Shown here: positions 1 through 64,000 of the stretch, one piece after another | How positions within the stretch are numbered: the first letter of the stretch is position 1 | Layout: every line of letters starts with the position of its first letter | Virus record (IMG/VR): IMGVR_UViG_3300048014_000015 | Span: 1-64,000 of that record | Strand: one strand, 5' to 3' | From: a virus | DNA: 64,000 bases | Notes under the pieces: model-generated | Database searches by the model: none | Told to the model about the DNA's origin: nothing | What the model saw: the letters and a program-made list of their open reading frames with translations, nothing else | Made by a program: the position numbers and the translations under genes

Positions 1-200
1 TCAGCAATAGACTGAAATCTTGCTGATCGACCACCTAAATCATTAAATACTGGTATTTCGTACTGTTCTTGACGTTGTTTAGGTGCGGTAACGTGAGTAC
101 CAAGGAAATAACCTACACTACTATTTGATCCAACAATTGCTACAGGAAACGTTACATAGTGTAGTATCGGACCCGGCGTGAACAGAGCATTAACCGCCAT
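1..200 (-). CDS. hypothetical protein, N-terminal part only (runs off window start)
   Basis: ATG at 200..198 (MAVNALFTPGPILHYVTFPVAIVG...) stays open to position 1. Absent from the ORF track because it is truncated. Same strand as the head genes. Confidence 0.5.
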   Translation of the reverse strand, partial: MAVNALFTPGPILHYVTFPVAIVGSNSSVGYFLGTHVTAPKQRQEQYEIPVFNDLGGRSARFQSIA

Positions 201-340
201 ATATTATCCCCTATATTATTATAGCAGTATTACTTAACCAGGATAACAAGGTGGTAATGGGAATCCATTGGGTGCTGTTTTTCTATGGAAAGAAAATTAC
301 AACTATATAAAGATTATTATTGTCCACCACCATTTTGTTA

Positions 341-943
341 TTAAGAAGGTGGTCCTGGAGGGTAATAATACGGATTAATACCATATCCGCCTAATCCCGG
401 TAGGATATTATTACCGAAATATCTTTGTGTTACTTGTGTTACATCTGGTCCACCAAATGGTACGAATGGGGTCATGTACGCTAATCCAGGTAAACCAGCT
501 TGAGGGACATTAGGAACCATTGCAAAAATTCTATCACCCCTACGTAATTGCTCTATATACTGCATTGCTTCAGTATAGGCATCACTAATCATTTTATTAG
601 CTGTTACCGGTCTACTTCTCCTCTTTAGGATCGGTCCCATTGATAATCCAGCGGTAATATTAATAAGTAAATTACCACCATAAGTTTGTAAATCTGTAAC
701 AGCATATCGAGCACCAACAGCAGCAGCAGACATTAAAAATTCAGAGGCATCACCTATAAGGTTTTGTAAGAGGAGTGCAGGACCAGTATAAGGCAGTGGA
801 AATACTGGATCAGTAAGCTGGGCAATTGTAGCTGATTGCCCGTTATCCAGGATGTTCATCCCGATCCATCTACCATCAAATCTATTTAATACGTCCTGAT
901 TTAAGCAAAATAGTAGTTGATTTTGTGCCATAGGAATAACCAT
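341..943 (-). CDS. hypothetical protein (head/neck region)
   Basis: 200-aa ORF directly downstream of the putative capsid gene on the same strand. No recognisable motif. Confidence 0.6.
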   Translation of the reverse strand: MVIPMAQNQLLFCLNQDVLNRFDGRWIGMNILDNGQSATIAQLTDPVFPLPYTGPALLLQNLIGDASEFLMSAAAVGARYAVTDLQTYGGNLLINITAGLSMGPILKRRSRPVTANKMISDAYTEAMQYIEQLRRGDRIFAMVPNVPQAGLPGLAYMTPFVPFGGPDVTQVTQRYFGNNILPGLGGYGINPYYYPPGPPS

Positions 944-967
944 CCGGCAAAACAGTAATACGATTTT

Positions 968-2062
968 TCAAAAGTAGAGGCTCGTGATTAATCCGCAAGT
1001 TTCGGGTGCCACTATCGACATTCCGTAAGTTTCGTATATACCTAATTTAGTAAATTGATCCCATTTTAGGTATTCAGATTTTGTAACCATTTCTTGACCA
1101 CGATATACAAACATGTGACAGCTACTAAATCCGCTATTCACCTGTCCAACATTACTACCCAATGCACCCGGTAAAGCTAGGATGAGTGCAGTGTTATAGT
1201 TCATAATATCACTATAACTACCGGGTACGACCATACGACTGGTAAGAGTCTGTAAGGTGGGGTCGATAATCAATTCTAATCCATATAACTTATTCGGCAT
1301 TGACCATTCACCATTCTGAGATTCCTTATCACCCCTAATTTGGGCTTCAGCGAACACGCTACGAGCTAAGTACGAATGCATTTCAGCACTAGCACCAGCA
1401 ATAATAGCTGCATCAGGGTCAATAATTATCGCTAAATCTTTGTAACTAACAGTAGCTAGCGAATCTTTTCTAATTTGGTTAGATAAGTTAAGAACACTAC
1501 GTTTAATTATAGGATTAGTTTCCGAACCTTGTGCCCATCCACCACCGGATTGACCGTTAAGACTGCTCCACTGGGTAGAGGTCATAACGTGGGTAGAAAG
1601 GTGATTAACGGGATTGAGCATTAAGCTATAAAATACAGATGCTCTAAGAGTCATCATCATATGACCTAATGCATCTATTTTAGTATCTTCAATCGGCCAT
1701 ACAGCCTGTTCTTTTACCTGTTCTCCCAGATAATCAGGCATTGCAATTCTATAACACTGAAAAGCTACCGACCTAAAATCTTGTGCATTATGGTTACCGG
1801 TCGGAAATGGCTGTCCATCAACCCAAATATAGTTATTAGGTTGTTGGAAAATACGAGCTAATGATTCAGGACGTAATACTAACCAAAACCCTGATAGGTT
1901 TTGTGTAGGTGTTCTAGTTACTACCCTATTTACTGCAAATTTTTTATAATCCCTAGCATAACTAACAATAAGGCGAGCCATCGCCTTACCATCGTTAAGA
2001 TTGGGAATATATACATCATATGGACCCGGTAAACCAGTTGTATTCGGAAAAAAGGTTGCCAT
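968..2062 (-). CDS. putative major capsid protein (positional call)
   Basis: 364-aa ORF after the scaffold-like gene and a small head gene. Size is typical of HK97-fold coat proteins. No family motif recognised by eye. Confidence 0.45.
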   Translation of the reverse strand: MATFFPNTTGLPGPYDVYIPNLNDGKAMARLIVSYARDYKKFAVNRVVTRTPTQNLSGFWLVLRPESLARIFQQPNNYIWVDGQPFPTGNHNAQDFRSVAFQCYRIAMPDYLGEQVKEQAVWPIEDTKIDALGHMMMTLRASVFYSLMLNPVNHLSTHVMTSTQWSSLNGQSGGGWAQGSETNPIIKRSVLNLSNQIRKDSLATVSYKDLAIIIDPDAAIIAGASAEMHSYLARSVFAEAQIRGDKESQNGEWSMPNKLYGLELIIDPTLQTLTSRMVVPGSYSDIMNYNTALILALPGALGSNVGQVNSGFSSCHMFVYRGQEMVTKSEYLKWDQFTKLGIYETYGMSIVAPETCGLITSLYF

Positions 2063-2112
2063 TGTACTACTTCCTTATAGGTTAGATAAAGATCAATATA
2101 TTTATTTAGAAA

Positions 2113-2550
2113 TTAGAAGTTATATTCACCAAATAGTACCTGACAACGAATTAATGTGCCCGCTACTCCACCTTCTAATGCCCTAGCCCCTACCCATTGC
2201 TGACCACCACCAATAACAACTGGTTTAGCATATCCCGAAGCATCACTAGATAACATTTGATTCGGCAGACAGGTTTGACCACTACCAACAACCACCATTG
2301 CGTTCATATCGAACTGTTCGTATACCCTGATAGGATTACCCGACGCAGCAGCGGGATATCCTTGAGGGGTAAAAGCTGTTTGCCAGCTAGTACCCATCAT
2401 ATTATTTGTCCATTCGGCAGCTACACCGATAATCGGTACGCCACCCCCCGTACATTGGAGTGCTCCAAATGGTACGTTTGGTGCATCCTGAATGAATGTG
2501 AATGGGTTGATAGTCCCCATTGCAATTCTTGAACTACTATTACCTTCCAT
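2113..2550 (-). CDS. hypothetical small head protein (possible decoration/auxiliary)
   Basis: 145-aa Gly-rich ORF between the scaffold-like and capsid-like genes. TTTAACCTATAG motif lies 8 nt upstream of the ATG. Confidence 0.5.
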   Translation of the reverse strand: MEGNSSSRIAMGTINPFTFIQDAPNVPFGALQCTGGGVPIIGVAAEWTNNMMGTSWQTAFTPQGYPAAASGNPIRVYEQFDMNAMVVVGSGQTCLPNQMLSSDASGYAKPVVIGGGQQWVGARALEGGVAGTLIRCQVLFGEYNF

Positions 2551-2597
2551 TTAATTACCTATAGGTTAAATTGCAAAGGGAAACCACAAATCAGTCA

Positions 2598-4721
2598 TTA
2601 TCGAATACCGTACTTCTTACGACAGTATTTAATAGCCTCTTGACGAGATTTACCACTTGCCTGAATATTGGCAAATTCATTAATAGCTTCAAATGATCCG
2701 TGACTACCTAACCTATCTTCAAAATCATCGTCTACTTCTTCTGATGGTTGCTGTCCTGCAATATCAGTTTGGGTTCTGGAGTAACGAGCTACAGAAGCTA
2801 CATTAGGGGCACTACGTTTAGTTAGGTCGGGACGACGACGAGCATAACACATACGCATTTCTTCAATTTTATCTTTTACGTAAGTATCTGGTTGTCCTTC
2901 ATCTCCCGAATCTTCATCATGTAAATAAGCTAACGTTAATTCTTCTAAACGCTGATATTTAATCTTGTCGGAAACTTCTGGAGTATTGCCGAACATTACC
3001 CCTTCCGATTCCAATTGATTAATATCTGCTTCAGCTTTCATTCGTGATAGCTGAATTCTTAAGTCTTGAATAATCCTATCGCGTTTATCTTCTTTTTTCT
3101 GCATACGTGTAGGCATTTTATTACCTCTAGACATTTGATGGGAAGGGTGATGATTTTTGTTGCCTTTAGGAAAATTAGGAATATATCCGCTAGATGGTCC
3201 AGGCATACCCGTAGAATGTGTCATACCAGCATCCATTTTTACTGGTTTTTCCCCATGCATTGAGCGTTGGTCTTCATCTGGTTCTTCTTCCTCTGGTTCA
3301 CCTTCTTCTTCTGGTTGTCCACCACCCAAATCTGTTGCTGGTGGTGGCATTTCTTCACCACCTTCGGGACCACCAGCACCACCCATTTCCTGTTCCTCCC
3401 CCATCAAATTTTGTAGCATTCCTTTAATTTGATCTATACCGGAAGACATTTCTTTCCATTGTTTGGATTGAAATACCTTAGCTAACACTGGGTCGTCATT
3501 AATATCTTCTCCACCCATTTCGTCGTGTTCGTCTTCATCCGGAATAGACTCTTCTCCACCGTCATAATCGTGTTCGTTTCCCGCACCATATCTACTGGGG
3601 TTTTCCTCATCCACCGTACCATCATCTTGTTCGTATTCACTATATTTGTGTGGAATACGTTCTTTAGGTATATATTCTCCACGACCATATTTACTGGACA
3701 TATTACTATTCCGTGAGTTGTGGAAAGGAGGGAGTTTACGCCTTTCTCTACGATCATCTACATATTTTTTATCTGACATTTCTTTAGCTTGCTTATCTGC
3801 TATCTCTTTAGCTCGTTTTTTCTCTGCTGAATTCATTCTTTCTAAATCTTCTGGTGAGTACTGATCTTCATCATCATTATCGTCGTCATCCTCACCTTCA
3901 GCATATTTAGATGGTTTACCTTTTTTGGACTCATCAATAGCAATCGCTATAGCTTGTTTATGGGAAGTAACTTTAGGACCGTGTTTAGACCCGGAATGTA
4001 GTTCGCCATTTTTAAATTCATGCATTACTTTATGTACTTTACCATTCTTAGAGTTACGTCTTTCTGCGTACTTATGTGTAGGTTTATTATCATCAATATA
4101 GTACGTCTCGATGGAGTAGTTCCTGTGACTAGAGAAACGGATCACCTGCCCTTCGTGGTTAGAGTTATCCGAGTCCGATCTAGTAGTCCGAATACCAGAA
4201 CTAGCCACATTCCCTACACCCATCGAGACGTGGTTCAACCTACTTTGCCGTAATACAACTCCTAAATCTCTTTCGGGAGAACTACCACCCAGCATTGCGA
4301 TAGGATCAATATCTTTTTTATTCCACCACAATTCTACCGACCGTCTTGGATATTCTTCTACTAAGTGTGCCTTATTGGGACGTAACTTATAGTCCCCACG
4401 AATTGCATATATAATCTGTCCATCTGCTCTACGTTTAAATGGTTTAACCCTATAATTAACTACGAATCCTTGAGCGGGTTTTTCAGGTGCCCTTGGATCG
4501 TCAGACGTGTGACCTAATATTAGTGTAGCTGGATCACCGGTCTCATATACTTTACGATTATTATTTTGTGCTATTTCTTCTAATACTTCCTTACCCACAT
4601 ATGCTACTGGTTCTCCCTCTTCATTCGTCATCTCGTGTTCATCGAGTAACGGTACGTCAGGAATTGTTACCCATTTTTGAGGGTTATCAAAATCGTATTT
4701 TGCTGCTGCTCCCCAATTCAT
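2598..4721 (-). CDS. putative head scaffolding/maturation protein with a long acidic, His/Lys-rich disordered region
   Basis: 707 aa. Globular N-terminal ~170 aa, then low-complexity stretches (EGEDDDDNDDEDQ, EEEGEPEEEEPDED). Position is upstream of the capsid gene. Functional call is positional only. Confidence 0.4.
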   Translation of the reverse strand: MNWGAAAKYDFDNPQKWVTIPDVPLLDEHEMTNEEGEPVAYVGKEVLEEIAQNNNRKVYETGDPATLILGHTSDDPRAPEKPAQGFVVNYRVKPFKRRADGQIIYAIRGDYKLRPNKAHLVEEYPRRSVELWWNKKDIDPIAMLGGSSPERDLGVVLRQSRLNHVSMGVGNVASSGIRTTRSDSDNSNHEGQVIRFSSHRNYSIETYYIDDNKPTHKYAERRNSKNGKVHKVMHEFKNGELHSGSKHGPKVTSHKQAIAIAIDESKKGKPSKYAEGEDDDDNDDEDQYSPEDLERMNSAEKKRAKEIADKQAKEMSDKKYVDDRRERRKLPPFHNSRNSNMSSKYGRGEYIPKERIPHKYSEYEQDDGTVDEENPSRYGAGNEHDYDGGEESIPDEDEHDEMGGEDINDDPVLAKVFQSKQWKEMSSGIDQIKGMLQNLMGEEQEMGGAGGPEGGEEMPPPATDLGGGQPEEEGEPEEEEPDEDQRSMHGEKPVKMDAGMTHSTGMPGPSSGYIPNFPKGNKNHHPSHQMSRGNKMPTRMQKKEDKRDRIIQDLRIQLSRMKAEADINQLESEGVMFGNTPEVSDKIKYQRLEELTLAYLHDEDSGDEGQPDTYVKDKIEEMRMCYARRRPDLTKRSAPNVASVARYSRTQTDIAGQQPSEEVDDDFEDRLGSHGSFEAINEFANIQASGKSRQEAIKYCRKKYGIR

Positions 4722-4753
4722 TTTATAATCTTCTAGATTTATTACCTATAAAG

Positions 4754-4862
4754 AATCTGAGTTAGGGCACAAACAAAAAAAGTACCCACGGTCACGGTCC
4801 GTGAGTACCTTAGTGTTTGGAATTCTAACGTTAGCTAGACGTAGAACGCCCTAACTCAGATT
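4754..4862. repeat. 15-bp perfect inverted repeat (4754-4768 / 4848-4862) enclosing the terminator
   Basis: aatctgagttagggc ... gccctaactcagatt with a 79-nt spacer. The spacer also contains the palindrome ctaacgttag. Confidence 0.8.
4775..4808 (-). terminator. rho-independent terminator (minus strand)
   Basis: Minus-sense GTACTCACGG-ACCGTGA-CCGTGGGTAC hairpin (10 bp, one mismatch) followed by T7 (A-run 4775-4781 on plus). Lies downstream of the 4928..5374 stop. Confidence 0.7.
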
Positions 4863-4927
4863 ACTTTAAGTATATTATTTATCTTATTTTTAGATTGTCA
4901 AGAGAATTTATTCTATAAATATAAAAT

Positions 4928-5374
4928 TTATTCTGGTTCACCTACAGGACTTTCAATTAGCCATTCATGCGAGTTTCCGGGATTTATTTCTCCACTCTGA
5001 TATAAACCATATTTCCACGGTAATCTAAATCTTGTTGGATCACGTTTCCATGTTTGAAGTTTACCAGATACACGAACTGGATGGGCTTCCCCCCTCCTAT
5101 TACGGGAAGTTCTATGGAAAAACGGCCCTAGTGATTTATTGTTTGCTAATCTCTCTTCTAATATCTTTTTTGTAACACTAGGTATAGCTAATACCCTTTG
5201 GGTAGGTGATAGACCTATATGTAAATCACCGTCGTAGTTTCTTAATCTATCTAATACTTTAGGATGTACTGTAGGATCATTATCCTCTAACCAATCTGCA
5301 AACACTTTTCTAGTAGTAATATCGTTAGGTTCTTTAATTAGTTTATCTATAAATGCTTGTCGATCTTCTCTCAT
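4928..5374 (-). CDS. TIGR02996-like (repeat-companion) domain protein
   Basis: N-terminus reads ...NDITTRKVFADWLEDNDP..., matching the D-x-x-x-R-L-V-[FY]-A-D-W-L-E-E-x-G-D-P signature. Confidence 0.7.
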   Translation of the reverse strand: MREDRQAFIDKLIKEPNDITTRKVFADWLEDNDPTVHPKVLDRLRNYDGDLHIGLSPTQRVLAIPSVTKKILEERLANNKSLGPFFHRTSRNRRGEAHPVRVSGKLQTWKRDPTRFRLPWKYGLYQSGEINPGNSHEWLIESPVGEPE

Positions 5375-7724
5375 GTTTTTTGACTTGACGAGCTAACTTA
5401 CGCCTAGGATTAATAAATTTACTATTTAAATTAGGGATTATTTCACCACCCTTATACTGACTACCCCTCACAATTATCCCACCCTTTGGTGCCCTATAAG
5501 CAGAGTTCTTTACCGGTTCTTCTGGTTCTTCCGGTTCCCCATCTGTAAGATTAAAATCCTCATCTGGGTTGTGCCATTCACCTATTTCTTCTGGATTCCG
5601 TCCCTTTGGATATGATTTATGACCTTGTTTTTTACCATTGTACCACTTCTTCTTGTCACCTTTATTTAATCCATCTGATGAAGCATATTTTTTGAGAGAA
5701 GGAATAGCCATAAGGTCTATGAGGTGGGTTCTGGATTTACGTTGTATAGGTGGCCACACCCTTTTAGTAGGTTTAGGGATATTAGGTGTAGGCTTATTAG
5801 TTCTACGTCTAAAATTTGTTATATGTATGTTGGCTTCTTCTGGTGAGATACCGTGTTTTTCTACTAAATAGTCCTTTAGGTTATTAGGTGCGGACCAACC
5901 TAATTCATTATGTTCGGCAATACTTTTATATATATCATTTCTATTAGGGTATGGTTTTCTTTTTACCCTAACCTCTGGAGGTATAATGTGAACAGGTTGA
6001 GGTAATTTAAATCCTAATTCATCAGGATTGGTTCCCGATTCTTCAGTTAATGGGAACTTTTCCGTACCCTTTAGTTCTTCATATGGAAATGCACCAGCTA
6101 ATTCTAGTGGGGTAGCGTGATGTTCTGGATTAGCTAAATCTACGTCTGTAGGATTACCAAATTGATATTGTTTATCATTAAAATGATATTGACCTAAATA
6201 ACGTACTAGACCAGCAACACCAGGAACTAGATATCTACCTAGTTGTGGATTTAGAAAGTGAGAGTGCCTACCTAATAGTCTTGCTGTTTCTATATATTTA
6301 CCTGTAATCGGATCACCAGGACCGTGAGTATTCAGGTAATTTCTAGCTACTTCCGCATATGCTGGTACATGATCCTTCATTACCCTATTCATGTAGTCCG
6401 GTTCTGATTCTCCACTACTTTTAGGAGGAACTAATCCCTCTTGTAACATTGCTCTATGAATAGCATCATTGAATACCTCATTTTCTACATGTGGTATATG
6501 TTTATTAGGTAAATATTTACCAATTATTGCATACCTTTTAATTAACCTACAACGTTTAAATTGTCCAGGTTGAATATTTGATAATACTGAATGTGTGTTT
6601 CTATTTCTAGCTCTTGGATTCCTCTCCCAAGCTGGAGTTTCATATTCTGGAACAGTATATTTTTCATTACCATGACGCCTAACAGTATTACCATCTTTAT
6701 CTACTTTCCAGTTTGTATTCTCCCTATGGTGTTCTGTTTCCGCATTACGTCTTAAAGAATCTTGAATATCTTTATAGGTATGATCTTTTAATGCTCCTGT
6801 ATGATATAGGTGCTTACGAATAGCTTCATACCATTGTTTACGTTGTTCTTCATTTACTCCACCTATACCGTGTTCAATACCATTATAAAATCTACGTTGT
6901 AATTGATGTTCTGGATGTATCCCCTTGGAAGCTTTACGAACGAACTGAGCTATAGCGGAATCTAGTGTTAATTTTTTACCAACATTATGCCAATTATATT
7001 GTGTAGCTAATTCATATGCTCGTCCTTTCTTGTTTCTATCATGTAACATTAATGCATTACGGAGTTCCACGAATTTATCTGGATAGAACGATCCACCCGC
7101 TTCTTGGGCTAATTGAGCTAAATGTTTATTAGACCCACCCAAAGATGGGTGATGTTCTATTTCATTTAGAACTATACCTAATCTGGAACCAGCTATTCCA
7201 GAAGAATAATTAGTAGTATCCCTGGCACGACTTACAGTTGTAGAAGCATATTTTTTAATTAACCTACGACGTTTAAATTGTCCAGGTTGATGGCCTAATA
7301 ACTCTGCTTGTCGTTCTAGGGGTAATTGATTAAATGCGTGTGCAGCAGCATCTTCGGCATGTTGTCTGGGACGATTAACAAATATTTTGGACTCTATACT
7401 ATTACTACCTGATAAGTGGTGTATGTAGTGTTGGTCGTGTCCTTGTACTAAATTAAGCCAATCTTTAGGGATTTCAAAATGACTTGAATCGGGTTCCAGT
7501 CCCAGTTCAAACCAAGTGTGATCTATATTAGTAGACTCTGGATCATCGATAAAATTGTATCTGTATCTATAGGGTTGCTTTTGTAATTTACCTAATGCTC
7601 GATACCCATTAGCTCTAGGATCACCACGTTCTTCTAACCAGTCAGCAAATACTAGTCTTGTATTGTGGTCATCAGGATTCTGGTCTAAGTGTCGTTGAAA
7701 GTCTTCTTCGCTAGTCATTACCAA
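5343..7724 (-). CDS. large TIGR02996-like domain protein (793 aa)
   Basis: N-terminus FQRHLDQNPDDHNTRLVFADWLEERGDPRANGYRAL. Internal repeat QPGQFKR[RC]RLIK[KR]YA occurs twice. Confidence 0.75.
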   Translation of the reverse strand: MVMTSEEDFQRHLDQNPDDHNTRLVFADWLEERGDPRANGYRALGKLQKQPYRYRYNFIDDPESTNIDHTWFELGLEPDSSHFEIPKDWLNLVQGHDQHYIHHLSGSNSIESKIFVNRPRQHAEDAAAHAFNQLPLERQAELLGHQPGQFKRRRLIKKYASTTVSRARDTTNYSSGIAGSRLGIVLNEIEHHPSLGGSNKHLAQLAQEAGGSFYPDKFVELRNALMLHDRNKKGRAYELATQYNWHNVGKKLTLDSAIAQFVRKASKGIHPEHQLQRRFYNGIEHGIGGVNEEQRKQWYEAIRKHLYHTGALKDHTYKDIQDSLRRNAETEHHRENTNWKVDKDGNTVRRHGNEKYTVPEYETPAWERNPRARNRNTHSVLSNIQPGQFKRCRLIKRYAIIGKYLPNKHIPHVENEVFNDAIHRAMLQEGLVPPKSSGESEPDYMNRVMKDHVPAYAEVARNYLNTHGPGDPITGKYIETARLLGRHSHFLNPQLGRYLVPGVAGLVRYLGQYHFNDKQYQFGNPTDVDLANPEHHATPLELAGAFPYEELKGTEKFPLTEESGTNPDELGFKLPQPVHIIPPEVRVKRKPYPNRNDIYKSIAEHNELGWSAPNNLKDYLVEKHGISPEEANIHITNFRRRTNKPTPNIPKPTKRVWPPIQRKSRTHLIDLMAIPSLKKYASSDGLNKGDKKKWYNGKKQGHKSYPKGRNPEEIGEWHNPDEDFNLTDGEPEEPEEPVKNSAYRAPKGGIIVRGSQYKGGEIIPNLNSKFINPRRKLARQVKKHERRSTSIYR

Positions 7725-8800
7725 TATCCTAATATAGTATCAAATACATTATACCACTGTTTACGACATTCTTCTTTATTCCAATTATATTGTTCTTCTA
7801 CCCTCATTCTACCATAGCTAGCAAGTTTAACCCTAAGTTCGTGATTAGTAACTAATTCTGTTAAAGAGTCATAAAAATCCAGATTATTATTACACTTTAG
7901 CCCATCAATACCATGCTGTATACAACTATATTCCCCCCAATCAGTAGCTAAGGGTACAGCACATAAAGCCCATGACTCCATAATCCGTAGATTAGACTTA
8001 CCCGCATTAAAGTTAATTGGCGATAGTGGAGCTAAATATATGTGAGGATTAATTGAACTTAGTATCTGATGGTAAGATACAAAAGGAACCATAGGCTGAT
8101 ATAATAGCCCTTTATGTAGGTATTTTCTTACAATACCTCCGTGTGGCATCATACCGGAAAATATTACTACAGCCCTATTTCCATTATTTAATCCACAATA
8201 TGTACTTAAAAACCTATCTAAAGGTTCTGTAATTTCGTCTACATCTCCCTTATGGGTTTCACTACCAACCCATACCACACGTACTGGGGTTTGTACTTTG
8301 ATGTTATATTGCTTTCCTCTACGTCCATCTAAATCTTCAAATTCTTCAGATTCTACATGAGGATACATACCTAAATCTAGTAAGTTTGGAGCTATCAGTA
8401 CTTTCTCTTTTACGTCTGAAAATGTAGTAGCTAAATACGGTGTTGATACTACAATCCAGTCAGATAGCTCTTTCATAATATCGTATACACATAATCCACC
8501 TTCATCTGGCCTAGCTGGATTCCAATTAGGAATAGTTAACCAATCATCATCAAGTGACCAAACAAATTTAGCCCCATTTCTACGAAGATGTTGAATCTCT
8601 AATAGGGTATTAGAAGCATTCTTTACATCTGGTAACCCACTAAAATAGTATACCCCTTTACCGAACGATGGTCCAGGACCAACCTCAAAATGCCAGTCTC
8701 TATCATACCTTTCGTGACAAAATCTAGCAGGTTGCAATACTCGATGGTAATTACATGCTCCATCGTTAGGGTAGAAAAAATACATAGTCTTTTTGGACAT
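7718..8800 (-). CDS. glycosyltransferase (GT-B fold, GT1/GT4-like)
   Basis: C-terminal half (GKSNLRIMESWALCAVPLAT...GIDG...LRVKLASYGRMRVEEQYNW) resembles the GT1/GT4 nucleotide-sugar binding domain. Confidence 0.6.
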   Translation of the reverse strand: MSKKTMYFFYPNDGACNYHRVLQPARFCHERYDRDWHFEVGPGPSFGKGVYYFSGLPDVKNASNTLLEIQHLRRNGAKFVWSLDDDWLTIPNWNPARPDEGGLCVYDIMKELSDWIVVSTPYLATTFSDVKEKVLIAPNLLDLGMYPHVESEEFEDLDGRRGKQYNIKVQTPVRVVWVGSETHKGDVDEITEPLDRFLSTYCGLNNGNRAVVIFSGMMPHGGIVRKYLHKGLLYQPMVPFVSYHQILSSINPHIYLAPLSPINFNAGKSNLRIMESWALCAVPLATDWGEYSCIQHGIDGLKCNNNLDFYDSLTELVTNHELRVKLASYGRMRVEEQYNWNKEECRKQWYNVFDTILGYW

Positions 8801-8836
8801 GGAAGAATCTTTCTTGAAAGAAATAACCTATATAAG

Positions 8837-10945
8837 TTAGCGATGACCAAACTCATCTATAATACGTTGATGTTCTTCAGGTGTTAAATATACTAAATGA
8901 GTAACTACGTTATTATATGGACCAGTAAGTAGACGGTAAGAATATACTGACGGTTCGTGGGTTTCTGGCGAATGACCACCCGCGTACAGCGGTGTATATG
9001 AGATTCTAAACGAATCCCCAGTATCTATATGATTGATCGATCCCTGACTTATAGGCCCTAGGTTATCATTATATGGTAGTAACCCGTTTATATGATTTGC
9101 TCTACCTTCATCCCACCCACCGGGATGGTTACTATACTGTAAATCCCTACGAACTATAATATGTCTCGGATCATCATAATCTTCAAATTTATCAGCTAAT
9201 ATACTATCAGCATGTCTATTACTACTAACTCCACCAACTTGACCAACGAATGGACGTATTTCATTCTCTGGTGCCCTACCGTATTTCTTAACCATAATAC
9301 GATTTAATCTTTTTTTATCTCTTGTATTCAATACCTTTTTATCTTGTGTTACCAGGTTAGGTTTAGATTGCAATGATCTATATCGAGTTATAATTCCTGA
9401 TGGTCCAGGTGGGCCGATTCCCTTTTCTTTAGAAATATGTATTAGGTTATTTTCTTGTGCATACCTTTCTGCTATATCTAGTGCTTTTCCTGTAAATTGT
9501 CCATTTTGTAACTGTCTTCTAGTAACATTCCCAAAACGATCAACATATGCTTTGAGTCTATGACCTAGTTCTTCTGGTGGTCGTAAATGTTGTGTACTCC
9601 TGAATATCTTGGTAGTTCTGACTCTGTTACGATTTCTTAGTTTTTCAATAAGTGGGGAATAGTGTGTTATTATACCGGTTGGTCCACCCTTTTTCTTAGA
9701 TATTTGTATTAGGTTATTTTCTTGTGCATATTTTTCTGCTATAGCCAATGCTTTTGGGGTGAATACACCAGTACGGTATAAATCGTTTTTCCCTAGTATT
9801 TTTCCTTTACGCTCTACAATAGTTTTTAATCTGTGTCCTAATTCTTCTGGTGGCCGTAAATGCTGTTTATCTTTATACCTGTTAACAGCCGCAATTCTTT
9901 GTCTTAATTGTGTAATACGTTTTTTAGCTTTATCACTCAAATTATCCATTATATCGTTACCCTTTTCAGAGTAACGTATCACTTTCCTACTTAATCTCTT
10001 TACACCTTTATGATCCCATAATTTACATCCCCAATTAGTCTTTACATTCATATGTACTTGATTGTTAAAGCAGTATAAATTACCACCACTTTTATCTGCT
10101 TTATGGTGTCTACCATACTTACACGACCCGCAAGATTTTCCAGATATAGACTTAGGTAGTACTACTAACTCTACTTTCTTAGCTCTATCTTTTTGTGCAG
10201 GAGTAAGGTTAGGTCTTCTATAGGTTATTACTTGTATACGTTTACGAGATAGTTTCTTAGGTTTCAATAATCTATTCTTAGTTTGTTTTGGTAAACTACT
10301 AAAGGCTAAAGCAGCAGCATCTTCTGAATTACGTCTACTAGTGTGATATCTCCAATTATTATTAGGGTCACTATATTGGTCGTGGTCGTAACGAGGGTGG
10401 TTATTAATAATTCTTCTTAACCAACTCTCTGGTAATGCTCCATTTATACCATACCAGGTGTAATTGTGTGAACTATTTTCATTTCTACCCCATACCCAAG
10501 TATCGTCAGGACTATATCTAGATTGATTAGGTCTTTTTTTTAATTGTACTAATGCTCTATACCCTTCTGCTCTAGGATCATTACGTTCTTGTAGCCAATC
10601 AGCAAATACAAGTCTTGTATGGTGGTCATCTGGGTTAGCGTCCAATAACTTATGAAAGTCTTCTTCAGTAACTTCGGTAGAATATCGCTTAGGCTTAATA
10701 CGAGATAGTTGTTTAGGTTTATTAGGAACCCACGGCATTATTACGGCACTTAACTGATGGGCAGGTCTACCAAACTCATCATTCTCCCCACCAAATGATA
10801 TAGGCTGATGTTGGGTGGGTCTACGTTGTTGTACCTGTTGAACTGCTGGTGGAGCAGAACCTTGAGATTTAGGTTTAGTCTGTACTGGTGTAGGAACAGG
10901 TACAGTTATTTGCTCAGTAGGTGTATTTCTGCTTATAACTGGCAT
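8837..10945 (-). CDS. large TIGR02996-like domain protein (702 aa) with an internal ~70-aa duplication
   Basis: aa ~94-135 read EEDFHKLLDANPDDHHTRLVFADWLQERNDPRAEGYRAL. Two repeats begin with QHLRPPEELGHRLK. Confidence 0.75.
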   Translation of the reverse strand: MPVISRNTPTEQITVPVPTPVQTKPKSQGSAPPAVQQVQQRRPTQHQPISFGGENDEFGRPAHQLSAVIMPWVPNKPKQLSRIKPKRYSTEVTEEDFHKLLDANPDDHHTRLVFADWLQERNDPRAEGYRALVQLKKRPNQSRYSPDDTWVWGRNENSSHNYTWYGINGALPESWLRRIINNHPRYDHDQYSDPNNNWRYHTSRRNSEDAAALAFSSLPKQTKNRLLKPKKLSRKRIQVITYRRPNLTPAQKDRAKKVELVVLPKSISGKSCGSCKYGRHHKADKSGGNLYCFNNQVHMNVKTNWGCKLWDHKGVKRLSRKVIRYSEKGNDIMDNLSDKAKKRITQLRQRIAAVNRYKDKQHLRPPEELGHRLKTIVERKGKILGKNDLYRTGVFTPKALAIAEKYAQENNLIQISKKKGGPTGIITHYSPLIEKLRNRNRVRTTKIFRSTQHLRPPEELGHRLKAYVDRFGNVTRRQLQNGQFTGKALDIAERYAQENNLIHISKEKGIGPPGPSGIITRYRSLQSKPNLVTQDKKVLNTRDKKRLNRIMVKKYGRAPENEIRPFVGQVGGVSSNRHADSILADKFEDYDDPRHIIVRRDLQYSNHPGGWDEGRANHINGLLPYNDNLGPISQGSINHIDTGDSFRISYTPLYAGGHSPETHEPSVYSYRLLTGPYNNVVTHLVYLTPEEHQRIIDEFGHR

Positions 10946-10974
10946 TGTACTTCTCTTAATTAACTTTTATAAGT

Positions 10975-11427
10975 TTATTGATTAGCTTCTCTAACTTCTC
11001 TATCAATATCATCTTGTTCAGCCTCTTTACTTTTACGTTCTTCATCTATACCGAGTTGCGTTATTTTTGGTTTTTTATGAATAGATAAAAACCCCTTATC
11101 TTGTAGTTCTTTTATCTCAGCAGGAGCTAAGTAAATGTGACGTTTTTTATCTAACATATCCCTATAAGCAGTTATTTGTTGACCATAGATTGAACCAAAT
11201 CCTTGCCATTTTTCTAAACGCTCTTTAGGAGAGCTATGACCATTTAAATCTCTCTTAAATGAGTGTTCATTAGTATACCCCTCATTATTACTCATATTAT
11301 CGGTAAACCTCTTTAAATCCTCACCGTTCCTAGAAAACGATAATATAAAGTCTCTACGTCTACTATACTTATTAACTACATTAAAGTACCTACTAATATC
11401 TCTTTGTCTCTTTATCAAATCCATCAT
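10975..11427 (-). CDS. hypothetical protein
   Basis: The ORF track starts it at TTG 11439. The first ATGs are at 11427/11424, preceded by GGTGGAG. Confidence 0.5.
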   Translation of the reverse strand: MMDLIKRQRDISRYFNVVNKYSRRRDFILSFSRNGEDLKRFTDNMSNNEGYTNEHSFKRDLNGHSSPKERLEKWQGFGSIYGQQITAYRDMLDKKRHIYLAPAEIKELQDKGFLSIHKKPKITQLGIDEERKSKEAEQDDIDREVREANQ

Positions 11428-11566
11428 TTTCTCCACCAAATAATATGGGTGAATGAACTTGAGGACGAACCTGTTTAGGTGCTTCTGACTGTGTTTTAGA
11501 CTGTACAGGCGTAGGTAAAGGAACCTGTATATTAGTTACAGGTTGGTTAGGATTAATAACAGGCAT
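11393..11566 (-). CDS. small hypothetical protein (57 aa), paralogue of the N-terminus of the 8837..10945 product
   Basis: MPVINPNQPVTNIQVPLPTPVQSK...PILFGGENDGF versus MPVISRNTPTEQITVPVPTPVQTK...PISFGGENDEF. TAATG stop/start overlap with the upstream gene. Below the ORF-track size cut-off. Confidence 0.45.
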   Translation of the reverse strand: MPVINPNQPVTNIQVPLPTPVQSKTQSEAPKQVRPQVHSPILFGGENDGFDKETKRY

Positions 11567-14304
11567 TACTTATAGCCCCTAAATGTTCTACGACGACGAC
11601 TATATAAATTTCTACCTGGACTATGTTTACCAATATTAATTTTAAGTTTCTTACCTGGATGCCCGCTAATATCCCAACTCCAATTATTGTTACCTTGTTT
11701 GGCTTTCATAGCTGCATTTATAATCGCATGCTTTAATAGGTTGTGTACTACAGGTATATGTTTTTTACCTAAACCTAAAAATTTAGCTAATGCTCTAGCA
11801 TGTGTGGTAGCGTGATTGTGTGCCCAACTATCAAGAGTATTATGTAATTGGTCATTAGGTGGTTGACTGTTATTAGGTGGTGTCGGTTGTGCAGCAGTCT
11901 TATGTGATTCTGGTAAATAAGGTAATTGATGTAATCCGTGTTCATCACCTCCCCTTACTTTACCTAATAAAGTAAGGGGAGATGGTTGTACGGTAGTCTT
12001 TTGTGGCTCTGGTAAGTAGGGTAGAGAATGATAACCAGCAGGGTCTTCCTCTTGATTTACCCTAGGTGGTGGGGAGTAGTTAGCTGGTCCATACATTGCT
12101 TCCATACCCATATCTAGGGCTGGATCATGCCATTTACTAGTTTTTGGTGAATCTATAACTTTAGGAAATTTAGGTACAGGTGGTTTACCTAAAGCATACC
12201 TTTTTAATAACCTATTACGTCTTTGTTGAATTGGGTCGTTTTCATGTTTCATAATTTTATTCCTAAAGGTGTCTCTAGCTTGTGCTTGATCTTGTGAACC
12301 TACTGTAAAAAAATGTCCTTGTGATGCTTCGATAGGTACTTTTTGTTGTTTAGCAAACTGATGTATAGTATTGGTATTTTGGTTACCCTTATCTGGTAAT
12401 AATATATCTAACCCCTTTTTATGTGGTACAAAGATTCTACTCATTATACCAAACCTATCAAGCTTTACTCGTGTCTCGTATCCAGAACCTTGCATCCGTA
12501 GACGATATAATGTATCTGGTCCACTAGGTCTAACATGAAATACACCATATCCAGGACTATTCGGTAATAATCCATTTACCCAACTACCTAGAGCATGTGC
12601 GGCATTGGGTTGTATTCTTCCATATACTGCCACCGCTACACCTGGAACGGATTGAGTAGGGGTATCGTGCAATGCAGGGAACTGTTTGGTCTTTTGTGCT
12701 CCAACTTTCTTAGCTAACTCCCGAGTACGTTGTACGAATATTTTATGTTCAGGACTACTCGCTTTTAATAGTGCACCAATAAAGTTAGACTTATTGGCTA
12801 ATGAGTACTTTCTAGGTAGCCTTTTACCATTGTCTCTTAGTGATCCATTACTAATTCTTACCCACCCATCATTCTGTTTAGGAAACACTTCTGCTTCATA
12901 AGTAACTTCACTAACGCCGGGTACTTCTTTAAACTTTTTTATAGGTAAATTATTATTTCCTTTACCCCAATTATCCCCATCACCGCCCACATACCACACA
13001 TGACTACCTTTAACAAATATCTGTCCATAACCCGGCATAGCACCATTTTTAGATAATAATTTACCTATAGAAGTTAATTTATTATAATCTAACTTTTTCT
13101 TCTTATACCGAGTAGCTATCTCATTTTGTTTATTAGTAGGATCATTATCGGACTTTTCATGCGGATTGTTTAACGCACTTTTAACACCCCTATATGGTGG
13201 ACTACCATGCCTATTACGTGCTGCTTCCTGAAGTCCCCTATACGCATGTCGTTGTATGGATTCTTCTATCTCTTTATCGCTTGATTCCGGTGATAGTTGT
13301 TTAATTCTGTTAAAAATTCCTATATATCTTGACCTATCGTATCGTGGGGTTCCAGGTTTAGTTCTTCTATCCGAGTCAGCTTCTACAGCGTAATACTCTG
13401 GTGAGTGGGAAAAAGGATTATTAATTGCCGTCACTGGCCTATTTTCTTCTGAAACCTTTCTGAGAACAGAGTAGGTATGTTGATCCAGGTGCAATTTATT
13501 AACTGCATTTAACCAATTATATTTAGCTTTTAATATTGGGTGTTTACTGTGATTTAGTTCATCGTGTAAACCCCATAAAGCCTCTGCATGTCCCCTAAGA
13601 ACTGCTACAGCTAAATTTCTAGCATCTGGTGTACTATGTTTACTATTAGCTATATGCCTTAAAGCATACTCAATAGGAAATCCACGTACTAATGGATGTG
13701 CTGGTTCTTTATATGGGAATCTAGCATATCTTTTAGGATTGTTACTTCTAGGATAAGCGGGTCTACCCTTTTTCTTTAAAAACTCAATAGGTTTAGTTCT
13801 ACGATGCATAGAATAGTAATCTTCTGGTATTGTCTCATCAGGTCGCCAATCTACTCCTTCTGCTTCTGGTGCTTTTCCTCCTAACCCATACATCCATAAA
13901 TGGTATTCAGATAATGGTTTACCGATGAGTTCCCTTGCTTCAGGTAACTTATCCCAATCACCATGTTCAGCTTCACTATGTGGTACTGCTTCTCCTGCAG
14001 ATTGCCATATATACTTGCCATTATGTTTTACAGGTTTATAACCCCTTACAACTTTCCAACCTCTTATAGATGATTGAGACTTACCGTATATCCCTGGTTT
14101 ATTAAGATCAGTATTTACTAATTCACTATACTTTATAGATTTAGTTCTACGATTCATATTAGTATATCCTAACCTATATAACAATCGTTGTAACAGCAGT
14201 AGTTTATTAGGTGGTAGTTCAAGATTAAGTCGCTTTAATTTCTTCTGTTCAAGAAGAAGTTCAGCAACTTTCTTTTCCATCTCCTTCCTGGTCATTATCC
14301 CCAC
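11566..14304 (-). CDS. large hypothetical protein (912 aa)
   Basis: Long uninterrupted ORF with basic K/R-Y-A/S motifs and an internal LPYLPE[PS].K repeat. No enzymatic motif recognised. Confidence 0.7.
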   Translation of the reverse strand: MGIMTRKEMEKKVAELLLEQKKLKRLNLELPPNKLLLLQRLLYRLGYTNMNRRTKSIKYSELVNTDLNKPGIYGKSQSSIRGWKVVRGYKPVKHNGKYIWQSAGEAVPHSEAEHGDWDKLPEARELIGKPLSEYHLWMYGLGGKAPEAEGVDWRPDETIPEDYYSMHRRTKPIEFLKKKGRPAYPRSNNPKRYARFPYKEPAHPLVRGFPIEYALRHIANSKHSTPDARNLAVAVLRGHAEALWGLHDELNHSKHPILKAKYNWLNAVNKLHLDQHTYSVLRKVSEENRPVTAINNPFSHSPEYYAVEADSDRRTKPGTPRYDRSRYIGIFNRIKQLSPESSDKEIEESIQRHAYRGLQEAARNRHGSPPYRGVKSALNNPHEKSDNDPTNKQNEIATRYKKKKLDYNKLTSIGKLLSKNGAMPGYGQIFVKGSHVWYVGGDGDNWGKGNNNLPIKKFKEVPGVSEVTYEAEVFPKQNDGWVRISNGSLRDNGKRLPRKYSLANKSNFIGALLKASSPEHKIFVQRTRELAKKVGAQKTKQFPALHDTPTQSVPGVAVAVYGRIQPNAAHALGSWVNGLLPNSPGYGVFHVRPSGPDTLYRLRMQGSGYETRVKLDRFGIMSRIFVPHKKGLDILLPDKGNQNTNTIHQFAKQQKVPIEASQGHFFTVGSQDQAQARDTFRNKIMKHENDPIQQRRNRLLKRYALGKPPVPKFPKVIDSPKTSKWHDPALDMGMEAMYGPANYSPPPRVNQEEDPAGYHSLPYLPEPQKTTVQPSPLTLLGKVRGGDEHGLHQLPYLPESHKTAAQPTPPNNSQPPNDQLHNTLDSWAHNHATTHARALAKFLGLGKKHIPVVHNLLKHAIINAAMKAKQGNNNWSWDISGHPGKKLKINIGKHSPGRNLYSRRRRTFRGYK

Positions 14305-15200
14305 CCTATTTCATTTATTGCTGGGTATATTAAATCACTGGGATTATCAAGATTGATTTTACTTAATTCTTCTTTCCATACAGATTCAATTCTTGGTGTA
14401 ACTACATCTGTAGGTAAATCGTGATTCTGGTGGACGACAATCGCTGACTCATTAGAACAGGTATAGTTCGCTATACCTAATACCCTACGTCTATGCATCC
14501 AACCAACATCACAACTACCCCACATTGATGTATTAATCATACCTCCGAGTCTCTTCCATGTTTCTCTACTATGTCCCCCAAATATCCAGGATTCCCAAGT
14601 TGGTATACGACTACCCGGCTGAGCTACGATATCAGTAGCTCTATGTGAAAAGTCAGGGTGTCCATTAGTATCATCTTCATAAAACCTATCAATATCTCTT
14701 ACCGCTAGTAGTCCCTTTTCTATCCATTGTACACTATCCAACAATACCTGTTCTTTGGGAGAAAGATAGTATGATCTACAACAGGCGTATAAACCTATAG
14801 GGGTTCGTTTATCAGTTGGTCCCTGATCTATTCTAACTTTTTCAAATTCATCTAATTTCTTTACACAATCCAAAACACTAGTCCTACCAACCATAATTTC
14901 AGGATGGGTAAGTATTATGTGTCTACCTTGTGAGACACGAATACCGTGATTAATGGTTGCAGCACAATCACGCCATTTTTCTTGCTTAGGGTGTGGTGTG
15001 AGTATGGTTGTTTTAATACCAGTACGATGTGACCAGCTATCAACCAGAGCATAGGTACAGTCGGTAGAACTATCGTCTACCACTACCAACTCAAATAGGT
15101 TTTTTGGAAATTCTTGTTTCTCATAACACATTAAGGAACGTTCTAGTAAATGACTACGGTTATATGTAGCCATAACAACTGAACAAATAATCTTATCCAT
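14295..15200 (-). CDS. glycosyltransferase family 2
   Basis: N-terminus CSVVMATYNRSHLLERSL...LVVVDDSSTDCT is the classic GT2 (GT-A, DxD) signature. Confidence 0.85.
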   Translation of the reverse strand: MDKIICSVVMATYNRSHLLERSLMCYEKQEFPKNLFELVVVDDSSTDCTYALVDSWSHRTGIKTTILTPHPKQEKWRDCAATINHGIRVSQGRHIILTHPEIMVGRTSVLDCVKKLDEFEKVRIDQGPTDKRTPIGLYACCRSYYLSPKEQVLLDSVQWIEKGLLAVRDIDRFYEDDTNGHPDFSHRATDIVAQPGSRIPTWESWIFGGHSRETWKRLGGMINTSMWGSCDVGWMHRRRVLGIANYTCSNESAIVVHQNHDLPTDVVTPRIESVWKEELSKINLDNPSDLIYPAINEIGWG

Positions 15201-15217
15201 ATATCTACTCTTTGAAA

Positions 15218-15493
15218 TTATTTTTTATTTGTAAGTTCTTCAATCTTTTCTTTTATAGCGTCATAATCCTCTGTCTTAATAGAGTCCATTTGTCCTATTA
15301 TTTCCCCCTTGATATCATAATAGGTTGTCCATAATGGACCAACCACCACCTTATAAACCTTGTTGTGTACCTTTTTAATATATACGGGTTTATCAGGTTG
15401 GTCTTTGACTGCTAAAAAACCTATACTATCCCAACCACTTTTATAAAGTAGGTTGATAACAATATCCCTACAATCAGTCATAATTGTAGACAT
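15218..15493 (-). CDS. hypothetical protein
   Basis: 91-aa ORF tightly packed between enzyme genes. Confidence 0.6.
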   Translation of the reverse strand: MSTIMTDCRDIVINLLYKSGWDSIGFLAVKDQPDKPVYIKKVHNKVYKVVVGPLWTTYYDIKGEIIGQMDSIKTEDYDAIKEKIEELTNKK

Positions 15494-15495
15494 TA

Positions 15496-16074
15496 CTATT
15501 TCCTTTTATGGTATAGCCAAACATCATGGGGAGAGTACCACCATCCAGGTAATAACTCGTCTACTGCTTTCTTAACACCAGGCCAAACCCTCTCATCGTC
15601 TTTTTCCGTTGATGTACCTACATCATCTCCCGCTATTATACCATTTATCTTAATTTTTGGGAGCCATGCTTTTATTTCTTGAGAGAGATGATTATAGGTG
15701 TGCTGTGTATCCAGGAATAGGAAGGATATACTGTTATTAGGGAATAAAGATGCTGCTCTTATAGAATCGTATACCAATATTGATACTATATCCTGTAACC
15801 CACAGTTATAAACATTAGATATCAATTCAATTGATATCAATCTATTATTATTTATGCTCTGGTTTAAACCTAAACAATTATCTATACCTATCACATTCCA
15901 GGGCTTACCAGATTCTTTAACTCTCTCACCCAGATAACATAATGACCTACCAAGTAGACAACCACATTCTATAAGTAGTCCACCCTCATCAGGACATGCC
16001 AGGTGTTCAATGATATTATCGTAGGTTTCTTTATAATCAAAGAATCCTGTAATATTGTGCCATCGGGTAATCAT
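15496..16074 (-). CDS. class I SAM-dependent methyltransferase (Methyltransf_24 / sugar O-MTase-like)
   Basis: LIECGCLLGRSLCYLG (motif I-like) and FLFLDTQHTYNHLSQEI...GIIAGDD. Confidence 0.7.
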   Translation of the reverse strand: MITRWHNITGFFDYKETYDNIIEHLACPDEGGLLIECGCLLGRSLCYLGERVKESGKPWNVIGIDNCLGLNQSINNNRLISIELISNVYNCGLQDIVSILVYDSIRAASLFPNNSISFLFLDTQHTYNHLSQEIKAWLPKIKINGIIAGDDVGTSTEKDDERVWPGVKKAVDELLPGWWYSPHDVWLYHKRK

Positions 16075-16084
16075 AGGTTCTCTG

Positions 16085-17563
16085 TTAGTTTAATATCCCT
16101 ATACCCATCCATTGTTCATCATCACTTCTAATAAACTCAATGGCTGGGCGAGTTTTCTTTAGTTCGCGGTAGAGTGTTGGTGTGCCGCCATTTTGGGCTT
16201 CTCTCTTTACACAGGCATCTTTGATATCGTGAAACATTACTAAAGGAGAATCTTTTAATCTTTCATAATCCGATTTAGCAGCATTGTAATTATGGTCAGC
16301 ATCTATAATCACTAAATTAAAATCCCTACCACTAAAGTCATTAGACGTTACACCATACTTATACTCAAGTCCCGGTAATTGTATTGGTGGTTCATACTTA
16401 TATAGGTCAATTGCTGTATATATTATATCATCAATAAATTTACCTATATAAGTATGAAGTATAGCACTTAAGTAACCGTGAAAACACCCCACCTCTAGTA
16501 TACGAAAACGACCATACCCAGTAATTTCTAGACTCAACCATATTAGAAAGTGTGCTAATTCTTCTGGATGCTGCCACAATCCAGGACGTTTTAATGGTGC
16601 TTTAGCAAATTCCCACTCACCATACATCGGTCTACCATCGTTATACAGTCCTACAGAGGCTAGTAAACTTGATAAATATTGTGGATTCCTTAACTGTTGG
16701 TATGTGCTAGAATTTAGCTTTTCTAGTGTAGTTTCTAGTCTATTGGATGGGTTGGGTGTGAGCATTTTATAAGCATCTAGTAAAGTACCATCTTCTAATC
16801 CTGCTCCACGTTGAGAATAGAAAGCATAATGTACGAATGGACCGCAACTACCAGCAATTACGTTAGGTCTACTTACTCTTTTGGGTTCTTGGTGGGCTAA
16901 CCAGGCCTCTTCATCATTAGACATGGTATTAGCCCACACCGCACAATCAGAACCCAACCAACTGATAACATTGATCGAATGTCTTAGGTAATCTGGTGGC
17001 CCTAAAACAATATCTGGTAGGTGCCAACTATCTGGATTAGGGTCGTTAATAAAATCTTGATGTAATAACCTAACAAACTCTGACGAACCCCAACCTACTT
17101 GATCCATACACCCTACACCAACTGTTCCACGAGATAACGGAATACGACCTAATTTCTGATGTTCTCTTGATGTAAGGGCAGTATTGATTACATTGCCATA
17201 AACTAAGAAAGGATGTTGATTTTCTATACGACAATTAGCAAGTGCTTTTATTGCTCCAGGATGGTAGTAAACAATATCGTCATCAAGTCTGATATATACG
17301 GTGTCTTTGTCGGTACTATGTGGAAAGAACTTATGTATCCGGTAGGCCACCGGATGATATATCGGTTCTGGTATTTGGACCAATTGACATTTTGGATGCT
17401 TGCATAATTCATGTATGTAGTCTATATCAGGTTGGTGGTCAGTGTTTAGCCATATATCCCACCTATCTACGTCAAGATCAGCAAGCAATCTAGGTGCAAG
17501 TACCCCCATATACTGGTTACGACCAGCGGGAGTACATACTACTACTTTATAACCTTTAATCAT
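16085..17563 (-). CDS. two-domain protein: N-terminal glycosyltransferase-like (DxD) domain fused to a C-terminal class I SAM methyltransferase
   Basis: N-terminal part has VVVCTPAGRN...YIRLDDDIVYY. C-terminal part has RILEVGCFHGYLS...LVIIDADHNYNAAKSDYERL...MFHD. Confidence 0.65.
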   Translation of the reverse strand: MIKGYKVVVCTPAGRNQYMGVLAPRLLADLDVDRWDIWLNTDHQPDIDYIHELCKHPKCQLVQIPEPIYHPVAYRIHKFFPHSTDKDTVYIRLDDDIVYYHPGAIKALANCRIENQHPFLVYGNVINTALTSREHQKLGRIPLSRGTVGVGCMDQVGWGSSEFVRLLHQDFINDPNPDSWHLPDIVLGPPDYLRHSINVISWLGSDCAVWANTMSNDEEAWLAHQEPKRVSRPNVIAGSCGPFVHYAFYSQRGAGLEDGTLLDAYKMLTPNPSNRLETTLEKLNSSTYQQLRNPQYLSSLLASVGLYNDGRPMYGEWEFAKAPLKRPGLWQHPEELAHFLIWLSLEITGYGRFRILEVGCFHGYLSAILHTYIGKFIDDIIYTAIDLYKYEPPIQLPGLEYKYGVTSNDFSGRDFNLVIIDADHNYNAAKSDYERLKDSPLVMFHDIKDACVKREAQNGGTPTLYRELKKTRPAIEFIRSDDEQWMGIGILN

Positions 17564-17891
17564 TTTTTACCCATTTGTTGTGGTGGTCACATGGGTACAA
17601 CTCATCCCACCTTTTACCTAATATATCTCGTGTTAGGTTTCTACCAGGACTATAAAAATAACTTCTAAAAGTATCTATAAATTCTCTTAAATTGTGCCAC
17701 TCTTCTACATGTCCTGGATGATCTTCTAAAAAGTCGGCAATAATACCAGATAATTGACCATCTACTCTACCATCAGTTCTTTGCCATTGAGCGTATAAAT
17801 TATAAAATTCTTCTGAACACTTAACATATTCTCCCACCATTAAAGAAGGATTATAAAAATAAAAGCCTTTTGAGAGAAATTCATTTCCCAT
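17556..17891 (-). CDS. hypothetical protein
   Basis: 111-aa ORF with an 8-nt overlap with the downstream gene. Confidence 0.6.
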   Translation of the reverse strand: MGNEFLSKGFYFYNPSLMVGEYVKCSEEFYNLYAQWQRTDGRVDGQLSGIIADFLEDHPGHVEEWHNLREFIDTFRSYFYSPGRNLTRDILGKRWDELYPCDHHNKWVKND

Positions 17892-17934
17892 ATCTATAAT
17901 CTCATAGGTTATATATTATGGGCTATTTATAAAG

Positions 17935-19011
17935 CTATTTAAGTAATCCTTTAATTAGTGTTCTAAATTTATCAGCATTATCATGCCATGATACACAGTA
18001 TTTATCGAATTGTCCGTAAGTCGGTTCATATCCACTACCGTTGATAATTTCGTTCCATATTCTGCCTAGTTTTTCCTGTTCAAAATTGTGTTGAGCATTG
18101 CTAGCTCTTGTATGCAGTATAGTTGAACCACCTGTATAACACGCCCAATTTAATTTATCAAAATCATATTTTAGTCTTCGCCCCATCCATATATCACCAA
18201 ACCTATTAAGAGTTGGAATCTTTCCAGTACCCTTACATTTAGAACAGGGTTCGGTTTTCAGGTTGTCATTACCATTACATAAAGGACATTGACCAGTAAT
18301 ACCTGTATCTGGTCCCATAGGTGCAAAATAAAGGTATGGTAGTGCCTCTACCTTTACCATTACGTTCATCCCACATAAGGGAAATAAAGTTCCCCCAGGT
18401 ATTGGACCAACATAGTACGGTAGTGTTCCGGGAATACCTTGACCGCTTTCCAGTTTTAATTGTGTCTCACCGTCAAAATCTGGAACACCAATCCATACAC
18501 CGTGAGATAGCATTACTGGAGATTCATTCCGTATGCTGTACGGAACACCCCTAAGATATAGGTCGGTATCATGTGCTGTATTCATCCACGATAAAGGTAC
18601 TCGTTTTTGAAGTACATCCAGGTGCTGTTGTATAGGATCATTAAATGGTTCTGGATTAGCCAGTATTCCATTAAATTTTTGGTTTAGTGGTACGGGAGCT
18701 ACATCATCATCTAATGTCAAAATGTGTGTAGGTTTTAATGTTCCTGCTAATATAAATCCTAAATTTCTAACTGAATCAGTTTTTCGATATATCAGACTTT
18801 TATACTTTTCATATAACGTCCCACCATCCTTCTTCAATTCAATTTTATCTTTATAATTGTAAACAGCTACTTCCGGTATATCTCCATCCCATACCGTAAT
18901 TAAAGTAACCTCATGTCTATTAAATAGAAAATCCCAAGCTTTTAGGAATGTTTTATACTGCTCTACTCGAATAGTTGGAATTACTACAACAATCTTGTTA
19001 GGTTTAGTCAT
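17935..19011 (-). CDS. GT75 / reversibly-glycosylated-polypeptide (UDP-arabinopyranose mutase)-like protein with an inserted CxxC zinc finger
   Basis: VVVIPTIR, WDGD, TLDDDV, RGVPYSIRNESPVMLSHGVWIGVPDFDGETQL, IPGGTLFPLCGMN, RFGDIWMG and HTRASN match the plant RGP signature blocks. Start moved to ATG 19011 because the track's N-terminal extension overlaps tRNA-Leu. Confidence 0.8.
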   Translation of the reverse strand: MTKPNKIVVVIPTIRVEQYKTFLKAWDFLFNRHEVTLITVWDGDIPEVAVYNYKDKIELKKDGGTLYEKYKSLIYRKTDSVRNLGFILAGTLKPTHILTLDDDVAPVPLNQKFNGILANPEPFNDPIQQHLDVLQKRVPLSWMNTAHDTDLYLRGVPYSIRNESPVMLSHGVWIGVPDFDGETQLKLESGQGIPGTLPYYVGPIPGGTLFPLCGMNVMVKVEALPYLYFAPMGPDTGITGQCPLCNGNDNLKTEPCSKCKGTGKIPTLNRFGDIWMGRRLKYDFDKLNWACYTGGSTILHTRASNAQHNFEQEKLGRIWNEIINGSGYEPTYGQFDKYCVSWHDNADKFRTLIKGLLK

Positions 19012-19035
19012 AATGTTTAACCCATGGGTTAGGTG

Positions 19036-19117
19036 TGGTAGTGGTGGGAATCGAACCCACAAGCTTTTCAGCGACCGATTTTAAATCGATTGTGTTTACC
19101 AGTTTCACCACACTACC
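19036..19117 (-). tRNA. tRNA-Leu (anticodon UAA), type II with long variable arm
   Basis: Manual cloverleaf: acceptor GGTAGTG/CACTACC, 3-bp D stem, anticodon loop TTTAAAA, variable arm GCT-GAAA-AGC, T arm GTGGG-TTCGATT-CCCAC. No encoded CCA. Confidence 0.85.
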
Positions 19118-19118
19118 G

Positions 19119-20675
19119 TTAAGAGAATACGATCTTTTTACGTTGGAGTCTTTTTCTTGGTTTATTTAACCTATATAACTCTGTTTTAGATTTTCTACCC
19201 ATTTGTTGTGGTGGTCCCTGTGGTCCCGCTTGTCCTATCTGTGGTACGCCTTGCGGTGGGGCTTGTTGTGGCATTTGTGCCTGCATATTTCCGACTTGAG
19301 ATACAATACCACTACCAATAGAGGGCTTCTTCCACTGTGATATCTCGTATACCTGATCTTCGTCTAGTGGTACACCCCATTCAAATAGCTTATCGGCATG
19401 TTCCATAAGTTGTGAGGCATTTGGATCATCAACATTAAAGGTAAATGTTCCTGGAGCAACACCGGGAGCATTGTAGGAATACAATACATTTACAAGATCG
19501 GATTGTATGGTTTCTTGTAGATCAACTGCGTGATATTTTACAATCTCGTCTAATGTCTCTCCATGTTGATCGGCAGTACCTGAACCTAATCCTGTCGCTT
19601 CTGCCTTACTAGACAAAGTTTGACCCTCAATAAACCTTTCCATTTTTGGATCAAAATAGTCGTTTACCAGTTTCCATAGTATATCCGAACTAGCTGCACT
19701 AACCTCTAATCTCTCCACCTTGTTTACATCTGGATTAGTGCTATTCCATCTAGGATAAAGTAATACAGTATTAGAAAATTGTGCTCTAGCTGCTGATTGT
19801 GCTTGCTGCATAGCCTGTGGATTGCCAGCATCATAGTAAAATATTGTTAATCCATTTGCAAACCTATGGATATAATTCATTAATTGGCCAAATACTTGTT
19901 GTTTTAGCCACCAGAACCAATACAACCTACCACGAACACCAACACCACCAATAGAACCAGCTAACTCAGGTTCAATAAAGTCGGCATCATCGGGTTCGTG
20001 CTGATGTATAATATACTGTATACGTTCATCAGGTGTTAAGAAGTGACACAATCCCCAATCGGTGGAAGTCTTTTCTCCTGGATAACCCGGATATACAAGA
20101 ACCCCCCATGTTTTAGCATCCCATTTAAGCCTTAATTTATCACCATTGATAGGTGTAAAATCTCTAACAAATATCTTTTGTTCACCCTTATAGTTACGCC
20201 ATTCATAATCTAGTTCAACAGCATACTTTCCATACCATATAGCTTGAAGTAACCACATCTTTAATCTTTGAAAATGTGGTATCTTCTTTATAATATAGGT
20301 ATTCATTTTCGCCGCTTCTACTTCGGCGGGATTCGTCTCATCGTCTGGTTTCAGTGACCAACCAACTTGAGCTACGGGACGCCAGATCCTTAACAACGCT
20401 CCCCACAAAGTAGGGTCACGTTTCATAGCTATAGCGTTTGTATAGCTATCTCTTAACGCCTCATCTGAAGTGTATAAAAATGCTCTGGATGCACTACGAA
20501 CTAGAGAGGAGAACGATAGGAAATTAGGTATACTATATCTGCCACCCCCTGGAGGTAGTCCACCCGGATCGCTAGGAGTGGGACCGGGATAACCTAACTC
20601 TTGTGCTGTAAATCCCCCAGATTCTACACTCCAGGGAGGATTTACAGAAGAGTTGGGATTGTTATTATCAGACAT
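19119..20675 (-). CDS. putative portal protein
   Basis: 518 aa, downstream of the large terminase. Gln/Pro-rich basic C-terminal tail. The call rests on size and position, with weak resemblance to Mu gp29/DUF935-type portals. Confidence 0.55.
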   Translation of the reverse strand: MSDNNNPNSSVNPPWSVESGGFTAQELGYPGPTPSDPGGLPPGGGRYSIPNFLSFSSLVRSASRAFLYTSDEALRDSYTNAIAMKRDPTLWGALLRIWRPVAQVGWSLKPDDETNPAEVEAAKMNTYIIKKIPHFQRLKMWLLQAIWYGKYAVELDYEWRNYKGEQKIFVRDFTPINGDKLRLKWDAKTWGVLVYPGYPGEKTSTDWGLCHFLTPDERIQYIIHQHEPDDADFIEPELAGSIGGVGVRGRLYWFWWLKQQVFGQLMNYIHRFANGLTIFYYDAGNPQAMQQAQSAARAQFSNTVLLYPRWNSTNPDVNKVERLEVSAASSDILWKLVNDYFDPKMERFIEGQTLSSKAEATGLGSGTADQHGETLDEIVKYHAVDLQETIQSDLVNVLYSYNAPGVAPGTFTFNVDDPNASQLMEHADKLFEWGVPLDEDQVYEISQWKKPSIGSGIVSQVGNMQAQMPQQAPPQGVPQIGQAGPQGPPQQMGRKSKTELYRLNKPRKRLQRKKIVFS

Positions 20676-20921
20676 TTAGTAATTACCTAATATTCTTTCT
20701 TCAATAATTGTAGGTTCTTCTATGGTCTCTTTTGTATCAACTTTCTCAACAGAATAACAAATGAATAATCGTAAATTTGGATTTACTATATCTTGTTTAA
20801 TTTTTTCCAAAAGCTTTTCAAAGTCCTCTTTTTGAGAGAGACTTACATACCTACTTATATACTTATAGTTATGTGTGATAGGTTTATTGTCCTGTGGTGG
20901 AACTGGTGGCTGTTGATCCAT
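20676..20921 (-). CDS. hypothetical protein
   Basis: 81-aa ORF abutting the portal start. Confidence 0.5.
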   Translation of the reverse strand: MDQQPPVPPQDNKPITHNYKYISRYVSLSQKEDFEKLLEKIKQDIVNPNLRLFICYSVEKVDTKETIEEPTIIEERILGNY

Positions 20922-21117
20922 TGTCTACTTTTCCATTAGGGTTTGGTTTTGTATATCCTATTGATTTAGCTACCGCTAGTATTTCCGAGTATGCCAGATA
21001 TCTTTTCTTTTCTTTCTTTTGGTATCTCTCTATAGCTTTAATAAACTCCATTTCTTCTTCAGTGTAGTCAAAATTATCTGAATACCATAGACTACGATTA
21101 GCTGGAGAGATACCCAT
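20884..21117 (-). CDS. hypothetical protein
   Basis: 77-aa ORF. TTAACCTATAAGGA motif lies upstream. Confidence 0.5.
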   Translation of the reverse strand: MGISPANRSLWYSDNFDYTEEEMEFIKAIERYQKKEKKRYLAYSEILAVAKSIGYTKPNPNGKVDNGSTATSSTTGQ

Positions 21118-21153
21118 ACTATATTCCTTATAGGTTAATACTATATCCTATAG

Positions 21154-21525
21154 TTATGGTGCCCCAATTATCGTATACCTAATTCTACCGGTAAGCGTAC
21201 CAGATGAATTGGTAATTGATAGTGAACATCCGGGATCACAATCATACTGACCGCCAAAACCCGGTCCATCATGGCTACCTAGAACCACATTACTGCTAGC
21301 AGTTAATTGGAGAATATCTAGTGCTCTTGTTGGGAATGGTCCCCCTACACTCTGAATAGTAACAGTTGTAGTTCCACTAGCTGATAGGTCTAATCCCAGT
21401 ACACGTATAAAAGCTAATGCATATGGTGGTGGTGGGTTGAGTAGGGTAGTTGTGGGACCGGGAGCAGGAATAATAGTTGCAGTTGTTGCACCCATATTGA
21501 CTAGAATACTATTCGGATCGGGCAT
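21154..21525 (-). CDS. hypothetical protein
   Basis: 123-aa Thr/Gly/Pro-rich ORF. TTTAACCTAAAC...AAGGA leader. Confidence 0.55.
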   Translation of the reverse strand: MPDPNSILVNMGATTATIIPAPGPTTTLLNPPPPYALAFIRVLGLDLSASGTTTVTIQSVGGPFPTRALDILQLTASSNVVLGSHDGPGFGGQYDCDPGCSLSITNSSGTLTGRIRYTIIGAP

Positions 21526-21568
21526 ATCTCAATCCTTTTAGTTTAGGTTAAATACTATACCCGGTATT

Positions 21569-21949
21569 TTAGATTATATCTTCTTGATCCCACTTAGATG
21601 GAGGATTGTTCGTTTGTGGTGGGTAGTCATCTTTATTGGTATCATCACCAAGATCGTTTATTTGATATTCGATATCTCTTTCTAGCACCTTATGTATCAT
21701 TAGTTCTTCCTTATGTATTTCTTTAAGAACGGTAAAGTCCACAACATACGCCGCTATAATCTCACTTAATAATATAAAATTTGGTGTATTAGATATATTA
21801 TTAACACTCACGTATTTGCGTGATGGTGTTGTTCTACCTAATTCACTCGTAATATTTGTAACGTTGTTCTCTGCTTGTGACCTATCTTTACAATATACTG
21901 TTAACTGTCCATTTTTAGTCCACACACAAGTTGCCCATTTGTATTTCAT
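21569..21949 (-). CDS. hypothetical protein
   Basis: Start moved to the internal ATG (MKYKWATCVW) at 21949, abutting the stop of the upstream gene (21951). Confidence 0.55.
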   Translation of the reverse strand: MKYKWATCVWTKNGQLTVYCKDRSQAENNVTNITSELGRTTPSRKYVSVNNISNTPNFILLSEIIAAYVVDFTVLKEIHKEELMIHKVLERDIEYQINDLGDDTNKDDYPPQTNNPPSKWDQEDII

Positions 21950-21950
21950 C

Positions 21951-22595
21951 TTAACTCCAATATAATGGATCACTAGAAAATCTATAACGACTAGCTTGTC
22001 TACGTTTAGAAAATCTACCTGGCTCGTCATTCTCTATTAAGTGGTCAATCAACATATGTCGGGGTGAGTCTTCATGTGGGTTCTCTAGAACTGCCTTTCC
22101 TAGCTGTTCTGACTCGGAAGTGTGAGGTAGGTTATAAGAATGAAGTCCTTGAGCTCCATTACCTATACCCCTGGTTGTATGTCTGCCATCGGGTGCCCTA
22201 TAATCTATTATTATGCGTTTACCATGTGGATGCTCTGGGTCATGTATTTGATTTAATAAAACGTGGTGACCATTTATATTTAAAAACATTCCACCTCTAA
22301 CCATATTTTCTAGTAAATCTCGGTATCTGCCATACATTATTAAATTTGTATTGTGTTGATCTTCGTTATCGTATTCGTCCCAAGGATAACCTACGTGTTC
22401 CTGGTGGTTTTTGGACAATACCCTATAACCTGTATTAGGAAAATCTTCATGACTATCAAACTTACCCCTGATAAAAAGGTAGTCGTGATATGCTCCTGGA
22501 ATATGTACCTGAGTCCTTGACTCATGACCTAAATCTTCAGTTTTAGTTATAGCATTTAATCTATTTAGATGTTCTCTTATCTGTGGTGGTATCAT
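21951..22595 (-). CDS. hypothetical protein with a degenerate C-terminal TIGR02996-like motif
   Basis: C-terminus reads LENPHEDSPRHMLIDHLIENDEP. Confidence 0.6.
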   Translation of the reverse strand: MIPPQIREHLNRLNAITKTEDLGHESRTQVHIPGAYHDYLFIRGKFDSHEDFPNTGYRVLSKNHQEHVGYPWDEYDNEDQHNTNLIMYGRYRDLLENMVRGGMFLNINGHHVLLNQIHDPEHPHGKRIIIDYRAPDGRHTTRGIGNGAQGLHSYNLPHTSESEQLGKAVLENPHEDSPRHMLIDHLIENDEPGRFSKRRQASRYRFSSDPLYWS

Positions 22596-22613
22596 AAAAC
22601 ACCCATCTTAATG

Positions 22614-24323
22614 TTAGGTTATATCCCCCCTATCCCACTTAGAAGGACTAGTACTACTTGAAGTACCACCTCCATTAATACCGAAGAAATTCCATCTATT
22701 GGGGGCACCAACTAAAGAGTTTGGCAGCAGCATTATATCACTGTTGTCAACGTGTCTGGTATCTCCTAATACTGGTCTAAGTTTATTAGGATTGGGTACA
22801 GATTCAGGACCAACAGATAGCGGAACACCTTCTGGAAATGCATGTAATAACCCCATGCCTATGGTTACACATCTATCATCGTGTCTTCCCGCCTCATGGT
22901 CGAATCTATAACCCCACATAGTAGGTTTGGTAATGAGCATTGATAATTCTTGTTCTAATGTCTGATCTTCTATAGGTATAATACGACCATTTTCTACATA
23001 ATGTTGTGGTAACCTACCAGCATCTGGCGACCATGATACCATTCTATTCTGAATAGAGGTCTTCAATATTTGTGCCATACGGTAGTTAGCTTTCCCCCCC
23101 CTATACTCGAATCTAATAACACGTATACCAATTCTTTCGTAGTATATCGCTAGTCCTTCCATTTGTGCAGGGTCGACTATCAATGCTGATAGGTTAAAAT
23201 TTTTCCTAACAACCTCTATCCATGCCTGTACGCTCCTGCCTTCCATATACCTAGGATCATTGTAGTTATCTTGTAATATAGGTATTCTTAATTCATGCGT
23301 ACCTTGCCAGCAATCGAGACGATCTACGATAGCTTTATTAGTTTCTGGTTCTAGGTGCATAACACCTAACGAACACCTATCACGAACACCCCCATAGTCA
23401 ACAACTGCGTAGTACTGGGTGTATCGTCCTCCATATGTACGCTCCCTAAGGTTGAAGTCCCTACATTTTAGACATTCTTCTTCAGTTAGGTATCCATGTT
23501 CTTCTCCTGGATCAACCCATCTATTTTTATATAGTCTATCACGTTCTCCGGGCATCATACCTTGAGATGCATCGGCTATCTTTGAATCATCCATCCACGA
23601 TGGTAGCGGCTTACCTACTGGTGCTTCAAAGAACGACCAGTATTTAGATTTTTCACACCTATTGCGTTCTTTCCATTGCCAGCTACCTTTCAATCCTGCA
23701 TTCGTGCTAACAACTAATACACAGTATGGACGTTTATTTATTGAACCTAATATAAATGACTCCCAAAATAATTTACTCTCTTCATGCTGCCAGTGTGTAA
23801 GTTCCTCAACTACAATCATATCTGGGAATGCTCCAGATTGTGTATATGCATTTTTTGTTAGAACAGATAACTCACCCCCACTACTACCAACAGCCTTTAA
23901 GTCGGATACCTGCATTCTTTCAGCTATCCAAGGATTATCAGAACATATACCTCTCATGGCTTTTGTAATGAGACTTGCTTGATCTTCTGTACCAGCACAC
24001 ACAACTATATTTAATCTCCTCCTACTCCAACCAAGTAACCAACACAATTGCCTTGCTGTCTCATGTGTCTTATCACTACCCTTGTGATAACCATTCCAGA
24101 ACCACCTAGGACCATTATAGGTATTATTAATCCCAGCTAAAGAATCTATAGCTGGTGCAACCCTCATACTGCGTTCCCATTGCCATCGTTCTGCAATGAG
24201 ACGGAATACTAGTTTCTTTGGTTGTGCGTCTACCACAACGTGAGATAGGAAATTCAAATAACCTAGCGAACTTTCGTAAGCAGCTAGGTTATAAATTTCT
24301 TCTAGTGTACTTTGTTCAGACAT
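22614..24323 (-). CDS. terL: terminase large subunit
   Basis: Deviant Walker A (HKGSDKT), Walker B (DMIVVEELTHW), and C-terminal RNase-H-like nuclease acidic residues (YAVVDYGG, LIVDP, RHDDRCV). Confidence 0.8.
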   Translation of the reverse strand: MSEQSTLEEIYNLAAYESSLGYLNFLSHVVVDAQPKKLVFRLIAERWQWERSMRVAPAIDSLAGINNTYNGPRWFWNGYHKGSDKTHETARQLCWLLGWSRRRLNIVVCAGTEDQASLITKAMRGICSDNPWIAERMQVSDLKAVGSSGGELSVLTKNAYTQSGAFPDMIVVEELTHWQHEESKLFWESFILGSINKRPYCVLVVSTNAGLKGSWQWKERNRCEKSKYWSFFEAPVGKPLPSWMDDSKIADASQGMMPGERDRLYKNRWVDPGEEHGYLTEEECLKCRDFNLRERTYGGRYTQYYAVVDYGGVRDRCSLGVMHLEPETNKAIVDRLDCWQGTHELRIPILQDNYNDPRYMEGRSVQAWIEVVRKNFNLSALIVDPAQMEGLAIYYERIGIRVIRFEYRGGKANYRMAQILKTSIQNRMVSWSPDAGRLPQHYVENGRIIPIEDQTLEQELSMLITKPTMWGYRFDHEAGRHDDRCVTIGMGLLHAFPEGVPLSVGPESVPNPNKLRPVLGDTRHVDNSDIMLLPNSLVGAPNRWNFFGINGGGTSSSTSPSKWDRGDIT

Positions 24324-24328
24324 ATTTA

Positions 24329-24340
24329 CTATAGGTTAAT
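24329..24340 (-). promoter_or_regulatory. TTAACCTATAG leader motif upstream of terL
   Basis: Gene-sense ATTAACCTATAG ends 5 nt before the ATG at 24323. One of more than 20 copies of this motif in the window. Confidence 0.5.
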
Positions 24341-24372
24341 AGGACAAGAACTTAATATCTATATTGCCATCT

Positions 24373-24975
24373 CTAAATAGACTCCCCAGTATCTATGAAC
24401 TTAATATCTATATTATATTTACTTTTTATCTTAATAATTGGCCTTATACTAATGTCATTAGCTCTCCTGTTCGTTCCGTTTCTCCTAACTATTATATACT
24501 TAATAGGGTGGGCAGTTATGGGACAAGGAATACCCATAGATGGATGCCAAACTATCTTGGGAATCACATTAAAAAATTTACTACAATCTACTTGTATTTT
24601 TTCTACAAATCCTCTACTAAAACTAACCCTACTTTGAGGAATGTAACCATATATATTGTTAGGTATATTAAGGGATTGTAACTTATGTAATATTTCATCT
24701 TGTTTTTCTAGTAATTCTACCGATATGTGATACCATTTCATAGTATCTAGTATCGACATACCATTATCAACTACTACCCCCACTAATTTATTATCTTTTC
24801 TAGGTTGTGTTAGTTTATTGTGATTAGACAACTCTATTGATACCTTGATAAATTCCCCATACATCTTATCTACTTCGCTATCGCTATCCAGTAGGTAGTC
24901 TGCATACATTAATCTGGGAACATCCTCATCCCTATTCATTATCACACTAGTTAATAGTTCTTGACGTTCTGTCAT
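24373..24975 (-). CDS. TIGR02996-like (repeat-companion) domain protein
   Basis: N-terminus EDVPRLMYADYLLDSDSEVDKMYGEFIKVSIELS. Confidence 0.7.
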   Translation of the reverse strand: MTERQELLTSVIMNRDEDVPRLMYADYLLDSDSEVDKMYGEFIKVSIELSNHNKLTQPRKDNKLVGVVVDNGMSILDTMKWYHISVELLEKQDEILHKLQSLNIPNNIYGYIPQSRVSFSRGFVEKIQVDCSKFFNVIPKIVWHPSMGIPCPITAHPIKYIIVRRNGTNRRANDISIRPIIKIKSKYNIDIKFIDTGESI

Positions 24976-24997
24976 AGTAATTCAGTAGGTTAGGTAT

Positions 24998-25093
24998 TTA
25001 TCCAATTATTCTAAATACAGTGATACAAATAATAATTACTGACACTACTACTACACACCCCCAATCATTAGAACTATTATTTTCATTATTCAT
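24998..25093 (-). CDS. possible 31-aa hydrophobic peptide
   Basis: MNNENNSSNDWGCVVVVSVIIICITVFRIIG. ATGA start/stop overlap with the upstream zinc-ribbon gene. Too short to be sure. Confidence 0.25.
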   Translation of the reverse strand: MNNENNSSNDWGCVVVVSVIIICITVFRIIG

Positions 25094-25317
25094 AATTCCC
25101 CTCTACCCTTTAAATCATTGAACAATACTATGAACAACTTATAACATTCATCACATAAACTAACTTTATCCTCTGGCATACTACCAAAATTTCTCTCTGC
25201 TTCCGCCACCTTTAGGTACTCAGGCATAGAATTAAGAAATACATCATTACATAAGCCACAGGTGAATTCATTCATTGGCGGCTTATTTAAGGAATCCATC
25301 ATCCCAAGATACCCCAT
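25090..25317 (-). CDS. small zinc-ribbon protein
   Basis: CGLC...x28...CDEC cysteine pairs in a 75-aa ORF. Confidence 0.6.
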   Translation of the reverse strand: MGYLGMMDSLNKPPMNEFTCGLCNDVFLNSMPEYLKVAEAERNFGSMPEDKVSLCDECYKLFIVLFNDLKGRGEL

Positions 25318-25369
25318 ATTCCTCAGTTTTCTTGGCTAGATTGTAAATTCACATAAACATATAGAACAG

Positions 25370-25492
25370 TGCCTCTGGTGGGTCTCGCAGCCCACAAGTA
25401 CAATACACTTCTAGATTTTCACTAGTTAAGTTATATAGTATTGTACCAAACGGGTCTTAACCGCTCCGCTTTACTAATTTGCGTACAGAGGC
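25370..25492 (-). ncRNA. 123-nt tRNA-like element (non-canonical; possible pseudo-tRNA or tRNA with a ~50-nt inserted arm)
   Basis: Perfect 7-bp acceptor GCCTCTG/CAGAGGC plus A. 3-bp D stem. Anticodon-like arm AGCGG-TTAAGAC-CCGTT. 10-bp extra arm GGTACAATAC/GTATTGTACT. T-like arm GTGGG-CTGCGAGA-CCCAC with an 8-nt loop and no TTC. Confidence 0.45.
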
Positions 25493-25496
25493 ATAG

Positions 25497-25569
25497 TCTT
25501 CCCGGTGCGACTTGAACGCACAACATACGTCTTAGAAGGACGTTACTCTATCCATTGAGTTACGGTAGG
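25497..25569 (-). tRNA. tRNA-Arg (anticodon UCU), weak acceptor stem
   Basis: D arm ACTC-AATGGATA-GAGT, anticodon arm ACGTC-CTTCTAA-GACGT, T arm GTGCG-TTCAAGT-CGCAC. Acceptor CCTACCG/CGGGAAG pairs only 5 of 7. Confidence 0.6.
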
Positions 25570-25659
25570 GGGAGGAATTGCACCTTCCGACCGCTTAGCT
25601 TCTATCTATACATAGTATACATAGTACAGATTTAGGTTCGCGGTCTCTATGGCCTACCG
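25563..25659 (-). ncRNA. 97-nt tRNA-like element lacking a D arm
   Basis: Perfect 7-bp acceptor CGGTAGG/CCTACCG. 6-bp helix GACCGC/GCGGTC enclosing an 8-bp hairpin ATCTGTAC/GTATAGAT. T-like arm GGAAGG-TGCAATT-CCTCCC. Its 3' strand is the same 7 nt used as the 5' acceptor strand of tRNA-Arg. Confidence 0.4.
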
Positions 25660-25662
25660 ATA

Positions 25663-25733
25663 TCCGCCCTGATGGAATTGAACCATCATTCGCAGCTTAT
25701 AAGACTGCCGTTCTGCCATTGAACTAAGGGCGG
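25663..25733 (-). tRNA. tRNA-Ile (anticodon UAU)
   Basis: Manual cloverleaf: acceptor CCGCCCT/AGGGCGG, D arm GTTC-AATGGCA-GAAC, anticodon arm GCAGT-CTTATAA-GCTGC, T arm GATGG-TTCAATT-CCATC. 71 nt. Confidence 0.85.
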
Positions 25734-25747
25734 TGAATTACTCCCAC

Positions 25748-26038
25748 CTATTCACTGTTTTCGTACTCTTCTAGTTTTTTGAAGAAATCTTTTACTCGTA
25801 TAGACCATGTAGACGAATTTAACTTAGCTTCTCGCAATAGGTTGATAGCTTCCATAGCAAAAGGTCTCTCTTTTTCGATAACATCAGCTATCTCACGTAG
25901 ATCAGTTATCCCGCGTCTCTCTTTTTCGATAACATCGGCTATCTCACGTAGAATAGTAACAGGATCGTCAGTCATTGAAATTCGTTCGCGTCCCCTCAAT
26001 TTCCTTATTGTTCTGAACATTTCGTGAATACTACCCAT
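25748..26038 (-). CDS. hypothetical protein with an in-frame 17-aa tandem duplication; paralogue of 26379..26573
   Basis: LREIADVIEKER occurs twice. The C-terminus ...AINLLREAKLNSSTWSIRVKD matches ...AIILLEKAKLSSSTWSIRVNE. Confidence 0.6.
   Translation of the reverse strand: MGSIHEMFRTIRKLRGRERISMTDDPVTILREIADVIEKERRGITDLREIADVIEKERPFAMEAINLLREAKLNSSTWSIRVKDFFKKLEEYENSE
25864..25952. repeat. 38-bp direct repeat, period 51 bp (one mismatch)
   Basis: gtctctctttttcgataacatc[a/g]gctatctcacgtaga at 25864-25901 and 25915-25952. Confidence 0.85.
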
Positions 26039-26049
26039 AATTAACCCCC

Positions 26050-26295
26050 TTATAGATTGTTTGTCAGTAGCTTATTTACACATCCTCGTACCATTTCCGG
26101 TTCGTACTTATCAGCCATGCGGCTTCCATCGTCTTCAGATATGTACGGAAACATTAATAGGTAGCATTCGATGAATCCCTGATAAAATGCTTTTCTCATG
26201 TCCTTGAATTCAGAGGTTCCTACAAGGATTGGTCGATCATCAGAGTTATTACGTAGGAACTCCATGTACATTTCATGAATGCTTTTCATTACCAA
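26050..26295 (-). CDS. hypothetical protein
   Basis: 81-aa ORF. Its N-terminal SIHEM is shared with 25748..26038. Confidence 0.6.
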   Translation of the reverse strand: MVMKSIHEMYMEFLRNNSDDRPILVGTSEFKDMRKAFYQGFIECYLLMFPYISEDDGSRMADKYEPEMVRGCVNKLLTNNL

Positions 26296-26354
26296 TCCCT
26301 ATAGGTTTATTCTATGGGCGATAGGTGTATTATATCAGATACGTCAATAGGTTA

Positions 26355-26375
26355 TTGACAGTATCACACTGTCAA
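26355..26375. promoter_or_regulatory. symmetric TTGACAG-N7-CTGTCAA element (TTGACA on both strands)
   Basis: ttgacagtatcacactgtcaa, embedded in a larger imperfect palindrome (caataggtta...taacctattg) at 26346-26389. Confidence 0.5.
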
Positions 26376-26378
26376 TGA

Positions 26379-26573
26379 CTAACCTATTGTATTTTGAGAG
26401 AAGTGAGCCATCAACTCTACTAGCTGTTTCCGTAGTGTTTCATTAACTCTGATTGACCATGTAGAGGAACTTAGTTTAGCTTTTTCTAATAGAATTATGG
26501 CCTCTTTTAATAGTGGACGTTCCTTATCAATAGCATCTGTTAACTCATTTAAGATAGTAGTACCACTCATCAC
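26379..26573 (-). CDS. hypothetical protein (paralogue of the 25748..26038 C-terminus)
   Basis: DAIDKERPLLKEAIILLEKAKLSSSTWSIRV. Confidence 0.6.
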   Translation of the reverse strand: MMSGTTILNELTDAIDKERPLLKEAIILLEKAKLSSSTWSIRVNETLRKQLVELMAHFSQNTIG

Positions 26574-26582
26574 TATTCCCCA

Positions 26583-26837
26583 CTATTCACCATGATTCGG
26601 GTTAATCTCTTTCTCAGTTATAACACCGAATGATTTAATTTCAGATTCCCATTTCTGAATAGCTTCCTCAAACTGCCCCTCATCACCCAGTATAAACCCT
26701 AGTGTAATCACGATAGCGGAATATACAGCTTTCTTAGTCCTACCAATCTCCGTAGTCTCACTACACCTACGTTGAGCAGCAAGAAATAGATTAAAAAGTT
26801 CCATACATCTATATCTTTCACCACCTGATAAATTCAT
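26583..26837 (-). CDS. hypothetical protein
   Basis: 84-aa ORF. Weak resemblance to 26050..26295 (KKAVYSAIVITLGFILGDEG versus RKAFYQGFIECYLLMF..EDDG). Confidence 0.55.
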   Translation of the reverse strand: MNLSGGERYRCMELFNLFLAAQRRCSETTEIGRTKKAVYSAIVITLGFILGDEGQFEEAIQKWESEIKSFGVITEKEINPNHGE

Positions 26838-26877
26838 ATCAATTACCTTTACTAAGTTTATCTTTGAGTTAACTATT

Positions 26878-26916
26878 ATAGGTTAATTGTATAATATGTA
26901 TACAATTAACCTATAA
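26878..26916. repeat. 39-bp palindrome carrying the TTAACCTATA motif on both arms
   Basis: tataggttaattgtata-atatg-tatacaattaacctata, with 17-bp perfect arms. Lies between terS and the small-gene cassette. Confidence 0.85.
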
Positions 26917-26938
26917 CGAATTAACATAAAATATCATA

Positions 26939-27511
26939 CTAAGAGTTTGATACTCTAACTGCCTCAGCATCTGACTCAGGTACTACCCTCACCACCTCAG
27001 CATCTTGAACATCAATAGTATCGGAAAGTTCTTTAGGTTTGTTCACATCATTAAATGAAACACCATTAGCCTCTAACTTCAGTCTAATGGCCGCAATATC
27101 ATCAGGACTATATTTCTTCTGTTGGTTATGTTTGGAATACATACCATAGTGTTTCATTAATAGGTCTAGTGCCCCTTTAGCTGAGTGATAATCTCTATCT
27201 CGCATGGCATAGAGATAAATTCTCTTCATTTTTTCGATTACTTCTTCTTTCTCACCTTGTTTTTTAGCAATATACTTACACTCTTCTTCATCAATAATCT
27301 TTTGCACAATCAAACTTTTGAACAATTTAGCCGCACATGACTTAGCTACTTCATCCTTCATATCACCATTTTCATCAAAAACAGCCCTATAAGCCCTACC
27401 TGTATCATAGTCAATTAGGTATTCTCGAGCAAACCGCTCATGTCTACGCTCAATTACAGTTTTATTATTATTTTTCTGTAACATCTTAACAACGAGATTA
27501 TCCATAGCCAT
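26939..27511 (-). CDS. terS: terminase small subunit (Terminase_2-like)
   Basis: RHERFAREYLIDYDTGRAYRAVF...AAKLFKSLIVQKIIDEE resembles the conserved N-terminal HTH region of Terminase_2 small subunits. Confidence 0.7.
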   Translation of the reverse strand: MAMDNLVVKMLQKNNNKTVIERRHERFAREYLIDYDTGRAYRAVFDENGDMKDEVAKSCAAKLFKSLIVQKIIDEEECKYIAKKQGEKEEVIEKMKRIYLYAMRDRDYHSAKGALDLLMKHYGMYSKHNQQKKYSPDDIAAIRLKLEANGVSFNDVNKPKELSDTIDVQDAEVVRVVPESDAEAVRVSNS

Positions 27512-27527
27512 AATCCTCTTAAAAGTA

Positions 27528-27540
27528 CTATAGGTTAAAT
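27528..27540 (-). promoter_or_regulatory. TTAACCTATAG leader motif upstream of terS
   Basis: Gene-sense ATTTAACCTATAG lies 16 nt upstream of the ATG at 27511, followed by AAGAGGA. Confidence 0.5.
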
Positions 27541-27560
27541 AATACTACCTTAATTATAAC

Positions 27561-28211
27561 CTATTCCTCAATCTCAGCTTTAAGCCTAACAATCGTACTC
27601 TGTACATCCTGTAATCGTGGACACCCCGGAAGAAACCACCTACCATCTATCAAACTCTTCAATAAATTATACGTGTCAATAAGAACTGGAGAACAACCCT
27701 CTTTAGGATTAAGTTTACTTGTTGGTGGTGCGTACGATATAACAGCATTAGGATTAGAATTAGCATTAGTAACGCTTGATTCCATATCCGAGAGTTTCGT
27801 AGTTGGCCGGAAACTCTCCATAGGATTCCACATACGTAGGTTACTCTCTGGAACGATAACATCCCTTCTAACAGGTGGTACAGCCATTGCGGTAAACTCT
27901 GTACTACCCTGATTAGCTGGCACCAAACCTTGACCATTCATGATAGCTTTAAAAGCACTCTGTAATTGTACAGCTTGATCCGCTGATATACCTTTAGGTA
28001 ATTCCAGCATCTGTGGGGAGTTAACAGAATCAGAATTCATAGGTTTAACTCCGCTATCTCCTTCAGCAGTTCCGATAATAACTTTATCCATATTATTTAT
28101 TGCAAACTTATCAAAATCTGATAGTTCTCGCTTGGGCGGACCACTAGAACCACCATTAGGTACAGTACCACCCTTTAATGGTGCAGGCTTCTCAACAGGC
28201 ATGACAACCAC
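27561..28211 (-). CDS. hypothetical protein
   Basis: 216-aa ORF. The internal overlapping ORFs on both strands look spurious. Confidence 0.6.
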   Translation of the reverse strand: MVVMPVEKPAPLKGGTVPNGGSSGPPKRELSDFDKFAINNMDKVIIGTAEGDSGVKPMNSDSVNSPQMLELPKGISADQAVQLQSAFKAIMNGQGLVPANQGSTEFTAMAVPPVRRDVIVPESNLRMWNPMESFRPTTKLSDMESSVTNANSNPNAVISYAPPTSKLNPKEGCSPVLIDTYNLLKSLIDGRWFLPGCPRLQDVQSTIVRLKAEIEE

Positions 28212-28257
28212 CCCTTATAATATGTTAGAGTTAGAAACAACTAGACAACAACCTAAA

Positions 28258-30678
28258 CTATACAATGTTGTTTAGGTTATATTCCTGACCTATTGACCTA
28301 ACTTGATTGTATAACGTCTTAAATGCACTTGTCAAGCGGAATCTAGCAGTTCTTACAGGAAATGGCAGATGGGTCGGAACATATTGTTCCATAACACCGA
28401 TCCTAGGTAAGTACATTAACAAAGATTCCATATCCCTTAAATTTTTACCACACCTACTAGCTAAAGTCTTAGGCTCTAACCCCTCATCTCCATCACTACT
28501 AGCATCTAACAACACCCTCACTAAATCCATAGCCCAACCATCGCTGGTATCTAGTGCAACCTTATAGGTTATTGCAACTACCTGCCTATCTATAGGTCGT
28601 TGCATTACCAAAGCTAAAAACCTAATGAGTTTTACTAGTTGCTTTGATACACGAGCAGGGAGAGACTTTTCAGCAAAGCTTTCTAGACTGGAATTCCTGG
28701 ATGGTCTGCCTCTCATACGCTCAATAAACTTAGCTAATGTACCTAGCTTTACTAACACATCATATGGAACCCCAGGTAAGGTAAGACTATTAGTATCTAC
28801 ACCTAACCTAAGATAGTTTATATATCCGCCAGTTAGTTGTCTAGCTCTGAGATAGTCAGGGTTATCTACACTCTCAGCAGAACCAGTTACTACACCTGAC
28901 CCAGCTTGTTCTTGCATAGCTTTCATAACAATGTCGTCTTCTAACCTATCACTAATTCCCTTTACAATTATATAGTCAATAAATCTTGGACCTAGTTCGG
29001 TATCGTCAAAGTATTTAATCCGTGGAGTACCAGCTAATAACCACGTTCCCCGCCAACCTGAGTACGACCGTTTAATTGAGTTATTGTACACTTTTTCAAT
29101 CTCTCCATCATATATAGCCCTAGCTTGTCCTATTATCTCCTCTGCTCTAGGATGAGTAACAAGTGTTGCGCCTTCCTTGGTAATCAAACATTTGTCGAAC
29201 CATCGAGCTACTAAAGAATGATCCTTACCATCTCCCAAATCCATACCTGAAAAGAAACCATTCATACCATCGTTAAGTATTGTATAACGATCATTTGTTC
29301 CTAGTGCTTTACACAATTGAGATTTATAGGTTGATGGCGGAGATACTAACCTAACCCAAAGAGGCTCACCAACTCCTCTGACAGAGCTAACACAAGCGAG
29401 CGAAACAGCCAGGGCACCATGTAACTCGGGTGTCCACTTAGCCGCTAACTTGAATGAGTCTGTTAGCTCATTCCACGAATTACACTCAATAGGTCTAATT
29501 CGACCAACACCAACATTAGAACCACTACTAGAATTATTTGAACTACTAGAACTTGAACCTACAGGAGTATTAGAACTAAGCAACCATTCACCAGGAACAG
29601 GACGAACATAAGACAGCAATTTACCTATATCCTTTCCATCTTTAATCCAATCCCTCACATCGTATTTATCAGGTATATCTGGATCATATCCCTTACCGTC
29701 TAAATTCCAATCCAACCACGACACGGACAAGGGATGACTTGAACTATCATTCTGACTAGCCATTATTCCTACAGCACGTTTAGTACCTGATAGTGATGGT
29801 TGATAGGTAGTCTTAGTCTTCTCGTTAACCTTTGGATGGTCGTTATCGTATAGAAAAACAACATGCTTATTAGCAATATACCTAACCCAACCCTTATTGA
29901 ATATCCCACACCCTGGAACACCTATCACCACATAATTACCGTTAGGTTTATTCCTCTCAAAAGAACTACCTGTATTTGAACCTAACACACTATCTAAAGC
30001 TACAGCATCCCAAACACCCTCACAGATATATATGGTTTCAGCTTCTTGTAGTTCCGTAGTGATGGCAGAACTACCGTTAACTATTCTAGGCAGATGGATA
30101 CCGTGAGATTCACCCTCAGTGAATCCGGGAGTAATCCACAGTTCGTACCGTGGGGTTCCATCAGGTTTATTCTTCTGACGAGTACGGCGATATAATTGAA
30201 CTATGTTCGGTGGGTGCTTTACCCCATATCCAGGTACTAGCCAATCACCAGTAATAACGCTCTTACATATACCCCATCGTCTGAGAGACTCAACAGATAG
30301 CCTTCTATCCGTGGATAGCTCTTGATAGTCTATAGGTTTGGTATTGGTGTAGGAAATTCTCCACAAATATTTGATAAAACCGTAGTGATTACCTGTGATC
30401 GGGTCGTTCTTATCATCTTTGTACTGATCCTGCCAGTTGCAAACCTTACAATCACTCCGAGAGGTGTTTGTATCGATGTAAAATTTAGGCTTATCACAGA
30501 ACGGACAAATAGCCAACCACTCTCGGGTATCTCTGCGAACAAACTCGACACCATGGAACCGATAGGGGAAGATAGCCCTAGGCTCTGTGGTGGGGTTCCC
30601 ACTACTACTACTAGCTGACTGGCTCTGTGATAGGTTTGCAGCAGGGATACTAGGGGTAGGGGTATCTTTCTGTGGCAC
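28258..30678 (-). CDS. DNA primase (zinc finger + TOPRIM) with a large C-terminal helicase-like/unknown domain
   Basis: CPFC...x17...CKVC zinc motif. TOPRIM residues IYICEGVWDAVAL and FLYDNDHP. The C-terminal 400 aa have only a degenerate P-loop-like SPPSTYKS. Confidence 0.8.
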   Translation of the reverse strand: MPQKDTPTPSIPAANLSQSQSASSSSGNPTTEPRAIFPYRFHGVEFVRRDTREWLAICPFCDKPKFYIDTNTSRSDCKVCNWQDQYKDDKNDPITGNHYGFIKYLWRISYTNTKPIDYQELSTDRRLSVESLRRWGICKSVITGDWLVPGYGVKHPPNIVQLYRRTRQKNKPDGTPRYELWITPGFTEGESHGIHLPRIVNGSSAITTELQEAETIYICEGVWDAVALDSVLGSNTGSSFERNKPNGNYVVIGVPGCGIFNKGWVRYIANKHVVFLYDNDHPKVNEKTKTTYQPSLSGTKRAVGIMASQNDSSSHPLSVSWLDWNLDGKGYDPDIPDKYDVRDWIKDGKDIGKLLSYVRPVPGEWLLSSNTPVGSSSSSSNNSSSGSNVGVGRIRPIECNSWNELTDSFKLAAKWTPELHGALAVSLACVSSVRGVGEPLWVRLVSPPSTYKSQLCKALGTNDRYTILNDGMNGFFSGMDLGDGKDHSLVARWFDKCLITKEGATLVTHPRAEEIIGQARAIYDGEIEKVYNNSIKRSYSGWRGTWLLAGTPRIKYFDDTELGPRFIDYIIVKGISDRLEDDIVMKAMQEQAGSGVVTGSAESVDNPDYLRARQLTGGYINYLRLGVDTNSLTLPGVPYDVLVKLGTLAKFIERMRGRPSRNSSLESFAEKSLPARVSKQLVKLIRFLALVMQRPIDRQVVAITYKVALDTSDGWAMDLVRVLLDASSDGDEGLEPKTLASRCGKNLRDMESLLMYLPRIGVMEQYVPTHLPFPVRTARFRLTSAFKTLYNQVRSIGQEYNLNNIV

Positions 30679-30826
30679 TTTGGTACTACCTCTCTCGTAA
30701 AAACTGGGGTCGGTAAACAGTCGTGGAGAATTTTTCGGAAACTTTTTTCCTGCTCAAAAACACTGGAATTTCTGGCGTATTCGCAGATTCCGAAAGAGCA
30801 TTAGGTGAAAAAACAAACTCCTGATA

Positions 30827-30855
30827 TTGACAGTTAGCAGCTGTCGGCTTAAAAA
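30827..30855 (+). promoter_or_regulatory. sigma70-like promoter with dyad (TTGACAG-N7-CTGTC), -10 TAAAAA
   Basis: TTGACA 30827-30832, 17-nt spacer, TAAAAA 30850-30855. Faces the GC-rich island. Confidence 0.55.
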
Positions 30856-30884
30856 GATCTTACCACAGTGGTCAAGGTGATCCA

Positions 30885-30928
30885 CTGGGGGAATTAACCT
30901 ATCACAGTTTTGAGGGGAAGTCATGGCA
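30885..30928 (+). repeat. partial copy of the island cassette-boundary repeat
   Basis: ctggggaattaacctatcacagttttgaggggaagtcatggca is identical to 31222-31265, including RBS, ATG and the first codons (MAR). Confidence 0.85.
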
Positions 30929-31159
30929 AGGGCACTGGTCAACGCGAACGAGTTCATCGGTCGCAACGCGAAGATGGACGCTCTGCTCCGATACGTCTTC
31001 GAGACCTGTGAAAGGCCGCACGGCCTCAATCCGGGCACGCTTCAGGTCTGGGAGGCGATGATGTTCCTTGGTGTCGTGAACTGCGGTGCAGACGGCCGAG
31101 CATGGCTTTCTGAGGGCGGCAAGGAACTGTTCAAGCTGGCGGATCGTGGGTCAAGGTGA
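30923..31159 (+). CDS. hypothetical protein (GC-rich island ORF A, 78 aa)
   Basis: GAGGGGA RBS 5 nt upstream of the ATG. GC-rich codon usage unlike the backbone. Confidence 0.6.
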   Translation: MARALVNANEFIGRNAKMDALLRYVFETCERPHGLNPGTLQVWEAMMFLGVVNCGADGRAWLSEGGKELFKLADRGSR

Positions 31160-31164
31160 GTAAA

Positions 31165-31245
31165 AACAGGTGTGACCAGCGGCAGGTAGGTGCAAGCCCT
31201 ATCCACACCTCTCCCCAATGTCTGGGGAATTAACCTATCACAGTT
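31165..31245 (+). repeat. 81-bp cassette-boundary repeat, copy 1
   Basis: aacaggtgtgaccagcggcaggtaggtgcaagccctatccacacctctccccaatgtctggggaattaacctatcacagtt. One mismatch to 32258-32338. Contains AGGTGTG/CACACCT and CCCCA/TGGGG stems. Confidence 0.9.
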
Positions 31246-31258
31246 TTGAGGGGAAGTC

Positions 31259-32245
31259 ATGGCACGGGTCGAACAGTACTTGCCGGTTGGAACAGTGGTC
31301 ACCGCTCGCCCACAGGGAGGAAAGGCGATTGAATGGACCACAAAAAGGGAGGTGACAATCGCGGATCATGTCCAACAGGATTGCCCGCTCGGGGGCAAGA
31401 CAAAAACCCTCACCGGAACTTTTCTTCGCGACCGTCAATGCACGGTCAGCGGTGTGGAAATTTGGTTCTCGGCCCGATCACTCCGTCAGAGAATCGCGGT
31501 GGACAAGTGGGAGGTCTGTGATGATGCATACAACCACCAACTCACCAAAATCGACTACGATATCCCGACTTCTTTGGGGCAGGCGTACGCAGTGAGCGTA
31601 GCCGCTGAACTCCACAAAATTGGTGTCCGTTCATCAAATTCCTGTTGGTTTGTCCGCACCGGAGATACTCCCTACTATCTGTTAGGAGAGATGGAAGAGA
31701 TGGGCGTACGCAAAGTTAGTGCCGACAGGATTGACCCATCAGAGACAAAAAAGTTGATTGCTCGAATGATAGTCGAATTGTCCGAGCAAGTAGAAAAATA
31801 CGTTCGGGGGGCTAATGAGACTCTCGTGTCGGCAACGGCGAAGTTGCAAGAGTCACAAGAGAATGGAATAGATGAGGAGAAGGCGGTCAACGACTGCCTG
31901 ATAGCTGCTAAAGCTTTGGAAAAGAGGTTGGAAAAATACAAGGAACAAATGCTCGCTGGAGCGAACAAACTGGGGATTCGCTCTTCGGCATGGAATGCTG
32001 ACAGGCTATCACAGATTGCTCAGGTGACGGGCAGTGAGCTACGAAAACGGGCAGCAGCATACAAACGAGCGGCGGATATCCTAGTGCAGAGTACAGATAC
32101 TGATTTGCACGCGGCTGGCATAGTCGCACAAGTATCAGCCCTACCAGCGGGGGTCATGGCTGATATTCTTCGCGAAGCTGGACATGAATCGGCAGCGGAA
32201 GAATTGACCGCTGAATACTCACTCCTGGATACACTGGGTGATTAG
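31259..32245 (+). CDS. hypothetical protein (island ORF B, 328 aa, C-terminal coiled-coil-like half)
   Basis: Same leader and RBS as ORF A. Long ORF in the only sensible frame. No recognisable motif. Confidence 0.7.
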   Translation: MARVEQYLPVGTVVTARPQGGKAIEWTTKREVTIADHVQQDCPLGGKTKTLTGTFLRDRQCTVSGVEIWFSARSLRQRIAVDKWEVCDDAYNHQLTKIDYDIPTSLGQAYAVSVAAELHKIGVRSSNSCWFVRTGDTPYYLLGEMEEMGVRKVSADRIDPSETKKLIARMIVELSEQVEKYVRGANETLVSATAKLQESQENGIDEEKAVNDCLIAAKALEKRLEKYKEQMLAGANKLGIRSSAWNADRLSQIAQVTGSELRKRAAAYKRAADILVQSTDTDLHAAGIVAQVSALPAGVMADILREAGHESAAEELTAEYSLLDTLGD

Positions 32246-32257
32246 TACAGGAGTTAG

Positions 32258-32338
32258 AACAGGTGTGACCAGCGGCAGGTAGGTGCAAGCCCTACCCACA
32301 CCTCTCCCCAATGTCTGGGGAATTAACCTATCACAGTT
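32258..32338 (+). repeat. 81-bp cassette-boundary repeat, copy 2
   Basis: Identical to 31165-31245 except one base (t/c). Followed by a 7-bp duplication (cacagtt). Confidence 0.9.
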
Positions 32339-32374
32339 CACAGTTTTGAGCAACCCCTGACTGGAGACTGACCC

Positions 32375-32692
32375 GTGACGACCGACACCATGACCATGAC
32401 CCTGCAATCGTTCCTCGCCGAGCATGCGATCTGCCGCGTGTGGTACGCGAGCGTCGCGTCCCCCGGCGGGAGCGAGTTGGTTCTCAACACCGACGACGAC
32501 TACTGCGACTCGCAATCTCTGCTGGAGACACCGCCGGTCCCGGCAGCCCTCGACCTGGGGGGCACCGTGACCCGCGACGCGGACGGCGAGTACCGCTGGA
32601 AGGTCGATTCGCTCGCGGGCGTGGACTTGCGGGACTGCGCCAGGTCCACCGTCTACGACCTGACCGTCTGGGGCGATGTCATTCAGGGCTGA
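32375..32692 (+). CDS. hypothetical protein (island ORF C, ~105 aa, very GC-rich)
   Basis: GTG start 9 nt after GGAGA; alternative ATGs at 32390 and 32396. Strong GC3 bias in this frame only. Confidence 0.6.
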   Translation: MTTDTMTMTLQSFLAEHAICRVWYASVASPGGSELVLNTDDDYCDSQSLLETPPVPAALDLGGTVTRDADGEYRWKVDSLAGVDLRDCARSTVYDLTVWGDVIQG

Positions 32693-33031
32693 CGACGACC
32701 GTCGCGAACACTATACGGACGGAGACCCGATCTACTCCGTCTGCAACCGCGACACGAATATTACTATCCTACTATCCTATCGTACATCATGTATAGGGTG
32801 TGTATCTCTGTGGGTGTCCAATGAATGTCAGACTATTAGAGAAGCTGTCGATCAGTGGCTAACTCACGGAGGGAGTGAGTGAGAAGACGGCTTACCAGGA
32901 AGTGGGATGAGGGTGGGGTTGTTGCCCTGCCCCCTTTAATCGTTTACAGGATGCTTCAGGATCGACGATCTACGTGCTGTGTGTGAAATCACTCAGGGGG
33001 ATAGCTCGAATCGATCCTGGAGTGAGTAAAC

Positions 33032-33925
33032 CTAACAGTAGGTAGAGTGGGGAGCAGGGAGCACTATAGGACGACACCTAGAACGTCTGATTAGATTAGA
33101 ATTAGATAAACGATCATTAGACTTATTAGTTTTAGAATGATCTATCTTAGAGTGCCCTACTTTAGAATGATCTACTTTAGAATCATCATCACTATTTGGT
33201 ATACCCCCTAACTTACCTATAACTAATTTATGTACTAATTTACGTATACCATCTTGAGCATTGTGTCCCATACTCCTTAACTTACGAATCTCTATAGGTG
33301 ATAACCAGGTAGTAACTGGTTTCTTCTTTTTATTAGGACTAATTTTAGGTTTACTATACTGTTTTAAACCTAACACAGTATTAGATTTGGTACTGTGTGG
33401 TAAACCGCATCGCTTTTGAGCGGTGGTTAGTACGACCCTCCTGGATTTCATATACCGCATCGCTGTATCTGATCGTCCCATCTTCATTGCGGCATCTAAT
33501 AGTTTTTTCCTACGATGTTCTGGTAGATTACCAAACTCATGAGCCGCTTCATCATCTAAACTTCTTCTACTACTATGTACTCTAGAATTAGCTGCGAGTG
33601 GTGGACCAACATCTGGTCCATGATGCATCCTAGCAAACCAATCTCCAGGTAGTTCGTCAGGTTGTGGTATATCTGTGTCATCGTATAACCAGTATCTCCA
33701 TCTATGGGGTATAAATGGTCCCTCTGAATAAAGATTATGATGTTCTTCAGGTTCACCACGATCACTATAAGCAGTAGGTATTTTACGCATTAAACCTAAT
33801 GCACGATAACCTTTTGCTCTTGGATCACCAATCTCCTCTAAGTGGTCAGCTAGTACCATCCTGGTATGATGGTCATCTGGATGTTGGTCTAAGTGAGCCT
33901 GCATAGCTTCTTCTGTATCTGTCAT
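33032..33925 (-). CDS. TIGR02996-like domain protein
   Basis: N-terminus EEAMQAHLDQHPDDHHTRMVLADHLEEIGDPRAKGYRALG. Confidence 0.75.
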   Translation of the reverse strand: MTDTEEAMQAHLDQHPDDHHTRMVLADHLEEIGDPRAKGYRALGLMRKIPTAYSDRGEPEEHHNLYSEGPFIPHRWRYWLYDDTDIPQPDELPGDWFARMHHGPDVGPPLAANSRVHSSRRSLDDEAAHEFGNLPEHRRKKLLDAAMKMGRSDTAMRYMKSRRVVLTTAQKRCGLPHSTKSNTVLGLKQYSKPKISPNKKKKPVTTWLSPIEIRKLRSMGHNAQDGIRKLVHKLVIGKLGGIPNSDDDSKVDHSKVGHSKIDHSKTNKSNDRLSNSNLIRRSRCRPIVLPAPHSTYC

Positions 33926-33964
33926 ATCTGCACCAACACTTTCTTGAAAGAAATAATATATAGG

Positions 33965-36076
33965 TTATTTACCTATGGAAGTTACTGTTCTAGGTAACAC
34001 CCCCCCAGTAGCCCAATTCTCTGCATGTCTTTCTACTGAAACCCTTATAGGTATATTAATACCTTTACTAGCAGACTCCATAATACTACGAATTTCGTTA
34101 GCCCTGGAATCAGTAAATTTATAATCGTTACCCACTATTGGAAAGTCAAACACGAGTTCATCATGTACAGTTAGTATCATCCAGGCATCGAATCCATTAG
34201 ATCGCCATTCTGTTAGTTTTTGGTCACAGAGTACCATAGCTTTATTTAACACTTGTGCGGCAGTAGAACTAACATGATAACATAAAGGAGTAGTCGGTTC
34301 AACCTTACCATAATACCCACGTTTAGCCTGAATAGGAAACCCACGTTCAGGATCAATTGTCGTATCGGGAATAGTTGAAACATAATTTTGTTTCTCAGCC
34401 AATCTTAGCAAGTCTTTAGATAGCTTGTCGATCCTGGGGAATCGACTAGCAATCTTGTGGTAACCCCCTGATACTCGATATGTCTGATCTACCTTCTTTT
34501 CTTGTGCTCCATACTGCCTTGCAAAACTTCCATTTTTTGTCCATTGATACCAACTATCTTCAAATAAGGTCTTAACGTCTTTACCATGTTTCTTAAATAG
34601 CTCTGGATGTAGTGTATCGAATATTAGTAAGTGATAGCTACCATAATACGGTGGTTCTTCGGGATTGTCGAATACCTTTGCCATCTCTACTTCATTAGCC
34701 TCATATGCTGGTATCGCCAGTTCAATACCCGTATAGTCACAGCTATACCATATCCGCCCCTCTCGTGGACCGAAACACTTCCTAAGATTGGTTTTCTTAT
34801 GTTTACTAACGTTAGCTTGGTTAGGATTATTATGTGAAAACCTTAAACCTATAGTACCAGTTGGATTCAGGTTAGGGTATAATGTAGCATACCTGGCACC
34901 AATATGGTCCAGGATTGGTTGTTCTTTATCTCGTATACAAAATCTTTCATATGCTCTTAAATAACCTAAAGCAGTATCATACTCACTCTTCTCATTTAGA
35001 ATCTTAATAAATTTCTGTTCTAATGAATGTTCTGGTAATGTTAACTCATACTCCTCTTTAACTTCAGTATCAAATACTGGATTACCTAGTGGGTCTTTAC
35101 TCTTACTTTCACTACGACGTAGAACAGGTAATCCCATTACCTCAAATACGAACTTATCGAGATTTTTGTTACGTCCACGTTTAGGTAATTCAAGTTTGTA
35201 GTTATACTCTTCAGCTATACCTATACAAATTTGTTCCAGGTCATTGGATTTCTCTGTAAACTCTTTCACCATTTCTAAATGAGTTTTGAGTTTATAGGTA
35301 ATACCATGATGTTCCATCCTATGTACTACTGGAAGTATCTTCAAACGTTCCCGATATATCCTATCTAACCTTCGTCGTAACACCTCTTCCCACATTACAC
35401 TTATTAACGGTATTAAACAGGAACTATCCACATCAGCATAAGTAGTTGCAGCTGTAAGCCAATTTTCATATCCATAACCTGCAGTCCACTTCTCACCTTC
35501 AAATCTGGCTATACACTCCGGTAACCATGTATCAGCCATCCATGCTTTACCTTCCTTATCACTATTACCCCTGGTAGAGGGTAATAATTGGTATCCCTCT
35601 CCGTCGGTCAAACCATCTGAAGCTAATTTCCAATCCTTCATATAGACCCTACTCCTACACAACCTCCTAGCAGTTTGTACGATAGTTTCCATCTTAGTTT
35701 CAAATGGTTTAATATCCCTATCTAAGTATTTTTTAACTACAGAAGTTAGGTCGTGATTTTCTTGAGAAGAAAGCATATGAGCCATAAATAGGGTATCTTC
35801 TACCTTATGCCATAAGTTCTCCAGGTTTATTCCAATAGCTCCGAGCATTTTTAAATCGAACTTTGCATTGTGGAACACCAACTTGTCTGCACTATCTAAT
35901 AGGTTTTGTATTTTACCTACATCACTTTTATCGACTAAAACTTTTCTGGTTTTTGGATCGACTTGCCATTGCCATGTACGCTGTACGTCCCTATCATCAC
36001 AAGTAGTAACTAGATACGGACGACAGCCGTGAAAAGTATCTAGTCCAGTCGATTCTACGTCTACTCCGAGAATCAT
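33965..36076 (-). CDS. family A DNA polymerase with 3'-5' exonuclease domain
   Basis: Exo I GVDVESTGLD, Exo II HNAKFDLKML. Pol motif A CDYTGIELAI, motif C LTVHDELVFD. Confidence 0.9.
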   Translation of the reverse strand: MILGVDVESTGLDTFHGCRPYLVTTCDDRDVQRTWQWQVDPKTRKVLVDKSDVGKIQNLLDSADKLVFHNAKFDLKMLGAIGINLENLWHKVEDTLFMAHMLSSQENHDLTSVVKKYLDRDIKPFETKMETIVQTARRLCRSRVYMKDWKLASDGLTDGEGYQLLPSTRGNSDKEGKAWMADTWLPECIARFEGEKWTAGYGYENWLTAATTYADVDSSCLIPLISVMWEEVLRRRLDRIYRERLKILPVVHRMEHHGITYKLKTHLEMVKEFTEKSNDLEQICIGIAEEYNYKLELPKRGRNKNLDKFVFEVMGLPVLRRSESKSKDPLGNPVFDTEVKEEYELTLPEHSLEQKFIKILNEKSEYDTALGYLRAYERFCIRDKEQPILDHIGARYATLYPNLNPTGTIGLRFSHNNPNQANVSKHKKTNLRKCFGPREGRIWYSCDYTGIELAIPAYEANEVEMAKVFDNPEEPPYYGSYHLLIFDTLHPELFKKHGKDVKTLFEDSWYQWTKNGSFARQYGAQEKKVDQTYRVSGGYHKIASRFPRIDKLSKDLLRLAEKQNYVSTIPDTTIDPERGFPIQAKRGYYGKVEPTTPLCYHVSSTAAQVLNKAMVLCDQKLTEWRSNGFDAWMILTVHDELVFDFPIVGNDYKFTDSRANEIRSIMESASKGINIPIRVSVERHAENWATGGVLPRTVTSIGK

Positions 36077-36242
36077 AGGAGGTGTCCAATGGATGAAAGG
36101 AAAAAGGAAGAGAACGAAAAGGTTAAGAAGGAAGATAAGAGAATCAAGGAAGAATTACTCTTAAAGTACCTACTTGACCCTTTTACTACCTTCGACGAAG
36201 CTAAGCAAATGACAGAACTACTCGATAAAATTAAAGTTGATC

Positions 36243-36536
36243 CTAAATCCCTGTACCCTTTTCGTAGAATCCAGCGGGTAGTTCCTTCCAAATCGGTTCT
36301 TCAGGTGGGAGTTTAGGTAGCGACTGCTCTAGGTTAAATCTATCCAGAGCAGTCTTAATATACTTCCAATGTCTCTCTTGCTGGTCTGGTGTAAATGAAA
36401 CACCATACCCATCTACTAAAATTGCTTCGGGTTGTGTGGATTCTGGTACAGACTGTATAGGTTCTAGTGTAGGTTGTATAGGTTCTGGTACAGGGTCAGA
36501 TTGATTGTTCACATCTTTCTTAGAATCTTCTGACAT
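36243..36536 (-). CDS. hypothetical protein
   Basis: 97-aa ORF with a Pro/Glu-rich N-terminus. Confidence 0.55.
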   Translation of the reverse strand: MSEDSKKDVNNQSDPVPEPIQPTLEPIQSVPESTQPEAILVDGYGVSFTPDQQERHWKYIKTALDRFNLEQSLPKLPPEEPIWKELPAGFYEKGTGI

Positions 36537-36554
36537 ATAATTAACCTATAAGTT

Positions 36555-36591
36555 AAAAGAAAAATGGGTAGAGATATTTATATCTCTACCC
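36555..36591 (-). terminator. rho-independent terminator (minus strand)
   Basis: 11-bp perfect stem gggtagagata/tatctctaccc with a 4-nt loop, followed in minus sense by ATTTTTCTTTT. Confidence 0.75.
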
Positions 36592-36770
36592 ACTTGTTAG
36601 TGCAATTGTTGGGGATTCCTGAACAACCCACTAACTGCTATGGTTTTTGGAAGCGACGGATTCCGGGTACTCATAGCTAATCCCATAGCACTAGGTTACG
36701 AGCAGAATAACCTTATTGGTCCGCTACCGACCACCACCTACGCGGCCATAGATGGACACCTAAATATCGA

Positions 36771-37943
36771 TTACTTCAAAAACTCATCAGATGAATATAC
36801 AACAAATTCTTCAGTCTTTTTAGCTAGATTCTGGATAGTTATTTTTCCTGTTTCATTATCAATTGAGATTACTTTACATTCCCGTTCTTTCAGCCTCTTT
36901 GAACTATCCTTCTTATCTGGTGGTGAGTAGGTATAAACCTGATCTAGTTGAATAACCCTTGCAGGTTTTTCAACAATTGTTGTAGTTTGCTTTTTACCAC
37001 CAGTTCTAACCCAGTTACCAACCTCTTCCCAAGAAGAACTCTCGTTAACTTCCTCATCAGTATAACCTAAAGCTTTCGCATATTCTGTTAACTTATCATG
37101 AGCTTCACTATCCATCTTCGTTGCACGAACAATTAACGAACCAATATCATCAGAATCGCTATAGGTTATATCACTATTAGATGGTGGGAGTGAACCCATT
37201 CTTTCGGTCCAAGGAGCAGTATCAGGTGGGGGGTTAACCATAAGCCCATTATTATTGATATAGGGAAGAGTAGAAGAACCATTAGTAAGAGTAGAATCAG
37301 GGGGACGAGTAGAGGTAGGGGGAGTAGGGAAAGAAGCAGGAACAGGAGCACCAGTAGGATTGGTAGGAGCAGTGGTAGCGGCAGAACTACGGATAGCAGA
37401 CTTTTCCATATATCCTGGAATAGCTGCGTACCAGTTTTCCCAAGGCCATACGGTAGCTGGTTCTCCAGTTTCCGGATCGATTTTAGGTGGTCCCTGTGGT
37501 TTCTTAGGCGAAGTAGAAAATTTAAAGTAGATAGGTTTATTCTTTGTTGCTTGATTTAGAAAATCAACAACCTTGAAGAAATTCACATTCCTGCCATCAC
37601 CTAGAATACTCTTACCACCCAAGCCAACTAAAATAGCCTGAATACGAGCTACAGATTCCTCAATGTTATCAACAGAATAGGGAATCCACTGCCGAGTAAA
37701 AGAACCCTTGATATACTGACCATTCCACATATCTGGATATTCAATTTCAGCAACAGCACGAAACGACTCCCTGTTCTGTTCGTCCATATCAAAATATGCT
37801 TCAATGAATTTAGCTATCCCATTTTTGATATTATCTGGGAGTGGTCCACCGCCTGTGCGAATAGGATCATGGAGATGTTTTACAACAACCTCTTTAACCG
37901 CCGTTGATTCTAGAAATCGACTGGTTGTGATTCGTTCGGCCAT
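36771..37943 (-). CDS. hypothetical protein (replication-module, 390 aa, central Pro/Thr linker)
   Basis: Long ORF served by the dyad promoter at 38038-38066. No motif recognised. Confidence 0.65.
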   Translation of the reverse strand: MAERITTSRFLESTAVKEVVVKHLHDPIRTGGGPLPDNIKNGIAKFIEAYFDMDEQNRESFRAVAEIEYPDMWNGQYIKGSFTRQWIPYSVDNIEESVARIQAILVGLGGKSILGDGRNVNFFKVVDFLNQATKNKPIYFKFSTSPKKPQGPPKIDPETGEPATVWPWENWYAAIPGYMEKSAIRSSAATTAPTNPTGAPVPASFPTPPTSTRPPDSTLTNGSSTLPYINNNGLMVNPPPDTAPWTERMGSLPPSNSDITYSDSDDIGSLIVRATKMDSEAHDKLTEYAKALGYTDEEVNESSSWEEVGNWVRTGGKKQTTTIVEKPARVIQLDQVYTYSPPDKKDSSKRLKERECKVISIDNETGKITIQNLAKKTEEFVVYSSDEFLK

Positions 37944-37976
37944 TTGGACATTCCTTAAGGGTTATAGGTTAGAACA

Positions 37977-38004
37977 CTGACTACTGACTACTGACTACTG
38001 ACTA
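37977..38004. repeat. 4 x 7-bp perfect tandem repeat (ctgacta)
   Basis: Lies in the leader between the promoter at 38038-38066 and the ATG at 37943. Confidence 0.9.
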
Positions 38005-38037
38005 CCACTAGCTGCTAATACCATTCAACTAATTAAT

Positions 38038-38066
38038 AGTATACCACGACAGCTACTATCTGTCAA
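38038..38066 (-). promoter_or_regulatory. sigma70-like promoter with dyad (TTGACAG-N7-CTGTC), -10 TATACT
   Basis: Minus sense reads TTGACA-gatagtagctgtcgtgg-TATACT. Confidence 0.65.
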
Positions 38067-38076
38067 TACCGTCAAG

Positions 38077-38205
38077 TTATCGTCGTGATTTTAGATATGT
38101 CCCTCCTACAAAGGTATAGACTAAAGCAGTACTTACACCAGATAGAAATATGATTACCAACATAACTAACAAACTACCAGAACTAAAATCTACAGTATGT
38201 TCCAT
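38077..38205 (-). CDS. possible 42-aa membrane peptide
   Basis: MEHTVDFSSGSLLVMLVIIFLSGVSTALVYTFVGGTYLKSRR. Preceded by a duplicated AAAAGGAACCACA. Below the track cut-off. Confidence 0.3.
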   Translation of the reverse strand: MEHTVDFSSGSLLVMLVIIFLSGVSTALVYTFVGGTYLKSRR

Positions 38206-38251
38206 TTGTGGTTCCTTTTGTGGTTCCTTTTATAGTTCCCTTGGGATTACG

Positions 38252-38377
38252 TTAGGTTAATTTTTTAGGATATAGAAAGGCTGATTGTCCTTTATAAACA
38301 ATTCGTAGTACACCTATTCTAATAAGTAGGTCAGTTCTAAGATATCCATACTGTTCAATATATCGATTTAATCTCAT
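38252..38377 (-). CDS. possible 41-aa ORF
   Basis: ATG lies 1 nt after the stop of the ATPase gene. No other support. Confidence 0.2.
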   Translation of the reverse strand: MRLNRYIEQYGYLRTDLLIRIGVLRIVYKGQSAFLYPKKLT

Positions 38378-38378
38378 A

Positions 38379-39410
38379 TTACATCTCCCCCTTAATAACC
38401 TTTAAGATTTTCTCGTAGGTAGGATCTACGATGAAATCAGGTAGTGGTGTTGTGATGTTAATCGACCTACGAAACTTAGTTCGATAGATAGGATCGGGAC
38501 CAACTCTCAATACATATTCAGTACCTACTTTAACTTTGGTAGGTATAGATATATCTCCCATCATTTGTTGTTGTGTTTCTGTCTTATCTCGAATAACCGT
38601 TTGACCCATATAGGATACCTCAGCATTTAAAAAATCTGATACAGATTTACCTATAGCACTAGAAATATTGGGTTTCAGGAATTCACTCATAGCAGGGGAA
38701 GTACCCTCATCGTGGGTTAGATTCACCTCATGGGAGTTAATTACTATAGATAATTCATTAGACCTAGGAATATCTAAAATAGCTTGTAGCATCTTCATTA
38801 AATCATGAGAACATTGTATCCAAACATCCTTCCACTCTTTACTAGCATATAAGAACGGTTTACTAGCTGGAACCTCTTTTCCTTGTGCGGCAAATAGCTC
38901 TACAATACGGTTTTTACGAAGTTTCGTAGCTGTGTCCAATACTATTGTCCTATATCTTTCTCCAGTAAATGAGCCCATACCCAAGAACTTTAATTGTTCT
39001 TTGAAACTGTTACCCTTGTCTTGAGAATTAACCACTTTACTGAACCCCCACTGTGACCGACCACTAACAGCATGCTCCAAACACCTGTAATAGTCACTAG
39101 CAGTCTCAATATTAGCTACATCTATTCCCGGAACACCAACGATACTATCAGTTCCCACTTCAGTAGCAATTAACAAAAGTGGTTTAGGAAAGGTACAAGC
39201 GATTCTAGTCTTACCTGTTCCTGGATCACCGTACCAGCTACATTTTAACCTATTGTAGTTAGTAGACTCTACTGGTTTTATAAGTGAACCTATGTTATGG
39301 GTTCCGTTTGAGTTCGTCTGTATTTGTGGAAATGTTGGGTTTATCTGTGTGGTACGGGATGGCATCTGATGTTTCCTGTTCTGGGGTGTAAATAGGTTGG
39401 AAAGACTCAC
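38379..39410 (-). CDS. Sak4-like / AAA_24 RecA-fold ATPase
   Basis: Walker A WYGDPGTGKT and Walker B IVLDTATKL. Start is uncertain: GTG at 39410 or ATG at 39365. Confidence 0.8.
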   Translation of the reverse strand: MSLSNLFTPQNRKHQMPSRTTQINPTFPQIQTNSNGTHNIGSLIKPVESTNYNRLKCSWYGDPGTGKTRIACTFPKPLLLIATEVGTDSIVGVPGIDVANIETASDYYRCLEHAVSGRSQWGFSKVVNSQDKGNSFKEQLKFLGMGSFTGERYRTIVLDTATKLRKNRIVELFAAQGKEVPASKPFLYASKEWKDVWIQCSHDLMKMLQAILDIPRSNELSIVINSHEVNLTHDEGTSPAMSEFLKPNISSAIGKSVSDFLNAEVSYMGQTVIRDKTETQQQMMGDISIPTKVKVGTEYVLRVGPDPIYRTKFRRSINITTPLPDFIVDPTYEKILKVIKGEM

Positions 39411-39498
39411 ATTCTAAACAATAACGGTTAATTACGGTAGTTGACTGCTTACAATAGACACAATAACTAGCAACTACCTTGTTAGGTTTATTATTCAT
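39295..39498 (-). CDS. small zinc-ribbon protein
   Basis: CVYC...x10...CLEC. Its tail overlaps the ATPase ORF by 116 nt. Confidence 0.5.
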   Translation of the reverse strand: MNNKPNKVVASYCVYCKQSTTVINRYCLECESFQPIYTPEQETSDAIPYHTDKPNISTNTDELKRNP

Positions 39499-39529
39499 AT
39501 ATTAGTTATTTTCCTAATGTACTTTATCA

Positions 39530-40702
39530 TTACTTCCTTGTAACTAAATTACTGGTATTGGTTTTCAATTCTGTAAACATTTCTGTACATTCCTCTAAAT
39601 TTGCTGTACTCCCAGTAAGAATATAATCGTCATATTCTGATCCATAATCATTTGTTATAGATGGTATACCAAAGGGAGTAGTATACTGAATATTGTCCAG
39701 GAGAGTCGTAAGAATATTACTAGTCCATGACGCAGATGATCCAGGACTTCTAATTAGTTGCTCCTTATAATTGATAACAGTCTGGCAATCCCACCATATA
39801 CATAATCTCTCCAAAGTTGGGATTAGGGTTTCTTTTTCAAAAACTTCTATATCTTCTTCACTTTTCTCTGTTTCCCACCTAAAGAAATACGTCTCTGGTT
39901 CGTCCTGTATATATTTCGCTAACCTATTATAATACTGATCGATAGACTCATTTTTTGTCTGTCTGATACTCCCCTTACCACCAGATAATGGTCTTCTAAT
40001 TACGTTATAACGAATGCCTTTTACTTTATTACCATAAGTATGTCTCAGTGCAATCAGGTATATCATTGTCTGTAAGTCATACTTTAATTGTCTCTCAATT
40101 TTACTAACATCTACCTCGCCTTTAGTTTTTGTATCTCCTAGCCATATTTCGGAGTTGTCGTCATCTATCCAATCCATTTTTCCACGTAGATATACCGTCC
40201 TACCACTAGGTAGTTCATACGGAACACAAAATACATGTTCCTTAGCTATTGGCCTATTACCAAACTTCATGGAATGGTAGTTCTTTTCCCAATAGCTTAT
40301 ATAAACTGGAAACTGACATAGACATACACTATACCATTTATAAATCTCTTCTTGAGAGAAAGGATATAACCTACAGAGTTGTTCGGCATATTCCTTTAGT
40401 GCATAGGACCAACCTAAATTACTTCCAACCCCAATATTCGATGAGCTATATAACTCATCACATAGGTGAAACATATTTCCATATTCTAGTTTATGGTTAA
40501 ACGTACTCCTAGGTTTTAGCTTATCAATAATAAATACTTTGAACCGTTTTGGACATGCTAGGAATTTACCTAACAGACTTTGTGTTACTCCACCATTGGG
40601 AGAATTTACCTCTGGACCATCCCAGATAGGTTTAGTATTAACGTTCACGTTAGATAGTGGGTGAACGTATGGAACGGCATTATTCGGATTGGTATTATTC
40701 AT
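39530..40702 (-). CDS. PD-(D/E)XK nuclease (RecB/Cas4-like exonuclease)
   Basis: GKMDWIDD, LGDTKTK (D-x-K) and QLKYDLQTMIY (QxxxY) motifs in the canonical order. Confidence 0.75.
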   Translation of the reverse strand: MNNTNPNNAVPYVHPLSNVNVNTKPIWDGPEVNSPNGGVTQSLLGKFLACPKRFKVFIIDKLKPRSTFNHKLEYGNMFHLCDELYSSSNIGVGSNLGWSYALKEYAEQLCRLYPFSQEEIYKWYSVCLCQFPVYISYWEKNYHSMKFGNRPIAKEHVFCVPYELPSGRTVYLRGKMDWIDDDNSEIWLGDTKTKGEVDVSKIERQLKYDLQTMIYLIALRHTYGNKVKGIRYNVIRRPLSGGKGSIRQTKNESIDQYYNRLAKYIQDEPETYFFRWETEKSEEDIEVFEKETLIPTLERLCIWWDCQTVINYKEQLIRSPGSSASWTSNILTTLLDNIQYTTPFGIPSITNDYGSEYDDYILTGSTANLEECTEMFTELKTNTSNLVTRK

Positions 40703-40752
40703 GTTTTTGTATTAAGTTTAGGGGTTAGGGGGCTAAGTAGTTGGTCAAATCA

Positions 40753-40929
40753 TTACAATAATAAATTCGATACTGCTTGACTAGTGTAAGTTACTTTATA
40801 CTCAGGCCATAGCATTACCATATGATCGTAGTTTTTCTTAGCCTTCTTTTCATTATCTTTTAATTCTGGTGGGAATTCCTGTTCGTATATTAACTTATCC
40901 TCATCCCACACTCTAACGACGTAGTACAT
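40753..40929 (-). CDS. small hypothetical protein (58 aa)
   Basis: MYYVVRVWDEDKLIYEQEFPPELKDNEKKAKKNYDHMVMLWPEYKV... fills an otherwise empty 250-bp gap. Below the track cut-off. Confidence 0.4.
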   Translation of the reverse strand: MYYVVRVWDEDKLIYEQEFPPELKDNEKKAKKNYDHMVMLWPEYKVTYTSQAVSNLLL

Positions 40930-40953
40930 TAGTCTATATCTCCCCTGGAGGTT

Positions 40954-41235
40954 TTAGGTTGTATCTTTATTCTTTTTCCTATAACGATTATTGTGGACTT
41001 CGGGACACGGATCAGTTGTTCCATGTACCTTTATTACAATATAACCATCACATACGGTTACAGAAATCAGGTAACCATGTCTTTTAGCTGCCTTTCTACT
41101 ATACTGAGCGAAAGTATGGTCTAGACCGTTATAGTCTTTATTCCTAAATAACTTTACTTCCCTGTTTTTAAACCAACTGAACCAGTTGTATCTCCTACCC
41201 TTTTTTAGATTACAATTATTAACCACTTTACACAC
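40954..41235 (-). CDS. hypothetical protein
   Basis: 93-aa ORF with a GTG start directly after the MazG stop. Confidence 0.5.
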   Translation of the reverse strand: MCKVVNNCNLKKGRRYNWFSWFKNREVKLFRNKDYNGLDHTFAQYSRKAAKRHGYLISVTVCDGYIVIKVHGTTDPCPEVHNNRYRKKNKDTT

Positions 41236-41237
41236 CT

Positions 41238-41657
41238 CTAGTATTTTTTACCGTGCATGTACTCCCTACTCTTGTTGTACTCCATTTTAGCTAATGTAAT
41301 ACTGGCTAAATTAATGTCATACCCACCACAGAAATCTAGTAAGCGGATGAATAAGTCCGCACATTCTTCTTCCATCGAAGTAATCGGTCTGGGTGATTTG
41401 GTAGAAGTAGAATCAAAAATCCTTATTGGTAGTAACTCCTGTTTATTTGGTTCTCCTTGTAGAAATTTCTTTTCACAAGGTGGATTACCTTTCCTATGTG
41501 CTTCTAACAACTCAGATAATTCCGAATGCATCAGAGCAACCTTACATGGTACACTAGCTACTTCAAAGTTTTTCCAGAATCCGTTTTTTGCAGCTGTTTC
41601 GTGACATTCCTTAATTAGTTTTTCCATAATTTCTAAAAACATGGCAGATTCAAACAT
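41238..41657 (-). CDS. MazG-like nucleoside triphosphate pyrophosphohydrolase
   Basis: Paired acidic helices: MHSELSELLEA and EEECADLFIRLLDF. Confidence 0.8.
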   Translation of the reverse strand: MFESAMFLEIMEKLIKECHETAAKNGFWKNFEVASVPCKVALMHSELSELLEAHRKGNPPCEKKFLQGEPNKQELLPIRIFDSTSTKSPRPITSMEEECADLFIRLLDFCGGYDINLASITLAKMEYNKSREYMHGKKY

Positions 41658-41685
41658 CTGGTCTCTACCTTTTGTGTTAGGTTAA

Positions 41686-41713
41686 TTGACAACGACACGA
41701 CCATACCTATATC
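41686..41713 (+). promoter_or_regulatory. sigma70-like promoter for the plus-strand block
   Basis: TTGACA 41686-41691, 16-nt spacer, TATATC 41708-41713. Confidence 0.45.
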
Positions 41714-41734
41714 ATGACATGTAGCAACTGTCAA
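41706..41734 (-). promoter_or_regulatory. sigma70-like promoter for the minus-strand replication operon
   Basis: Minus sense reads TTGACA-gttgctacatgtcatga-TATAGG. Its -10 overlaps the -10 of the plus-strand promoter. Confidence 0.45.
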
Positions 41735-41761
41735 TAGTAACAAAGGAATAAGGACAAAACC

Positions 41762-42040
41762 ATGAGAATATACAAAACTTTAATAGATTATGGGGATAAA
41801 GCTAAGAAAACTAAATTTCATTTTATTATTTCTAACTTGTCTGGGGAATTGATGTATAGCTATGATATAGGGTCTTATTTTTACGATAAAGAGATATTTA
41901 CCTATTGGAAACCTATTGCAGACTTAATTTTTGATAGGTGGATGATAGAAAAAGTTACAGGTGTACCAGTACCTTACGGATATGATAGGTTAAAAGAATT
42001 GATATATGGTTCATCAGATACAGAAGATATAATTATTTAA
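41762..42040 (+). CDS. hypothetical protein
   Basis: 92-aa ORF with an AAGGA RBS. Confidence 0.55.
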   Translation: MRIYKTLIDYGDKAKKTKFHFIISNLSGELMYSYDIGSYFYDKEIFTYWKPIADLIFDRWMIEKVTGVPVPYGYDRLKELIYGSSDTEDIII

Positions 42041-42059
42041 TACTGCTATCTAATACCTG

Positions 42060-42189
42060 TATTGGTATTAAGTATTGGTATTAAGTATTGGTATTAAGTA
42101 TTGGTATTAAGTATTGGTATTAAGTATTGGTATTAAGTATTGGTATTAAGTATTGGTATTAAGTATTGGTATTAAGTATTGGTATTAAG
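42060..42189. repeat. 10 x 13-bp perfect tandem repeat (tattggtattaag)
   Basis: Counted directly: ten identical head-to-tail units with no spacers. Each unit is itself tatt-gg/tatt-aag. Confidence 0.95.
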
Positions 42190-42340
42190 GAGAATCTTTT
42201 CCCACCCAACCGCCCTATATTATATATATAGGTATAGAGGTATAGTAGATACTTAACATAAGACATATACTAAACTACCAGTCAATAGTAGTTTTCGGCC
42301 GACCATCCCCCATTGCGAAAAACACATACCACTACAGAAA

Positions 42341-42410
42341 ACACACCTATCCCCAGGAATACACACCTATCCCCAGGAATACATACCTATACCAGGAATA
42401 CATACCTATG
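42341..42410. repeat. ~3.5 copies of a 20-bp tandem repeat (acacacctatccccaggaat) running into the HNH start codon
   Basis: Two perfect copies (42341-42360, 42361-42380), one degenerate 19-nt copy, and a partial copy containing the ATG at 42408. Confidence 0.85.
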
Positions 42411-42812
42411 ATAGAATTCTATACCCAACTCAAAAAACTAGGACATAATACCTATTATGAATATCTCCAGTCCGATCACTGGAAGGAGTTCCGTAAAAAG
42501 TATTATAGGTCAAGAAAACGCAAATCATGTACACTATGTAAATCACGGAATGACATACACCTACACCATATAACCTACAATAGATTAGGGAGGGAACAGT
42601 TGAACGATGTTATACCTCTATGTGGGGAATGCCATGAACTAATACACGAACATTTGACTAATAAGTACCAAAGCAAGGTAGAACATACTAATTCCGTAAT
42701 CGCTCTCCTTAGAGCAGAACAACCCATTAGGGGTATACCGCTACATAGGTCCACCAATCGCCGTGGAAGAAGAGCTAGGGCCATAGGAATCGATCCTACT
42801 GAAGACCAATGA
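42408..42812 (+). CDS. HNH endonuclease
   Basis: CTLCKS...IHLHHITYNRLGREQLNDVIPLCGECHELIH (Cys4 + H-N-H). Confidence 0.8.
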   Translation: MIEFYTQLKKLGHNTYYEYLQSDHWKEFRKKYYRSRKRKSCTLCKSRNDIHLHHITYNRLGREQLNDVIPLCGECHELIHEHLTNKYQSKVEHTNSVIALLRAEQPIRGIPLHRSTNRRGRRARAIGIDPTEDQ

Positions 42813-42872
42813 ACCCCACATACCACCAGATAACCGGATATGTTATTTCTCTCAAAAAAGTTGCTTTGGGGC

Positions 42873-42901
42873 TGGACAGTGTGTAGCTGTCATGCTACTA
42901 T
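42873..42901 (+). promoter_or_regulatory. sigma70-like promoter with dyad (TGGACAG-N7-CTGTC), -10 TACTAT
   Basis: TGGACA 42873-42878, 17-nt spacer, TACTAT 42896-42901. Confidence 0.55.
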
Positions 42902-42979
42902 GTTACTGGTTAGGTAGGGAATTAACCTAACGAATACTTGATAGTTTGATTTAACCTATCACACTTTTGGAGTACTACG

Positions 42980-43762
42980 ATGGACGATCAACTGGACATG
43001 GGTATGGAAGCTATGTACAACCTTAATAAGAATGTTGAGTCTGAACAGATCGAATCTGAACAGACAAATGCGTCTATAGGGGACGTACTAGGGGAAGGTG
43101 GTGAGACTATTAGTACGATAGATGAACAGGAGAGTACATCAGAACAGGGCAGTACATCAAGTACAAATAATGATACGACAGATGTAGTCAGTAATTCACC
43201 TATCGTAAATGATACTGAAGATATTAAACCTATACGAAAAGGGAGAGGAAGACTACCATTAGGGCCAAACGTACTGAGGCAGACTCAATTGAGGGTGTTA
43301 GCGGCATTGTCTGATAAGGAAGCAACTAATGGAACCAGTTCGTTGAACATCGATCAGATATCGGCTATCACAAGGGTATCGGTTCCAATGCTAAAACAGG
43401 GATTAGGATCAAACAATCCAGAGAAGAGGGAAGCACACGATAGACAATATGGGTATAAGTCTTTGATCTCACACGGGTACGTCTGTGTGGTCTATGCTGG
43501 TGGTGTCTATCAGTACTATCTATCGCCCATTGGTCAGAGGAAGTGTGACGATCTAGAGGACGAACTTATAGCCATTAGGATGAAGGAACCAAGAGATGCT
43601 GGACTATCGATCCGGCAAGGACCGAAAAAACCTAAAGACTTTCGAAGGAGATATACCAAACGGCTACCGAAGAGGGTGGCCAAACACGAAATCGTCGAAG
43701 TTGATCTATCGCTTTGCGTTCAGAAAAAGCCCGAATTCCGGGCACCTGGGAGGAATCTGTAA
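42980..43762 (+). CDS. hypothetical DNA-binding protein (winged-helix-like core, acidic N-terminus, basic C-terminus)
   Basis: RQTQLRVLAALSDKE...LNIDQISAITRVSVPMLKQGL looks like a wHTH. GGAG RBS. The N-terminal LDMGMEAMY is shared with the 912-aa protein. Confidence 0.6.
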   Translation: MDDQLDMGMEAMYNLNKNVESEQIESEQTNASIGDVLGEGGETISTIDEQESTSEQGSTSSTNNDTTDVVSNSPIVNDTEDIKPIRKGRGRLPLGPNVLRQTQLRVLAALSDKEATNGTSSLNIDQISAITRVSVPMLKQGLGSNNPEKREAHDRQYGYKSLISHGYVCVVYAGGVYQYYLSPIGQRKCDDLEDELIAIRMKEPRDAGLSIRQGPKKPKDFRRRYTKRLPKRVAKHEIVEVDLSLCVQKKPEFRAPGRNL

Positions 43763-43778
43763 AAATTCCTCCCAGGTG
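43743..43778 (+). other. 14-bp perfect hairpin spanning the stop codon of 42980..43762
   Basis: cacctgggaggaat-ctgtaaaa-attcctcccaggtg. No T tract follows, so it is not a classical terminator. Confidence 0.8.
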
Positions 43779-43780
43779 GG

Positions 43781-43809
43781 TTGACAGCTACTAGCTGTCG
43801 GGATAGGAT
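43781..43809 (+). promoter_or_regulatory. sigma70-like promoter with perfect dyad GACAGCTA-C-TAGCTGTC, -10 TAGGAT
   Basis: TTGACA 43781-43786, 17-nt spacer, TAGGAT 43804-43809. Confidence 0.6.
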
Positions 43810-43871
43810 ACTCTCGCCTAGGTGGTTCCGCAGTGGTTTCACCAGGGCGAACACTCTAAAGGAGAAGAATC

Positions 43872-44105
43872 GTGTCTAGACGGAAGGCGAAAATCGAGAA
43901 GCAAGTCCCACGTCGTAGGCAGTGTGTAGTGTGTGGGTTCACATCGTTTAGGGGGGACGTAGTTCACGGTAGGTTTATGTGTACAGCATGTGAGAAGCAG
44001 ATGGTTGAAGATCAGTGTCGAGATTTTGAGGAACGAGAGTACGGGGAGTTCCTACGAATTTCAAACAATCTCGATAGGTTTGATAGAGATGGTAGATTTG
44101 CATAA
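43872..44105 (+). CDS. small zinc-ribbon protein
   Basis: GTG start 8 nt after AAGGAG. CVVC...x17...CTAC. Confidence 0.55.
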   Translation: MSRRKAKIEKQVPRRRQCVVCGFTSFRGDVVHGRFMCTACEKQMVEDQCRDFEEREYGEFLRISNNLDRFDRDGRFA

Positions 44106-44172
44106 TCATTAACCTAACTGATATTTTTAAACCTAACCAACACCACCAACCTAACCTGATTCAGGGGATATC

Positions 44173-44811
44173 ATGAAAACTCGTATAACACTCAACTTCG
44201 CTGAGCAAACCAAAATCCGAGAATATATTATCGCTAACCGTGAGAGACTGGAAACTACTAAGGGTATGACCAGACAGGATTTGGCGGACGAATGCACAAG
44301 ACTACTTAATCGACCAGTAACCATTGGTAATCTGCGGAGCATCGAACCATCAATAGAACCACCGCTAAATATCCGTACACAGGAATCTCGTGGTTATGCT
44401 CCCAGCAGAGAGCAGATAGAGAAGTTGCGAGAAGAGGTAGTTCAAGATATTTCAGAACTATCTAAATCAGTCACATTGATTGAGGAAAGATTGACAGTAC
44501 AGGAATCCTCACTGAAAGAAATCCAATTAGAATTCTCTGACCGTATGCGAAAATTCGATGAAGCTCTGTCTGTATTGTCGTCACTAGAATCTGAGTGGAA
44601 ACGTGCCGCGAGTCGAATCGCTGAAGTCTCACGAGCGGTACAGGATACACAGACTCAGGTATCCAGAATTATTACAACTATTGATAAGGCGAGAGTGGTT
44701 TCGGCTATCAATGATGTGATTGAGGAACAGACCAGGTTTAGTGATATAAAGGCTGTCAAAGGTGAGGAACTGGGAAAGGCTGTGATAGTGCCTACTAATG
44801 GGAAAAAATAA
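44173..44811 (+). CDS. hypothetical protein: HTH-like N-terminus plus coiled-coil
   Basis: GMTRQDLADECTRLLNRPVTIGNLRSIE, then heptad-like E/L/K-rich sequence. AGGGGA RBS. Confidence 0.6.
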   Translation: MKTRITLNFAEQTKIREYIIANRERLETTKGMTRQDLADECTRLLNRPVTIGNLRSIEPSIEPPLNIRTQESRGYAPSREQIEKLREEVVQDISELSKSVTLIEERLTVQESSLKEIQLEFSDRMRKFDEALSVLSSLESEWKRAASRIAEVSRAVQDTQTQVSRIITTIDKARVVSAINDVIEEQTRFSDIKAVKGEELGKAVIVPTNGKK

Positions 44812-44826
44812 TTTCCTCCCAGTCAG

Positions 44827-44855
44827 TTGACGGTTGAGAGCAATCCCTATATCAT
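44827..44855 (+). promoter_or_regulatory. sigma70-like promoter (TTGACG-N17-TATCAT)
   Basis: Upstream of the ParB-like gene. Preceded by TTCCTCCCAG, as at 43766. Confidence 0.55.
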
Positions 44856-44874
44856 ACCCTCTCTACTAGTCGAT

Positions 44875-44895
44875 ACTGACATCTGACACCTGACA
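44875..44895. repeat. 3 x 7-bp tandem repeat (ctgaca[t/c]) in the leader of the ParB-like gene
   Basis: ctgacat ctgacac ctgacac, followed by a 9-bp-stem hairpin gaagcccca/tggggtttc. Confidence 0.85.
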
Positions 44896-44989
44896 CCGAC
44901 TGAAGCCCCATTGCTGGTGGGTGGGGTTTCGGTCGCTGCCAGAATGATTCTGGAGCGAATTCCGTAACAAACTGTGAAAGGTTATTTTG

Positions 44990-46978
44990 ATGCCACCGCG
45001 TACACTCAACAACGAACCGATTACATCAACTACTAAAGGAAAAATTATGAATGCGTTGGAAGAAGGACAGGAAGAGGCTATCGGAAGTGGGGGCAATGAG
45101 GGCAATGAAGGGGGTAAAGCTAAGTCCCTGAAACCACCGATTGTAGAACCAGAACCAATTGAAGAACTCAATAAGGTTATCTACCCACAGGTATGCGTCA
45201 CTGTGTGTGGTGCGCCAGAAGAAACTGGAGTGACTGAAGAACTCGCACAAAAGGTATCAGCACTCTTTTTATCAATTGGTGTCGATAATCTGATTGCATA
45301 TGCTCCACCTCTCACAGCAGAGGATGCGATTGGGATTATCGGTGCCGAATGGGAGCCAAAAGACACGAACGTGAAGTTCAAGGATAACTATGACATTGTA
45401 GATATTTACGGTAGGAAAATTAGATTCCACCGAAATATCCGGAACCGTCCGATCTATAAGTCAAACATCGACGATCGCTGTCAGGATATTCTGAATAAAA
45501 GATGGGAACTCAACGGCGAACCCATCATCATTTCGGATACAGGTAATACTCTGGATGGACAGCATACCCTACCTGCCCTGATTCTGGCGCAACAAAGACT
45601 AGAAACTGAAAAGGATGTTACCGGTACTCTAAAGTGGGCTGAGAAGTGGCCTTCAGGAATCATATCTATTCCTAAGGTAATTGTTTACGGAATTAAGGGT
45701 ACTGATTCCGTAATCAATACCATGAACACCTGCAAACCTAGGAGTTTCGCGGATGTTCTTTATCGCTCCCCATATTTCAGTGATTTACCAACTCACTCGA
45801 AAGATGGGTTAGATAGAAAGACGGCAGCAAGGGTTACCGACCATGCCGTTAAGGAAATCTGGCAGCGTACTGGTCTGTATCAGGATGGATATTCTGCTCG
45901 CCGTACCAACTCCGAAGGAGCAGCATGGATTGAGTCTCACGGAGGAATGGTCGGTAAGTTCATGGAGTGCGTCAGGTTTATTCTCGAAGAAGATCAGTTC
46001 GGGCATATTAGTAGCTATGTTCCGTGTGGAACTGCTGTAGCTTTAATGTGGTTATCAGCGTGTGGTAGCTCTGATAGTGCGAAATATTACGTCCTTCGCA
46101 ATGAAGATCGTGATATTGAGGCTTATGAGAGCCTAAGCTGGAAGAACTGGAAAATTGCCAAACAATTCTGGTTGGAGTTTGGCAATCGAGAAGCCGACCG
46201 CATCGTTAATGCGGGAAAGGAAAATGAACGGCGGGAACCTGGAAAGGTGACGGGTGACCTAAAGGCACTTACTGAGGTTCTTGTTGAGATGGGTGCATCA
46301 GAAGAACCTATGATTCGCGAGAAGGATTTCGTTATCGCGAAGGCATGGAACCTATGGCTAGAAGATAAGCCAATTACAGTAGGTGCCTTAAGGATTAAAG
46401 AGAGTGATTACGGAAAGCCAGACGAAAAAACTGGTGTCCGTAAACTGGACAAAAAGAAGCATCTACAGTTTGGGAATATTGATATCGGGATCGATCGTAT
46501 CCCTACAGAGAGGAAAGTTAAGGAAGCCGACGCAGCTACTCAGGCCAAACTGAATGCTGAAATAGAAGAAATGAAACGCCGGACTAAGGAAGGTCTGGGC
46601 GATAAGAAAGAAGATGACGAATCAGTAACGAGTGATGTTTTAGGTAATATTAAACCTAAATCCCAACAGGATTGTGAAGCATTACATGCTGCTCATCCAG
46701 AGTTGCAAGTAATACTCGTAAAAACCTATAACGGAAATTGCGAAACTTGGGGACAAGGTTCGGTAGTATTGGCAGAGATACTAAAGGTTCCCCCAGTAAC
46801 GCACCCCAATAATTCTCTATACCTGAAACTCAGTGTAGATGATTGGGACGCAATTTCTAACAGGGTTACTGATCGTGGATTTGCCATAGGTCTGGCCGAA
46901 TCTGTTAATGGTAGGCCGGAAATTATTATGACCAGCAAGCCATCACCTAGGAATGGGAATGGGCAGAGGAAGCGTTAA
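44990..46978 (+). CDS. large protein with a ParB/Srx-fold (DGQHR/DGQQR-type) N-terminal domain
   Basis: PIIISDTGNTLDGQHTLPALILAQ resembles the ParB-like nuclease/DGQHR core. Start is uncertain: TTG 44987, ATG 44990, or ATG 45047 after AAGGA. Confidence 0.55.
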   Translation: MPPRTLNNEPITSTTKGKIMNALEEGQEEAIGSGGNEGNEGGKAKSLKPPIVEPEPIEELNKVIYPQVCVTVCGAPEETGVTEELAQKVSALFLSIGVDNLIAYAPPLTAEDAIGIIGAEWEPKDTNVKFKDNYDIVDIYGRKIRFHRNIRNRPIYKSNIDDRCQDILNKRWELNGEPIIISDTGNTLDGQHTLPALILAQQRLETEKDVTGTLKWAEKWPSGIISIPKVIVYGIKGTDSVINTMNTCKPRSFADVLYRSPYFSDLPTHSKDGLDRKTAARVTDHAVKEIWQRTGLYQDGYSARRTNSEGAAWIESHGGMVGKFMECVRFILEEDQFGHISSYVPCGTAVALMWLSACGSSDSAKYYVLRNEDRDIEAYESLSWKNWKIAKQFWLEFGNREADRIVNAGKENERREPGKVTGDLKALTEVLVEMGASEEPMIREKDFVIAKAWNLWLEDKPITVGALRIKESDYGKPDEKTGVRKLDKKKHLQFGNIDIGIDRIPTERKVKEADAATQAKLNAEIEEMKRRTKEGLGDKKEDDESVTSDVLGNIKPKSQQDCEALHAAHPELQVILVKTYNGNCETWGQGSVVLAEILKVPPVTHPNNSLYLKLSVDDWDAISNRVTDRGFAIGLAESVNGRPEIIMTSKPSPRNGNGQRKR

Positions 46979-46991
46979 AGTGTGTTAGGTT

Positions 46992-47032
46992 AAATCCTAC
47001 CTGAATAATGTACTATTCAGGTAGGATTTTTT
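46992..47032 (+). terminator. rho-independent terminator
   Basis: 16-bp perfect stem aaatcctacctgaata/tattcaggtaggattt with a 6-nt loop. The last three stem bases plus the following ttt form a 6-T run. Confidence 0.85.
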
Positions 47033-47051
47033 ACACCCTATTTGGTGGACT

Positions 47052-47522
47052 ATGGAAGACTTAATTATTAACCTAGAAAGAAAGTTTGGACCATTGATAG
47101 GAAATACAAAGCTAGTAGCTACTGACTATTGTAAAGAACAAAATGATATTGATTCCTCAATATTAGCAGCATGGTTAGAGAGTGGGGAAGATTTTTCCGT
47201 ACTTGAAAATATCGATAGGGATAGGGGTGCTCGTGTGGAAAGTTTTTGTTGTCGTTTCTCCTGGAGTTTCCTGCATGTCGGTCCCCCGGATACATTACTA
47301 GTAGTAATGAGTAGAAGAGACACCGCAATAGCGCATACCACAATAGCCTTCAGAATCATAACAACTAACCTCATAACCTTAATTCCTCAAAGTCCTTTAA
47401 GAGATGGGCGAGTGAGTAAGGTATACTATCTTACTACAACAATCAATATCAACCCTGGACGAGAGAGTACGCCGATTCCTTCATACTCTGGTGGTCCACC
47501 TTACCACCCTACCCCCTCATAG
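47052..47522 (+). CDS. questionable ORF (conflicts with 47126..47374 on the minus strand)
   Basis: GGTGGA RBS and a plausible first ~60 aa, but the C-terminal half looks like antisense of a membrane segment. Confidence 0.3.
   Translation: MEDLIINLERKFGPLIGNTKLVATDYCKEQNDIDSSILAAWLESGEDFSVLENIDRDRGARVESFCCRFSWSFLHVGPPDTLLVVMSRRDTAIAHTTIAFRIITTNLITLIPQSPLRDGRVSKVYYLTTTININPGRESTPIPSYSGGPPYHPTPS
47126..47374 (-). CDS. questionable small membrane protein (possible holin/spanin component)
   Basis: N-terminal TM segment LVVMILKAIVVCAIAVSLLLITT. GAGGAattAAGG upstream. Lies downstream of the peptidase gene. Confidence 0.3.
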   Translation of the reverse strand: MRLVVMILKAIVVCAIAVSLLLITTSNVSGGPTCRKLQEKRQQKLSTRAPLSLSIFSSTEKSSPLSNHAANIEESISFCSLQ

Positions 47523-47551
47523 CTCGTCCAGGGTAGTTCTATAATATCCTA

Positions 47552-48595
47552 TTAAAATCCGAATGCTGCTTCTAGGTCGGCTAGAATTTCGGACCAGCTT
47601 TTACCAGCTTTCAAGTCCGAAAGTATTATAGGTAAAGCTACTGACCCATACTGAATAACTAATTGTAGAACATTTAACCAATTAATAGAACCTAAAGCAT
47701 ATTTATTAGACGCGGAAGCAACATTAACAAGGCTACCATTAAGGTATGATAGACTACCAGTAAATCCAGTTGTTGGTACAGGGGGGGTCGGTGTGGGGGT
47801 AGGGGTAGGTGGAGCAGGAGGTACAGGAGTAGGAGTAGGAGGAAAAACCCCTACCGTAGTTGGATTACGTGACCAAGCCTCAAATGTAACAGCTAACATA
47901 GATTCCTTATCTATTACACCTACGGTACTCCATGTAAAGGCCAGAATACCGGGTTTAGTTGGATCAGGAACACTACTTAGTACAGGCATATTAAGAAATT
48001 TATAGCAGTCGGCAATAGTCCCATACCCTGTATAACAAATACAATGATCTTCATCCTGCGGACTAGCCTGAGTAAATCCAGTAGCAAACCACCCATTAGT
48101 AGTTCCGATTCCTGGAACATTTTGTAATTGTGCAGATGCTACACCTATTTTAATTGGTCCCTGAGTAATGGCCGCTTGTAAATTCGCATCGTTTGTCCAA
48201 TCTACAGCAGTATATGGGCCATCTTCGTAGGTCTTTCCAGAAGCATCTGGTAGACCATTGTACTTCATCTCATCCATTACATCGGTAAGAGCAGCACCAT
48301 TCAAGAAACCATATTTATCTGCCCATGCAATTACACTTTGTTCCGTGATAAATAATTCAGGTAAGCCACATAAAATAGAATATGCTGCTTTGGCATACGC
48401 CTCTTCTGCCGTTACACAATCACCATACTGATCGTTACCCCACATAGATAACTGCGTAGGCACAATTCCAAACTTATCCGGAACCCCCATCAATGATGGT
48501 AACGGTTTAAATGGAGTAGCAGCAGCTAATTTATGTCGTGGGGTTGACTTAGCACCTGTCTTAAACTTTTTCGGTGGCATAATTTCGTCTGGCAT
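47552..48595 (-). CDS. putative Cys-His peptidase (CHAP/papain-like; candidate endolysin) with a Pro/Thr linker and C-terminal domain
   Basis: GNDQYGDCVTAEEAY (Cys) and DEDHCICYTGY (His) in the expected order. PTPTPVPPAPPTPTPTPTPP linker. Confidence 0.45.
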   Translation of the reverse strand: MPDEIMPPKKFKTGAKSTPRHKLAAATPFKPLPSLMGVPDKFGIVPTQLSMWGNDQYGDCVTAEEAYAKAAYSILCGLPELFITEQSVIAWADKYGFLNGAALTDVMDEMKYNGLPDASGKTYEDGPYTAVDWTNDANLQAAITQGPIKIGVASAQLQNVPGIGTTNGWFATGFTQASPQDEDHCICYTGYGTIADCYKFLNMPVLSSVPDPTKPGILAFTWSTVGVIDKESMLAVTFEAWSRNPTTVGVFPPTPTPVPPAPPTPTPTPTPPVPTTGFTGSLSYLNGSLVNVASASNKYALGSINWLNVLQLVIQYGSVALPIILSDLKAGKSWSEILADLEAAFGF

Positions 48596-48723
48596 TTGTA
48601 GTTCCTTAAAAGGTGATACTAATTTAGTAGGTGGCTTGTTTGGATGGGTTTTAATCTAGGAAAGATTTACTTATCTAGATTCTGTTAGGTTTAGTTGAAT
48701 TCTGTTAAGTTCAATTAAATGGG

Positions 48724-49035
48724 TTAATTTTTTGAAGATTGCAGTTGTTTTTCTAAAACACCCAATCTTCCCCTCATTTCTGCCCTATCCTTTTGTGATT
48801 CTTCCATTTGTTCCATTAATTTTTTATGTCCTGTTTCGCACTCCTTTAAAGCTAGTAGTGTTTGTTGGTGTTGCTCCTTACAATAGTCATGTTCTACCTG
48901 TAGCTGGACTAATTTTGCATCCATAACCAGCTTATCCCTAGCTACCTGCCTTGCGGTCATAGCTGCCCATTCTCCACGAATCATACCAGCTATAGCTATT
49001 GTGGCAGCAATCCAACTAAGATGATCCGCAGCCAT
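48724..49035 (-). CDS. TM + coiled-coil protein (spanin/holin-like)
   Basis: N-terminal LSWIAATIAIAGMI, then a heptad-like region. Adjacent to the peptidase gene. Confidence 0.45.
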   Translation of the reverse strand: MAADHLSWIAATIAIAGMIRGEWAAMTARQVARDKLVMDAKLVQLQVEHDYCKEQHQQTLLALKECETGHKKLMEQMEESQKDRAEMRGRLGVLEKQLQSSKN

Positions 49036-49150
49036 AATTAAATCCCTTTAATAGACTAAATTATATCAAGTTATAATATACATGTACAGTATTATTTTCA
49101 ATATTTGTTATGAATATTGTGTTAAATCTATTGACATACCCTCAGAAAGT

Positions 49151-49546
49151 TCAGGCTATACCTACTTCTCCTTCAGCTTCAATTGTCAAACTGCTAGAAG
49201 CTGATGCCAAACCTGTTAGGTAATCTCCAACATCTAACCTTACTCTACCGTACCAATCTAACCAATTAGTACCTGAAGTTTGGGCAGGAACAGGTGACGA
49301 AGAAAATGCAAATTCTGTTCCGGCACTACTCCCACCAGTACCACCAATAAACAGCGAAGCATTAACAGAGCCAGTAGTTTTATTAACGATGCGGATATGA
49401 GTTAATAGAACATAAGTATTAATATAGTTACCTGATGACCAGGCACCACCATTAAGTACACCACCGGTTAATGTACCTGGATTAAGGATATTTGTAGCTC
49501 CAGAAGCCATAGCTGCTGGACCCATACGAAATGGTTTATTCTGCAT
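49151..49546 (-). CDS. hypothetical tail-associated protein
   Basis: 131-aa Gly/Thr/Ser-rich ORF at the end of the tail module. Confidence 0.55.
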   Translation of the reverse strand: MQNKPFRMGPAAMASGATNILNPGTLTGGVLNGGAWSSGNYINTYVLLTHIRIVNKTTGSVNASLFIGGTGGSSAGTEFAFSSSPVPAQTSGTNWLDWYGRVRLDVGDYLTGLASASSSLTIEAEGEVGIA

Positions 49547-49575
49547 AACAAAACTCCTTTAGGTTAAAAATACAA

Positions 49576-51960
49576 TTAAGTTAAAGAAATATAAGAGTCA
49601 CTATTTGAGGTAAACAACCTAATTCCGTGAATTCCTGCTGATAATGTTATTGTATTGCTGTTACATACTACACCATCGATTAGTAGTGTATAACCTACAG
49701 GAGAATGAACACTTATTGTATATATTTTTTGAGAAGAAGATATTACTATCCAGCCCATCCAGGGGCCATGCCAGTTATATCCTACCTCTGCGTTCATTTC
49801 TGTTAGGTTAGACGGTAAAAATATACCATTAGTAGGGAATACTGTAGGTGTAGTAATTGTTCCATTAACTAAAGGGTAGTTATTTATACCGGTTATAAAT
49901 CCTTGTGTAGCTTGGGGATCACTCCAGGTAGGCCAAGTCTCATAAGTTCCTTGTGCGTTTTGTTGTATACCAGCTTGTTGAGCAATAATACCTAATTGTT
50001 GTTGTGAGGTTATAGCTCTGGAATCCGCATATCTAAATAAATTTTGTATACCTGTTCCCCCATCATCCCCACCTAAACCACAACCACCTTCATAACATGT
50101 GGGTATTAGTCCATAAAGAATTGCCCATAATGATTCACCCCTTAAAATTGTGGATATTGCTGAAGATGTGGTATTATTTGGGCAACCACTATTATAAATT
50201 TCATCTACAGAACCTAATATAAAATCCTTAAAGTATACTGTTCCTGAACCTGTACTTAAATCCGCTCCCTGAATAAATATTGATATTGTTTCTCCTGGAG
50301 TTGCTGTAAAAGGCTTACTAGCGTAATAATGGGATTTAGTCCAAGATACTAGTTGTGCTGACCAATCAGTACCATTTCCTTGCAGTGGTATATATGGTAT
50401 CGGTTGTGAATAAGTTGGTTGTCCTATATTAATAGCTGTAGTCGATGTTTGTACCTTAAATACTTTTATACTTAGATTACCACCTATTGAATTTAGGGCA
50501 GTAAATAACAAACAATAATTATTGGATACTTGAGTCTCTGGTGCAATAAACGTCAAGTTAATTGTAGAATTGTTGCTTATATAAGATACCACTTCTCCAT
50601 TATATGTGGTTTTACCTGCTAAATTTGTATAGGTTATTTGTGGTTGTATATCGGTACAACCATCAGGGTTATTAGCTGTGTAATAACTAGCTCCCCCAGC
50701 AGCATGTAAATAATCCGGAATTGGTCTAGGTGTAATACCTAGAGGTGGACTAATCGTAGCTGGACCAGGAATTTGAGAAAATGTACTTTCTGCCCATACT
50801 AGGGGACCAGAAGCCGTATTATTAATATTATCGTATTGGTAAAAGAACGCTATCTTGAGTCTAGTATTAATTTGGGTAGGAGCAATATTACGAATTATTT
50901 CCGACCATTGAATAAGTCTAGCTATAATCCATCTACCTTGATTAACTGAGCCAATTAATTTACCCAGGAGTGTTCCATTATTGTACTCATGAGTAGCCTG
51001 TGATAGTGTATTCCAATAATCTTGATAAAATGGGTAAGCAGTATTCCATAGCTCATTCCCCATTTCAAATAATACAGTTAATGATGGGTTTAGTGGTGCC
51101 CAGGTAGGATTAGATTGATGACTTGTATAAGGATTTATACCGTCTGATCCGTATAAAATTGTCTGAATAAGTTTAGTAAAGTAATCATCAGATGCTAGTG
51201 GTGGGACTGATAGATGTAGATTCTTGTTGGTTGCGTTAGCAAAAGCTATACAAATTTCCCATGATGGACCATTACTAGTAGAACTTACTACACCTGCACC
51301 ATTCCAGGAATAAATTACACGATTAGTTATGTCAGGGTATGCAGATGTATTAATTGCACGGTTAGTTGCGATAGGATATGGGGATGTAGTTTGTTTACCA
51401 CCCTTCTGATTAAAAAAAGACGGTAAAGTACGATCTAACCATTGTACTTCATTGTTACCTATACGTTGAAATCGGAGTGTATTGTATGGTCCGGAAGAAT
51501 AAGCATTAAGAACTATAGTATCAAATAGAGTACCAAGTGGGTAGTGTACAGCAGCACCCGGTTTAATTGGTTTCATTATCTGTAGGTTTTTAATACCACC
51601 CACAGAATTAGTAAAAATAAAATAACTAGCATTCCATTTGTTATCGAATACCTCTATATCACCTAATGTAGTATTAGTAGATTTATCGTATTCCCAATAA
51701 CCTAGCTTACAATTACCTCTTACTGACGGAGTAGCCTTTCCTATGAATGAAAATGCACATTGACCAACCATTATTGGGTCAACAGATAACCCTCCTAATA
51801 AACTTTCTTGAAATACGTATTGACCATCTGATAGTGGCCATCCATTACTATCTAAGGACGTTAGGTTAGATGTACCAGCTATAGTTAACCAGGAATTTCT
51901 AGCTCCCTTAACTAAGTCGGCGTATAGTGCTGGATCAGGGTTATTAATAGTGGTATTCAT
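49576..51960 (-). CDS. large tail fibre/spike-like protein (794 aa)
   Basis: Asn/Thr/Ser/Gly-rich beta-type composition in the tail module. No catalytic motif recognised. Confidence 0.6.
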   Translation of the reverse strand: MNTTINNPDPALYADLVKGARNSWLTIAGTSNLTSLDSNGWPLSDGQYVFQESLLGGLSVDPIMVGQCAFSFIGKATPSVRGNCKLGYWEYDKSTNTTLGDIEVFDNKWNASYFIFTNSVGGIKNLQIMKPIKPGAAVHYPLGTLFDTIVLNAYSSGPYNTLRFQRIGNNEVQWLDRTLPSFFNQKGGKQTTSPYPIATNRAINTSAYPDITNRVIYSWNGAGVVSSTSNGPSWEICIAFANATNKNLHLSVPPLASDDYFTKLIQTILYGSDGINPYTSHQSNPTWAPLNPSLTVLFEMGNELWNTAYPFYQDYWNTLSQATHEYNNGTLLGKLIGSVNQGRWIIARLIQWSEIIRNIAPTQINTRLKIAFFYQYDNINNTASGPLVWAESTFSQIPGPATISPPLGITPRPIPDYLHAAGGASYYTANNPDGCTDIQPQITYTNLAGKTTYNGEVVSYISNNSTINLTFIAPETQVSNNYCLLFTALNSIGGNLSIKVFKVQTSTTAINIGQPTYSQPIPYIPLQGNGTDWSAQLVSWTKSHYYASKPFTATPGETISIFIQGADLSTGSGTVYFKDFILGSVDEIYNSGCPNNTTSSAISTILRGESLWAILYGLIPTCYEGGCGLGGDDGGTGIQNLFRYADSRAITSQQQLGIIAQQAGIQQNAQGTYETWPTWSDPQATQGFITGINNYPLVNGTITTPTVFPTNGIFLPSNLTEMNAEVGYNWHGPWMGWIVISSSQKIYTISVHSPVGYTLLIDGVVCNSNTITLSAGIHGIRLFTSNSDSYISLT

Positions 51961-52036
51961 TATTTACTTTATACAGTAGATTGTGATAAACTTTGAGAAG
52001 CACGAAATAATAAACCCGCCTTACCGATGGACCAGC

Positions 52037-52615
52037 TCAGTTCACTACTACCGCGTCCAGGTCGCTGATCTGCGCCGCGCTCTCGATCTGGCCGCGAAGC
52101 GTGATGTGGTCCACCGTTCCGCCGCCCGACAGTGCCGCCACCGATCTTAGCCCAGCTCGATAGGCCGCGTATGCGCTCTTGAAATTCGCAGCGCTGAGCG
52201 TGTACTGGCCGCCCTGGAATGCGATCTTTATCGATGTTGCACCGCCGAGCACCTCCGCCGCCACGCCGACCAGGTAGTCTTGATAGACCTTCGCCGCTGG
52301 TATCTGGTAGGTTATAGACCCGATAGTAACCGGGACCGTAATCTGAAGTAAGCGAAGATCATGGCAAGTTCTTATAGCTAATTGGTAGTCGCTAACAACA
52401 GGGGATCCGATACCAGTATATTGAGTTAGCATCGGATAACGGTAATCTATTAATAATGCTGCTGGGGGATTGAGTACATTAACAATAGATCGACCTATCG
52501 CTGCATTATTTGAAACTCCCGCCGAAACAATGTTAGGATAATCGGTAAAGACTGTTGGCTTGTACCAAGTATAGATATCAGTTACTTGAGTACAAAATGA
52601 CATTATATACGGCAT
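52037..52615 (-). CDS. hypothetical tail protein with a compositionally foreign (GC-rich) C-terminal third
   Basis: The ORF is continuous across an AT-rich to GC-rich junction near 52300-52350. Confidence 0.65.
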   Translation of the reverse strand: MPYIMSFCTQVTDIYTWYKPTVFTDYPNIVSAGVSNNAAIGRSIVNVLNPPAALLIDYRYPMLTQYTGIGSPVVSDYQLAIRTCHDLRLLQITVPVTIGSITYQIPAAKVYQDYLVGVAAEVLGGATSIKIAFQGGQYTLSAANFKSAYAAYRAGLRSVAALSGGGTVDHITLRGQIESAAQISDLDAVVVN

Positions 52616-52620
52616 GATAG

Positions 52621-53919
52621 TTAGTACGAAGTTGTACCCCCATCTTGGTTGTATCCACCTGCTAAGTATCCTACCTGCGTTGCTGTAAGAGCATAATTGT
52701 AATAACGATATTCGTCAAGATTACCTTGAAAATACACATTTGAACTAGATCTAATAAGTGCTCCGACAGTCCACTGATTGATCCCGGATATTGAAGCGAG
52801 CCATTGTCCTGTATTGCTTCCTGTTTGAATACTTAGAGTTTGCAGATTTCCGTCTATGTAAACTTTCACAGTAGAACCGTCAGAAGTTACGGCAGCATGA
52901 TGCCATCCCGTATCAGTAACAGTATTGTTTGGAGTTATGGCATTTAAGCCACTACCACCGTTTAAAACATATATCTGAAACTCTTTATTATCATCTCCGC
53001 GATACTCTAATCCAATAAAAGTAGTGAGTGCTGTATTATTTGAAATACTCCAAATTAGATTGGCAATTGCAGCCCCGAGATTCTTGAACCATACCGTAAT
53101 ACTCCCTGCTGTATCACTGGTATTAAAAGGTGTGACTTGAACGTACTCATTAAACGATGTTGTGAAGAGTAAGGAATTCGTATCTGGAATCGATACAGTA
53201 GGGATAACTCCCGACCATGAAGGAGGACCAATCAAACTACCTGTATGTCCATTTCCGGTAGCATCAGATGCAGATGATCCTGTACCATCGTCAAATTTCC
53301 ACAGGAGTTTAGGAGCAGTTAAAAGCGGTGTTACGGCACCTGAAGCGGTAGCTGTTGATTGTTGTCCTGTAGACGAAACGGAAGTTAGCCAAAAATAGTA
53401 TGGCGTCCCATTAGTAAGTCCAGTAACAGTATAGTTCGAGCTTGCTGTATTGGTGTCAAGAGTAGCAGTATTAAAATTATTACTTGTATTTTGGTAAACG
53501 TTGGTACTGACTCCTGATCCATTTGACCATGCTAATTCTACCTGTGTTGTTCCTGGAGTCGCAACAAGATTGCTAGGTGCTGTAGGTATCGCACCAGATG
53601 GTAATGGATACCACCCTTTAGTTCCACTCGTAGTAGATGTTCCATAATAATGGGCCGCTCCTGGTAAAGCTGAATCACCAGATAATTGAATCCCACCATT
53701 TGCTTGTACGATGCTATTTTGTGTAGGTACTACCGTACCCCAACTTCCATTCCAACTCTGATAAAGAATACTGGTATCGGTTGCATAGTAATACATCCCT
53801 TGATTCTGGGGTGTTGCTGCGGGTCTAGCAGCAGCAAGACCTTGAAGGGCATAACTTCGAGCTACGGAAGTAGGTATCTTCCAATTTACTTCTCCAGCCA
53901 TTAGAATGTATCCCCCCAA
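52621..53919 (-). CDS. tail fibre / receptor-binding protein with FN3 and LamG (concanavalin-like) domains
   Basis: FN3-like PSNLVATPGTTQVELAWS...YTVTGLTNGTPYYFWLTSVS. LamG_3-like LLWKFDDGTGSSASDATGNGHTGSL...HHAAVTSDGSTVKVYIDGNL...LDEYRYYNYALT. Confidence 0.75.
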   Translation of the reverse strand: MGGYILMAGEVNWKIPTSVARSYALQGLAAARPAATPQNQGMYYYATDTSILYQSWNGSWGTVVPTQNSIVQANGGIQLSGDSALPGAAHYYGTSTTSGTKGWYPLPSGAIPTAPSNLVATPGTTQVELAWSNGSGVSTNVYQNTSNNFNTATLDTNTASSNYTVTGLTNGTPYYFWLTSVSSTGQQSTATASGAVTPLLTAPKLLWKFDDGTGSSASDATGNGHTGSLIGPPSWSGVIPTVSIPDTNSLLFTTSFNEYVQVTPFNTSDTAGSITVWFKNLGAAIANLIWSISNNTALTTFIGLEYRGDDNKEFQIYVLNGGSGLNAITPNNTVTDTGWHHAAVTSDGSTVKVYIDGNLQTLSIQTGSNTGQWLASISGINQWTVGALIRSSSNVYFQGNLDEYRYYNYALTATQVGYLAGGYNQDGGTTSY

Positions 53920-54332
53920 ACGAGTACATCTAATGCTTTTCCCGTACCTAAAGCTACTGCTAAACCCAGGTACAGCGACGTAGCACTATCGAGCCGAATA
54001 AATGGATTCCCAGCCGAATCACGATTCAGCGGAATCGCCATAGAACCAGCTATTAACGCTTGAAGAAGGTCAACAGGTGGTACTGAATTCGAGAACCCTG
54101 CTCCGGCAGGAATTGAAATCTGAGCTATTTGATATGTGCTACCAGCATTTTTTACCGATAGTTCAACATCATGGGCTGACGTATCCGAGTTAGCACAAAG
54201 AATACTACGAATCTGTATTCCGTTGGTTTGTGCTCCAAGAATCTGTGTGGCTGTTGTCCCAGTAGCATTGGTGAAACCGGTAGGAGTCGAAACAAAATTC
54301 TGCGGGTAAATCTGTGTCGATTGAAATGACAT
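53901..54332 (-). CDS. hypothetical tail-fibre-associated protein
   Basis: 143-aa ORF. Its ATG overlaps the stop of the fibre gene. Confidence 0.6.
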   Translation of the reverse strand: MSFQSTQIYPQNFVSTPTGFTNATGTTATQILGAQTNGIQIRSILCANSDTSAHDVELSVKNAGSTYQIAQISIPAGAGFSNSVPPVDLLQALIAGSMAIPLNRDSAGNPFIRLDSATSLYLGLAVALGTGKALDVLVWGDTF

Positions 54333-57292
54333 TACGGTGCTCCTCCATAGGTCGAATACATCACGTCGAATACCACAGGAACTACAATCGTTGTAGCTAC
54401 TACATATGGACTAGCATTTGTACCCGATCCAGTGACGATAATATTAGTTCCGGCTGTAATCAATCCGGAAATTGTCGCTACGGTCCCAGCTTGACCGGTT
54501 GTGTTCTGGTTCAGAGTCGGGAAAGTACAGTTCGCGAGATTGCCGCTTGCTGGTGTACCAAGTGTAGGACTCGTGAATGTCGGAGAGGTTAAGGTGAGTC
54601 CAGCAATTGAAGTAATAGTGTTGCCAAGCGACACTCCACTAGACCCAATCGTTATAGCTGAATTAACTAAATAAGAGTTAGCGATTGCTGCCCCATGCCA
54701 TGTTCCACTTGTAACAGTTCCGAGAGTCGTAATACTTGATTGACCCGTGTATCCCGACGCAATCGAAAACTGATTACCACTTAATGCTATGGTTGTTCCA
54801 TCAGCAGTATAGGTGCCGGCACCATAATTTTGAACGAAGGTAATTGGTGTCGTACCAACAGTGGGCGGTGATGTGTTACTACACACCCAACCTGTTGTTC
54901 CATTAGTTGTACCCTGTTCAATGAATACTTGTGCTCCTGGAAATTGACTTCCAGTGTTCATATCATTGGCACGAGTCCAAATCCCAGCAACTCCAACCGC
55001 TCCAGCAGTTGTTACCTGATATAGTCCATTATAAGGGGCATTTGTGCTAGTCTCGTTTTTTACAAGAACAAATGATCCTACCGTAGTTGCAACCCCATCG
55101 ATTGTTTCAACACCAGTTAAACTGAAGGTGATAACACCACTCGTATAGGTATATGTCGGCAATGCCCCAGTTGTAGCACAAGACGCAGCGTACTTAGCCG
55201 TAATCCCTTGTGTATAGGTTTGCAGTGTTTGAAGGTTAACAACGTCAGTAGAGTTGACTGGATTAGCCAGATTATCAATTACATAACCACCCATGTTGAG
55301 TGGTTGTGTTTGCACTCCAATTGCACCAAGATTAGCCAGTGTCGTAACCAGATTATTTACTAACACTCCACTTGTAGGTAGTGTTACATTCGTTGACCCT
55401 GTTGCTGTTAGGGTAATATTCCCGCCATTAGTTACAAGATTCCCACCTACTGTAATTGTGTTGTTCCCATTGTTAACCCCTGTTCCCCCGTATGTGGGTT
55501 GAACAACGCTACCATTCCATGTTCCCGTTGTGATTGTGTTAATAGTCTGCAACTGCGGAAGAGCAGAAACATCCGTATTCGGAATAGTTCCAGTCTGAGG
55601 AAGGATAACGTTAGTAGCTCCCTGTAATTGAAATTGAGCAGGGAAGCCAGTTGTATTTCCAGTTGGAACCGTAGATAGATTTCCTGTTAACTGAACTGCA
55701 GTATTCCCAGAGAGCGTGAATTGAAGTGGATAGTTAGTGCCGTTATTCCCTTGTATGGTCAGTGTCGAGATATTGTTATTTGCTATCCCTGTTCCACCTT
55801 GGAAGGGAACGATTGGATAGCTGATATTCCCCCCACCTGTTGTACCGGTAGGACCAATGGGACCAGGAATAGGAAAATAATCTTCTAAATCTGGATCATT
55901 AGGGGGAATAGTTAAACCGGCGGGACCAGTAGAACCGGTATTTCCTTTTGTACCGGTAGGACCGATAGGACCGGGAATAGGAAAATAATCATCAGGATCA
56001 TCATTAGGTGTTAATTGGTAATTTTGATATAGGTTATTTGTTGTACCACCACTAGAAGGTGTATAACCGGCATAATAGTTACCTACCTGAAAATCGATCC
56101 ACGGTCCACGATGTATTTGTGTTTTACTATATGGATCATCATATGGAGAATCTGGTAATGCCGGATTTTGTTCTACTAATTTCAATGTCCATCGTATCTC
56201 ATCTTCCCACCCAGTAGGAACCCACGGCTCTATACCTGGATATACTAAATCAATATCTACTAATCTCCACCCGTACCAATCACTAGCAGCCTGAGTAGCG
56301 TAGTTAGTGATTGCTGTTAAATTTGAACCATTATATTGAGTATCAGCATAAATAGTCTGTAGGTAATTTGGTAAACCGACAGCATTACTGTATTCAGGAA
56401 TATTTAGAGATTCTAACGTTACGTTAATAACATAAGGTGTACTAGCTGGTGGATTGGTAGACGCATTTAGAAATAGAGTTTGTACACTAGATGGAACTGA
56501 ATTAGCTATTGCAGATTCTTCTATCAATCCACCACTAATTACAGTTCCATTAATGTTGTTGATGTAATTTTGTGCGGCACTTCTAGCAGTAGTCCAATTT
56601 ACTGTAGTAACTTGTCCAGATAATGATACTACAATTCTTTGACCTATCTGATTAGCTACAGCATCTAAAATAGCTGGTGTAGAAACTTGATACGGTAATA
56701 CCCACTTACTACTTGGAACACCATAATTAGAAGAGATACTATCCGGAGTGATACTTACCCCTAAAATAGTACCTATTTGAGAATAAAGATTAGACCAACT
56801 ACTAGGTTGGGTAATACTACCTTTTGAATAGTACCAGTAAAATCTTTGATCTACTAAGGTTATTAACCATAGATCGTTATATATATTTCCTAACTGATTT
56901 AGTGGTCTTGCAGCACCACAGATATACATCGGTGCTGTTATGGTTTTTCCTGCTCTACCATCAAAAAACACTAAAGATTGAGGTGTATTGTAATTATCTG
57001 GAGCACAAATAGCCCGTATATTGTTCCATCTATTAGTTTCAACTATAGTGTGGAACCAAGCAACATTACTAGCACCGGTAGGCCAACTCAATACATCCAA
57101 TGAAAATTTTGGAGGTACTGGTAAACTAGGGGTAGGAAGTGTTTGTTGATTGGGTCTATCAAAATTCCAAAATGAACCCAAATCATTATCATACCTATCA
57201 TGTACAACCTTTAACCAAGTATCTTCTAAAAATGACGGAGATAAAGGGAGTGTTATTCCAGCATAACTTAAATGTTGTACGTTAGATGCCAT
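54332..57292 (-). CDS. tail fibre protein with collagen-like G-x-y tracts
   Basis: DYFPIPGPIGPTGT occurs twice, flanking GTKGNTGSTGPAG. Long Thr/Gly/Asn-rich C-terminal region. Confidence 0.8.
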   Translation of the reverse strand: MASNVQHLSYAGITLPLSPSFLEDTWLKVVHDRYDNDLGSFWNFDRPNQQTLPTPSLPVPPKFSLDVLSWPTGASNVAWFHTIVETNRWNNIRAICAPDNYNTPQSLVFFDGRAGKTITAPMYICGAARPLNQLGNIYNDLWLITLVDQRFYWYYSKGSITQPSSWSNLYSQIGTILGVSITPDSISSNYGVPSSKWVLPYQVSTPAILDAVANQIGQRIVVSLSGQVTTVNWTTARSAAQNYINNINGTVISGGLIEESAIANSVPSSVQTLFLNASTNPPASTPYVINVTLESLNIPEYSNAVGLPNYLQTIYADTQYNGSNLTAITNYATQAASDWYGWRLVDIDLVYPGIEPWVPTGWEDEIRWTLKLVEQNPALPDSPYDDPYSKTQIHRGPWIDFQVGNYYAGYTPSSGGTTNNLYQNYQLTPNDDPDDYFPIPGPIGPTGTKGNTGSTGPAGLTIPPNDPDLEDYFPIPGPIGPTGTTGGGNISYPIVPFQGGTGIANNNISTLTIQGNNGTNYPLQFTLSGNTAVQLTGNLSTVPTGNTTGFPAQFQLQGATNVILPQTGTIPNTDVSALPQLQTINTITTGTWNGSVVQPTYGGTGVNNGNNTITVGGNLVTNGGNITLTATGSTNVTLPTSGVLVNNLVTTLANLGAIGVQTQPLNMGGYVIDNLANPVNSTDVVNLQTLQTYTQGITAKYAASCATTGALPTYTYTSGVITFSLTGVETIDGVATTVGSFVLVKNETSTNAPYNGLYQVTTAGAVGVAGIWTRANDMNTGSQFPGAQVFIEQGTTNGTTGWVCSNTSPPTVGTTPITFVQNYGAGTYTADGTTIALSGNQFSIASGYTGQSSITTLGTVTSGTWHGAAIANSYLVNSAITIGSSGVSLGNTITSIAGLTLTSPTFTSPTLGTPASGNLANCTFPTLNQNTTGQAGTVATISGLITAGTNIIVTGSGTNASPYVVATTIVVPVVFDVMYSTYGGAP

Positions 57293-57340
57293 ATATCTTT
57301 TTTGAGAGGAATACTATGAATAGTGCTTTAGGTTAATTGA

Positions 57341-58012
57341 CTACATAGGATTATTAATCGGAGCAGGAATAGTAGTTGATGCGGGATTATTGTTATTAAT
57401 AGATAGTATGTAAACAGCTTCAAAATCCAGATGACTTCTGATTAAACCTACTTCATTTTCTGGTGGTCTAACTGCTGGACCGTCAGAACTATCGATCCAG
57501 TGTAGTGTACCTAATACAAGTGGAGTAGTGGCTAAGGTTAATGAGTTAACATATGTAGGACACCATTCGTCTAAAGCATTTAATACGAGTTCTTCTAATA
57601 TATCGTGACCCGGCCACGAAGGGGGAGTATTAATAGTTTGACTATTAGTTGTGCCACCTAATGATACCTCATCCCCACCTACAACGTCCATACCTACCCT
57701 GGAATAGAGGTATATTCTAATTCTCCTAGAAACATTCCTAGCTAATCTTCCCGCTCCTTGGTCTGATAAGTAACCACCTGTTTTAGCATTTATAGGTGAT
57801 GGTCCGTATACTCTGACATATGCAAACCAATTTTCAGTAGCCGTTATTTGATAGTCATCACTTGCTACGGGTCTTACCCAAGGAGGTGGTAAAGGATTCC
57901 CGTTTTGGTCAACCGGTATATAAGAACCTATAGCACTTGCTACACGATTTACTACTGCTGTACGTATTAACGCAAATGGTACTGATCCAGAAGATAGCGA
58001 AGGTGATGACAT
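57341..58012 (-). CDS. hypothetical baseplate/tail protein
   Basis: 223-aa ORF in the tail module. Confidence 0.6.
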   Translation of the reverse strand: MSSPSLSSGSVPFALIRTAVVNRVASAIGSYIPVDQNGNPLPPPWVRPVASDDYQITATENWFAYVRVYGPSPINAKTGGYLSDQGAGRLARNVSRRIRIYLYSRVGMDVVGGDEVSLGGTTNSQTINTPPSWPGHDILEELVLNALDEWCPTYVNSLTLATTPLVLGTLHWIDSSDGPAVRPPENEVGLIRSHLDFEAVYILSINNNNPASTTIPAPINNPM

Positions 58013-58079
58013 TATTTTTGAAAGAAAATCCCTATATTATGTATATAGGTTAATTATAGGGTATATTAACCTAACATAG

Positions 58080-58343
58080 TTAACTGAAGAAATGCCAACT
58101 CCAGAAGATAGTTAAAGCTATACAAGTTCCAATAAATATATAGGGTACGCACTTATAGTGTAATGATAGTACATACACCGCATGGCTACCGGTCCATTCG
58201 TGGCCACCTAAAATATAAAATGTACCATCTAATACTGAATAAGCTAAGAATCCACCTATTAACCACACTAGCATAAAAGCTAATGCTATTATGGATTGGA
58301 AAGTCAAATCTTCTATTCGTGTATCCATATGTGTTCTTCTCAA
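58080..58343 (-). CDS. small membrane protein (2-3 TM segments)
   Basis: IIALAFMLVWLIGGFLAYSVL and YIFIGTCIALTIFWSW. Confidence 0.55.
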   Translation of the reverse strand: MRRTHMDTRIEDLTFQSIIALAFMLVWLIGGFLAYSVLDGTFYILGGHEWTGSHAVYVLSLHYKCVPYIFIGTCIALTIFWSWHFFS

Positions 58344-58347
58344 AAAG

Positions 58348-59712
58348 TTATGGATTGGTGACCAAGCTGTCTGGTATAGTGGGAGAATTAGAACTAGGCC
58401 AATAGATCTTAATTCCGAGATTGGGGAAATTAAGTACCCTTTGACAACCCCTAACGAATGATTGTGTTCCTAATGAATTAGTATAAGTAGCGGTATATAC
58501 ATCGCCAATAATATCTGCTGTACTACTGCTAAATGCAGCAACATACGGCCCCTGATTATATAGCTGAGTTGCTGCTACTCCTGCTGCTAAATCGAGTGAG
58601 AGAATCTTGGTAGAACCAGGGGCGGTACTAAATCCATATTGAATATAGACTACAGAAGGTAGATATTTAGGGGTAGCAAAGAATACAGTAAAGGTTGTAT
58701 AAGAACTACCAACATTACTACTACTACCAGTAGCACTACTCATTGTAAATGTTTGTGATAGGTTATTACCTGCATCATTAGTGAGTATTGTACCACTACC
58801 ATTTGTCAAACATATACGAAATATACCAGCACCATCCGTACTACTCATCTTAGCTTGTACAGAAAATGCATATACAGTGTTAGGAGATAATGATACTGCT
58901 TGTGCTAATTGAGTAGCACTTGTCCCGTCACTAACAATAGAAGCACTATAGGAATAACCCGAACGTATAGGGGAAGTGCCCTGTAGTACCTGTGTACCAG
59001 CACTACCATTAAGTATTATCCAATTAGTAGGGGTATTATTACCTACACCACTCCAGTTATTAAATACCCCATCTGTGATAAGTGTAGTTGATGCAGGGTT
59101 TGTAACAGTAATACTCGTACTTGTACCACTACCTTGAGGCCAATTATATGCCGTAAATGGTACTGCTACTACCCCTACAGCTTGAAATGTTTCATTGTAT
59201 GGAACAGATGCAGACGTACAGGTTATTGTGACTGTTTCGGCATAGATCGTATCAGACTGTACACCGTAGGGATTAAGTGTATAGGTTGAGAATGTAGGAT
59301 TACCAATATTAAGGGTATTAGTGATACTAAGCCCAGTAGCGACAGTAGAAGTAATAGTGGGTTTATTAACGTATTGAGACGTACTAATCATCTGCTGGAT
59401 AACATTTTGTATTGATTGGGCATAAGTGTAGGGATTTAGTGGTACGTTATCGTTCACTTGTAATTGTGAGGATATTTGTGCTGCACCAGCTAGGTAACTC
59501 TGATATGAATTAGGAGAAGACTGGTAACTCGTTTGTGCAGCGGGTAGTCCTACTACCGCCGCTTGATCGCTGGTAGCATATTGCGACCAGATAGATTGAA
59601 ATCCGGTAACTGTTAATGCAGTACCGTATAACGCACTAACTCTATTGTACTCACCTATAAACGCACCAAGCCTGGTGAAATAACCGTTCGTTCCTAAAAG
59701 TTGGATTGACAT
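58348..59712 (-). CDS. hypothetical tail/baseplate protein
   Basis: 454-aa Ser/Thr-rich ORF. Confidence 0.65.
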   Translation of the reverse strand: MSIQLLGTNGYFTRLGAFIGEYNRVSALYGTALTVTGFQSIWSQYATSDQAAVVGLPAAQTSYQSSPNSYQSYLAGAAQISSQLQVNDNVPLNPYTYAQSIQNVIQQMISTSQYVNKPTITSTVATGLSITNTLNIGNPTFSTYTLNPYGVQSDTIYAETVTITCTSASVPYNETFQAVGVVAVPFTAYNWPQGSGTSTSITVTNPASTTLITDGVFNNWSGVGNNTPTNWIILNGSAGTQVLQGTSPIRSGYSYSASIVSDGTSATQLAQAVSLSPNTVYAFSVQAKMSSTDGAGIFRICLTNGSGTILTNDAGNNLSQTFTMSSATGSSSNVGSSYTTFTVFFATPKYLPSVVYIQYGFSTAPGSTKILSLDLAAGVAATQLYNQGPYVAAFSSSTADIIGDVYTATYTNSLGTQSFVRGCQRVLNFPNLGIKIYWPSSNSPTIPDSLVTNP

Positions 59713-59729
59713 AATTTACCTATAGTAGT

Positions 59730-60917
59730 TTAAGGTTTACCAGGAGTTCTTAATCTTTTTGCACCGGGACCACCGGGTGTAGCGTGGTGTATTGATTCTT
59801 TATTTTCTTTTAACCACTTTGTATTAAGCATTAGTCCTACGGTACGTTCATATGCCGATAAAGCTCCAGTTAAGATATCCTCCCCAGTAGATACCGCTTG
59901 TCTATGTAATACAGTAATAGAAGAAGCCCCAGTACCAGGTATATTAGGATTAGTGTATGGTCCTGCTACAAAGTTAGATTTTTGTTGGGTATCTGTATAC
60001 CCGTATCTGACTCCTGTTACATCTGGTAACCCCTCAACATAGTTAATTTCTCTAATAAATCCTTGAGGGATAGGCATAAATAGTTGTGCTCTCTCTGAAT
60101 CTGGAGATTGAAGGTTATTAAATGTCATGTCAGTACGGTATATTGCCGTACCTTCTGTCATTATTGTTGTCCATCCATCTGTATCTACTGAATGTCGTTG
60201 TGAGTATCTATTAGATAATAGTCCACTCATGGGACTAACTTCATTTATTGCAGCTTCATTAATATAGGTCTCACACGCCCAATCAGCTACAAAAGTATTA
60301 CTATCTCCTACCGCTGCATTAATACTAAAAATTTTAGGCATAGGACCAGATTTACAGTCACATATATTACCTAACCCAGGACTAGATAATATAATGGGTC
60401 CAACTGGTGGATTAGGTGTACTTACTGTGGGTACACCTGTTTCCATACCGGGACCAGAAAATACGTATAATTGACCCCTTGGGGACTGTAATCTATGTCG
60501 TACTACTGAATGTGTTAATGGGGGGGCATTTGGTATACGAATTATAGCCCTTGGTGTAGAATTTATTATACCTACCTTAATACCAGCAGCACCGGGTAAT
60601 GGTAAAAATGCGGGAGGTACTCCAGCATTAACAAGAGATACACCACTTAACAGAGCACCATCTATTGGTGATGCTATAGCAATAAGCCCACCAAGTATAC
60701 CGGCACCACTTATTGTAGTGCCAGCAAAAGCATAACTAATAAATGGGCCTGGAGCACTACCAAATACAACTGCTGAATCTCCATTAATTAATACTGTAGC
60801 ATGTATATATGCTCTGGTATATAGATAATCTACCCCTTCATCATCATATACAGCTTGTACAGAAAAATCATGTGTTTCTAAACACATTAAATCTAACCCA
60901 TTATATATAATTCTCAT
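59730..60917 (-). CDS. hypothetical baseplate protein
   Basis: Start moved to the internal ATG (MRIIYNGLDL) at 60917, abutting the upstream stop at 60919. Confidence 0.6.
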   Translation of the reverse strand: MRIIYNGLDLMCLETHDFSVQAVYDDEGVDYLYTRAYIHATVLINGDSAVVFGSAPGPFISYAFAGTTISGAGILGGLIAIASPIDGALLSGVSLVNAGVPPAFLPLPGAAGIKVGIINSTPRAIIRIPNAPPLTHSVVRHRLQSPRGQLYVFSGPGMETGVPTVSTPNPPVGPIILSSPGLGNICDCKSGPMPKIFSINAAVGDSNTFVADWACETYINEAAINEVSPMSGLLSNRYSQRHSVDTDGWTTIMTEGTAIYRTDMTFNNLQSPDSERAQLFMPIPQGFIREINYVEGLPDVTGVRYGYTDTQQKSNFVAGPYTNPNIPGTGASSITVLHRQAVSTGEDILTGALSAYERTVGLMLNTKWLKENKESIHHATPGGPGAKRLRTPGKP

Positions 60918-60918
60918 T

Positions 60919-61587
60919 TTATTGTAGTATATTGGTATTTTCGTTAATCGGTGGAACAATGGTAGAAGTACCACCATTAGCTAGGTCTGTATAGAATAAC
61001 TGTCCTGGATAAAATGAAGTAGTATTGTACCCCCATACCCCATTTAACGTTCCTTGTGACCCACCTACTACAATTTGTTGTCCTTGCCAATAACCAACCA
61101 ATACATCACTACCAGCATAAGCTACCGCACCAATAGTAGGTATTGTACCTTGATACTGTTCTGAATTAATTTGTGAGGTATTTTGTGAAAATGGTGGAGT
61201 ACCAAGTACTAACCCATCTTGTGCCCTAATAACGCAATTCTCTACATAAGTGTATTCTGTACCCACTTCCCAATCGAAATTAGAATATGTTGAATTAAGT
61301 GTATTACCTAAAGATATTACCCCATTTATAAATACAAATGCTCCGCTATCTCCAAATTGAGGCATAGGTGGTGGATTATTCACTTTATCAGAACGTGTAG
61401 TATATTTCCTTATTCGATATGGGGCATGTAACCTAGCAATAACAACAGGAGAGTAAGAAGAAAGTTTAGTAGTTGGTGGGTCTTCTGCTAACGGTAGTAT
61501 GCATACTCCCGGTAACACTACGTAATCATTTTGTGAACCGTAGTGGTTGTAATTTAGTATTTGTTGGGTATCGTCTGGATAAGGCAT
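60919..61587 (-). CDS. hypothetical tail protein
   Basis: 222-aa ORF. Confidence 0.6.
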   Translation of the reverse strand: MPYPDDTQQILNYNHYGSQNDYVVLPGVCILPLAEDPPTTKLSSYSPVVIARLHAPYRIRKYTTRSDKVNNPPPMPQFGDSGAFVFINGVISLGNTLNSTYSNFDWEVGTEYTYVENCVIRAQDGLVLGTPPFSQNTSQINSEQYQGTIPTIGAVAYAGSDVLVGYWQGQQIVVGGSQGTLNGVWGYNTTSFYPGQLFYTDLANGGTSTIVPPINENTNILQ

Positions 61588-61603
61588 AATAACCTATAGT
61601 AGT

Positions 61604-62443
61604 TTATCCTATATCCGGGGATGTTACGGGTGTAACAAATCTCATACTAGCATTAGTTGCAGGAGCGGACAACGCAGCAAATACCATTGGGATTAAAGCT
61701 AGTGTCTTTGCACAACATGCAATATTGCTATTGATACTGCTATTTATACCAGATGAAGGGGTACTACTACTAGTAGTAGTAGTAGTCGGTACTACCACTG
61801 CACCACGAGAGCGACTATCTCCAGGTGGTTTAGGATTAGGACTAGGAAATTGTACAGCATTATTTCTATTCTTAGTTTGTGTTGGTGCTGGTGCTTGTGT
61901 AATTGGGACTGGTGTAGGTAATACTGTTGTTGGACACGGTGTAAGGATAGTCTGATTAGCAAATGGCAAACCACCAGGAGAGTTAGGAGCATCAGGACTC
62001 CTAGAACCATCTGGTAAACCAGCAAGTATATTATCAACAAAATCAAAGTTTCCTCCTACCAGTTCACAAGACGGACCACGATATACCGCTAAATTATTAA
62101 ATATGTTACCACCAAGTATAGGTGCAGTTTGAAAAGCTGAGTTAGCTACTAACATAGAAGTCTTATAACGTATAGTACACCTTACCCAATTTGAAGCTTG
62201 ATCGAATTCTATCATTAGTAGTCCCCAAGCTGGGGCAACTATTGCTACAAGATTGGCAAATCTCCTAACTTCTCCATTCGCGGCGGCCAATGCTAAAAAA
62301 TATAGTTGTTGTTTTTCACATCCCGGTTGTCCCACAACTTCTACAACTACTTCATCTTCTAATTGAGGGACAACTTTTTTAAATGCCTGTACACCAGCAG
62401 CACCACCAGTAATAACAGCATTAGCAGTTTGTAAAGATGACAT
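61604..62443 (-). CDS. hypothetical tail protein
   Basis: 279-aa ORF. The internal ORFs in other frames look spurious. Confidence 0.6.
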   Translation of the reverse strand: MSSLQTANAVITGGAAGVQAFKKVVPQLEDEVVVEVVGQPGCEKQQLYFLALAAANGEVRRFANLVAIVAPAWGLLMIEFDQASNWVRCTIRYKTSMLVANSAFQTAPILGGNIFNNLAVYRGPSCELVGGNFDFVDNILAGLPDGSRSPDAPNSPGGLPFANQTILTPCPTTVLPTPVPITQAPAPTQTKNRNNAVQFPSPNPKPPGDSRSRGAVVVPTTTTTSSSTPSSGINSSINSNIACCAKTLALIPMVFAALSAPATNASMRFVTPVTSPDIG

Positions 62444-62453
62444 AAACTATACC

Positions 62454-63116
62454 TTATAAATCTGAAACCCGTAATGGTCTCGATATTTGGTTATTAAAGG
62501 TAATAGGACCACCACCGATTTTAGTGGAAACTTTACTACCATTAATAGAATCTACCTGTAATTTTTGTTTTCGAGTAGTTCCCAATATATTGGTAGTGTT
62601 TACCTTACTACGAGTTATACTACTACTGATATTACCTACTATAGGTTTACTACGATTAATATTACCACTAATACCAGGTACTTTTAATGTACTACGAATA
62701 TTAGTTTGACTTATGCTCTCTGAAGTAGGTATCTCCCTTTTATTTACCCTATCAATATCTTTTTTTGAGAGGAACGACCTATTACTATTCTGTGTGATTT
62801 CCTTAGTAGGTTTAGATCGGGAAGCTGTAGGTGATTCTATGTTAGGTTTATTACCAGTACGATTAGGCATACCAGACTCTATATTAGGTTTATTATTTAT
62901 TCTATTGTCTATAGTACTTTGTATACCTCTAATTGAACGCATTTTAATCTGTGAAGATGTACCCTCTATAACTCTTTTACCATTGCTATTTGGTTGGGCC
63001 TTATTATTATTGTTTGTGGTAGTAGTTGTACGACTTCTAGGTATATTACTAGTAGAAACTACATTAGGTTTATTCTTTTGTACTACATCAACTTTTGGGA
63101 TTCTTCGCTTCGCCAT
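62454..63116 (-). CDS. basic, low-complexity protein in the tape-measure position
   Basis: 220 aa rich in N/S/T/K/R with NKPNIES repeats. Immediately downstream of the chaperone pair. Confidence 0.5.
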   Translation of the reverse strand: MAKRRIPKVDVVQKNKPNVVSTSNIPRSRTTTTTNNNNKAQPNSNGKRVIEGTSSQIKMRSIRGIQSTIDNRINNKPNIESGMPNRTGNKPNIESPTASRSKPTKEITQNSNRSFLSKKDIDRVNKREIPTSESISQTNIRSTLKVPGISGNINRSKPIVGNISSSITRSKVNTTNILGTTRKQKLQVDSINGSKVSTKIGGGPITFNNQISRPLRVSDL

Positions 63117-63364
63117 AAGGCACGTTCGTACTCAGACTCAGTTAATAGATTTATAGACTCTTTAGGCATTTTAGCACCGCTACCGATCTTTACTCCTTCA
63201 CTATATTCGAATATCCTTTGTGCTACCGACCAATCGAACCACAAGTACATAGTTACATAGTCGGCATAGTCCCACAGAATAGTTTTGGTACTTGATCCAA
63301 ATCCGTTGCCGAAATAGAAGAGTCTGGCAGAGTAGTATCCTTCATCTCTTTTTTTTTGCACCAA
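63083..63364 (-). CDS. -1 frame extension of the tail assembly chaperone (T-like ORF, no ATG of its own)
   Basis: Opens at the A9 run in the -1 frame of 63253..63672. The only in-frame start is TTG. Confidence 0.5.
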   Translation of the reverse strand: MVQKKRDEGYYSARLFYFGNGFGSSTKTILWDYADYVTMYLWFDWSVAQRIFEYSEGVKIGSGAKMPKESINLLTESEYERALWRSEESQKLM

Positions 63365-63672
63365 TCAAGATACCCACATAACCACTCTAAAGCTTGACCA
63401 TCAGTACAATCAGGAAAATCAGGTAAATCAAATACTTTACGACATATTAAAGCTAATTGTTCTTCTGCTTCATCGCTCGCCAATGCTGTAGTTAACCTAC
63501 CTTGTTCGCTAATATCGCCTTCGTCTAAGTCTACTGCCTTCCATGTTTCAATTAATTTACCTAAACGATTGTTGCTCTCTCTCCGTAGTGCTCTATCTAA
63601 AGCTAATGGGTCAAATTTCTTATCAGAACCCTCAATAGAAAATATAAGTTTTTGTGAGTCAGTAAAAAACAT
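63253..63672 (-). CDS. tail assembly chaperone (G-like)
   Basis: 139-aa acidic ORF between the tube-like gene and the tape-measure-position gene. Contains the slippery run. Confidence 0.55.
   Translation of the reverse strand: MFFTDSQKLIFSIEGSDKKFDPLALDRALRRESNNRLGKLIETWKAVDLDEGDISEQGRLTTALASDEAEEQLALICRKVFDLPDFPDCTDGQALEWLCGYLDWCKKKEMKDTTLPDSSISATDLDQVPKLFCGTMPTM
63349..63357 (-). promoter_or_regulatory. candidate -1 programmed ribosomal frameshift site (A AAA AAA)
   Basis: Minus sense reads TGC AAA AAA AAA GAG in the zero frame. The -1 frame stays open for a further 88 codons. Confidence 0.55.
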
Positions 63673-63683
63673 AGATATATAGG

Positions 63684-64000
63684 TTAGGTAGTGGGATTTA
63701 ATGTAAGAACGCTGGGTATACCACCTTCAAAATAAATACCAAAACCTCTACTTGGTATACCTAATGTTGTACCACCGGTAGTAGGAGTTAGAGTAGGGTT
63801 AAATACCCCTCTTGTCTCTATAGCCATACTAACCTCAATAACTCGTGTAGTTTCAGTATCTTCTTCATAGGCACTAATACTACACGAAGTGAATCCGCGA
63901 ACATTATGTAAATCTAATACCGCTGCTGCCGATGGTAAACCAGCAGCAGGAGAACCAAAAAAAGTATTAACAAGTATTAAACAAAAATCCTGTTGTCCTG
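63684..64000 (-). CDS. hypothetical protein, C-terminal part only (possible tail tube)
   Basis: Frame open from 63998 to TAA at 63686..63684 (...GVFNPTLTPTTGGTTLGIPSRGFGIYFEGGIPSVLTLNPTT). The function call is positional. Confidence 0.45.
   Translation of the reverse strand, partial: GQQDFCLILVNTFFGSPAAGLPSAAAVLDLHNVRGFTSCSISAYEEDTETTRVIEVSMAIETRGVFNPTLTPTTGGTTLGIPSRGFGIYFEGGIPSVLTLNPTT

Follow-up and report, generated by a model that had tools for sequence, protein, structure and literature searches.

A composite repeat with a structured helix and a gene-start signal at gene junctions in the accessory island of an uncharacterised tailed phage

Introduction

Phage genes for anti-defence and host takeover turn over fastest in accessory-gene regions. 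To our knowledge, T4-type phages are the only ones for which the assembly of such regions has been worked out in detail; there it involves the repeated elements called PeSLs. Two near-identical repeats bracketing a gene in an uncharacterised tailed phage of approximately 64 kb raise the question of whether a comparable logic operates elsewhere and, if so, with what hardware. The DNA analysed here, referred to as the window, comprises 64,000 nt (positions 1 to 64,000 of IMG/VR record IMGVR_UViG_3300048014_000015). From its sequence alone it had been predicted that the repeats form cassette boundaries, each unit acting as a terminator-like stem, then a promoter/leader and then an RBS, in the manner of PeSLs.

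Results

Repeat copies and duplication footprints in a GC-rich island

The repeats sit in a + strand island at approximately 30.7-33.0 kb that has a GC content of 54%, versus 39% for the rest, and is flanked by genes for a primase and a DNA polymerase (PolA). Its features are as follows.

30827-30855, + strand: island-opening sigma70-like promoter (TTGACA, N17, TAAAAA) containing the palindrome GACAG-N7-CTGTC
30870-30880, + strand: 11-mer GGTCAAGGTGA, the same as the final 11 nt of ORF A; duplication footprint
30888-30932, + strand: copy 0, a partial unit holding the gene-start module only (TTAACCTA at 30894-30901, SD, ATG at 30923, MAR)
30923-31159, + strand: ORF A, 78 aa, GC 0.60, small protein family
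31158-31245, + strand: repeat copy 1, with outer stem 31168-31174 / 31204-31210 and linker ACCAGCGGCA at 31175-31184
31185-31203, + strand: inner arm of copy 1, GGTAGG-TGCAAGC-CCTATC
31211-31219, + strand: box-like CTCCCCAAT of copy 1
31212-31228, + strand: private hairpin of copy 1
31230-31237, + strand: TTAACCTA of copy 1, then SD at 31248-31256 and ATG at 31259
31259-32245, + strand: ORF B, 328 aa, bracketed by repeat copies 1 and 2
32251-32338, + strand: repeat copy 2, sub-parts as in copy 1 at +1093; 3' strand of inner arm CCTACC (C at 32295)
32375-32692, + strand: ORF C, 105 aa, GTG start, GC 0.67, GC3 0.90
32911-32932, + strand: possible terminator hairpin at the island end, a 9-bp G/C-rich stem then CCTTTAATCGTTT, as suggested by the fold

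As predicted, the 81-nt repeats at 31165-31245 and 32258-32338 are identical at 80 of 81 positions, the sole mismatch being T at 31202 versus C at 32295. A repeat search of the window extended the direct repeat to 88 nt (31158-31245 / 32251-32338, 97% identity), and the 22-mer GGGGAATTAACCTATCACAGTT occurs exactly three times in the 64 kb versus 0.00 expected. The partial copy predicted before ORF A is also real, but its original coordinates (30885-30928) are one base off register because copy 0 reads CTGGGGG where copy 1 reads CTGGGG. In register, 30888-30932 matches 31224-31268 over 45 nt with 1 mismatch (98%), a match that covers the RBS, the ATG and the initial codons (MAR); copy 0 lacks the structured helix.

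The duplication footprints noted around the repeats proved to be real. The 11-mer GGTCAAGGTGA has just two occurrences window-wide, at 30870 and 31149; some 11-mer repeat within the island is unremarkable (39% of shuffles), and for this very 11-mer to lie no more than 30 nt upstream of another copy, P is ~7e-6. The tandem 7-bp duplication CACAGTT CACAGTT is present in copy 2 at 32332-32345, and the homology of this copy stops at TTTTGAG (32343-32349). A search for the additional 81-mer copies that the original prediction called for found none: this genome has only two full copies, exact-pattern scans of IMG/VR with the repeat 22-mer and a 32-mer gave no match, and the relatives described below hold diverged family members only.

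Metagenomic assemblies may collapse or duplicate repeats, and this general caution is the sole argument for regarding the repeats as chance similarity or an assembly artefact. The number of identities and the three occurrences of the 22-mer speak against that reading, as do homologous units in five relatives and two further independent datasets with identical sequence: Logan unitig L004 (ERR9963778) and JGI contig L124 (3300048015) match the window at 100% identity over the junctions, and L004 ends within the repeats, as expected of a genuine repeat. Chance or artefact is thereby refuted.

Cargo turnover at equivalent junctions

The genes next to the repeats have few relatives. ORF A, ORF B and ORF C have no match in Pfam, PHROGs or NCBIfam. 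For ORF A, 5 relatives were found in 1.84 billion representatives; the closest of them is 76% identical and lies on a contig with other neighbours, and for ORF B a word-indexed search returned just 2 homologues. A profile search with ORF B found no PDB match, and its AF2 model was poor (pLDDT 50), leaving Foldseek uninformative. ORF C is a strict ORFan, with no homologue but itself in 5.8 billion proteins.

Five relatives (L001, L085, L087, L089 and L090) carry an opposite-strand, GC-enriched island at the same place. The comparison comprised six genomes, including one 2 kb fragment, and the ORF B family (labelled family A in this comparison, and distinct from ORF A) was found in six of six; it is the sole island gene common to all relatives, the islands otherwise holding many genome-specific ORFans. 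Gene-family order also shifts among islands, with family A before family B in L090, H-B-F versus B-H-F, and family G on either side of family A. Cargo and order differ at the junctions that bear the units described below, in relatives too diverged for exact break points. These differences uphold the prediction that the repeats are gene-cassette boundaries in a hyperplastic, ORFan-rich region. The anticipated variation in cargo was thus found among related phages, but not within this phage: look-ups with ORF B and ORF C found no variant with alternative cargo, and three datasets have the identical arrangement. Megablast with the 9 kb surrounding the locus gave no match among GenBank phages, no relative emerged when IMG/VR was searched with PolA, and a PolA-based metagenome scan found only distant relatives (identity <=39%) that were unhelpful. 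An AAA_24 protein and a PD-(D/E)XK nuclease, which we take to be a recombination module, are among the gene products of the phage, and none of the ORFs scanned with Pfam and PHROGs has an integrase, recombinase or HUH domain. In relatives, MarR/HTH-like proteins are encoded beside the island. TIGR02996 gives a hint that the host may belong to the Planctomycetota.

A covarying bipartite helix and a conserved box

In relatives, most junctions within the variable portion of the islands hold a bipartite helix and then an abutting box, CTCTCGCCCAA[T/A/C]. The helix consists of an outer stem of 6-8 bp and an inner arm of 4-7 bp with a loop of 7-8 nt, stacked on the 3' strand of the outer stem. This helix-plus-box unit, defined from L001, L003, L085, L087, L089 and L090, is clade-specific, and all units are co-oriented with the genes. 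The distance from the end of the box to the start codon is 19-43 nt in relatives and 39 and 62 nt in the window copies.

The stem sequences vary and covary, and the loop and linker are kept. In alignments of 6-10 sequences curated by eye, 96.4% of class 1 cells were paired versus 29-45% in slid controls, with double changes at 8 of 11 pairs; for class 2 the corresponding values were 97.2% versus 38-60%, with double changes at 10 of 12 pairs. A strand test of the pairs gave five G.U and no A.C on the sense strand, an asymmetry that points to folding of that strand. We considered whether the class-1 loop (AGGGA) pairs with the box CUCUC in a pseudoknot and rejected this on geometry, because the box abuts the 11-bp helix without a connecting loop. 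A gapped pattern of class-1 loop and box had 0 matches in IMG/VR and 31 in GTDB genomes; the latter are at chance level and 0 have the hairpin, so that they give no evidence that cellular genomes contain the element.

The window repeats as diverged members of the family

Both stems of the original prediction, AGGTGTG/CACACCT (31168-31174 / 31204-31210) and CCCCA/TGGGG (31213-31217 / 31223-31227), are there, but only the outer one forms half of the conserved, covarying bipartite helix. CCCCA/TGGGG appears to derive from a 9-nt insertion private to the window phage, which lies between the box and ATTAACC. The partner of the outer stem is instead GGTAGG-TGCAAGC-CCTAYC, and together they match the bipartite definition. 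For copy 2, the centroid fold is this helix. For copy 1, an alternative inner fold of equal energy exists, and the minimum-energy fold does not contain the homologous inner arm; in a folding check the stability of the unit was not above that of shuffles (z -0.65 to -1.9). The sole difference between the copies in the 81-nt core turns a G.U into a G-C pair in the inner arm.

When a class-2 covariance model built from relatives only was run over 30500-33000, the window repeats ranked 1 and 2 in the correct register, with weak scores of 10.7 and 7.4 bits (E 0.05 and 0.4 in this 2.5 kb); under default filters the relatives' model did not detect them. The closest unit, L085_3616, has the linker AGCGGCA and the loop GTGCAAGCC, both identical to those of the window repeat, and its inner arm differs at 5 of 6 positions on both strands with pairing kept. 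The window box, CTCTC-CCCAAT, is one base short of CTCTCGCCCAA and lacks its G, and a similar variant, CTTCCCCCAAC, occurs in L090. We read the window repeat as a diverged member of the family of junction units found in relatives.

Gene-start motif, promoters and terminators

The 3' third of the repeat is made up of TTAACCTA, a gene-start motif that recurs genome-wide. There are 30 exact copies in the genome, 20 of which fall within the 9% of sequence that is non-coding; 15 copies have a same-strand start within 60 nt, versus 0.9 for random positions, and divergent pairs are found at strand switches. The predicted order of promoter/leader and RBS therefore stands in so far as a gene-start or promoter-like signal precedes an RBS, but the repeat has no sigma70 promoter: a consensus scan found no sigma70 -35/N17/-10 within or near the repeats, and by inspection the sole -10-like hexamer, TATCAC (31236-31241), has CCCCAA 17 nt upstream. 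Promoter activity of TTAACCTA itself may be inferred from its distribution.

Sigma70-like promoters of the type TTGACAG..CTGTC..TAnnnT open or punctuate the islands of relatives, and besides the one at 30827-30855 this type has 3 other sites in the window versus 0.02 expected. The box also occurs approximately 17 nt downstream of the -10 in sigma70-like promoters without a hairpin and therefore lies within the 5' UTR; for the same reason we rejected the box as a promoter itself.

The stem of the repeat had been called terminator-like, which in the usual sense these data do not bear out, as no U-tract follows it and no terminator was called. Distant relatives end the equivalent operon with canonical hairpin-plus-T-run terminators. 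At the end of the window island, the hairpin at 32911-32932 was not significant versus shuffles and was not called by a consensus scan.

Resemblance to tRNA acceptor and T-arms

The inner arms of some relatives are T-arm-like, with loops of 7 nt (TTCGACT, TTCAACT and TTCGATT) that fit TTCRANY and an invariant G-C closing pair. In these units a 7-bp outer stem is stacked on a 5-bp arm with a gap of 0-1 nt, and the linker of the T-loop-type units contains a D-loop-like GG(T). The arm of the relatives' covariance model weakly matches true tRNA T-arms, and for two L087 units the top Rfam family was mascRNA-menRNA (RF01684), a known RNase P processing signal, at 17 bits versus a gathering threshold of 42.5 (E >2). 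This suggests a speculative form of our preferred explanation below, one that we consider doubtful: the minihelix would mimic an acceptor/T-arm so that host RNase P and/or RNase Z (or RNase E) cut the polycistronic early mRNA, giving each cistron a structured end and starting the downstream mRNA at the box, whose similar distance from sigma70-type promoters fits an mRNA 5' marker. On this reading, and just as tentatively, tRNA-mimic marks might recruit host RNase P, RNase Z or the CCA-adding enzyme, resolve a polycistronic early message into stabilised mRNAs and double as homology for gene swapping. Against it, the mascRNA scores are far below threshold, the Rfam tRNA model (RF00005) is empty in the islands, a discriminator-CCA is absent directly 3' of the stem, and the window loop TGCAAGC and the class-1 loops ATCAGGGA are unlike a T-loop. 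The window region had no Rfam match at E<=1. For the relatives, Rfam found nothing inside the islands and only two true tRNA genes of L085, with weak overlaps of them, elsewhere. ARAGORN identified three true tRNAs in the window, all away from the repeat region. We found no description in the literature of such tRNA-like elements in phage operons.

Discussion

The explanation towards which we lean, with some reserve, is that the repeat is a composite intercistronic junction element in an accessory-gene operon of a lytic-type tailed phage. The operon is divergently transcribed and would probably be expressed early. The 5' two thirds of the repeat would fold on the sense strand, most likely within the mRNA, into a 7-bp outer stem and, on its 3' strand, a 6-bp inner arm with a 7-nt loop, preceded by a 10-nt 5' linker; this geometry is that of a tRNA acceptor/T-arm minihelix, and a degenerate version of the clade box comes after it (CTCTC-CCCAAT versus CTCTCGCCCAA). 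The 3' third consists of TTAACCTA, the gene-start signal of this phage, with an SD and the start codon behind it. On such an arrangement the upstream cistron may be closed or insulated by the helix, which would serve RNA 3'-end formation, processing or stability and would not be a canonical terminator; the box, TTAACCTA and SD would launch the downstream cistron. Recurring units could also offer homology to the recombination system of the phage: because they recur at successive junctions, they might account for the way in which small genes are gained, lost, replaced and reordered among relatives, and a recent duplication or gene conversion would explain why the two window copies are nearly identical.

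The PeSLs of T4-type phages are defined as a near-consensus sigma70 promoter (-35, N17, -10) together with a simple G/C stem-loop that has been shown to terminate transcription (Arbiol et al. 2010, PMC2839356; Comeau et al. 2014, PMC4122927). Like them, the units described here are short, composite, intergenic regulatory repeats of lineage-specific sequence, lie in a hyperplastic, ORFan-rich region directly upstream of small genes with an SD and start codon at the end, and are linked to insertion, deletion, replacement and reordering of genes among relatives; direct repeats that bracket a gene also predict its excision as a circle, which for ORF B would measure 1093 bp. The predicted resemblance to PeSLs thus holds for function, as repeated regulatory junctions and possible recombination substrates, but fails on definition: the repeat is not a PeSL because its promoter part is the genome-wide TTAACCTA rather than a sigma70 promoter. 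The start signal here is a phage-specific 8-mer, and the helix is bipartite and covarying, with a conserved loop and linker and then a conserved box. PeSL-like palindrome promoters do exist in the islands (in the window at 30827-30855), apart from the 81-bp repeat, and recombination at the window units is something we infer only. A strict PeSL, in which the stem terminates upstream transcription and a promoter in the repeat restarts it, therefore strikes us as improbable. PeSLs are by definition such composites, and the repetition, the placement between genes and ahead of ORFans in a hyperplastic region and the promoter-like behaviour of TTAACCTA, with its divergent pairs at strand switches, all agree with that reading, but it has to contend with the missing sigma70 -35/N17/-10 and U-tract, with canonical terminators at the equivalent operon end in relatives, with genuine sigma70-type island promoters that are separate elements, and with a conserved bipartite structure, loop and linker that exceed the needs of a terminator.

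Two further readings place the function of the units in DNA. Hairpins of conserved structure and variable sequence followed by a box recall attC and the ends of IS200/IS605, T-arm-like dyads are classic integrase targets, and the cargo varies, all of which would suit recombination sites (attC-like, or hairpin plus cleavage box, used by a tyrosine or HUH recombinase) that capture or excise cassettes. We regard this as very unlikely, given that the scanned ORFs hold no integrase, recombinase or HUH domain, that the hairpin is not surrounded by an inverse-core/core pair, that the units are invariably co-oriented with transcription, that the G.U versus A.C asymmetry points to the sense strand and that the box also follows promoters without a hairpin. 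There is scarcely any likelihood, in our estimate, that the inverted repeats are operators, protein-bound palindromes for a dimeric DNA-binding regulator, a role that has been proposed for the ESAS of Cluster K mycobacteriophages. Their position just upstream of gene starts and the MarR/HTH-like proteins next to the island in relatives are compatible with such a role, but stems that covary while loop and linker are kept are the opposite of a protein-recognised palindrome and of ESAS (see below), and this covariation pattern already disfavours the operator reading.

The junction element that we favour can also be set beside other known signals. The T7 RNase III hairpins lie between the early cistrons of mRNA made by host RNA polymerase, where they set mRNA ends and stabilise the message; they too are hairpins of conserved structure between cistrons, but T7 sites are long, almost continuous duplexes with an internal loop, whereas the helix here is ~13 bp, bipartite, with a 5' linker, and is followed by a conserved single-stranded box. 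Integron attC sites likewise mark cassette boundaries, combine a conserved structure and a short conserved motif with an otherwise variable sequence, and occur in arrays of promoterless small genes. The units here differ in lacking an integrase, attI and the R''/R' core pair, and in lying upstream of and co-oriented with each gene and bearing start signals. Mitochondrial tRNA punctuation and the mascRNA/menRNA of MALAT1 and MEN-beta (RF01684) resemble the units in placing an acceptor-stem plus T-arm inside a longer transcript at a unit boundary, and several relatives' units have T-loop-like 7-nt loops; the units differ in having no D or anticodon arm and no significant match to a tRNA or mascRNA model, and the window's own loop is not T-loop-like.

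A comparison within phages is provided by the SAS of Cluster K mycobacteriophages, a 13-bp motif that includes the SD and lies 3-7 bp from the start, and by ESAS, whose arms are sequence-conserved without compensatory changes (Pope et al. 2011, PMC3203893). Like the units described here, SAS are short, asymmetric, conserved motifs that accompany gene starts in the non-structural genome region, are retained across subclusters before unrelated genes and, in half of the cases, follow an inverted repeat whose spacer varies. The box here, however, ends 19-62 nt upstream of the start, and the stems vary and strongly covary.

The locus thus presents a PeSL-type logic in an unrelated, uncharacterised clade, with units at most joints of an ORFan array whose cargo differs in each relative, built from hardware unlike that of PeSLs, namely a covarying, partly tRNA-like bipartite helix and a conserved box. 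If the helix is indeed an RNA-processing signal, it would represent a new means of operon punctuation in phages and a sequence handle for spotting cassette arrays in metagenomic phages; if the marks were tRNA mimics, phages would have their own equivalent of mitochondrial tRNA punctuation and of the MALAT1 mascRNA, with PeSL-style shuffling in addition. The clade-specific motif TTAACCTA and the promoter type TTGACAG-N7-CTGTC are usable for annotating this group of phages.

Near-identical repeats lie at the gene junctions of a GC-rich island

The window covers nearly the whole of a 64.3 kb contig from a tailed phage that encodes a terminase, a portal, a family-A DNA polymerase, a DnaG-type primase, an AAA_24 protein, a PD-(D/E)XK nuclease and three tRNAs, its remaining genes being mostly ORFans. 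Nearly all genes lie on the - strand at ~37-39% GC, and the repeats sit in a + strand island of 54% GC (~30.7-33.0 kb) flanked by the 5' end of the primase gene (28258-30678, -) and by a 297-aa ORF followed by PolA. The parts of the island are:

30827-30855 (+), sigma70-like promoter, TTGACA-N17-TAAAAA
30923-31159 (+), ORF A, 78 aa, preceding repeat copy 1
31158-31245, repeat copy 1, between ORF A and ORF B
31259-32245 (+), ORF B, 328 aa, between repeat copies 1 and 2
32251-32338, repeat copy 2, between ORF B and ORF C
32375-32692 (+), ORF C, 105 aa, GC 0.67, GC3 0.90
32911-32932, possible terminator hairpin, from fold prediction

A repeat search of the window returned the 88-nt direct repeat at 31158-31245 and 32251-32338 (97% identity) and a partial third copy of 45 nt (30888-30932 against 31224-31268, 1 mismatch). 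As originally predicted, the 81-nt cores of the two long copies are one base apart, 31202 T versus 32295 C being the sole difference, and three copies of the 22-mer that forms the 3' end of the unit were counted in the window, where zero were expected. The partial copy is likewise real, although it had been aligned one base out of register, as it has one extra G. The predicted tandem 7-bp duplication in copy 2 (CACAGTT CACAGTT) is present at 32332-32345, and the 11-mer GGTCAAGGTGA, said to be shared by the end of ORF A and a site upstream of the partial copy, was found at 30870 and 31149 only. Some 11-mer repeat arises within the island in 39% of shuffles and is unremarkable; unlike mere recurrence, the placement of GGTCAAGGTGA just upstream of another repeat copy is remarkable. 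An assembly artefact was ruled out, as the junctions are 100% identical in two other datasets, Logan unitig L004, whose ends fall within the repeats, and JGI contig L124.

No homologue of ORF C was found among 5.8 billion proteins. With its high GC in a phage of 39% GC, it either came in very recently from a foreign source or is not a genuine gene. The N-terminus of the 297-aa ORF (33032-33925, -) matches the TIGR02996 domain at 25.8 bits, below the 29.05 cutoff, and similar N-termini occur in island ORFs of the related phages L001 and L087. The domain is named after Gemmata obscuriglobus, and the sub-cutoff match gives a weak hint of a planctomycete host.

The island is ancestral to the clade and its cargo is variable

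Through homologues of ORF B and the primase, five related phages sharing the backbone were identified (L001, L085, L087, L089 and L090), along with a 2 kb fragment (L003). In all the related phages an opposite-strand island enriched in GC occupies the corresponding position, so the island is ancestral to the clade rather than recently inserted. In the more distant L122 and L123 (primase ~40% identical), this position holds just one or two opposite-strand genes, equipped with a sigma70-like promoter and, as terminator, a canonical hairpin plus T-run. Cargo varies greatly within the clade: the ORF B family alone is universal, gene families B to I have a patchy distribution, a large number of genes occur in a single genome, gene order differs between members, and the island of the window is the most reduced. 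The relatives thus hold different cargo in different order at the same locus, in agreement with the proposal that the repeats bound variable gene cassettes.

Many unrelated island genes across all six genomes have the initiation region GGAGAAYGATC-ATGGCAC(G/A)C, starting MAR, MAH or MAK; this suggests that exchange points can fall just inside coding sequence, as with ORF A and ORF B. The relative L001 (CBCUEQ010001185.1, 80.4 kb) is a phage of this clade deposited in a Sphagnum balticum (moss) assembly, GCA_965153435.1; it has the same locus twice, 65.3 kb apart, indicating a ~65 kb genome assembled past its end. Its island also contains a coding tandem repeat with a period of 6-18 nt (L001 11791-11898).

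A covarying helix abuts a conserved box upstream of island genes

Where the islands of the relatives are variable and promoter-proximal, most genes are preceded by a helix abutting a conserved box, CTCTCGCCCAA[T/A/C], with 19-43 nt from box end to start codon (39 and 62 nt in the two window copies). The units fall into two structural classes. Class 1 combines a 7-bp outer stem with a 2-nt bulge and a 4-bp inner stem that bears the loop ATCAGGGA; across 10 units, 96.4% of cells pair versus 29-45% in slid controls, and 8 of the 11 pairs show compensatory double changes. In class 2 the outer stem is again 7 bp, a linker of 9-13 nt lies on the 5' side, and an inner arm of 4-7 bp, with a 7-nt loop, stacks on the 3' strand; here 97.2% of cells pair across 6 units versus 38-60% in controls, 10 of 12 pairs are compensated and the loop-closing G-C pair is invariant. 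In nearly every unit, unconstrained folding recovered the outer stem, which closed 1-4 nt ahead of the box. This structured core is a new one, and covariation supports it well.

Several class-2 arms are lookalikes of the tRNA T-arm (e.g. GTAGG-TTCGACT-CCTAC and TAGGG-TTCGATT-CCCTA), and the class-2 covariance model matched genuine tRNA T-arms weakly. In a small Rfam scan the tRNA-like mascRNA was the best family for two units, far below threshold, and neither the tRNA model nor other Rfam families gave a significant match in the window region or the islands of the relatives. An additional perfect 8-bp hairpin, GTAAGACT-GTTT-AGTCTTAC, is kept in both L089 (~510-530, -) and L090 (~7225-7245, -), directly after the stop codon of a family-B gene and just upstream of class-2 units.

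The outer stem of the window unit is 7 bp long (31168-31174 / 31204-31210); a linker of 10 nt and an arm of 6 bp with a 7-nt loop (31185-31203) complete the helix, which is followed by CTCCCCAAT, the box with one base missing. For a model trained on the relatives only, the window copies were the two best hits in 30500-33000, in the right register, with weak scores of 10.7 and 7.4 bits. The closest unit, L085_3616, has an identical linker (AGCGGCA) and loop (GTGCAAGCC), while 5 of 6 arm positions per strand are changed with pairing retained and the outer stem carries two compensated changes. The sole base distinguishing the window copies turns a G.U into a G-C pair within the inner arm. On this shared layout, model ranking, homology to L085_3616 and G.U/G-C switch, we file the window repeat as a diverged member of the clade-specific helix-plus-box family, with the caveats of weak model scores, a degenerate box and, in copy 1, a tie between the homologous arm and an alternative fold. 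The second predicted stem, CCCCA/TGGGG, exists and appears to derive from an insertion: CCCAAT and ATTAACC adjoin, or almost adjoin, in L090 and L001, and the window separates them by the 9-nt GTCTGGGGA.

Gene-start motif and promoters

The 3' third of the repeat contains TTAACCTA, which has 30 exact copies in the window, beyond the island too, 20 of them within the non-coding 9% of the sequence. For fifteen, a start codon on the same strand follows within 60 nt, versus 0.9 for random positions. The motif is orientation-specific and lies 8-56 nt upstream of start codons; among its sites are some at structural genes and some in divergent pairs where the strand switches. Most relatives have few copies, L090 a moderate number. 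This distribution suggests that TTAACCTA is probably the phage's own lineage-specific promoter or gene-start element. The sigma70-like promoters of the islands differ from it, having the form TTGACAG-N7-CTGTC...TAnnnT with an embedded palindrome; three window sites fit the search pattern versus 0.02 expected, the island's own being a fourth, and such promoters also occur in L085, L087, L089 and L003. Sites in the window are:

2562-2569 (-), 21131-21138 (-), 24332-24339 (-), 41678-41685 (-), 42951-42958 (+), 49560-49567 (-), example TTAACCTA sites
26879-26913 and 58046-58073, divergent TTAACCTA pairs
26355-26385 (+), 30827-30855 (+), 38038-38066 (-), 43781-43809 (+), palindrome-bearing sigma70-like promoters

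Where a sigma70-like promoter precedes an island gene, the box lies ~17 nt past the -10 without a hairpin, and therefore in the 5' UTR; the box was rejected as a promoter on this ground. The promoter part of the original prediction holds in that TTAACCTA behaves like a promoter or gene-start element, but the repeat has no sigma70 promoter. A second + strand block at 42.4-47.5 kb, with GC raised to 44-46%, also contains TTAACCTA sites, together with one sigma70-like promoter (43781); no helix-plus-box units were found in it, and it may be another early or accessory module.

Comparison with known systems and proposed working of the unit

The repeats are regulatory cassettes recurring at the junctions of a hyperplastic phage region, a kind already known. 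To this extent the original reading stands, whereas the defining features of the promoter-early stem-loop (PeSL) cassettes of T4-type phages (PMC2839356, PMC4122927), functionally the closest known system, are missing: PeSL has a defining sigma70 promoter and terminator, and the window repeat has no such promoter inside it and no canonical or demonstrated terminator. A stem-loop between -35 and -10 is one defined PeSL layout, an arrangement shared by the window's palindromic promoters, although the palindrome could alternatively be an operator. The start-associated sequences (SAS/ESAS) of Cluster K mycobacteriophages (PMC3203893) differ from the units in distance to the start codon and, unlike them, lack compensatory changes. 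An attC-like reading is unsupported, there being no integrase in the ORFs scanned and no core sites. In our literature search, no account of tRNA-like minihelix repeats separating phage genes came up.

The units share the orientation of the genes and contain five sense-strand G.U pairs versus no A.C pairs. Together with covarying stems that retain a conserved loop and linker, this indicates that the structure is read on the sense strand, in the simplest case as mRNA. The stem had been predicted to be terminator-like, but no U-tract follows the helix and relatives end the equivalent operon with canonical terminators, which favours an intercistronic RNA element over a standard terminator. Such an element could serve in 3' end definition, processing, message stabilisation or insulation of neighbouring cistrons, with the start signal of the next gene coming after the helix; an attractive idea is that host RNase P or RNase Z would recognise the minihelix.

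The repeated units also supply 45-90 nt of homology at successive junctions. The AAA_24 protein (38379-39410, -) adjoins the PD-(D/E)XK nuclease (39530-40702, -), a pair that is a likely phage homologous-recombination module and that could act on the short repeats. Together, this homology and this pair can explain cargo turnover, one unit type before unrelated genes in different genomes, and near-identical copies within one genome, as seen in the window's repeats and in three class-1 copies in L001. ORF B is predicted to be excisable as a 1093-bp circle.

Other genes in the window

A glycosyltransferase-like cluster lies inside the structural block (7718-8800, 14295-15200, 16085-17563 and 17935-19062, all -) and includes GT2, the reversibly glycosylated polypeptide family PF03214, also present in L122 and L123, and a weak GT1-like match; by these similarities it may reflect virion or host-surface glycosylation. 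tRNA-Leu(taa) (19035-19117, -) overlaps the 5' end of the listed ORF 17935-19062 (-; TTG start), whose true start is probably further downstream. Near-identical internal DNA repeats (~6517-6600 / ~7234-7317 and ~9425-9500 / ~9692-9770) fall in two large - strand ORFs, 5343-7724 and 8837-10945, and are likely to code for recurring domains in tail or fibre-like proteins.

Follow-up and report, generated by a model that had tools for sequence, protein, structure and literature searches.

What might be the function of a 367-bp stretch of phage DNA in which two unrelated tandem-repeat arrays are crowded together without a coding sequence? The window analysed here, by which we mean the whole stretch of 64,000 nucleotides (312 bp of the contig lie outside it), comes from a novel tailed phage of a large uncultured family, and the initial annotation had proposed that its arrays are either iterons of a replication origin or a centromere-like loading array for a ParB-like protein. 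In our tentative reading, to which we give a probability of roughly 40%, the arrays and the spacer around them are protein-binding sites at or beside the phage replication origin.

No DNA similarity to known phages was found for positions 41000-45000 in INPHARED, and the family-A DNA polymerase had no match to known phages in tblastn at 1e-10. An IMG/VR search with the single sequence of the 662-aa protein encoded downstream of the arrays gave no confirmed relative, and relatives there were recovered by profile search alone. The protein has at least 61 homologs and occurs in at least 160 loci, and for more than 180 IMG/VR stretches it was confirmed that they encode a relative. Among 185,579 prokaryotic species genomes, one relative was present, namely a whole phage contig binned in a metagenome-assembled genome (MAG). 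This bin is assigned to Dehalococcoidia, which, like a TIGR02996 domain, gives no more than a hint of the host. The close relatives L004, L005 and L008 share about 56% amino acid identity with the window; L005 is a genome of 70,428 bp that recurs in many SRR284940xx runs. Common to the family is a short island of plus-strand genes, the last of which encodes a product of 650-690 aa.

The minus-strand genes of the window extend to 41657 and the plus-strand ORFs begin at 41762, which agrees with the strand switch previously placed at 41658-41761. The elements of the control region that follows are listed below in order of position.

41686-41715, plus strand: sigma-70-like promoter (TTGACA, 18 nt, TATCAT; 11/12 match), facing the plus-strand island.
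41715-41734, no strand assigned: palindromic element TGACAT-N8-ACTGTCAA, the right arm of which reads TTGACAGT on the minus strand.
41762-42040, plus strand: orphan ORF of 92 aa, GC 0.28, with an AAGGA ribosome-binding site, ending 19 bp before the 13-mer array.
42050-42057, minus strand: CTAATACC, an inverted and degenerate version of the unit core GGTATTA(A)G, separated by 2 bp from the 13-bp array that follows it.
42060-42189, plus strand: perfect 13-bp tandem array (TATTGGTATTAAG)x10, from direct reading and Tandem Repeats Finder.
42214-42274, no strand assigned: TA-rich tract with the palindrome CCTATAT-tatat-ATATAGG (42214-42232), lying between the two arrays and forming a hairpin in the DNA fold.
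42281-42311, plus strand: GTCAATAG followed by the C-rich box TTTTCGGCCGACCATCCCCC, resembling boxes at the same position in L004, L005 and L008.
42308-42410, plus strand: array with a period of 19-22 bp and the consensus CCCCAGGAATACACACCTAT, from direct reading, Tandem Repeats Finder and a core-motif scan.
42408-42812, plus strand: HNH endonuclease gene (PHROG HNH families), the first conserved gene of the plus-strand island.

The layout given in the initial annotation was reproduced in each of these respects: the ten 13-bp units contain no mismatch, the spacer (42041-42407, 367 bp) is non-coding, with no ORF longer than 37 aa in a six-frame reading, and the 20-bp array closes with the HNH start codon, the ATG at 42408. 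Since the period of the larger array is 13, TAA falls in every one of its frames.

The 13-bp array is by far the strongest of the window, in which Tandem Repeats Finder detected none comparable elsewhere (42059-42189, period 13, 10.1 copies, 100% matches, score 262). Its unit is built from an internal 6+7 sub-repeat (TATTGG/TATTAAG), contains three G and no C and is 77% AT, and neither this unit nor the 20-bp unit has any meaningful dyad symmetry, as read from the sequence and from the listing of inverted repeats. Exact matches to the 13-mer in the window lie inside the array only, while at up to two mismatches there are 23 matches against 4.9 expected, 10 of which are the array itself. The inverted copy CTAATACC, which pairs with the first unit in the DNA fold and is listed as inverted repeats I2-I11, is weak and could be of chance origin. 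A promoter reading of the unit was rejected, as TGGTATTAA resembles an extended -10 element but lacks the invariant final T, and the promoter scan found none.

An independent run, ERR9963778 (Logan, k=31), contains the same arrays with identical flanks, including an identical 20-bp array and differing by one SNP; in its assembly, contig L002 stops 29 nt into the 13-mer array and contig L001 begins 30 nt before its end, a break that at k=31 requires merely some 3.4 copies or more. The existence of the array is therefore certain and its copy number alone is uncertain; because its 131 bp lie within k to k+12 for k=127, the assembled number might be an assembler minimum, so that "ten" stands for at least about ten. 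The recurrence in ERR9963778 with identical flanks also bears on the idea that the array is an assembly artefact or else a pac site or another terminase recognition site, for which it can be said that some pac sites consist of short repeated boxes and that tandem repeats are prone to assembly errors. With this independent occurrence, and with the terminase genes encoded 15-19 kb from the arrays (small subunit 26939-27511, large subunit 22614-24323), this explanation is scarcely credible.

The perfect identity of the ten units points to very recent slippage rather than long-term selection. The recent expansion suggested earlier was judged reasonable, and in our reading the 13-mer array is evolutionarily young, a component that has expanded by slippage and is probably variable in length. 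A neutral minisatellite is a serious rival. In this view, slippage in a dispensable AT-rich leader of the early operon would have produced the 13-mer array and, with less certainty, the 20-bp array; neither would have a sequence-specific function, and they would persist because the spacer tolerates changes of length. The 6+7 sub-repeat is typical of stepwise microsatellite growth, the 20-bp array resembles a tandem duplication of the translation-initiation region of the HNH gene, and no binding protein can be named. Moreover, the units are head-to-tail, 100% identical and lineage-specific, as in variable-number tandem repeats (VNTRs): exact IMG/VR searches with the 13-mer dimer and with the 20-mer were both without match, nothing comparable occurs in L004, L005 or L008 (L008 has a weak 17-bp repeat of 2.8 copies), and from these exact searches and the related loci, comparable arrays are confined to this phage.

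Against neutrality, two different arrays adjoin at a place in a genome and a family that rarely have such arrays. Non-coding-type arrays, defined as those with a unit length that is not a multiple of three, number 15 in 636 kb of family sequence, and with the window excluded, 3 of 11 fall in the control region, although it accounts for 0.84% of the sequence (p=9e-5 relative to length, p=0.02 relative to non-coding length). Arrays, short ones, are thus present at the homologous place in other members of the family as well, namely in L110 (10 bp, 4.8 copies), L008 (17 bp, 2.8 copies) and L046 (7 bp, 3.4 copies). The position also coincides with a skew switch and a stability minimum, both described below, and the 20-bp units, being imperfect and hence older, have nevertheless kept their core and phasing. 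We regard slippage without function as a possible but somewhat doubtful explanation of the arrays.

The 20-bp array was reported by Tandem Repeats Finder at 42337-42409 (period 20, 3.7 copies, 92% matches, score 111), and it comprises clear units at 42351, 42371 and 42392, a partial unit at 42329 and a degenerate fifth unit at about 42308-42328, with the exact 20-mer occurring in the window at 42341 and 42361 only. The core GAAWACAYA has five matches on both strands of the window, four of which are in the array (42337, 42357, 42377 and 42396), and a degenerate core lies at about 42317. The four cores are spaced by 20, 20 and 19 bp, which is about two helical turns, and this phasing places the sites on one face of the helix. 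At least three direct repeats of about 17-22 bp in helical phase, as iterons are recognised, are therefore present in the 20-bp array and not in the 13-mer array. A DnaA-box reading of the 20-mer was set aside, as CTATCCCCA has two mismatches to TTATCCACA, which is too weak.

Each 20-bp unit also contains a Shine-Dalgarno-like AGGA, and in the last unit this AGGA, followed after a 10-nt spacer by the ATG at 42408, provides the ribosome-binding site for HNH translation. The repeats might therefore act in expression control of the early operon, as operator or translational-control sites: the 20-bp units could be ribosome standby sites or could be recognised by a translational repressor, either one encoded by the phage or a host protein of the CsrA type, which recognises GGA. 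For the 13-mer array, which separates the 92-aa ORF from the HNH gene, the role might be that of an operator bank or of a roadblock. Judged from the predicted promoter at 41686-41715, a transcript starting there would include the 92-aa ORF, the two arrays and the HNH gene. No terminator-like site was found on the plus strand between promoter and HNH gene, and the adjoining palindromic promoter/operator element is conserved in relatives. Its right arm TTGACAGT forms a -35-like box facing the minus-strand genes. However, the same HNH gene is found in relatives without such repeats, and the promoter scan revealed no promoter-like hexamers inside either array. Rfam (gathering threshold over the whole window, E<=1 over 41500-43000) returned tRNAs only, with no match even among multi-GGA sponge RNAs, and the single strand of the spacer folds no better than shuffled sequences (DNA z=+0.72, RNA z=+1.07), so a structured RNA or single-stranded DNA element in the window was dropped. 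Regulation of the early operon is accordingly an unlikely role of the repeats.

The origin reading draws on duplex stability and strand composition, in addition to the phased repeats. The least stable 150 bp of the 64 kb lie at 42028-42177 (z=2.95) and span most of the 13-mer array, and within the TA-rich tract, 42215-42274 takes fourth to fifth place when stretches of 40 and 60 bp across the window are ordered from the least stable upwards (z about 3.0). An AT-rich sequence of the kind expected of an unwinding element thus lies beside the repeats, and the tract at 42214-42274 is a candidate DNA-unwinding element; the stability minima of other regions of the window are comparable at the 40-100-bp scale, which counts against an origin. 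The skew inflection that the initial annotation had suggested looking for was indeed found near the arrays, with the cumulative GC-skew minimum of the window at 41-43 kb. On the coding strand, the third-codon GC skew of the minus-strand genes is +0.19 left of the island and +0.025 right of it, compared with left-hand values of +0.22 to +0.25 and right-hand values of -0.05 to -0.12 in L004, L005 and L008, and left exceeds right in 25 of the 27 family loci with both values, a set that includes the window and a few duplicate contigs. As both minus-strand blocks are transcribed in the same way, transcription direction alone cannot explain this contrast, part of which could reflect gene-class codon usage. 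The polarity switch is resolved to about 3-6 kb, roughly the width of the island, and in distant relatives the sign change lies nearer the right edge of the island, which again speaks against an origin.

Also in favour of an origin, the two unrelated arrays lie inside 367 bp and flank a TA-rich palindrome, and they are kept in the independent sample. Rep-type iterons are usually 17-22 bp long, spaced and imperfect, and ten perfect contiguous 13-bp units are atypical of them; the arrays are, in addition, absent from relatives at about 56% amino acid identity. No initiator of the Rep, O-like or DnaA-like type was found in any ORF, and the neighbouring products of 92, 212 and 260 aa are orphans without family assignment. 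The origin proposed earlier is therefore in agreement with skew, stability and the phasing of repeats next to a TA-rich palindrome, an agreement that amounts to consistency and not to proof. Direct observation covers the two arrays with their phasing and location, the low stability of the spacer duplex, the skew switch near the island, the non-coding region of relatives and the recurrence of short arrays in the family, and from these we infer protein binding, melting and initiation at this region.

As we envisage it, the spacer and the preceding ORF would be the lineage-specific core of the main non-coding control region, forming part of the origin or lying immediately beside it. The early rightward promoter at 41686-41715 would transcribe into the region, and a phage DNA-binding protein would bind at 42308-42410, where four to five sites of 19-20 bp lie in phase, and might also coat the 13-mer array, the candidate binders being the orphan products of 92, 212 and 260 aa or the adjacent conserved HNH protein. 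The TA-rich palindromic tract (42214-42274) and the very AT-rich 13-mer array might then melt, allowing the loading of the phage replication proteins encoded just left of the region, among them a family-A DNA polymerase, a Sak4-like annealing protein and a PD-(D/E)XK exonuclease.

In all three contiguously assembled close relatives, 450-730 bp of non-coding DNA lie at the same place, from the divergent promoter element to the HNH gene (the contigs obtained for P0002 and P0004 end 1.1-1.3 kb upstream of the large gene, short of the control region), and the HNH gene, with 41-50% identity by tblastn in L004, L005 and L008, always follows just downstream. The retention of such a long non-coding stretch, unusual in compact phages, implies a cis-acting function. 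The palindromic element at 41715-41734 is the only part of the control region that can still be aligned with relatives (blastn E=0.002-0.1 for 41707-41763), and it corresponds to a TGACAG-N7-CTGTCAA element in L004 (6189), L005 (6933) and L008 (6281). The likeness of the GTCAATAG and TTTTCGGCCGACCATCCCCC boxes to those relatives is short and not statistically significant alone. The close relatives carry a different conserved element, a hairpin with the loop CGCTTCGCT and covarying stems, and their hairpin loop CCGCTTCGCTTC was not found in the control region of the window. Because these relatives have another element and no comparable arrays, the arrays together with the 92-aa ORF represent a lineage-specific replacement, and no homolog was found for the new segment (41762-42407), a point in favour of the neutral reading.

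Such a replacement could be a swap of control modules, in which the conserved hairpin with its invariant CGCTTCGCT loop gave way to an orphan small gene, an array of at least ten 13-bp units and phased 20-bp sites, and in which the array nucleates a filament of a novel DNA-binding protein without relatives (the product of 92 aa or the coiled-coil protein of 212 aa) that organises replication initiation or genome positioning. We consider this version in its full extent quite improbable; if true, it would be a new pair of cis-site and binder without relative in current databases.

The proteins that might bind the arrays were examined in the island, where the following genes lie downstream of the HNH gene.

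44173-44811, plus strand: orphan protein of 212 aa that contains a coiled-coil region and an N-terminus judged HTH-like by eye alone.
44990-46978, plus strand: hallmark protein of the family, 662 aa, with an N-terminal ParB/Srx-superfamily domain and a MutS-domain-I-like C-terminus.

The 92-aa ORF has no homologs in the relatives, and against 1.84 billion representative proteins it matched itself and one repeat protein weakly (E 3e-5), nothing else; an open frame of 92 codons at 28% GC would arise by chance with an estimated probability of about 3e-4 per frame. Profile and homolog searches assigned it to neither RHH nor wHTH proteins, and it is a possible array-binding protein. The 212-aa protein matched only itself among 5.8 billion clustered proteins, and only coiled-coil-type families in Pfam and NCBIfam, and it might be a lineage-specific binder of the arrays. 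For the orphan 260-aa protein, the homolog search yielded essentially itself only. Across the island proteins, Pfam, PHROG and NCBIfam revealed an HNH domain, a Gin-like zinc ribbon, coiled-coil noise and nothing more, and the "HTH proteins" previously placed downstream of the arrays were not confirmed by any profile search.

The 662-aa protein combines a ParB/Srx domain of the DUF262/DndB type with a domain that resembles MutS domain I. Its N-terminal domain is of the DUF262/GmrSD-N/DndB type, with the motif DGQHT (family consensus NGQHT), and its BFVD matches are DUF262/GmrSD-N proteins, DndB-like proteins and mycobacteriophage proteins named for a "ParB-like nuclease domain". It belongs to no Pfam family; a PDB sequence-profile search with the family gave no meaningful match and no ParB, and a PDB fold search with the model of the N-terminal domain gave no match, with Noc at E=4.9. 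The earlier "ParB/Srx-like" label therefore stands for the superfamily, at fold level, and falls for a canonical partition ParB, whose architecture of an N-terminal CTP-binding ParB/Srx domain with a GERRxRA box, a central HTH and a C-terminal dimerisation domain is absent. This domain make-up points to DNA-modification or DNA-sensing biology, not partition.

These results bear directly on a partition centromere of the parS or parC/sopC type, in which the 13-mer array would be coated by the 662-aa protein or a small adaptor and would segregate a plasmid-like or pseudolysogenic genome. Centromeres of types Ib, II and III are classically built from contiguous direct repeats, each about 10-43 bp long and present 4-12 times, a pattern to which 13 bp in ten copies conforms; a ParB/Srx-superfamily protein is encoded 2.8 kb downstream, and a small ORF ends right before the array. 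However, in almost all window ORFs of at least 90 aa, scanned with Pfam and PHROG (several with one library only), no ParA, ParM or TubZ-type NTPase, and hence no motor gene to accompany an adaptor, and no integrase or plasmid Rep was found. The units are not inverted repeats of about 16 bp, as palindromic parS sites are. Site and protein are not inherited together either, as the 662-aa protein is widespread, being conserved in dozens of related loci without comparable arrays, and the arrays occur in this phage only. The one relative among the species genomes is a whole phage contig in a MAG. With no partition NTPase, no canonical ParB and no dyad in the units, the centromere or ParB-loading array suggested by the initial annotation is very improbable.

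Among known systems, tandem-repeat centromeres include parC of R1 (10 x 11 bp, with ParR), sopC of F (12 x 43 bp) and tubC of pBtoxis and phage c-st, with TubR. Like these, the window has about ten head-to-tail direct repeats of about 10-13 bp, without dyad and with a small adjoining gene; unlike them, it has no detectable partition NTPase, the family has not been seen as plasmid or prophage, and the array is missing in relatives in which every conserved island gene is retained. Perfect tandem repeats also occur as VNTRs or minisatellites in bacterial genomes and in extrachromosomal elements such as Borgs, and the 13-mer array shares with them its perfect units, its intergenic location, its restriction to one lineage and a copy number that slippage probably raises and lowers rapidly. 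It differs in that a single locus is involved, with two unrelated arrays, a functionally loaded position and no genome-wide propensity.

The closest parallels to the preferred reading, an origin with protein-binding repeats, are found in two classes of replication origins. The primary origin of T7 consists of promoters and an AT-rich region, and the origins of the lactococcal phages c2 and sk1 lie between early and late gene clusters. As in these transcription-activated origins of lytic phages, the present region lies directly downstream of an early promoter and between opposed gene blocks, with an AT-rich tract of low stability, and the phage encodes its own family-A DNA polymerase; unlike them, it has a perfect tandem array of ten units, and its promoter is a consensus match only. 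Iteron-type origins include the lambda ori, with four 19-bp iterons and an AT-rich tract, and oriR of P1. They resemble the present site in that several units of about 20 bp are repeated directly, with a phase of about two helical turns and next to an easily melted AT-rich tract, in non-coding DNA beside a replication gene module and at a strand-skew switch. Iteron-type origins of phages and plasmids have been reviewed (PMC4980987, PMC5043065), and an iteron-bearing ori has been reported for the PLE satellite of V. cholerae (PMC7145576). In contrast to iteron-type origins, no recognisable initiator gene overlaps or adjoins the repeats in the window, and the dominant array is 13 bp in period, contiguous and perfect.

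Annotation of uncultured phages hardly ever extends to origins and other cis-acting sites, and the family described here is large, environmentally widespread and uncharacterised. If the region is a minisatellite only, it would still be a useful locus for strain typing and a warning that assemblies from short reads are broken or collapsed at this point. If it is an origin, it would provide a handle for marker-frequency analysis of phage activity in metagenomes, might be used for origin-based vectors or for interference with replication by cloned origin copies, and would offer a handle on the exchange of cis-modules between related phages.

The arrays lie near the start of a 5.8-kb island (41762-47522), to which the plus-strand block is confined and which carries, in order, an orphan 92-aa ORF, the arrays, an HNH endonuclease, a 260-aa protein, a Gin-like zinc-ribbon protein, an orphan 212-aa coiled-coil protein, a 662-aa protein and a 156-aa protein. 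On its right, the minus strand restarts at 47552 with tail-type genes. The window is nearly the entire genome (source contig, 64,312 bp) of a tailed phage, to which no deposited phage is related at the DNA level.

Features of the window
19119-20675, minus strand, portal
22614-24323, minus strand, large terminase
26352-26375, TTGACAGT-N6-8-ACTGTCAA-type palindrome
26939-27511, minus strand, small terminase
30827-30847, palindrome of the same type
33965-36076, minus strand, family-A DNA polymerase
38379-39410, minus strand, Sak4/AAA_24 protein
39530-40702, minus strand, PD-(D/E)XK exonuclease
41238-41657, minus strand, MazG-like pyrophosphatase
41686-41715, directed into the island, sigma-70-like promoter (11/12 match)
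41715-41734, palindrome of the same type
41762-42040, plus strand, orphan 92-aa ORF
42060-42189, 13-mer array, (TATTGGTATTAAG)x10, zero mismatches by direct reading
42337-42409, 20-bp array, period 20, 3.7 copies, 92% matches (Tandem Repeats Finder)
42980-43762, plus strand, 260-aa protein
44173-44811, plus strand, 212-aa coiled-coil protein
44990-46978, plus strand, 662-aa hallmark protein

The 367-bp spacer holding both arrays contains no ORF longer than 37 aa, in agreement with its initial annotation as non-coding. Tandem Repeats Finder places the 13-mer array at 42059-42189 (period 13, 10.1 copies, 100% matches, score 262) and ranks it highest in the window, which, together with direct reading, bears out the ten perfect 13-bp repeats first described. 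The 20-bp array likewise ends in the ATG of the HNH gene at 42408, as had been claimed, and is slightly bigger than proposed: the core GAAWACAYA has five matches on both strands of the window, four of which lie in this array (at 42337, 42357, 42377 and 42396), and a fifth, degenerate unit of the 20-bp type begins near 42308. Neither unit occurs outside the arrays in the 64-kb window. The spacer reads, in order, as the 13-mer array, a TA-rich palindrome and four to five sites of ~20 bp at two-helical-turn phasing, an origin-like layout.

In ERR9963778, an independent sequencing run with the same phage locus (Logan, k=31), one contig stops within the 13-mer array, after 29 nt of it, and another begins 30 nt before its end; flanks and 20-bp array are the same as in the window, with one SNP between the two. 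Since this run carries them, the arrays are no single-assembly artefact. An artefact or a pac site is a hardly credible account of the region. The length of the 13-mer array, 131 bp, falls within the interval k to k+12 for k=127, and a de Bruijn assembler could have output the minimum unit count; "ten" copies therefore means at least about ten.

Cumulative GC skew has its minimum over the window at 41-43 kb. Because this minimum by itself could be a transcription effect, minus-strand genes left and right of the island were compared. In the window, the genes to the left have a third-codon GC skew (coding strand) of +0.19 and those to the right one of +0.025; in the close-relative contigs L004, L005 and L008 the skew is +0.22 to +0.25 versus -0.05 to -0.12. 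The left value is higher in 25 of the 27 family loci for which both sides have a value, by our own tally, which takes in the window and a few duplicate contigs. As both blocks share the direction of transcription, a replication-related asymmetry switching near the island is the simplest reading, at a resolution of about the island width only, and in distant relatives the sign change lies closer to the right edge of the island. In addition, duplex stability over 150 bp is lowest in the window at 42028-42177, and at 40-60 bp the TA-rich palindromic tract (42214-42274) is the fourth to fifth least stable. The family has few arrays whose unit length is indivisible by three (15 in 636 kb), and five of them fall in the control region; with the window excluded, these figures are 3 of 11, in 0.84% of the sequence (p=9e-5 versus length; p=0.02 versus non-coding length). 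One such recurrent array, TCTTTAGACG x4.8 in the family contig L110, lies directly downstream of a motif common with L005.

Rfam returned no match for the region, no significant fold was found for it, and no promoters or terminators were found inside the arrays. The proposal of an origin is plausible in the light of the skew minimum, the low stability and the layout, and is weakened by the failure to find a nameable array-binding protein; we put the probability that the region is at or beside a replication origin at roughly 40%. In that case, the TA-rich tract together with the phased 20-bp units would form the functional origin core, and the 13-mer array would be a young, slippage-expanded, easily melted component. 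Expression control of the early operon, for which the SD-like AGGA in each 20-bp unit and the last unit, which is the HNH ribosome-binding site, can be cited, seems unlikely.

L004, L005 and L008, the three relatives (~56% aa identity) whose assemblies cross the homologous place, keep the same arrangement as the window: replication genes on the minus strand, a divergent non-coding region of 450-730 bp, an HNH homolog, small genes (the Gin-like one among them), the large protein and a tail block on the minus strand. None has comparable arrays, L008 showing a weak 17-bp x2.8 repeat only. This lack, together with the perfect identity of the 13-mer units, suits a neutral minisatellite well, a serious though less likely alternative to an origin. 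Between the relatives, 300-360 bp of non-coding DNA can be aligned (E 1e-15 to 1e-22), including a hairpin (L004 6376-6417; L005 7121-7158; L008 ~6510-6548), the loop of which is (T)CCGCTTCGCTTC / CCTCGCTTCGCTCGG with the invariant core CGCTTCGCT. Its stems of 9-13 bp vary in sequence among phages and fully retain complementarity, with AAGAGAAnTTCnnTGG upstream and a purine-rich GAAGAAGAAG run downstream, and it appears to be a genuine structured cis-element, such as an origin, a leader RNA or a priming site. The hairpin is absent from the window, where the promoter/palindrome piece at 41707-41763 is the only part common with the relatives' region (E 0.002-0.1); 41762-42407, the orphan ORF plus the arrays, is therefore a lineage-specific replacement of the conserved cis-element.

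Following the 41686-41715 promoter is the palindrome TGACAT-N8-ACTGTCAA, whose right arm is the -35-like TTGACAGT on the opposite strand. Such palindromes, back-to-back -35-like boxes, recur where operons meet, both in the window and in relatives (L004 ~7177, L005 ~8108, minus strand), and are probably a promoter/operator motif common to the phage group. Several Logan contigs of close relatives (L003 1-246; L009 4-86) break off ahead of the large gene, 0.8-1.3 kb upstream, at low-complexity repeats within coding sequence (GTGGTG x30; an 18-24-bp G-rich repeat); the relatives' island thus has repeat-rich small genes, at which short-read assemblies fragment.

Elsewhere, two short 7-bp arrays of related units, ACTGACT x4.3 (perfect, 37976-38005, ~30 bp downstream of a 390-aa gene) and CTGACAC x3.1 (44876-44897, overlapped by the listed ORF 44866-45171), are gene-free by crude ORF calling, yet both overlap in part with listed ORFs. 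Within the minus-strand replication module, 30840-32700 is a plus-strand cluster of GC-rich (0.49-0.55) cassettes; a ~90-nt element (…ggtgtgaccagcggcaggtaggtgcaagccct…ggggaattaacctatcacagtt…) occurs there at ~31170-31260 and ~32255-32345, its 3' half also at ~30885-30925, every copy ahead of a GC-rich ORF, and neither Pfam nor PHROG matches the 328-aa ORF at 31259-32245. This pattern suggests acquired cassettes of the moron type, with a leader or recombination site that is repeated. Amid the head and packaging genes are a glycosyltransferase family 2 gene (14295-15200), a methyltransferase (15496-16074) and a "reversibly glycosylated polypeptide" (RGP) family protein (17935-19062), a set which may modify virion or host-surface glycans. 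As to the host, a TIGR02996 match at the N-terminus of a 297-aa protein (33032-33925; 25.8 bits, under the 29.05 cutoff) is a weak hint of lineage, this domain being typical of paralog families in Gemmata and other Planctomycetes; the sole relative in the genome collection is assigned to a Dehalococcoidia MAG.

Among the island proteins, the 92-aa and 212-aa products retrieved essentially only themselves from 1.8 billion and 5.8 billion sequences, respectively, and the 260-aa product has one tblastn relative, in L004; judged by these searches, all three are orphans or near-orphans. The 662-aa protein has 61 protein homologs, on contigs typically of 58-75 kb, and tblastn-confirmed relatives on 87 metagenome and 183 IMG/VR stretches; it defines a large uncultured family, in which its length is 650-690 aa. 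It has no match in Pfam and no meaningful one in a PDB sequence-profile search. Its confident AlphaFold model (pLDDT 86) matches PDB solely via a MutS domain I-like C-terminal domain, and four homologs also match Pfam MutS_I. Modelled separately, residues 60-356 (pLDDT 93) have no counterpart in PDB and resemble predicted viral structures, namely a ParB-like nuclease domain protein, a GmrSD N-terminal domain (DUF262), a DNA-sulfur modification-associated protein and a ParB/Sulfiredoxin; the motif is DGQHT here and NGQHT in the family consensus and most homologs. Because of these matches, the initial ParB/Srx placement holds at superfamily level, on the DUF262/GmrSD-N/DndB side, and a partition ParB is rejected given this fold and the MutS-domain-I-like C-terminus. 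A ParB/Srx domain joined to such a C-terminal DNA-binding domain is an uncharacterised, widespread phage protein architecture.

The parS-like centromere or ParB-loading array initially suggested is accordingly poorly supported and very unlikely: besides the non-ParB 662-aa protein, no ParA, ParM, TubZ, integrase or Rep families were found in the scanned ORFs (almost all of at least 90 aa), and only one of 185,579 species genomes has a relative, an entire phage contig placed in a MAG.

Repeat-bearing non-coding origin/control regions are already known in phages and plasmids (PMC7145576, PMC4980987, PMC5043065). The region described here is a new, putative example in an uncharacterised family, unusual in its perfect 13-mer component and in its signs of cis-module replacement.
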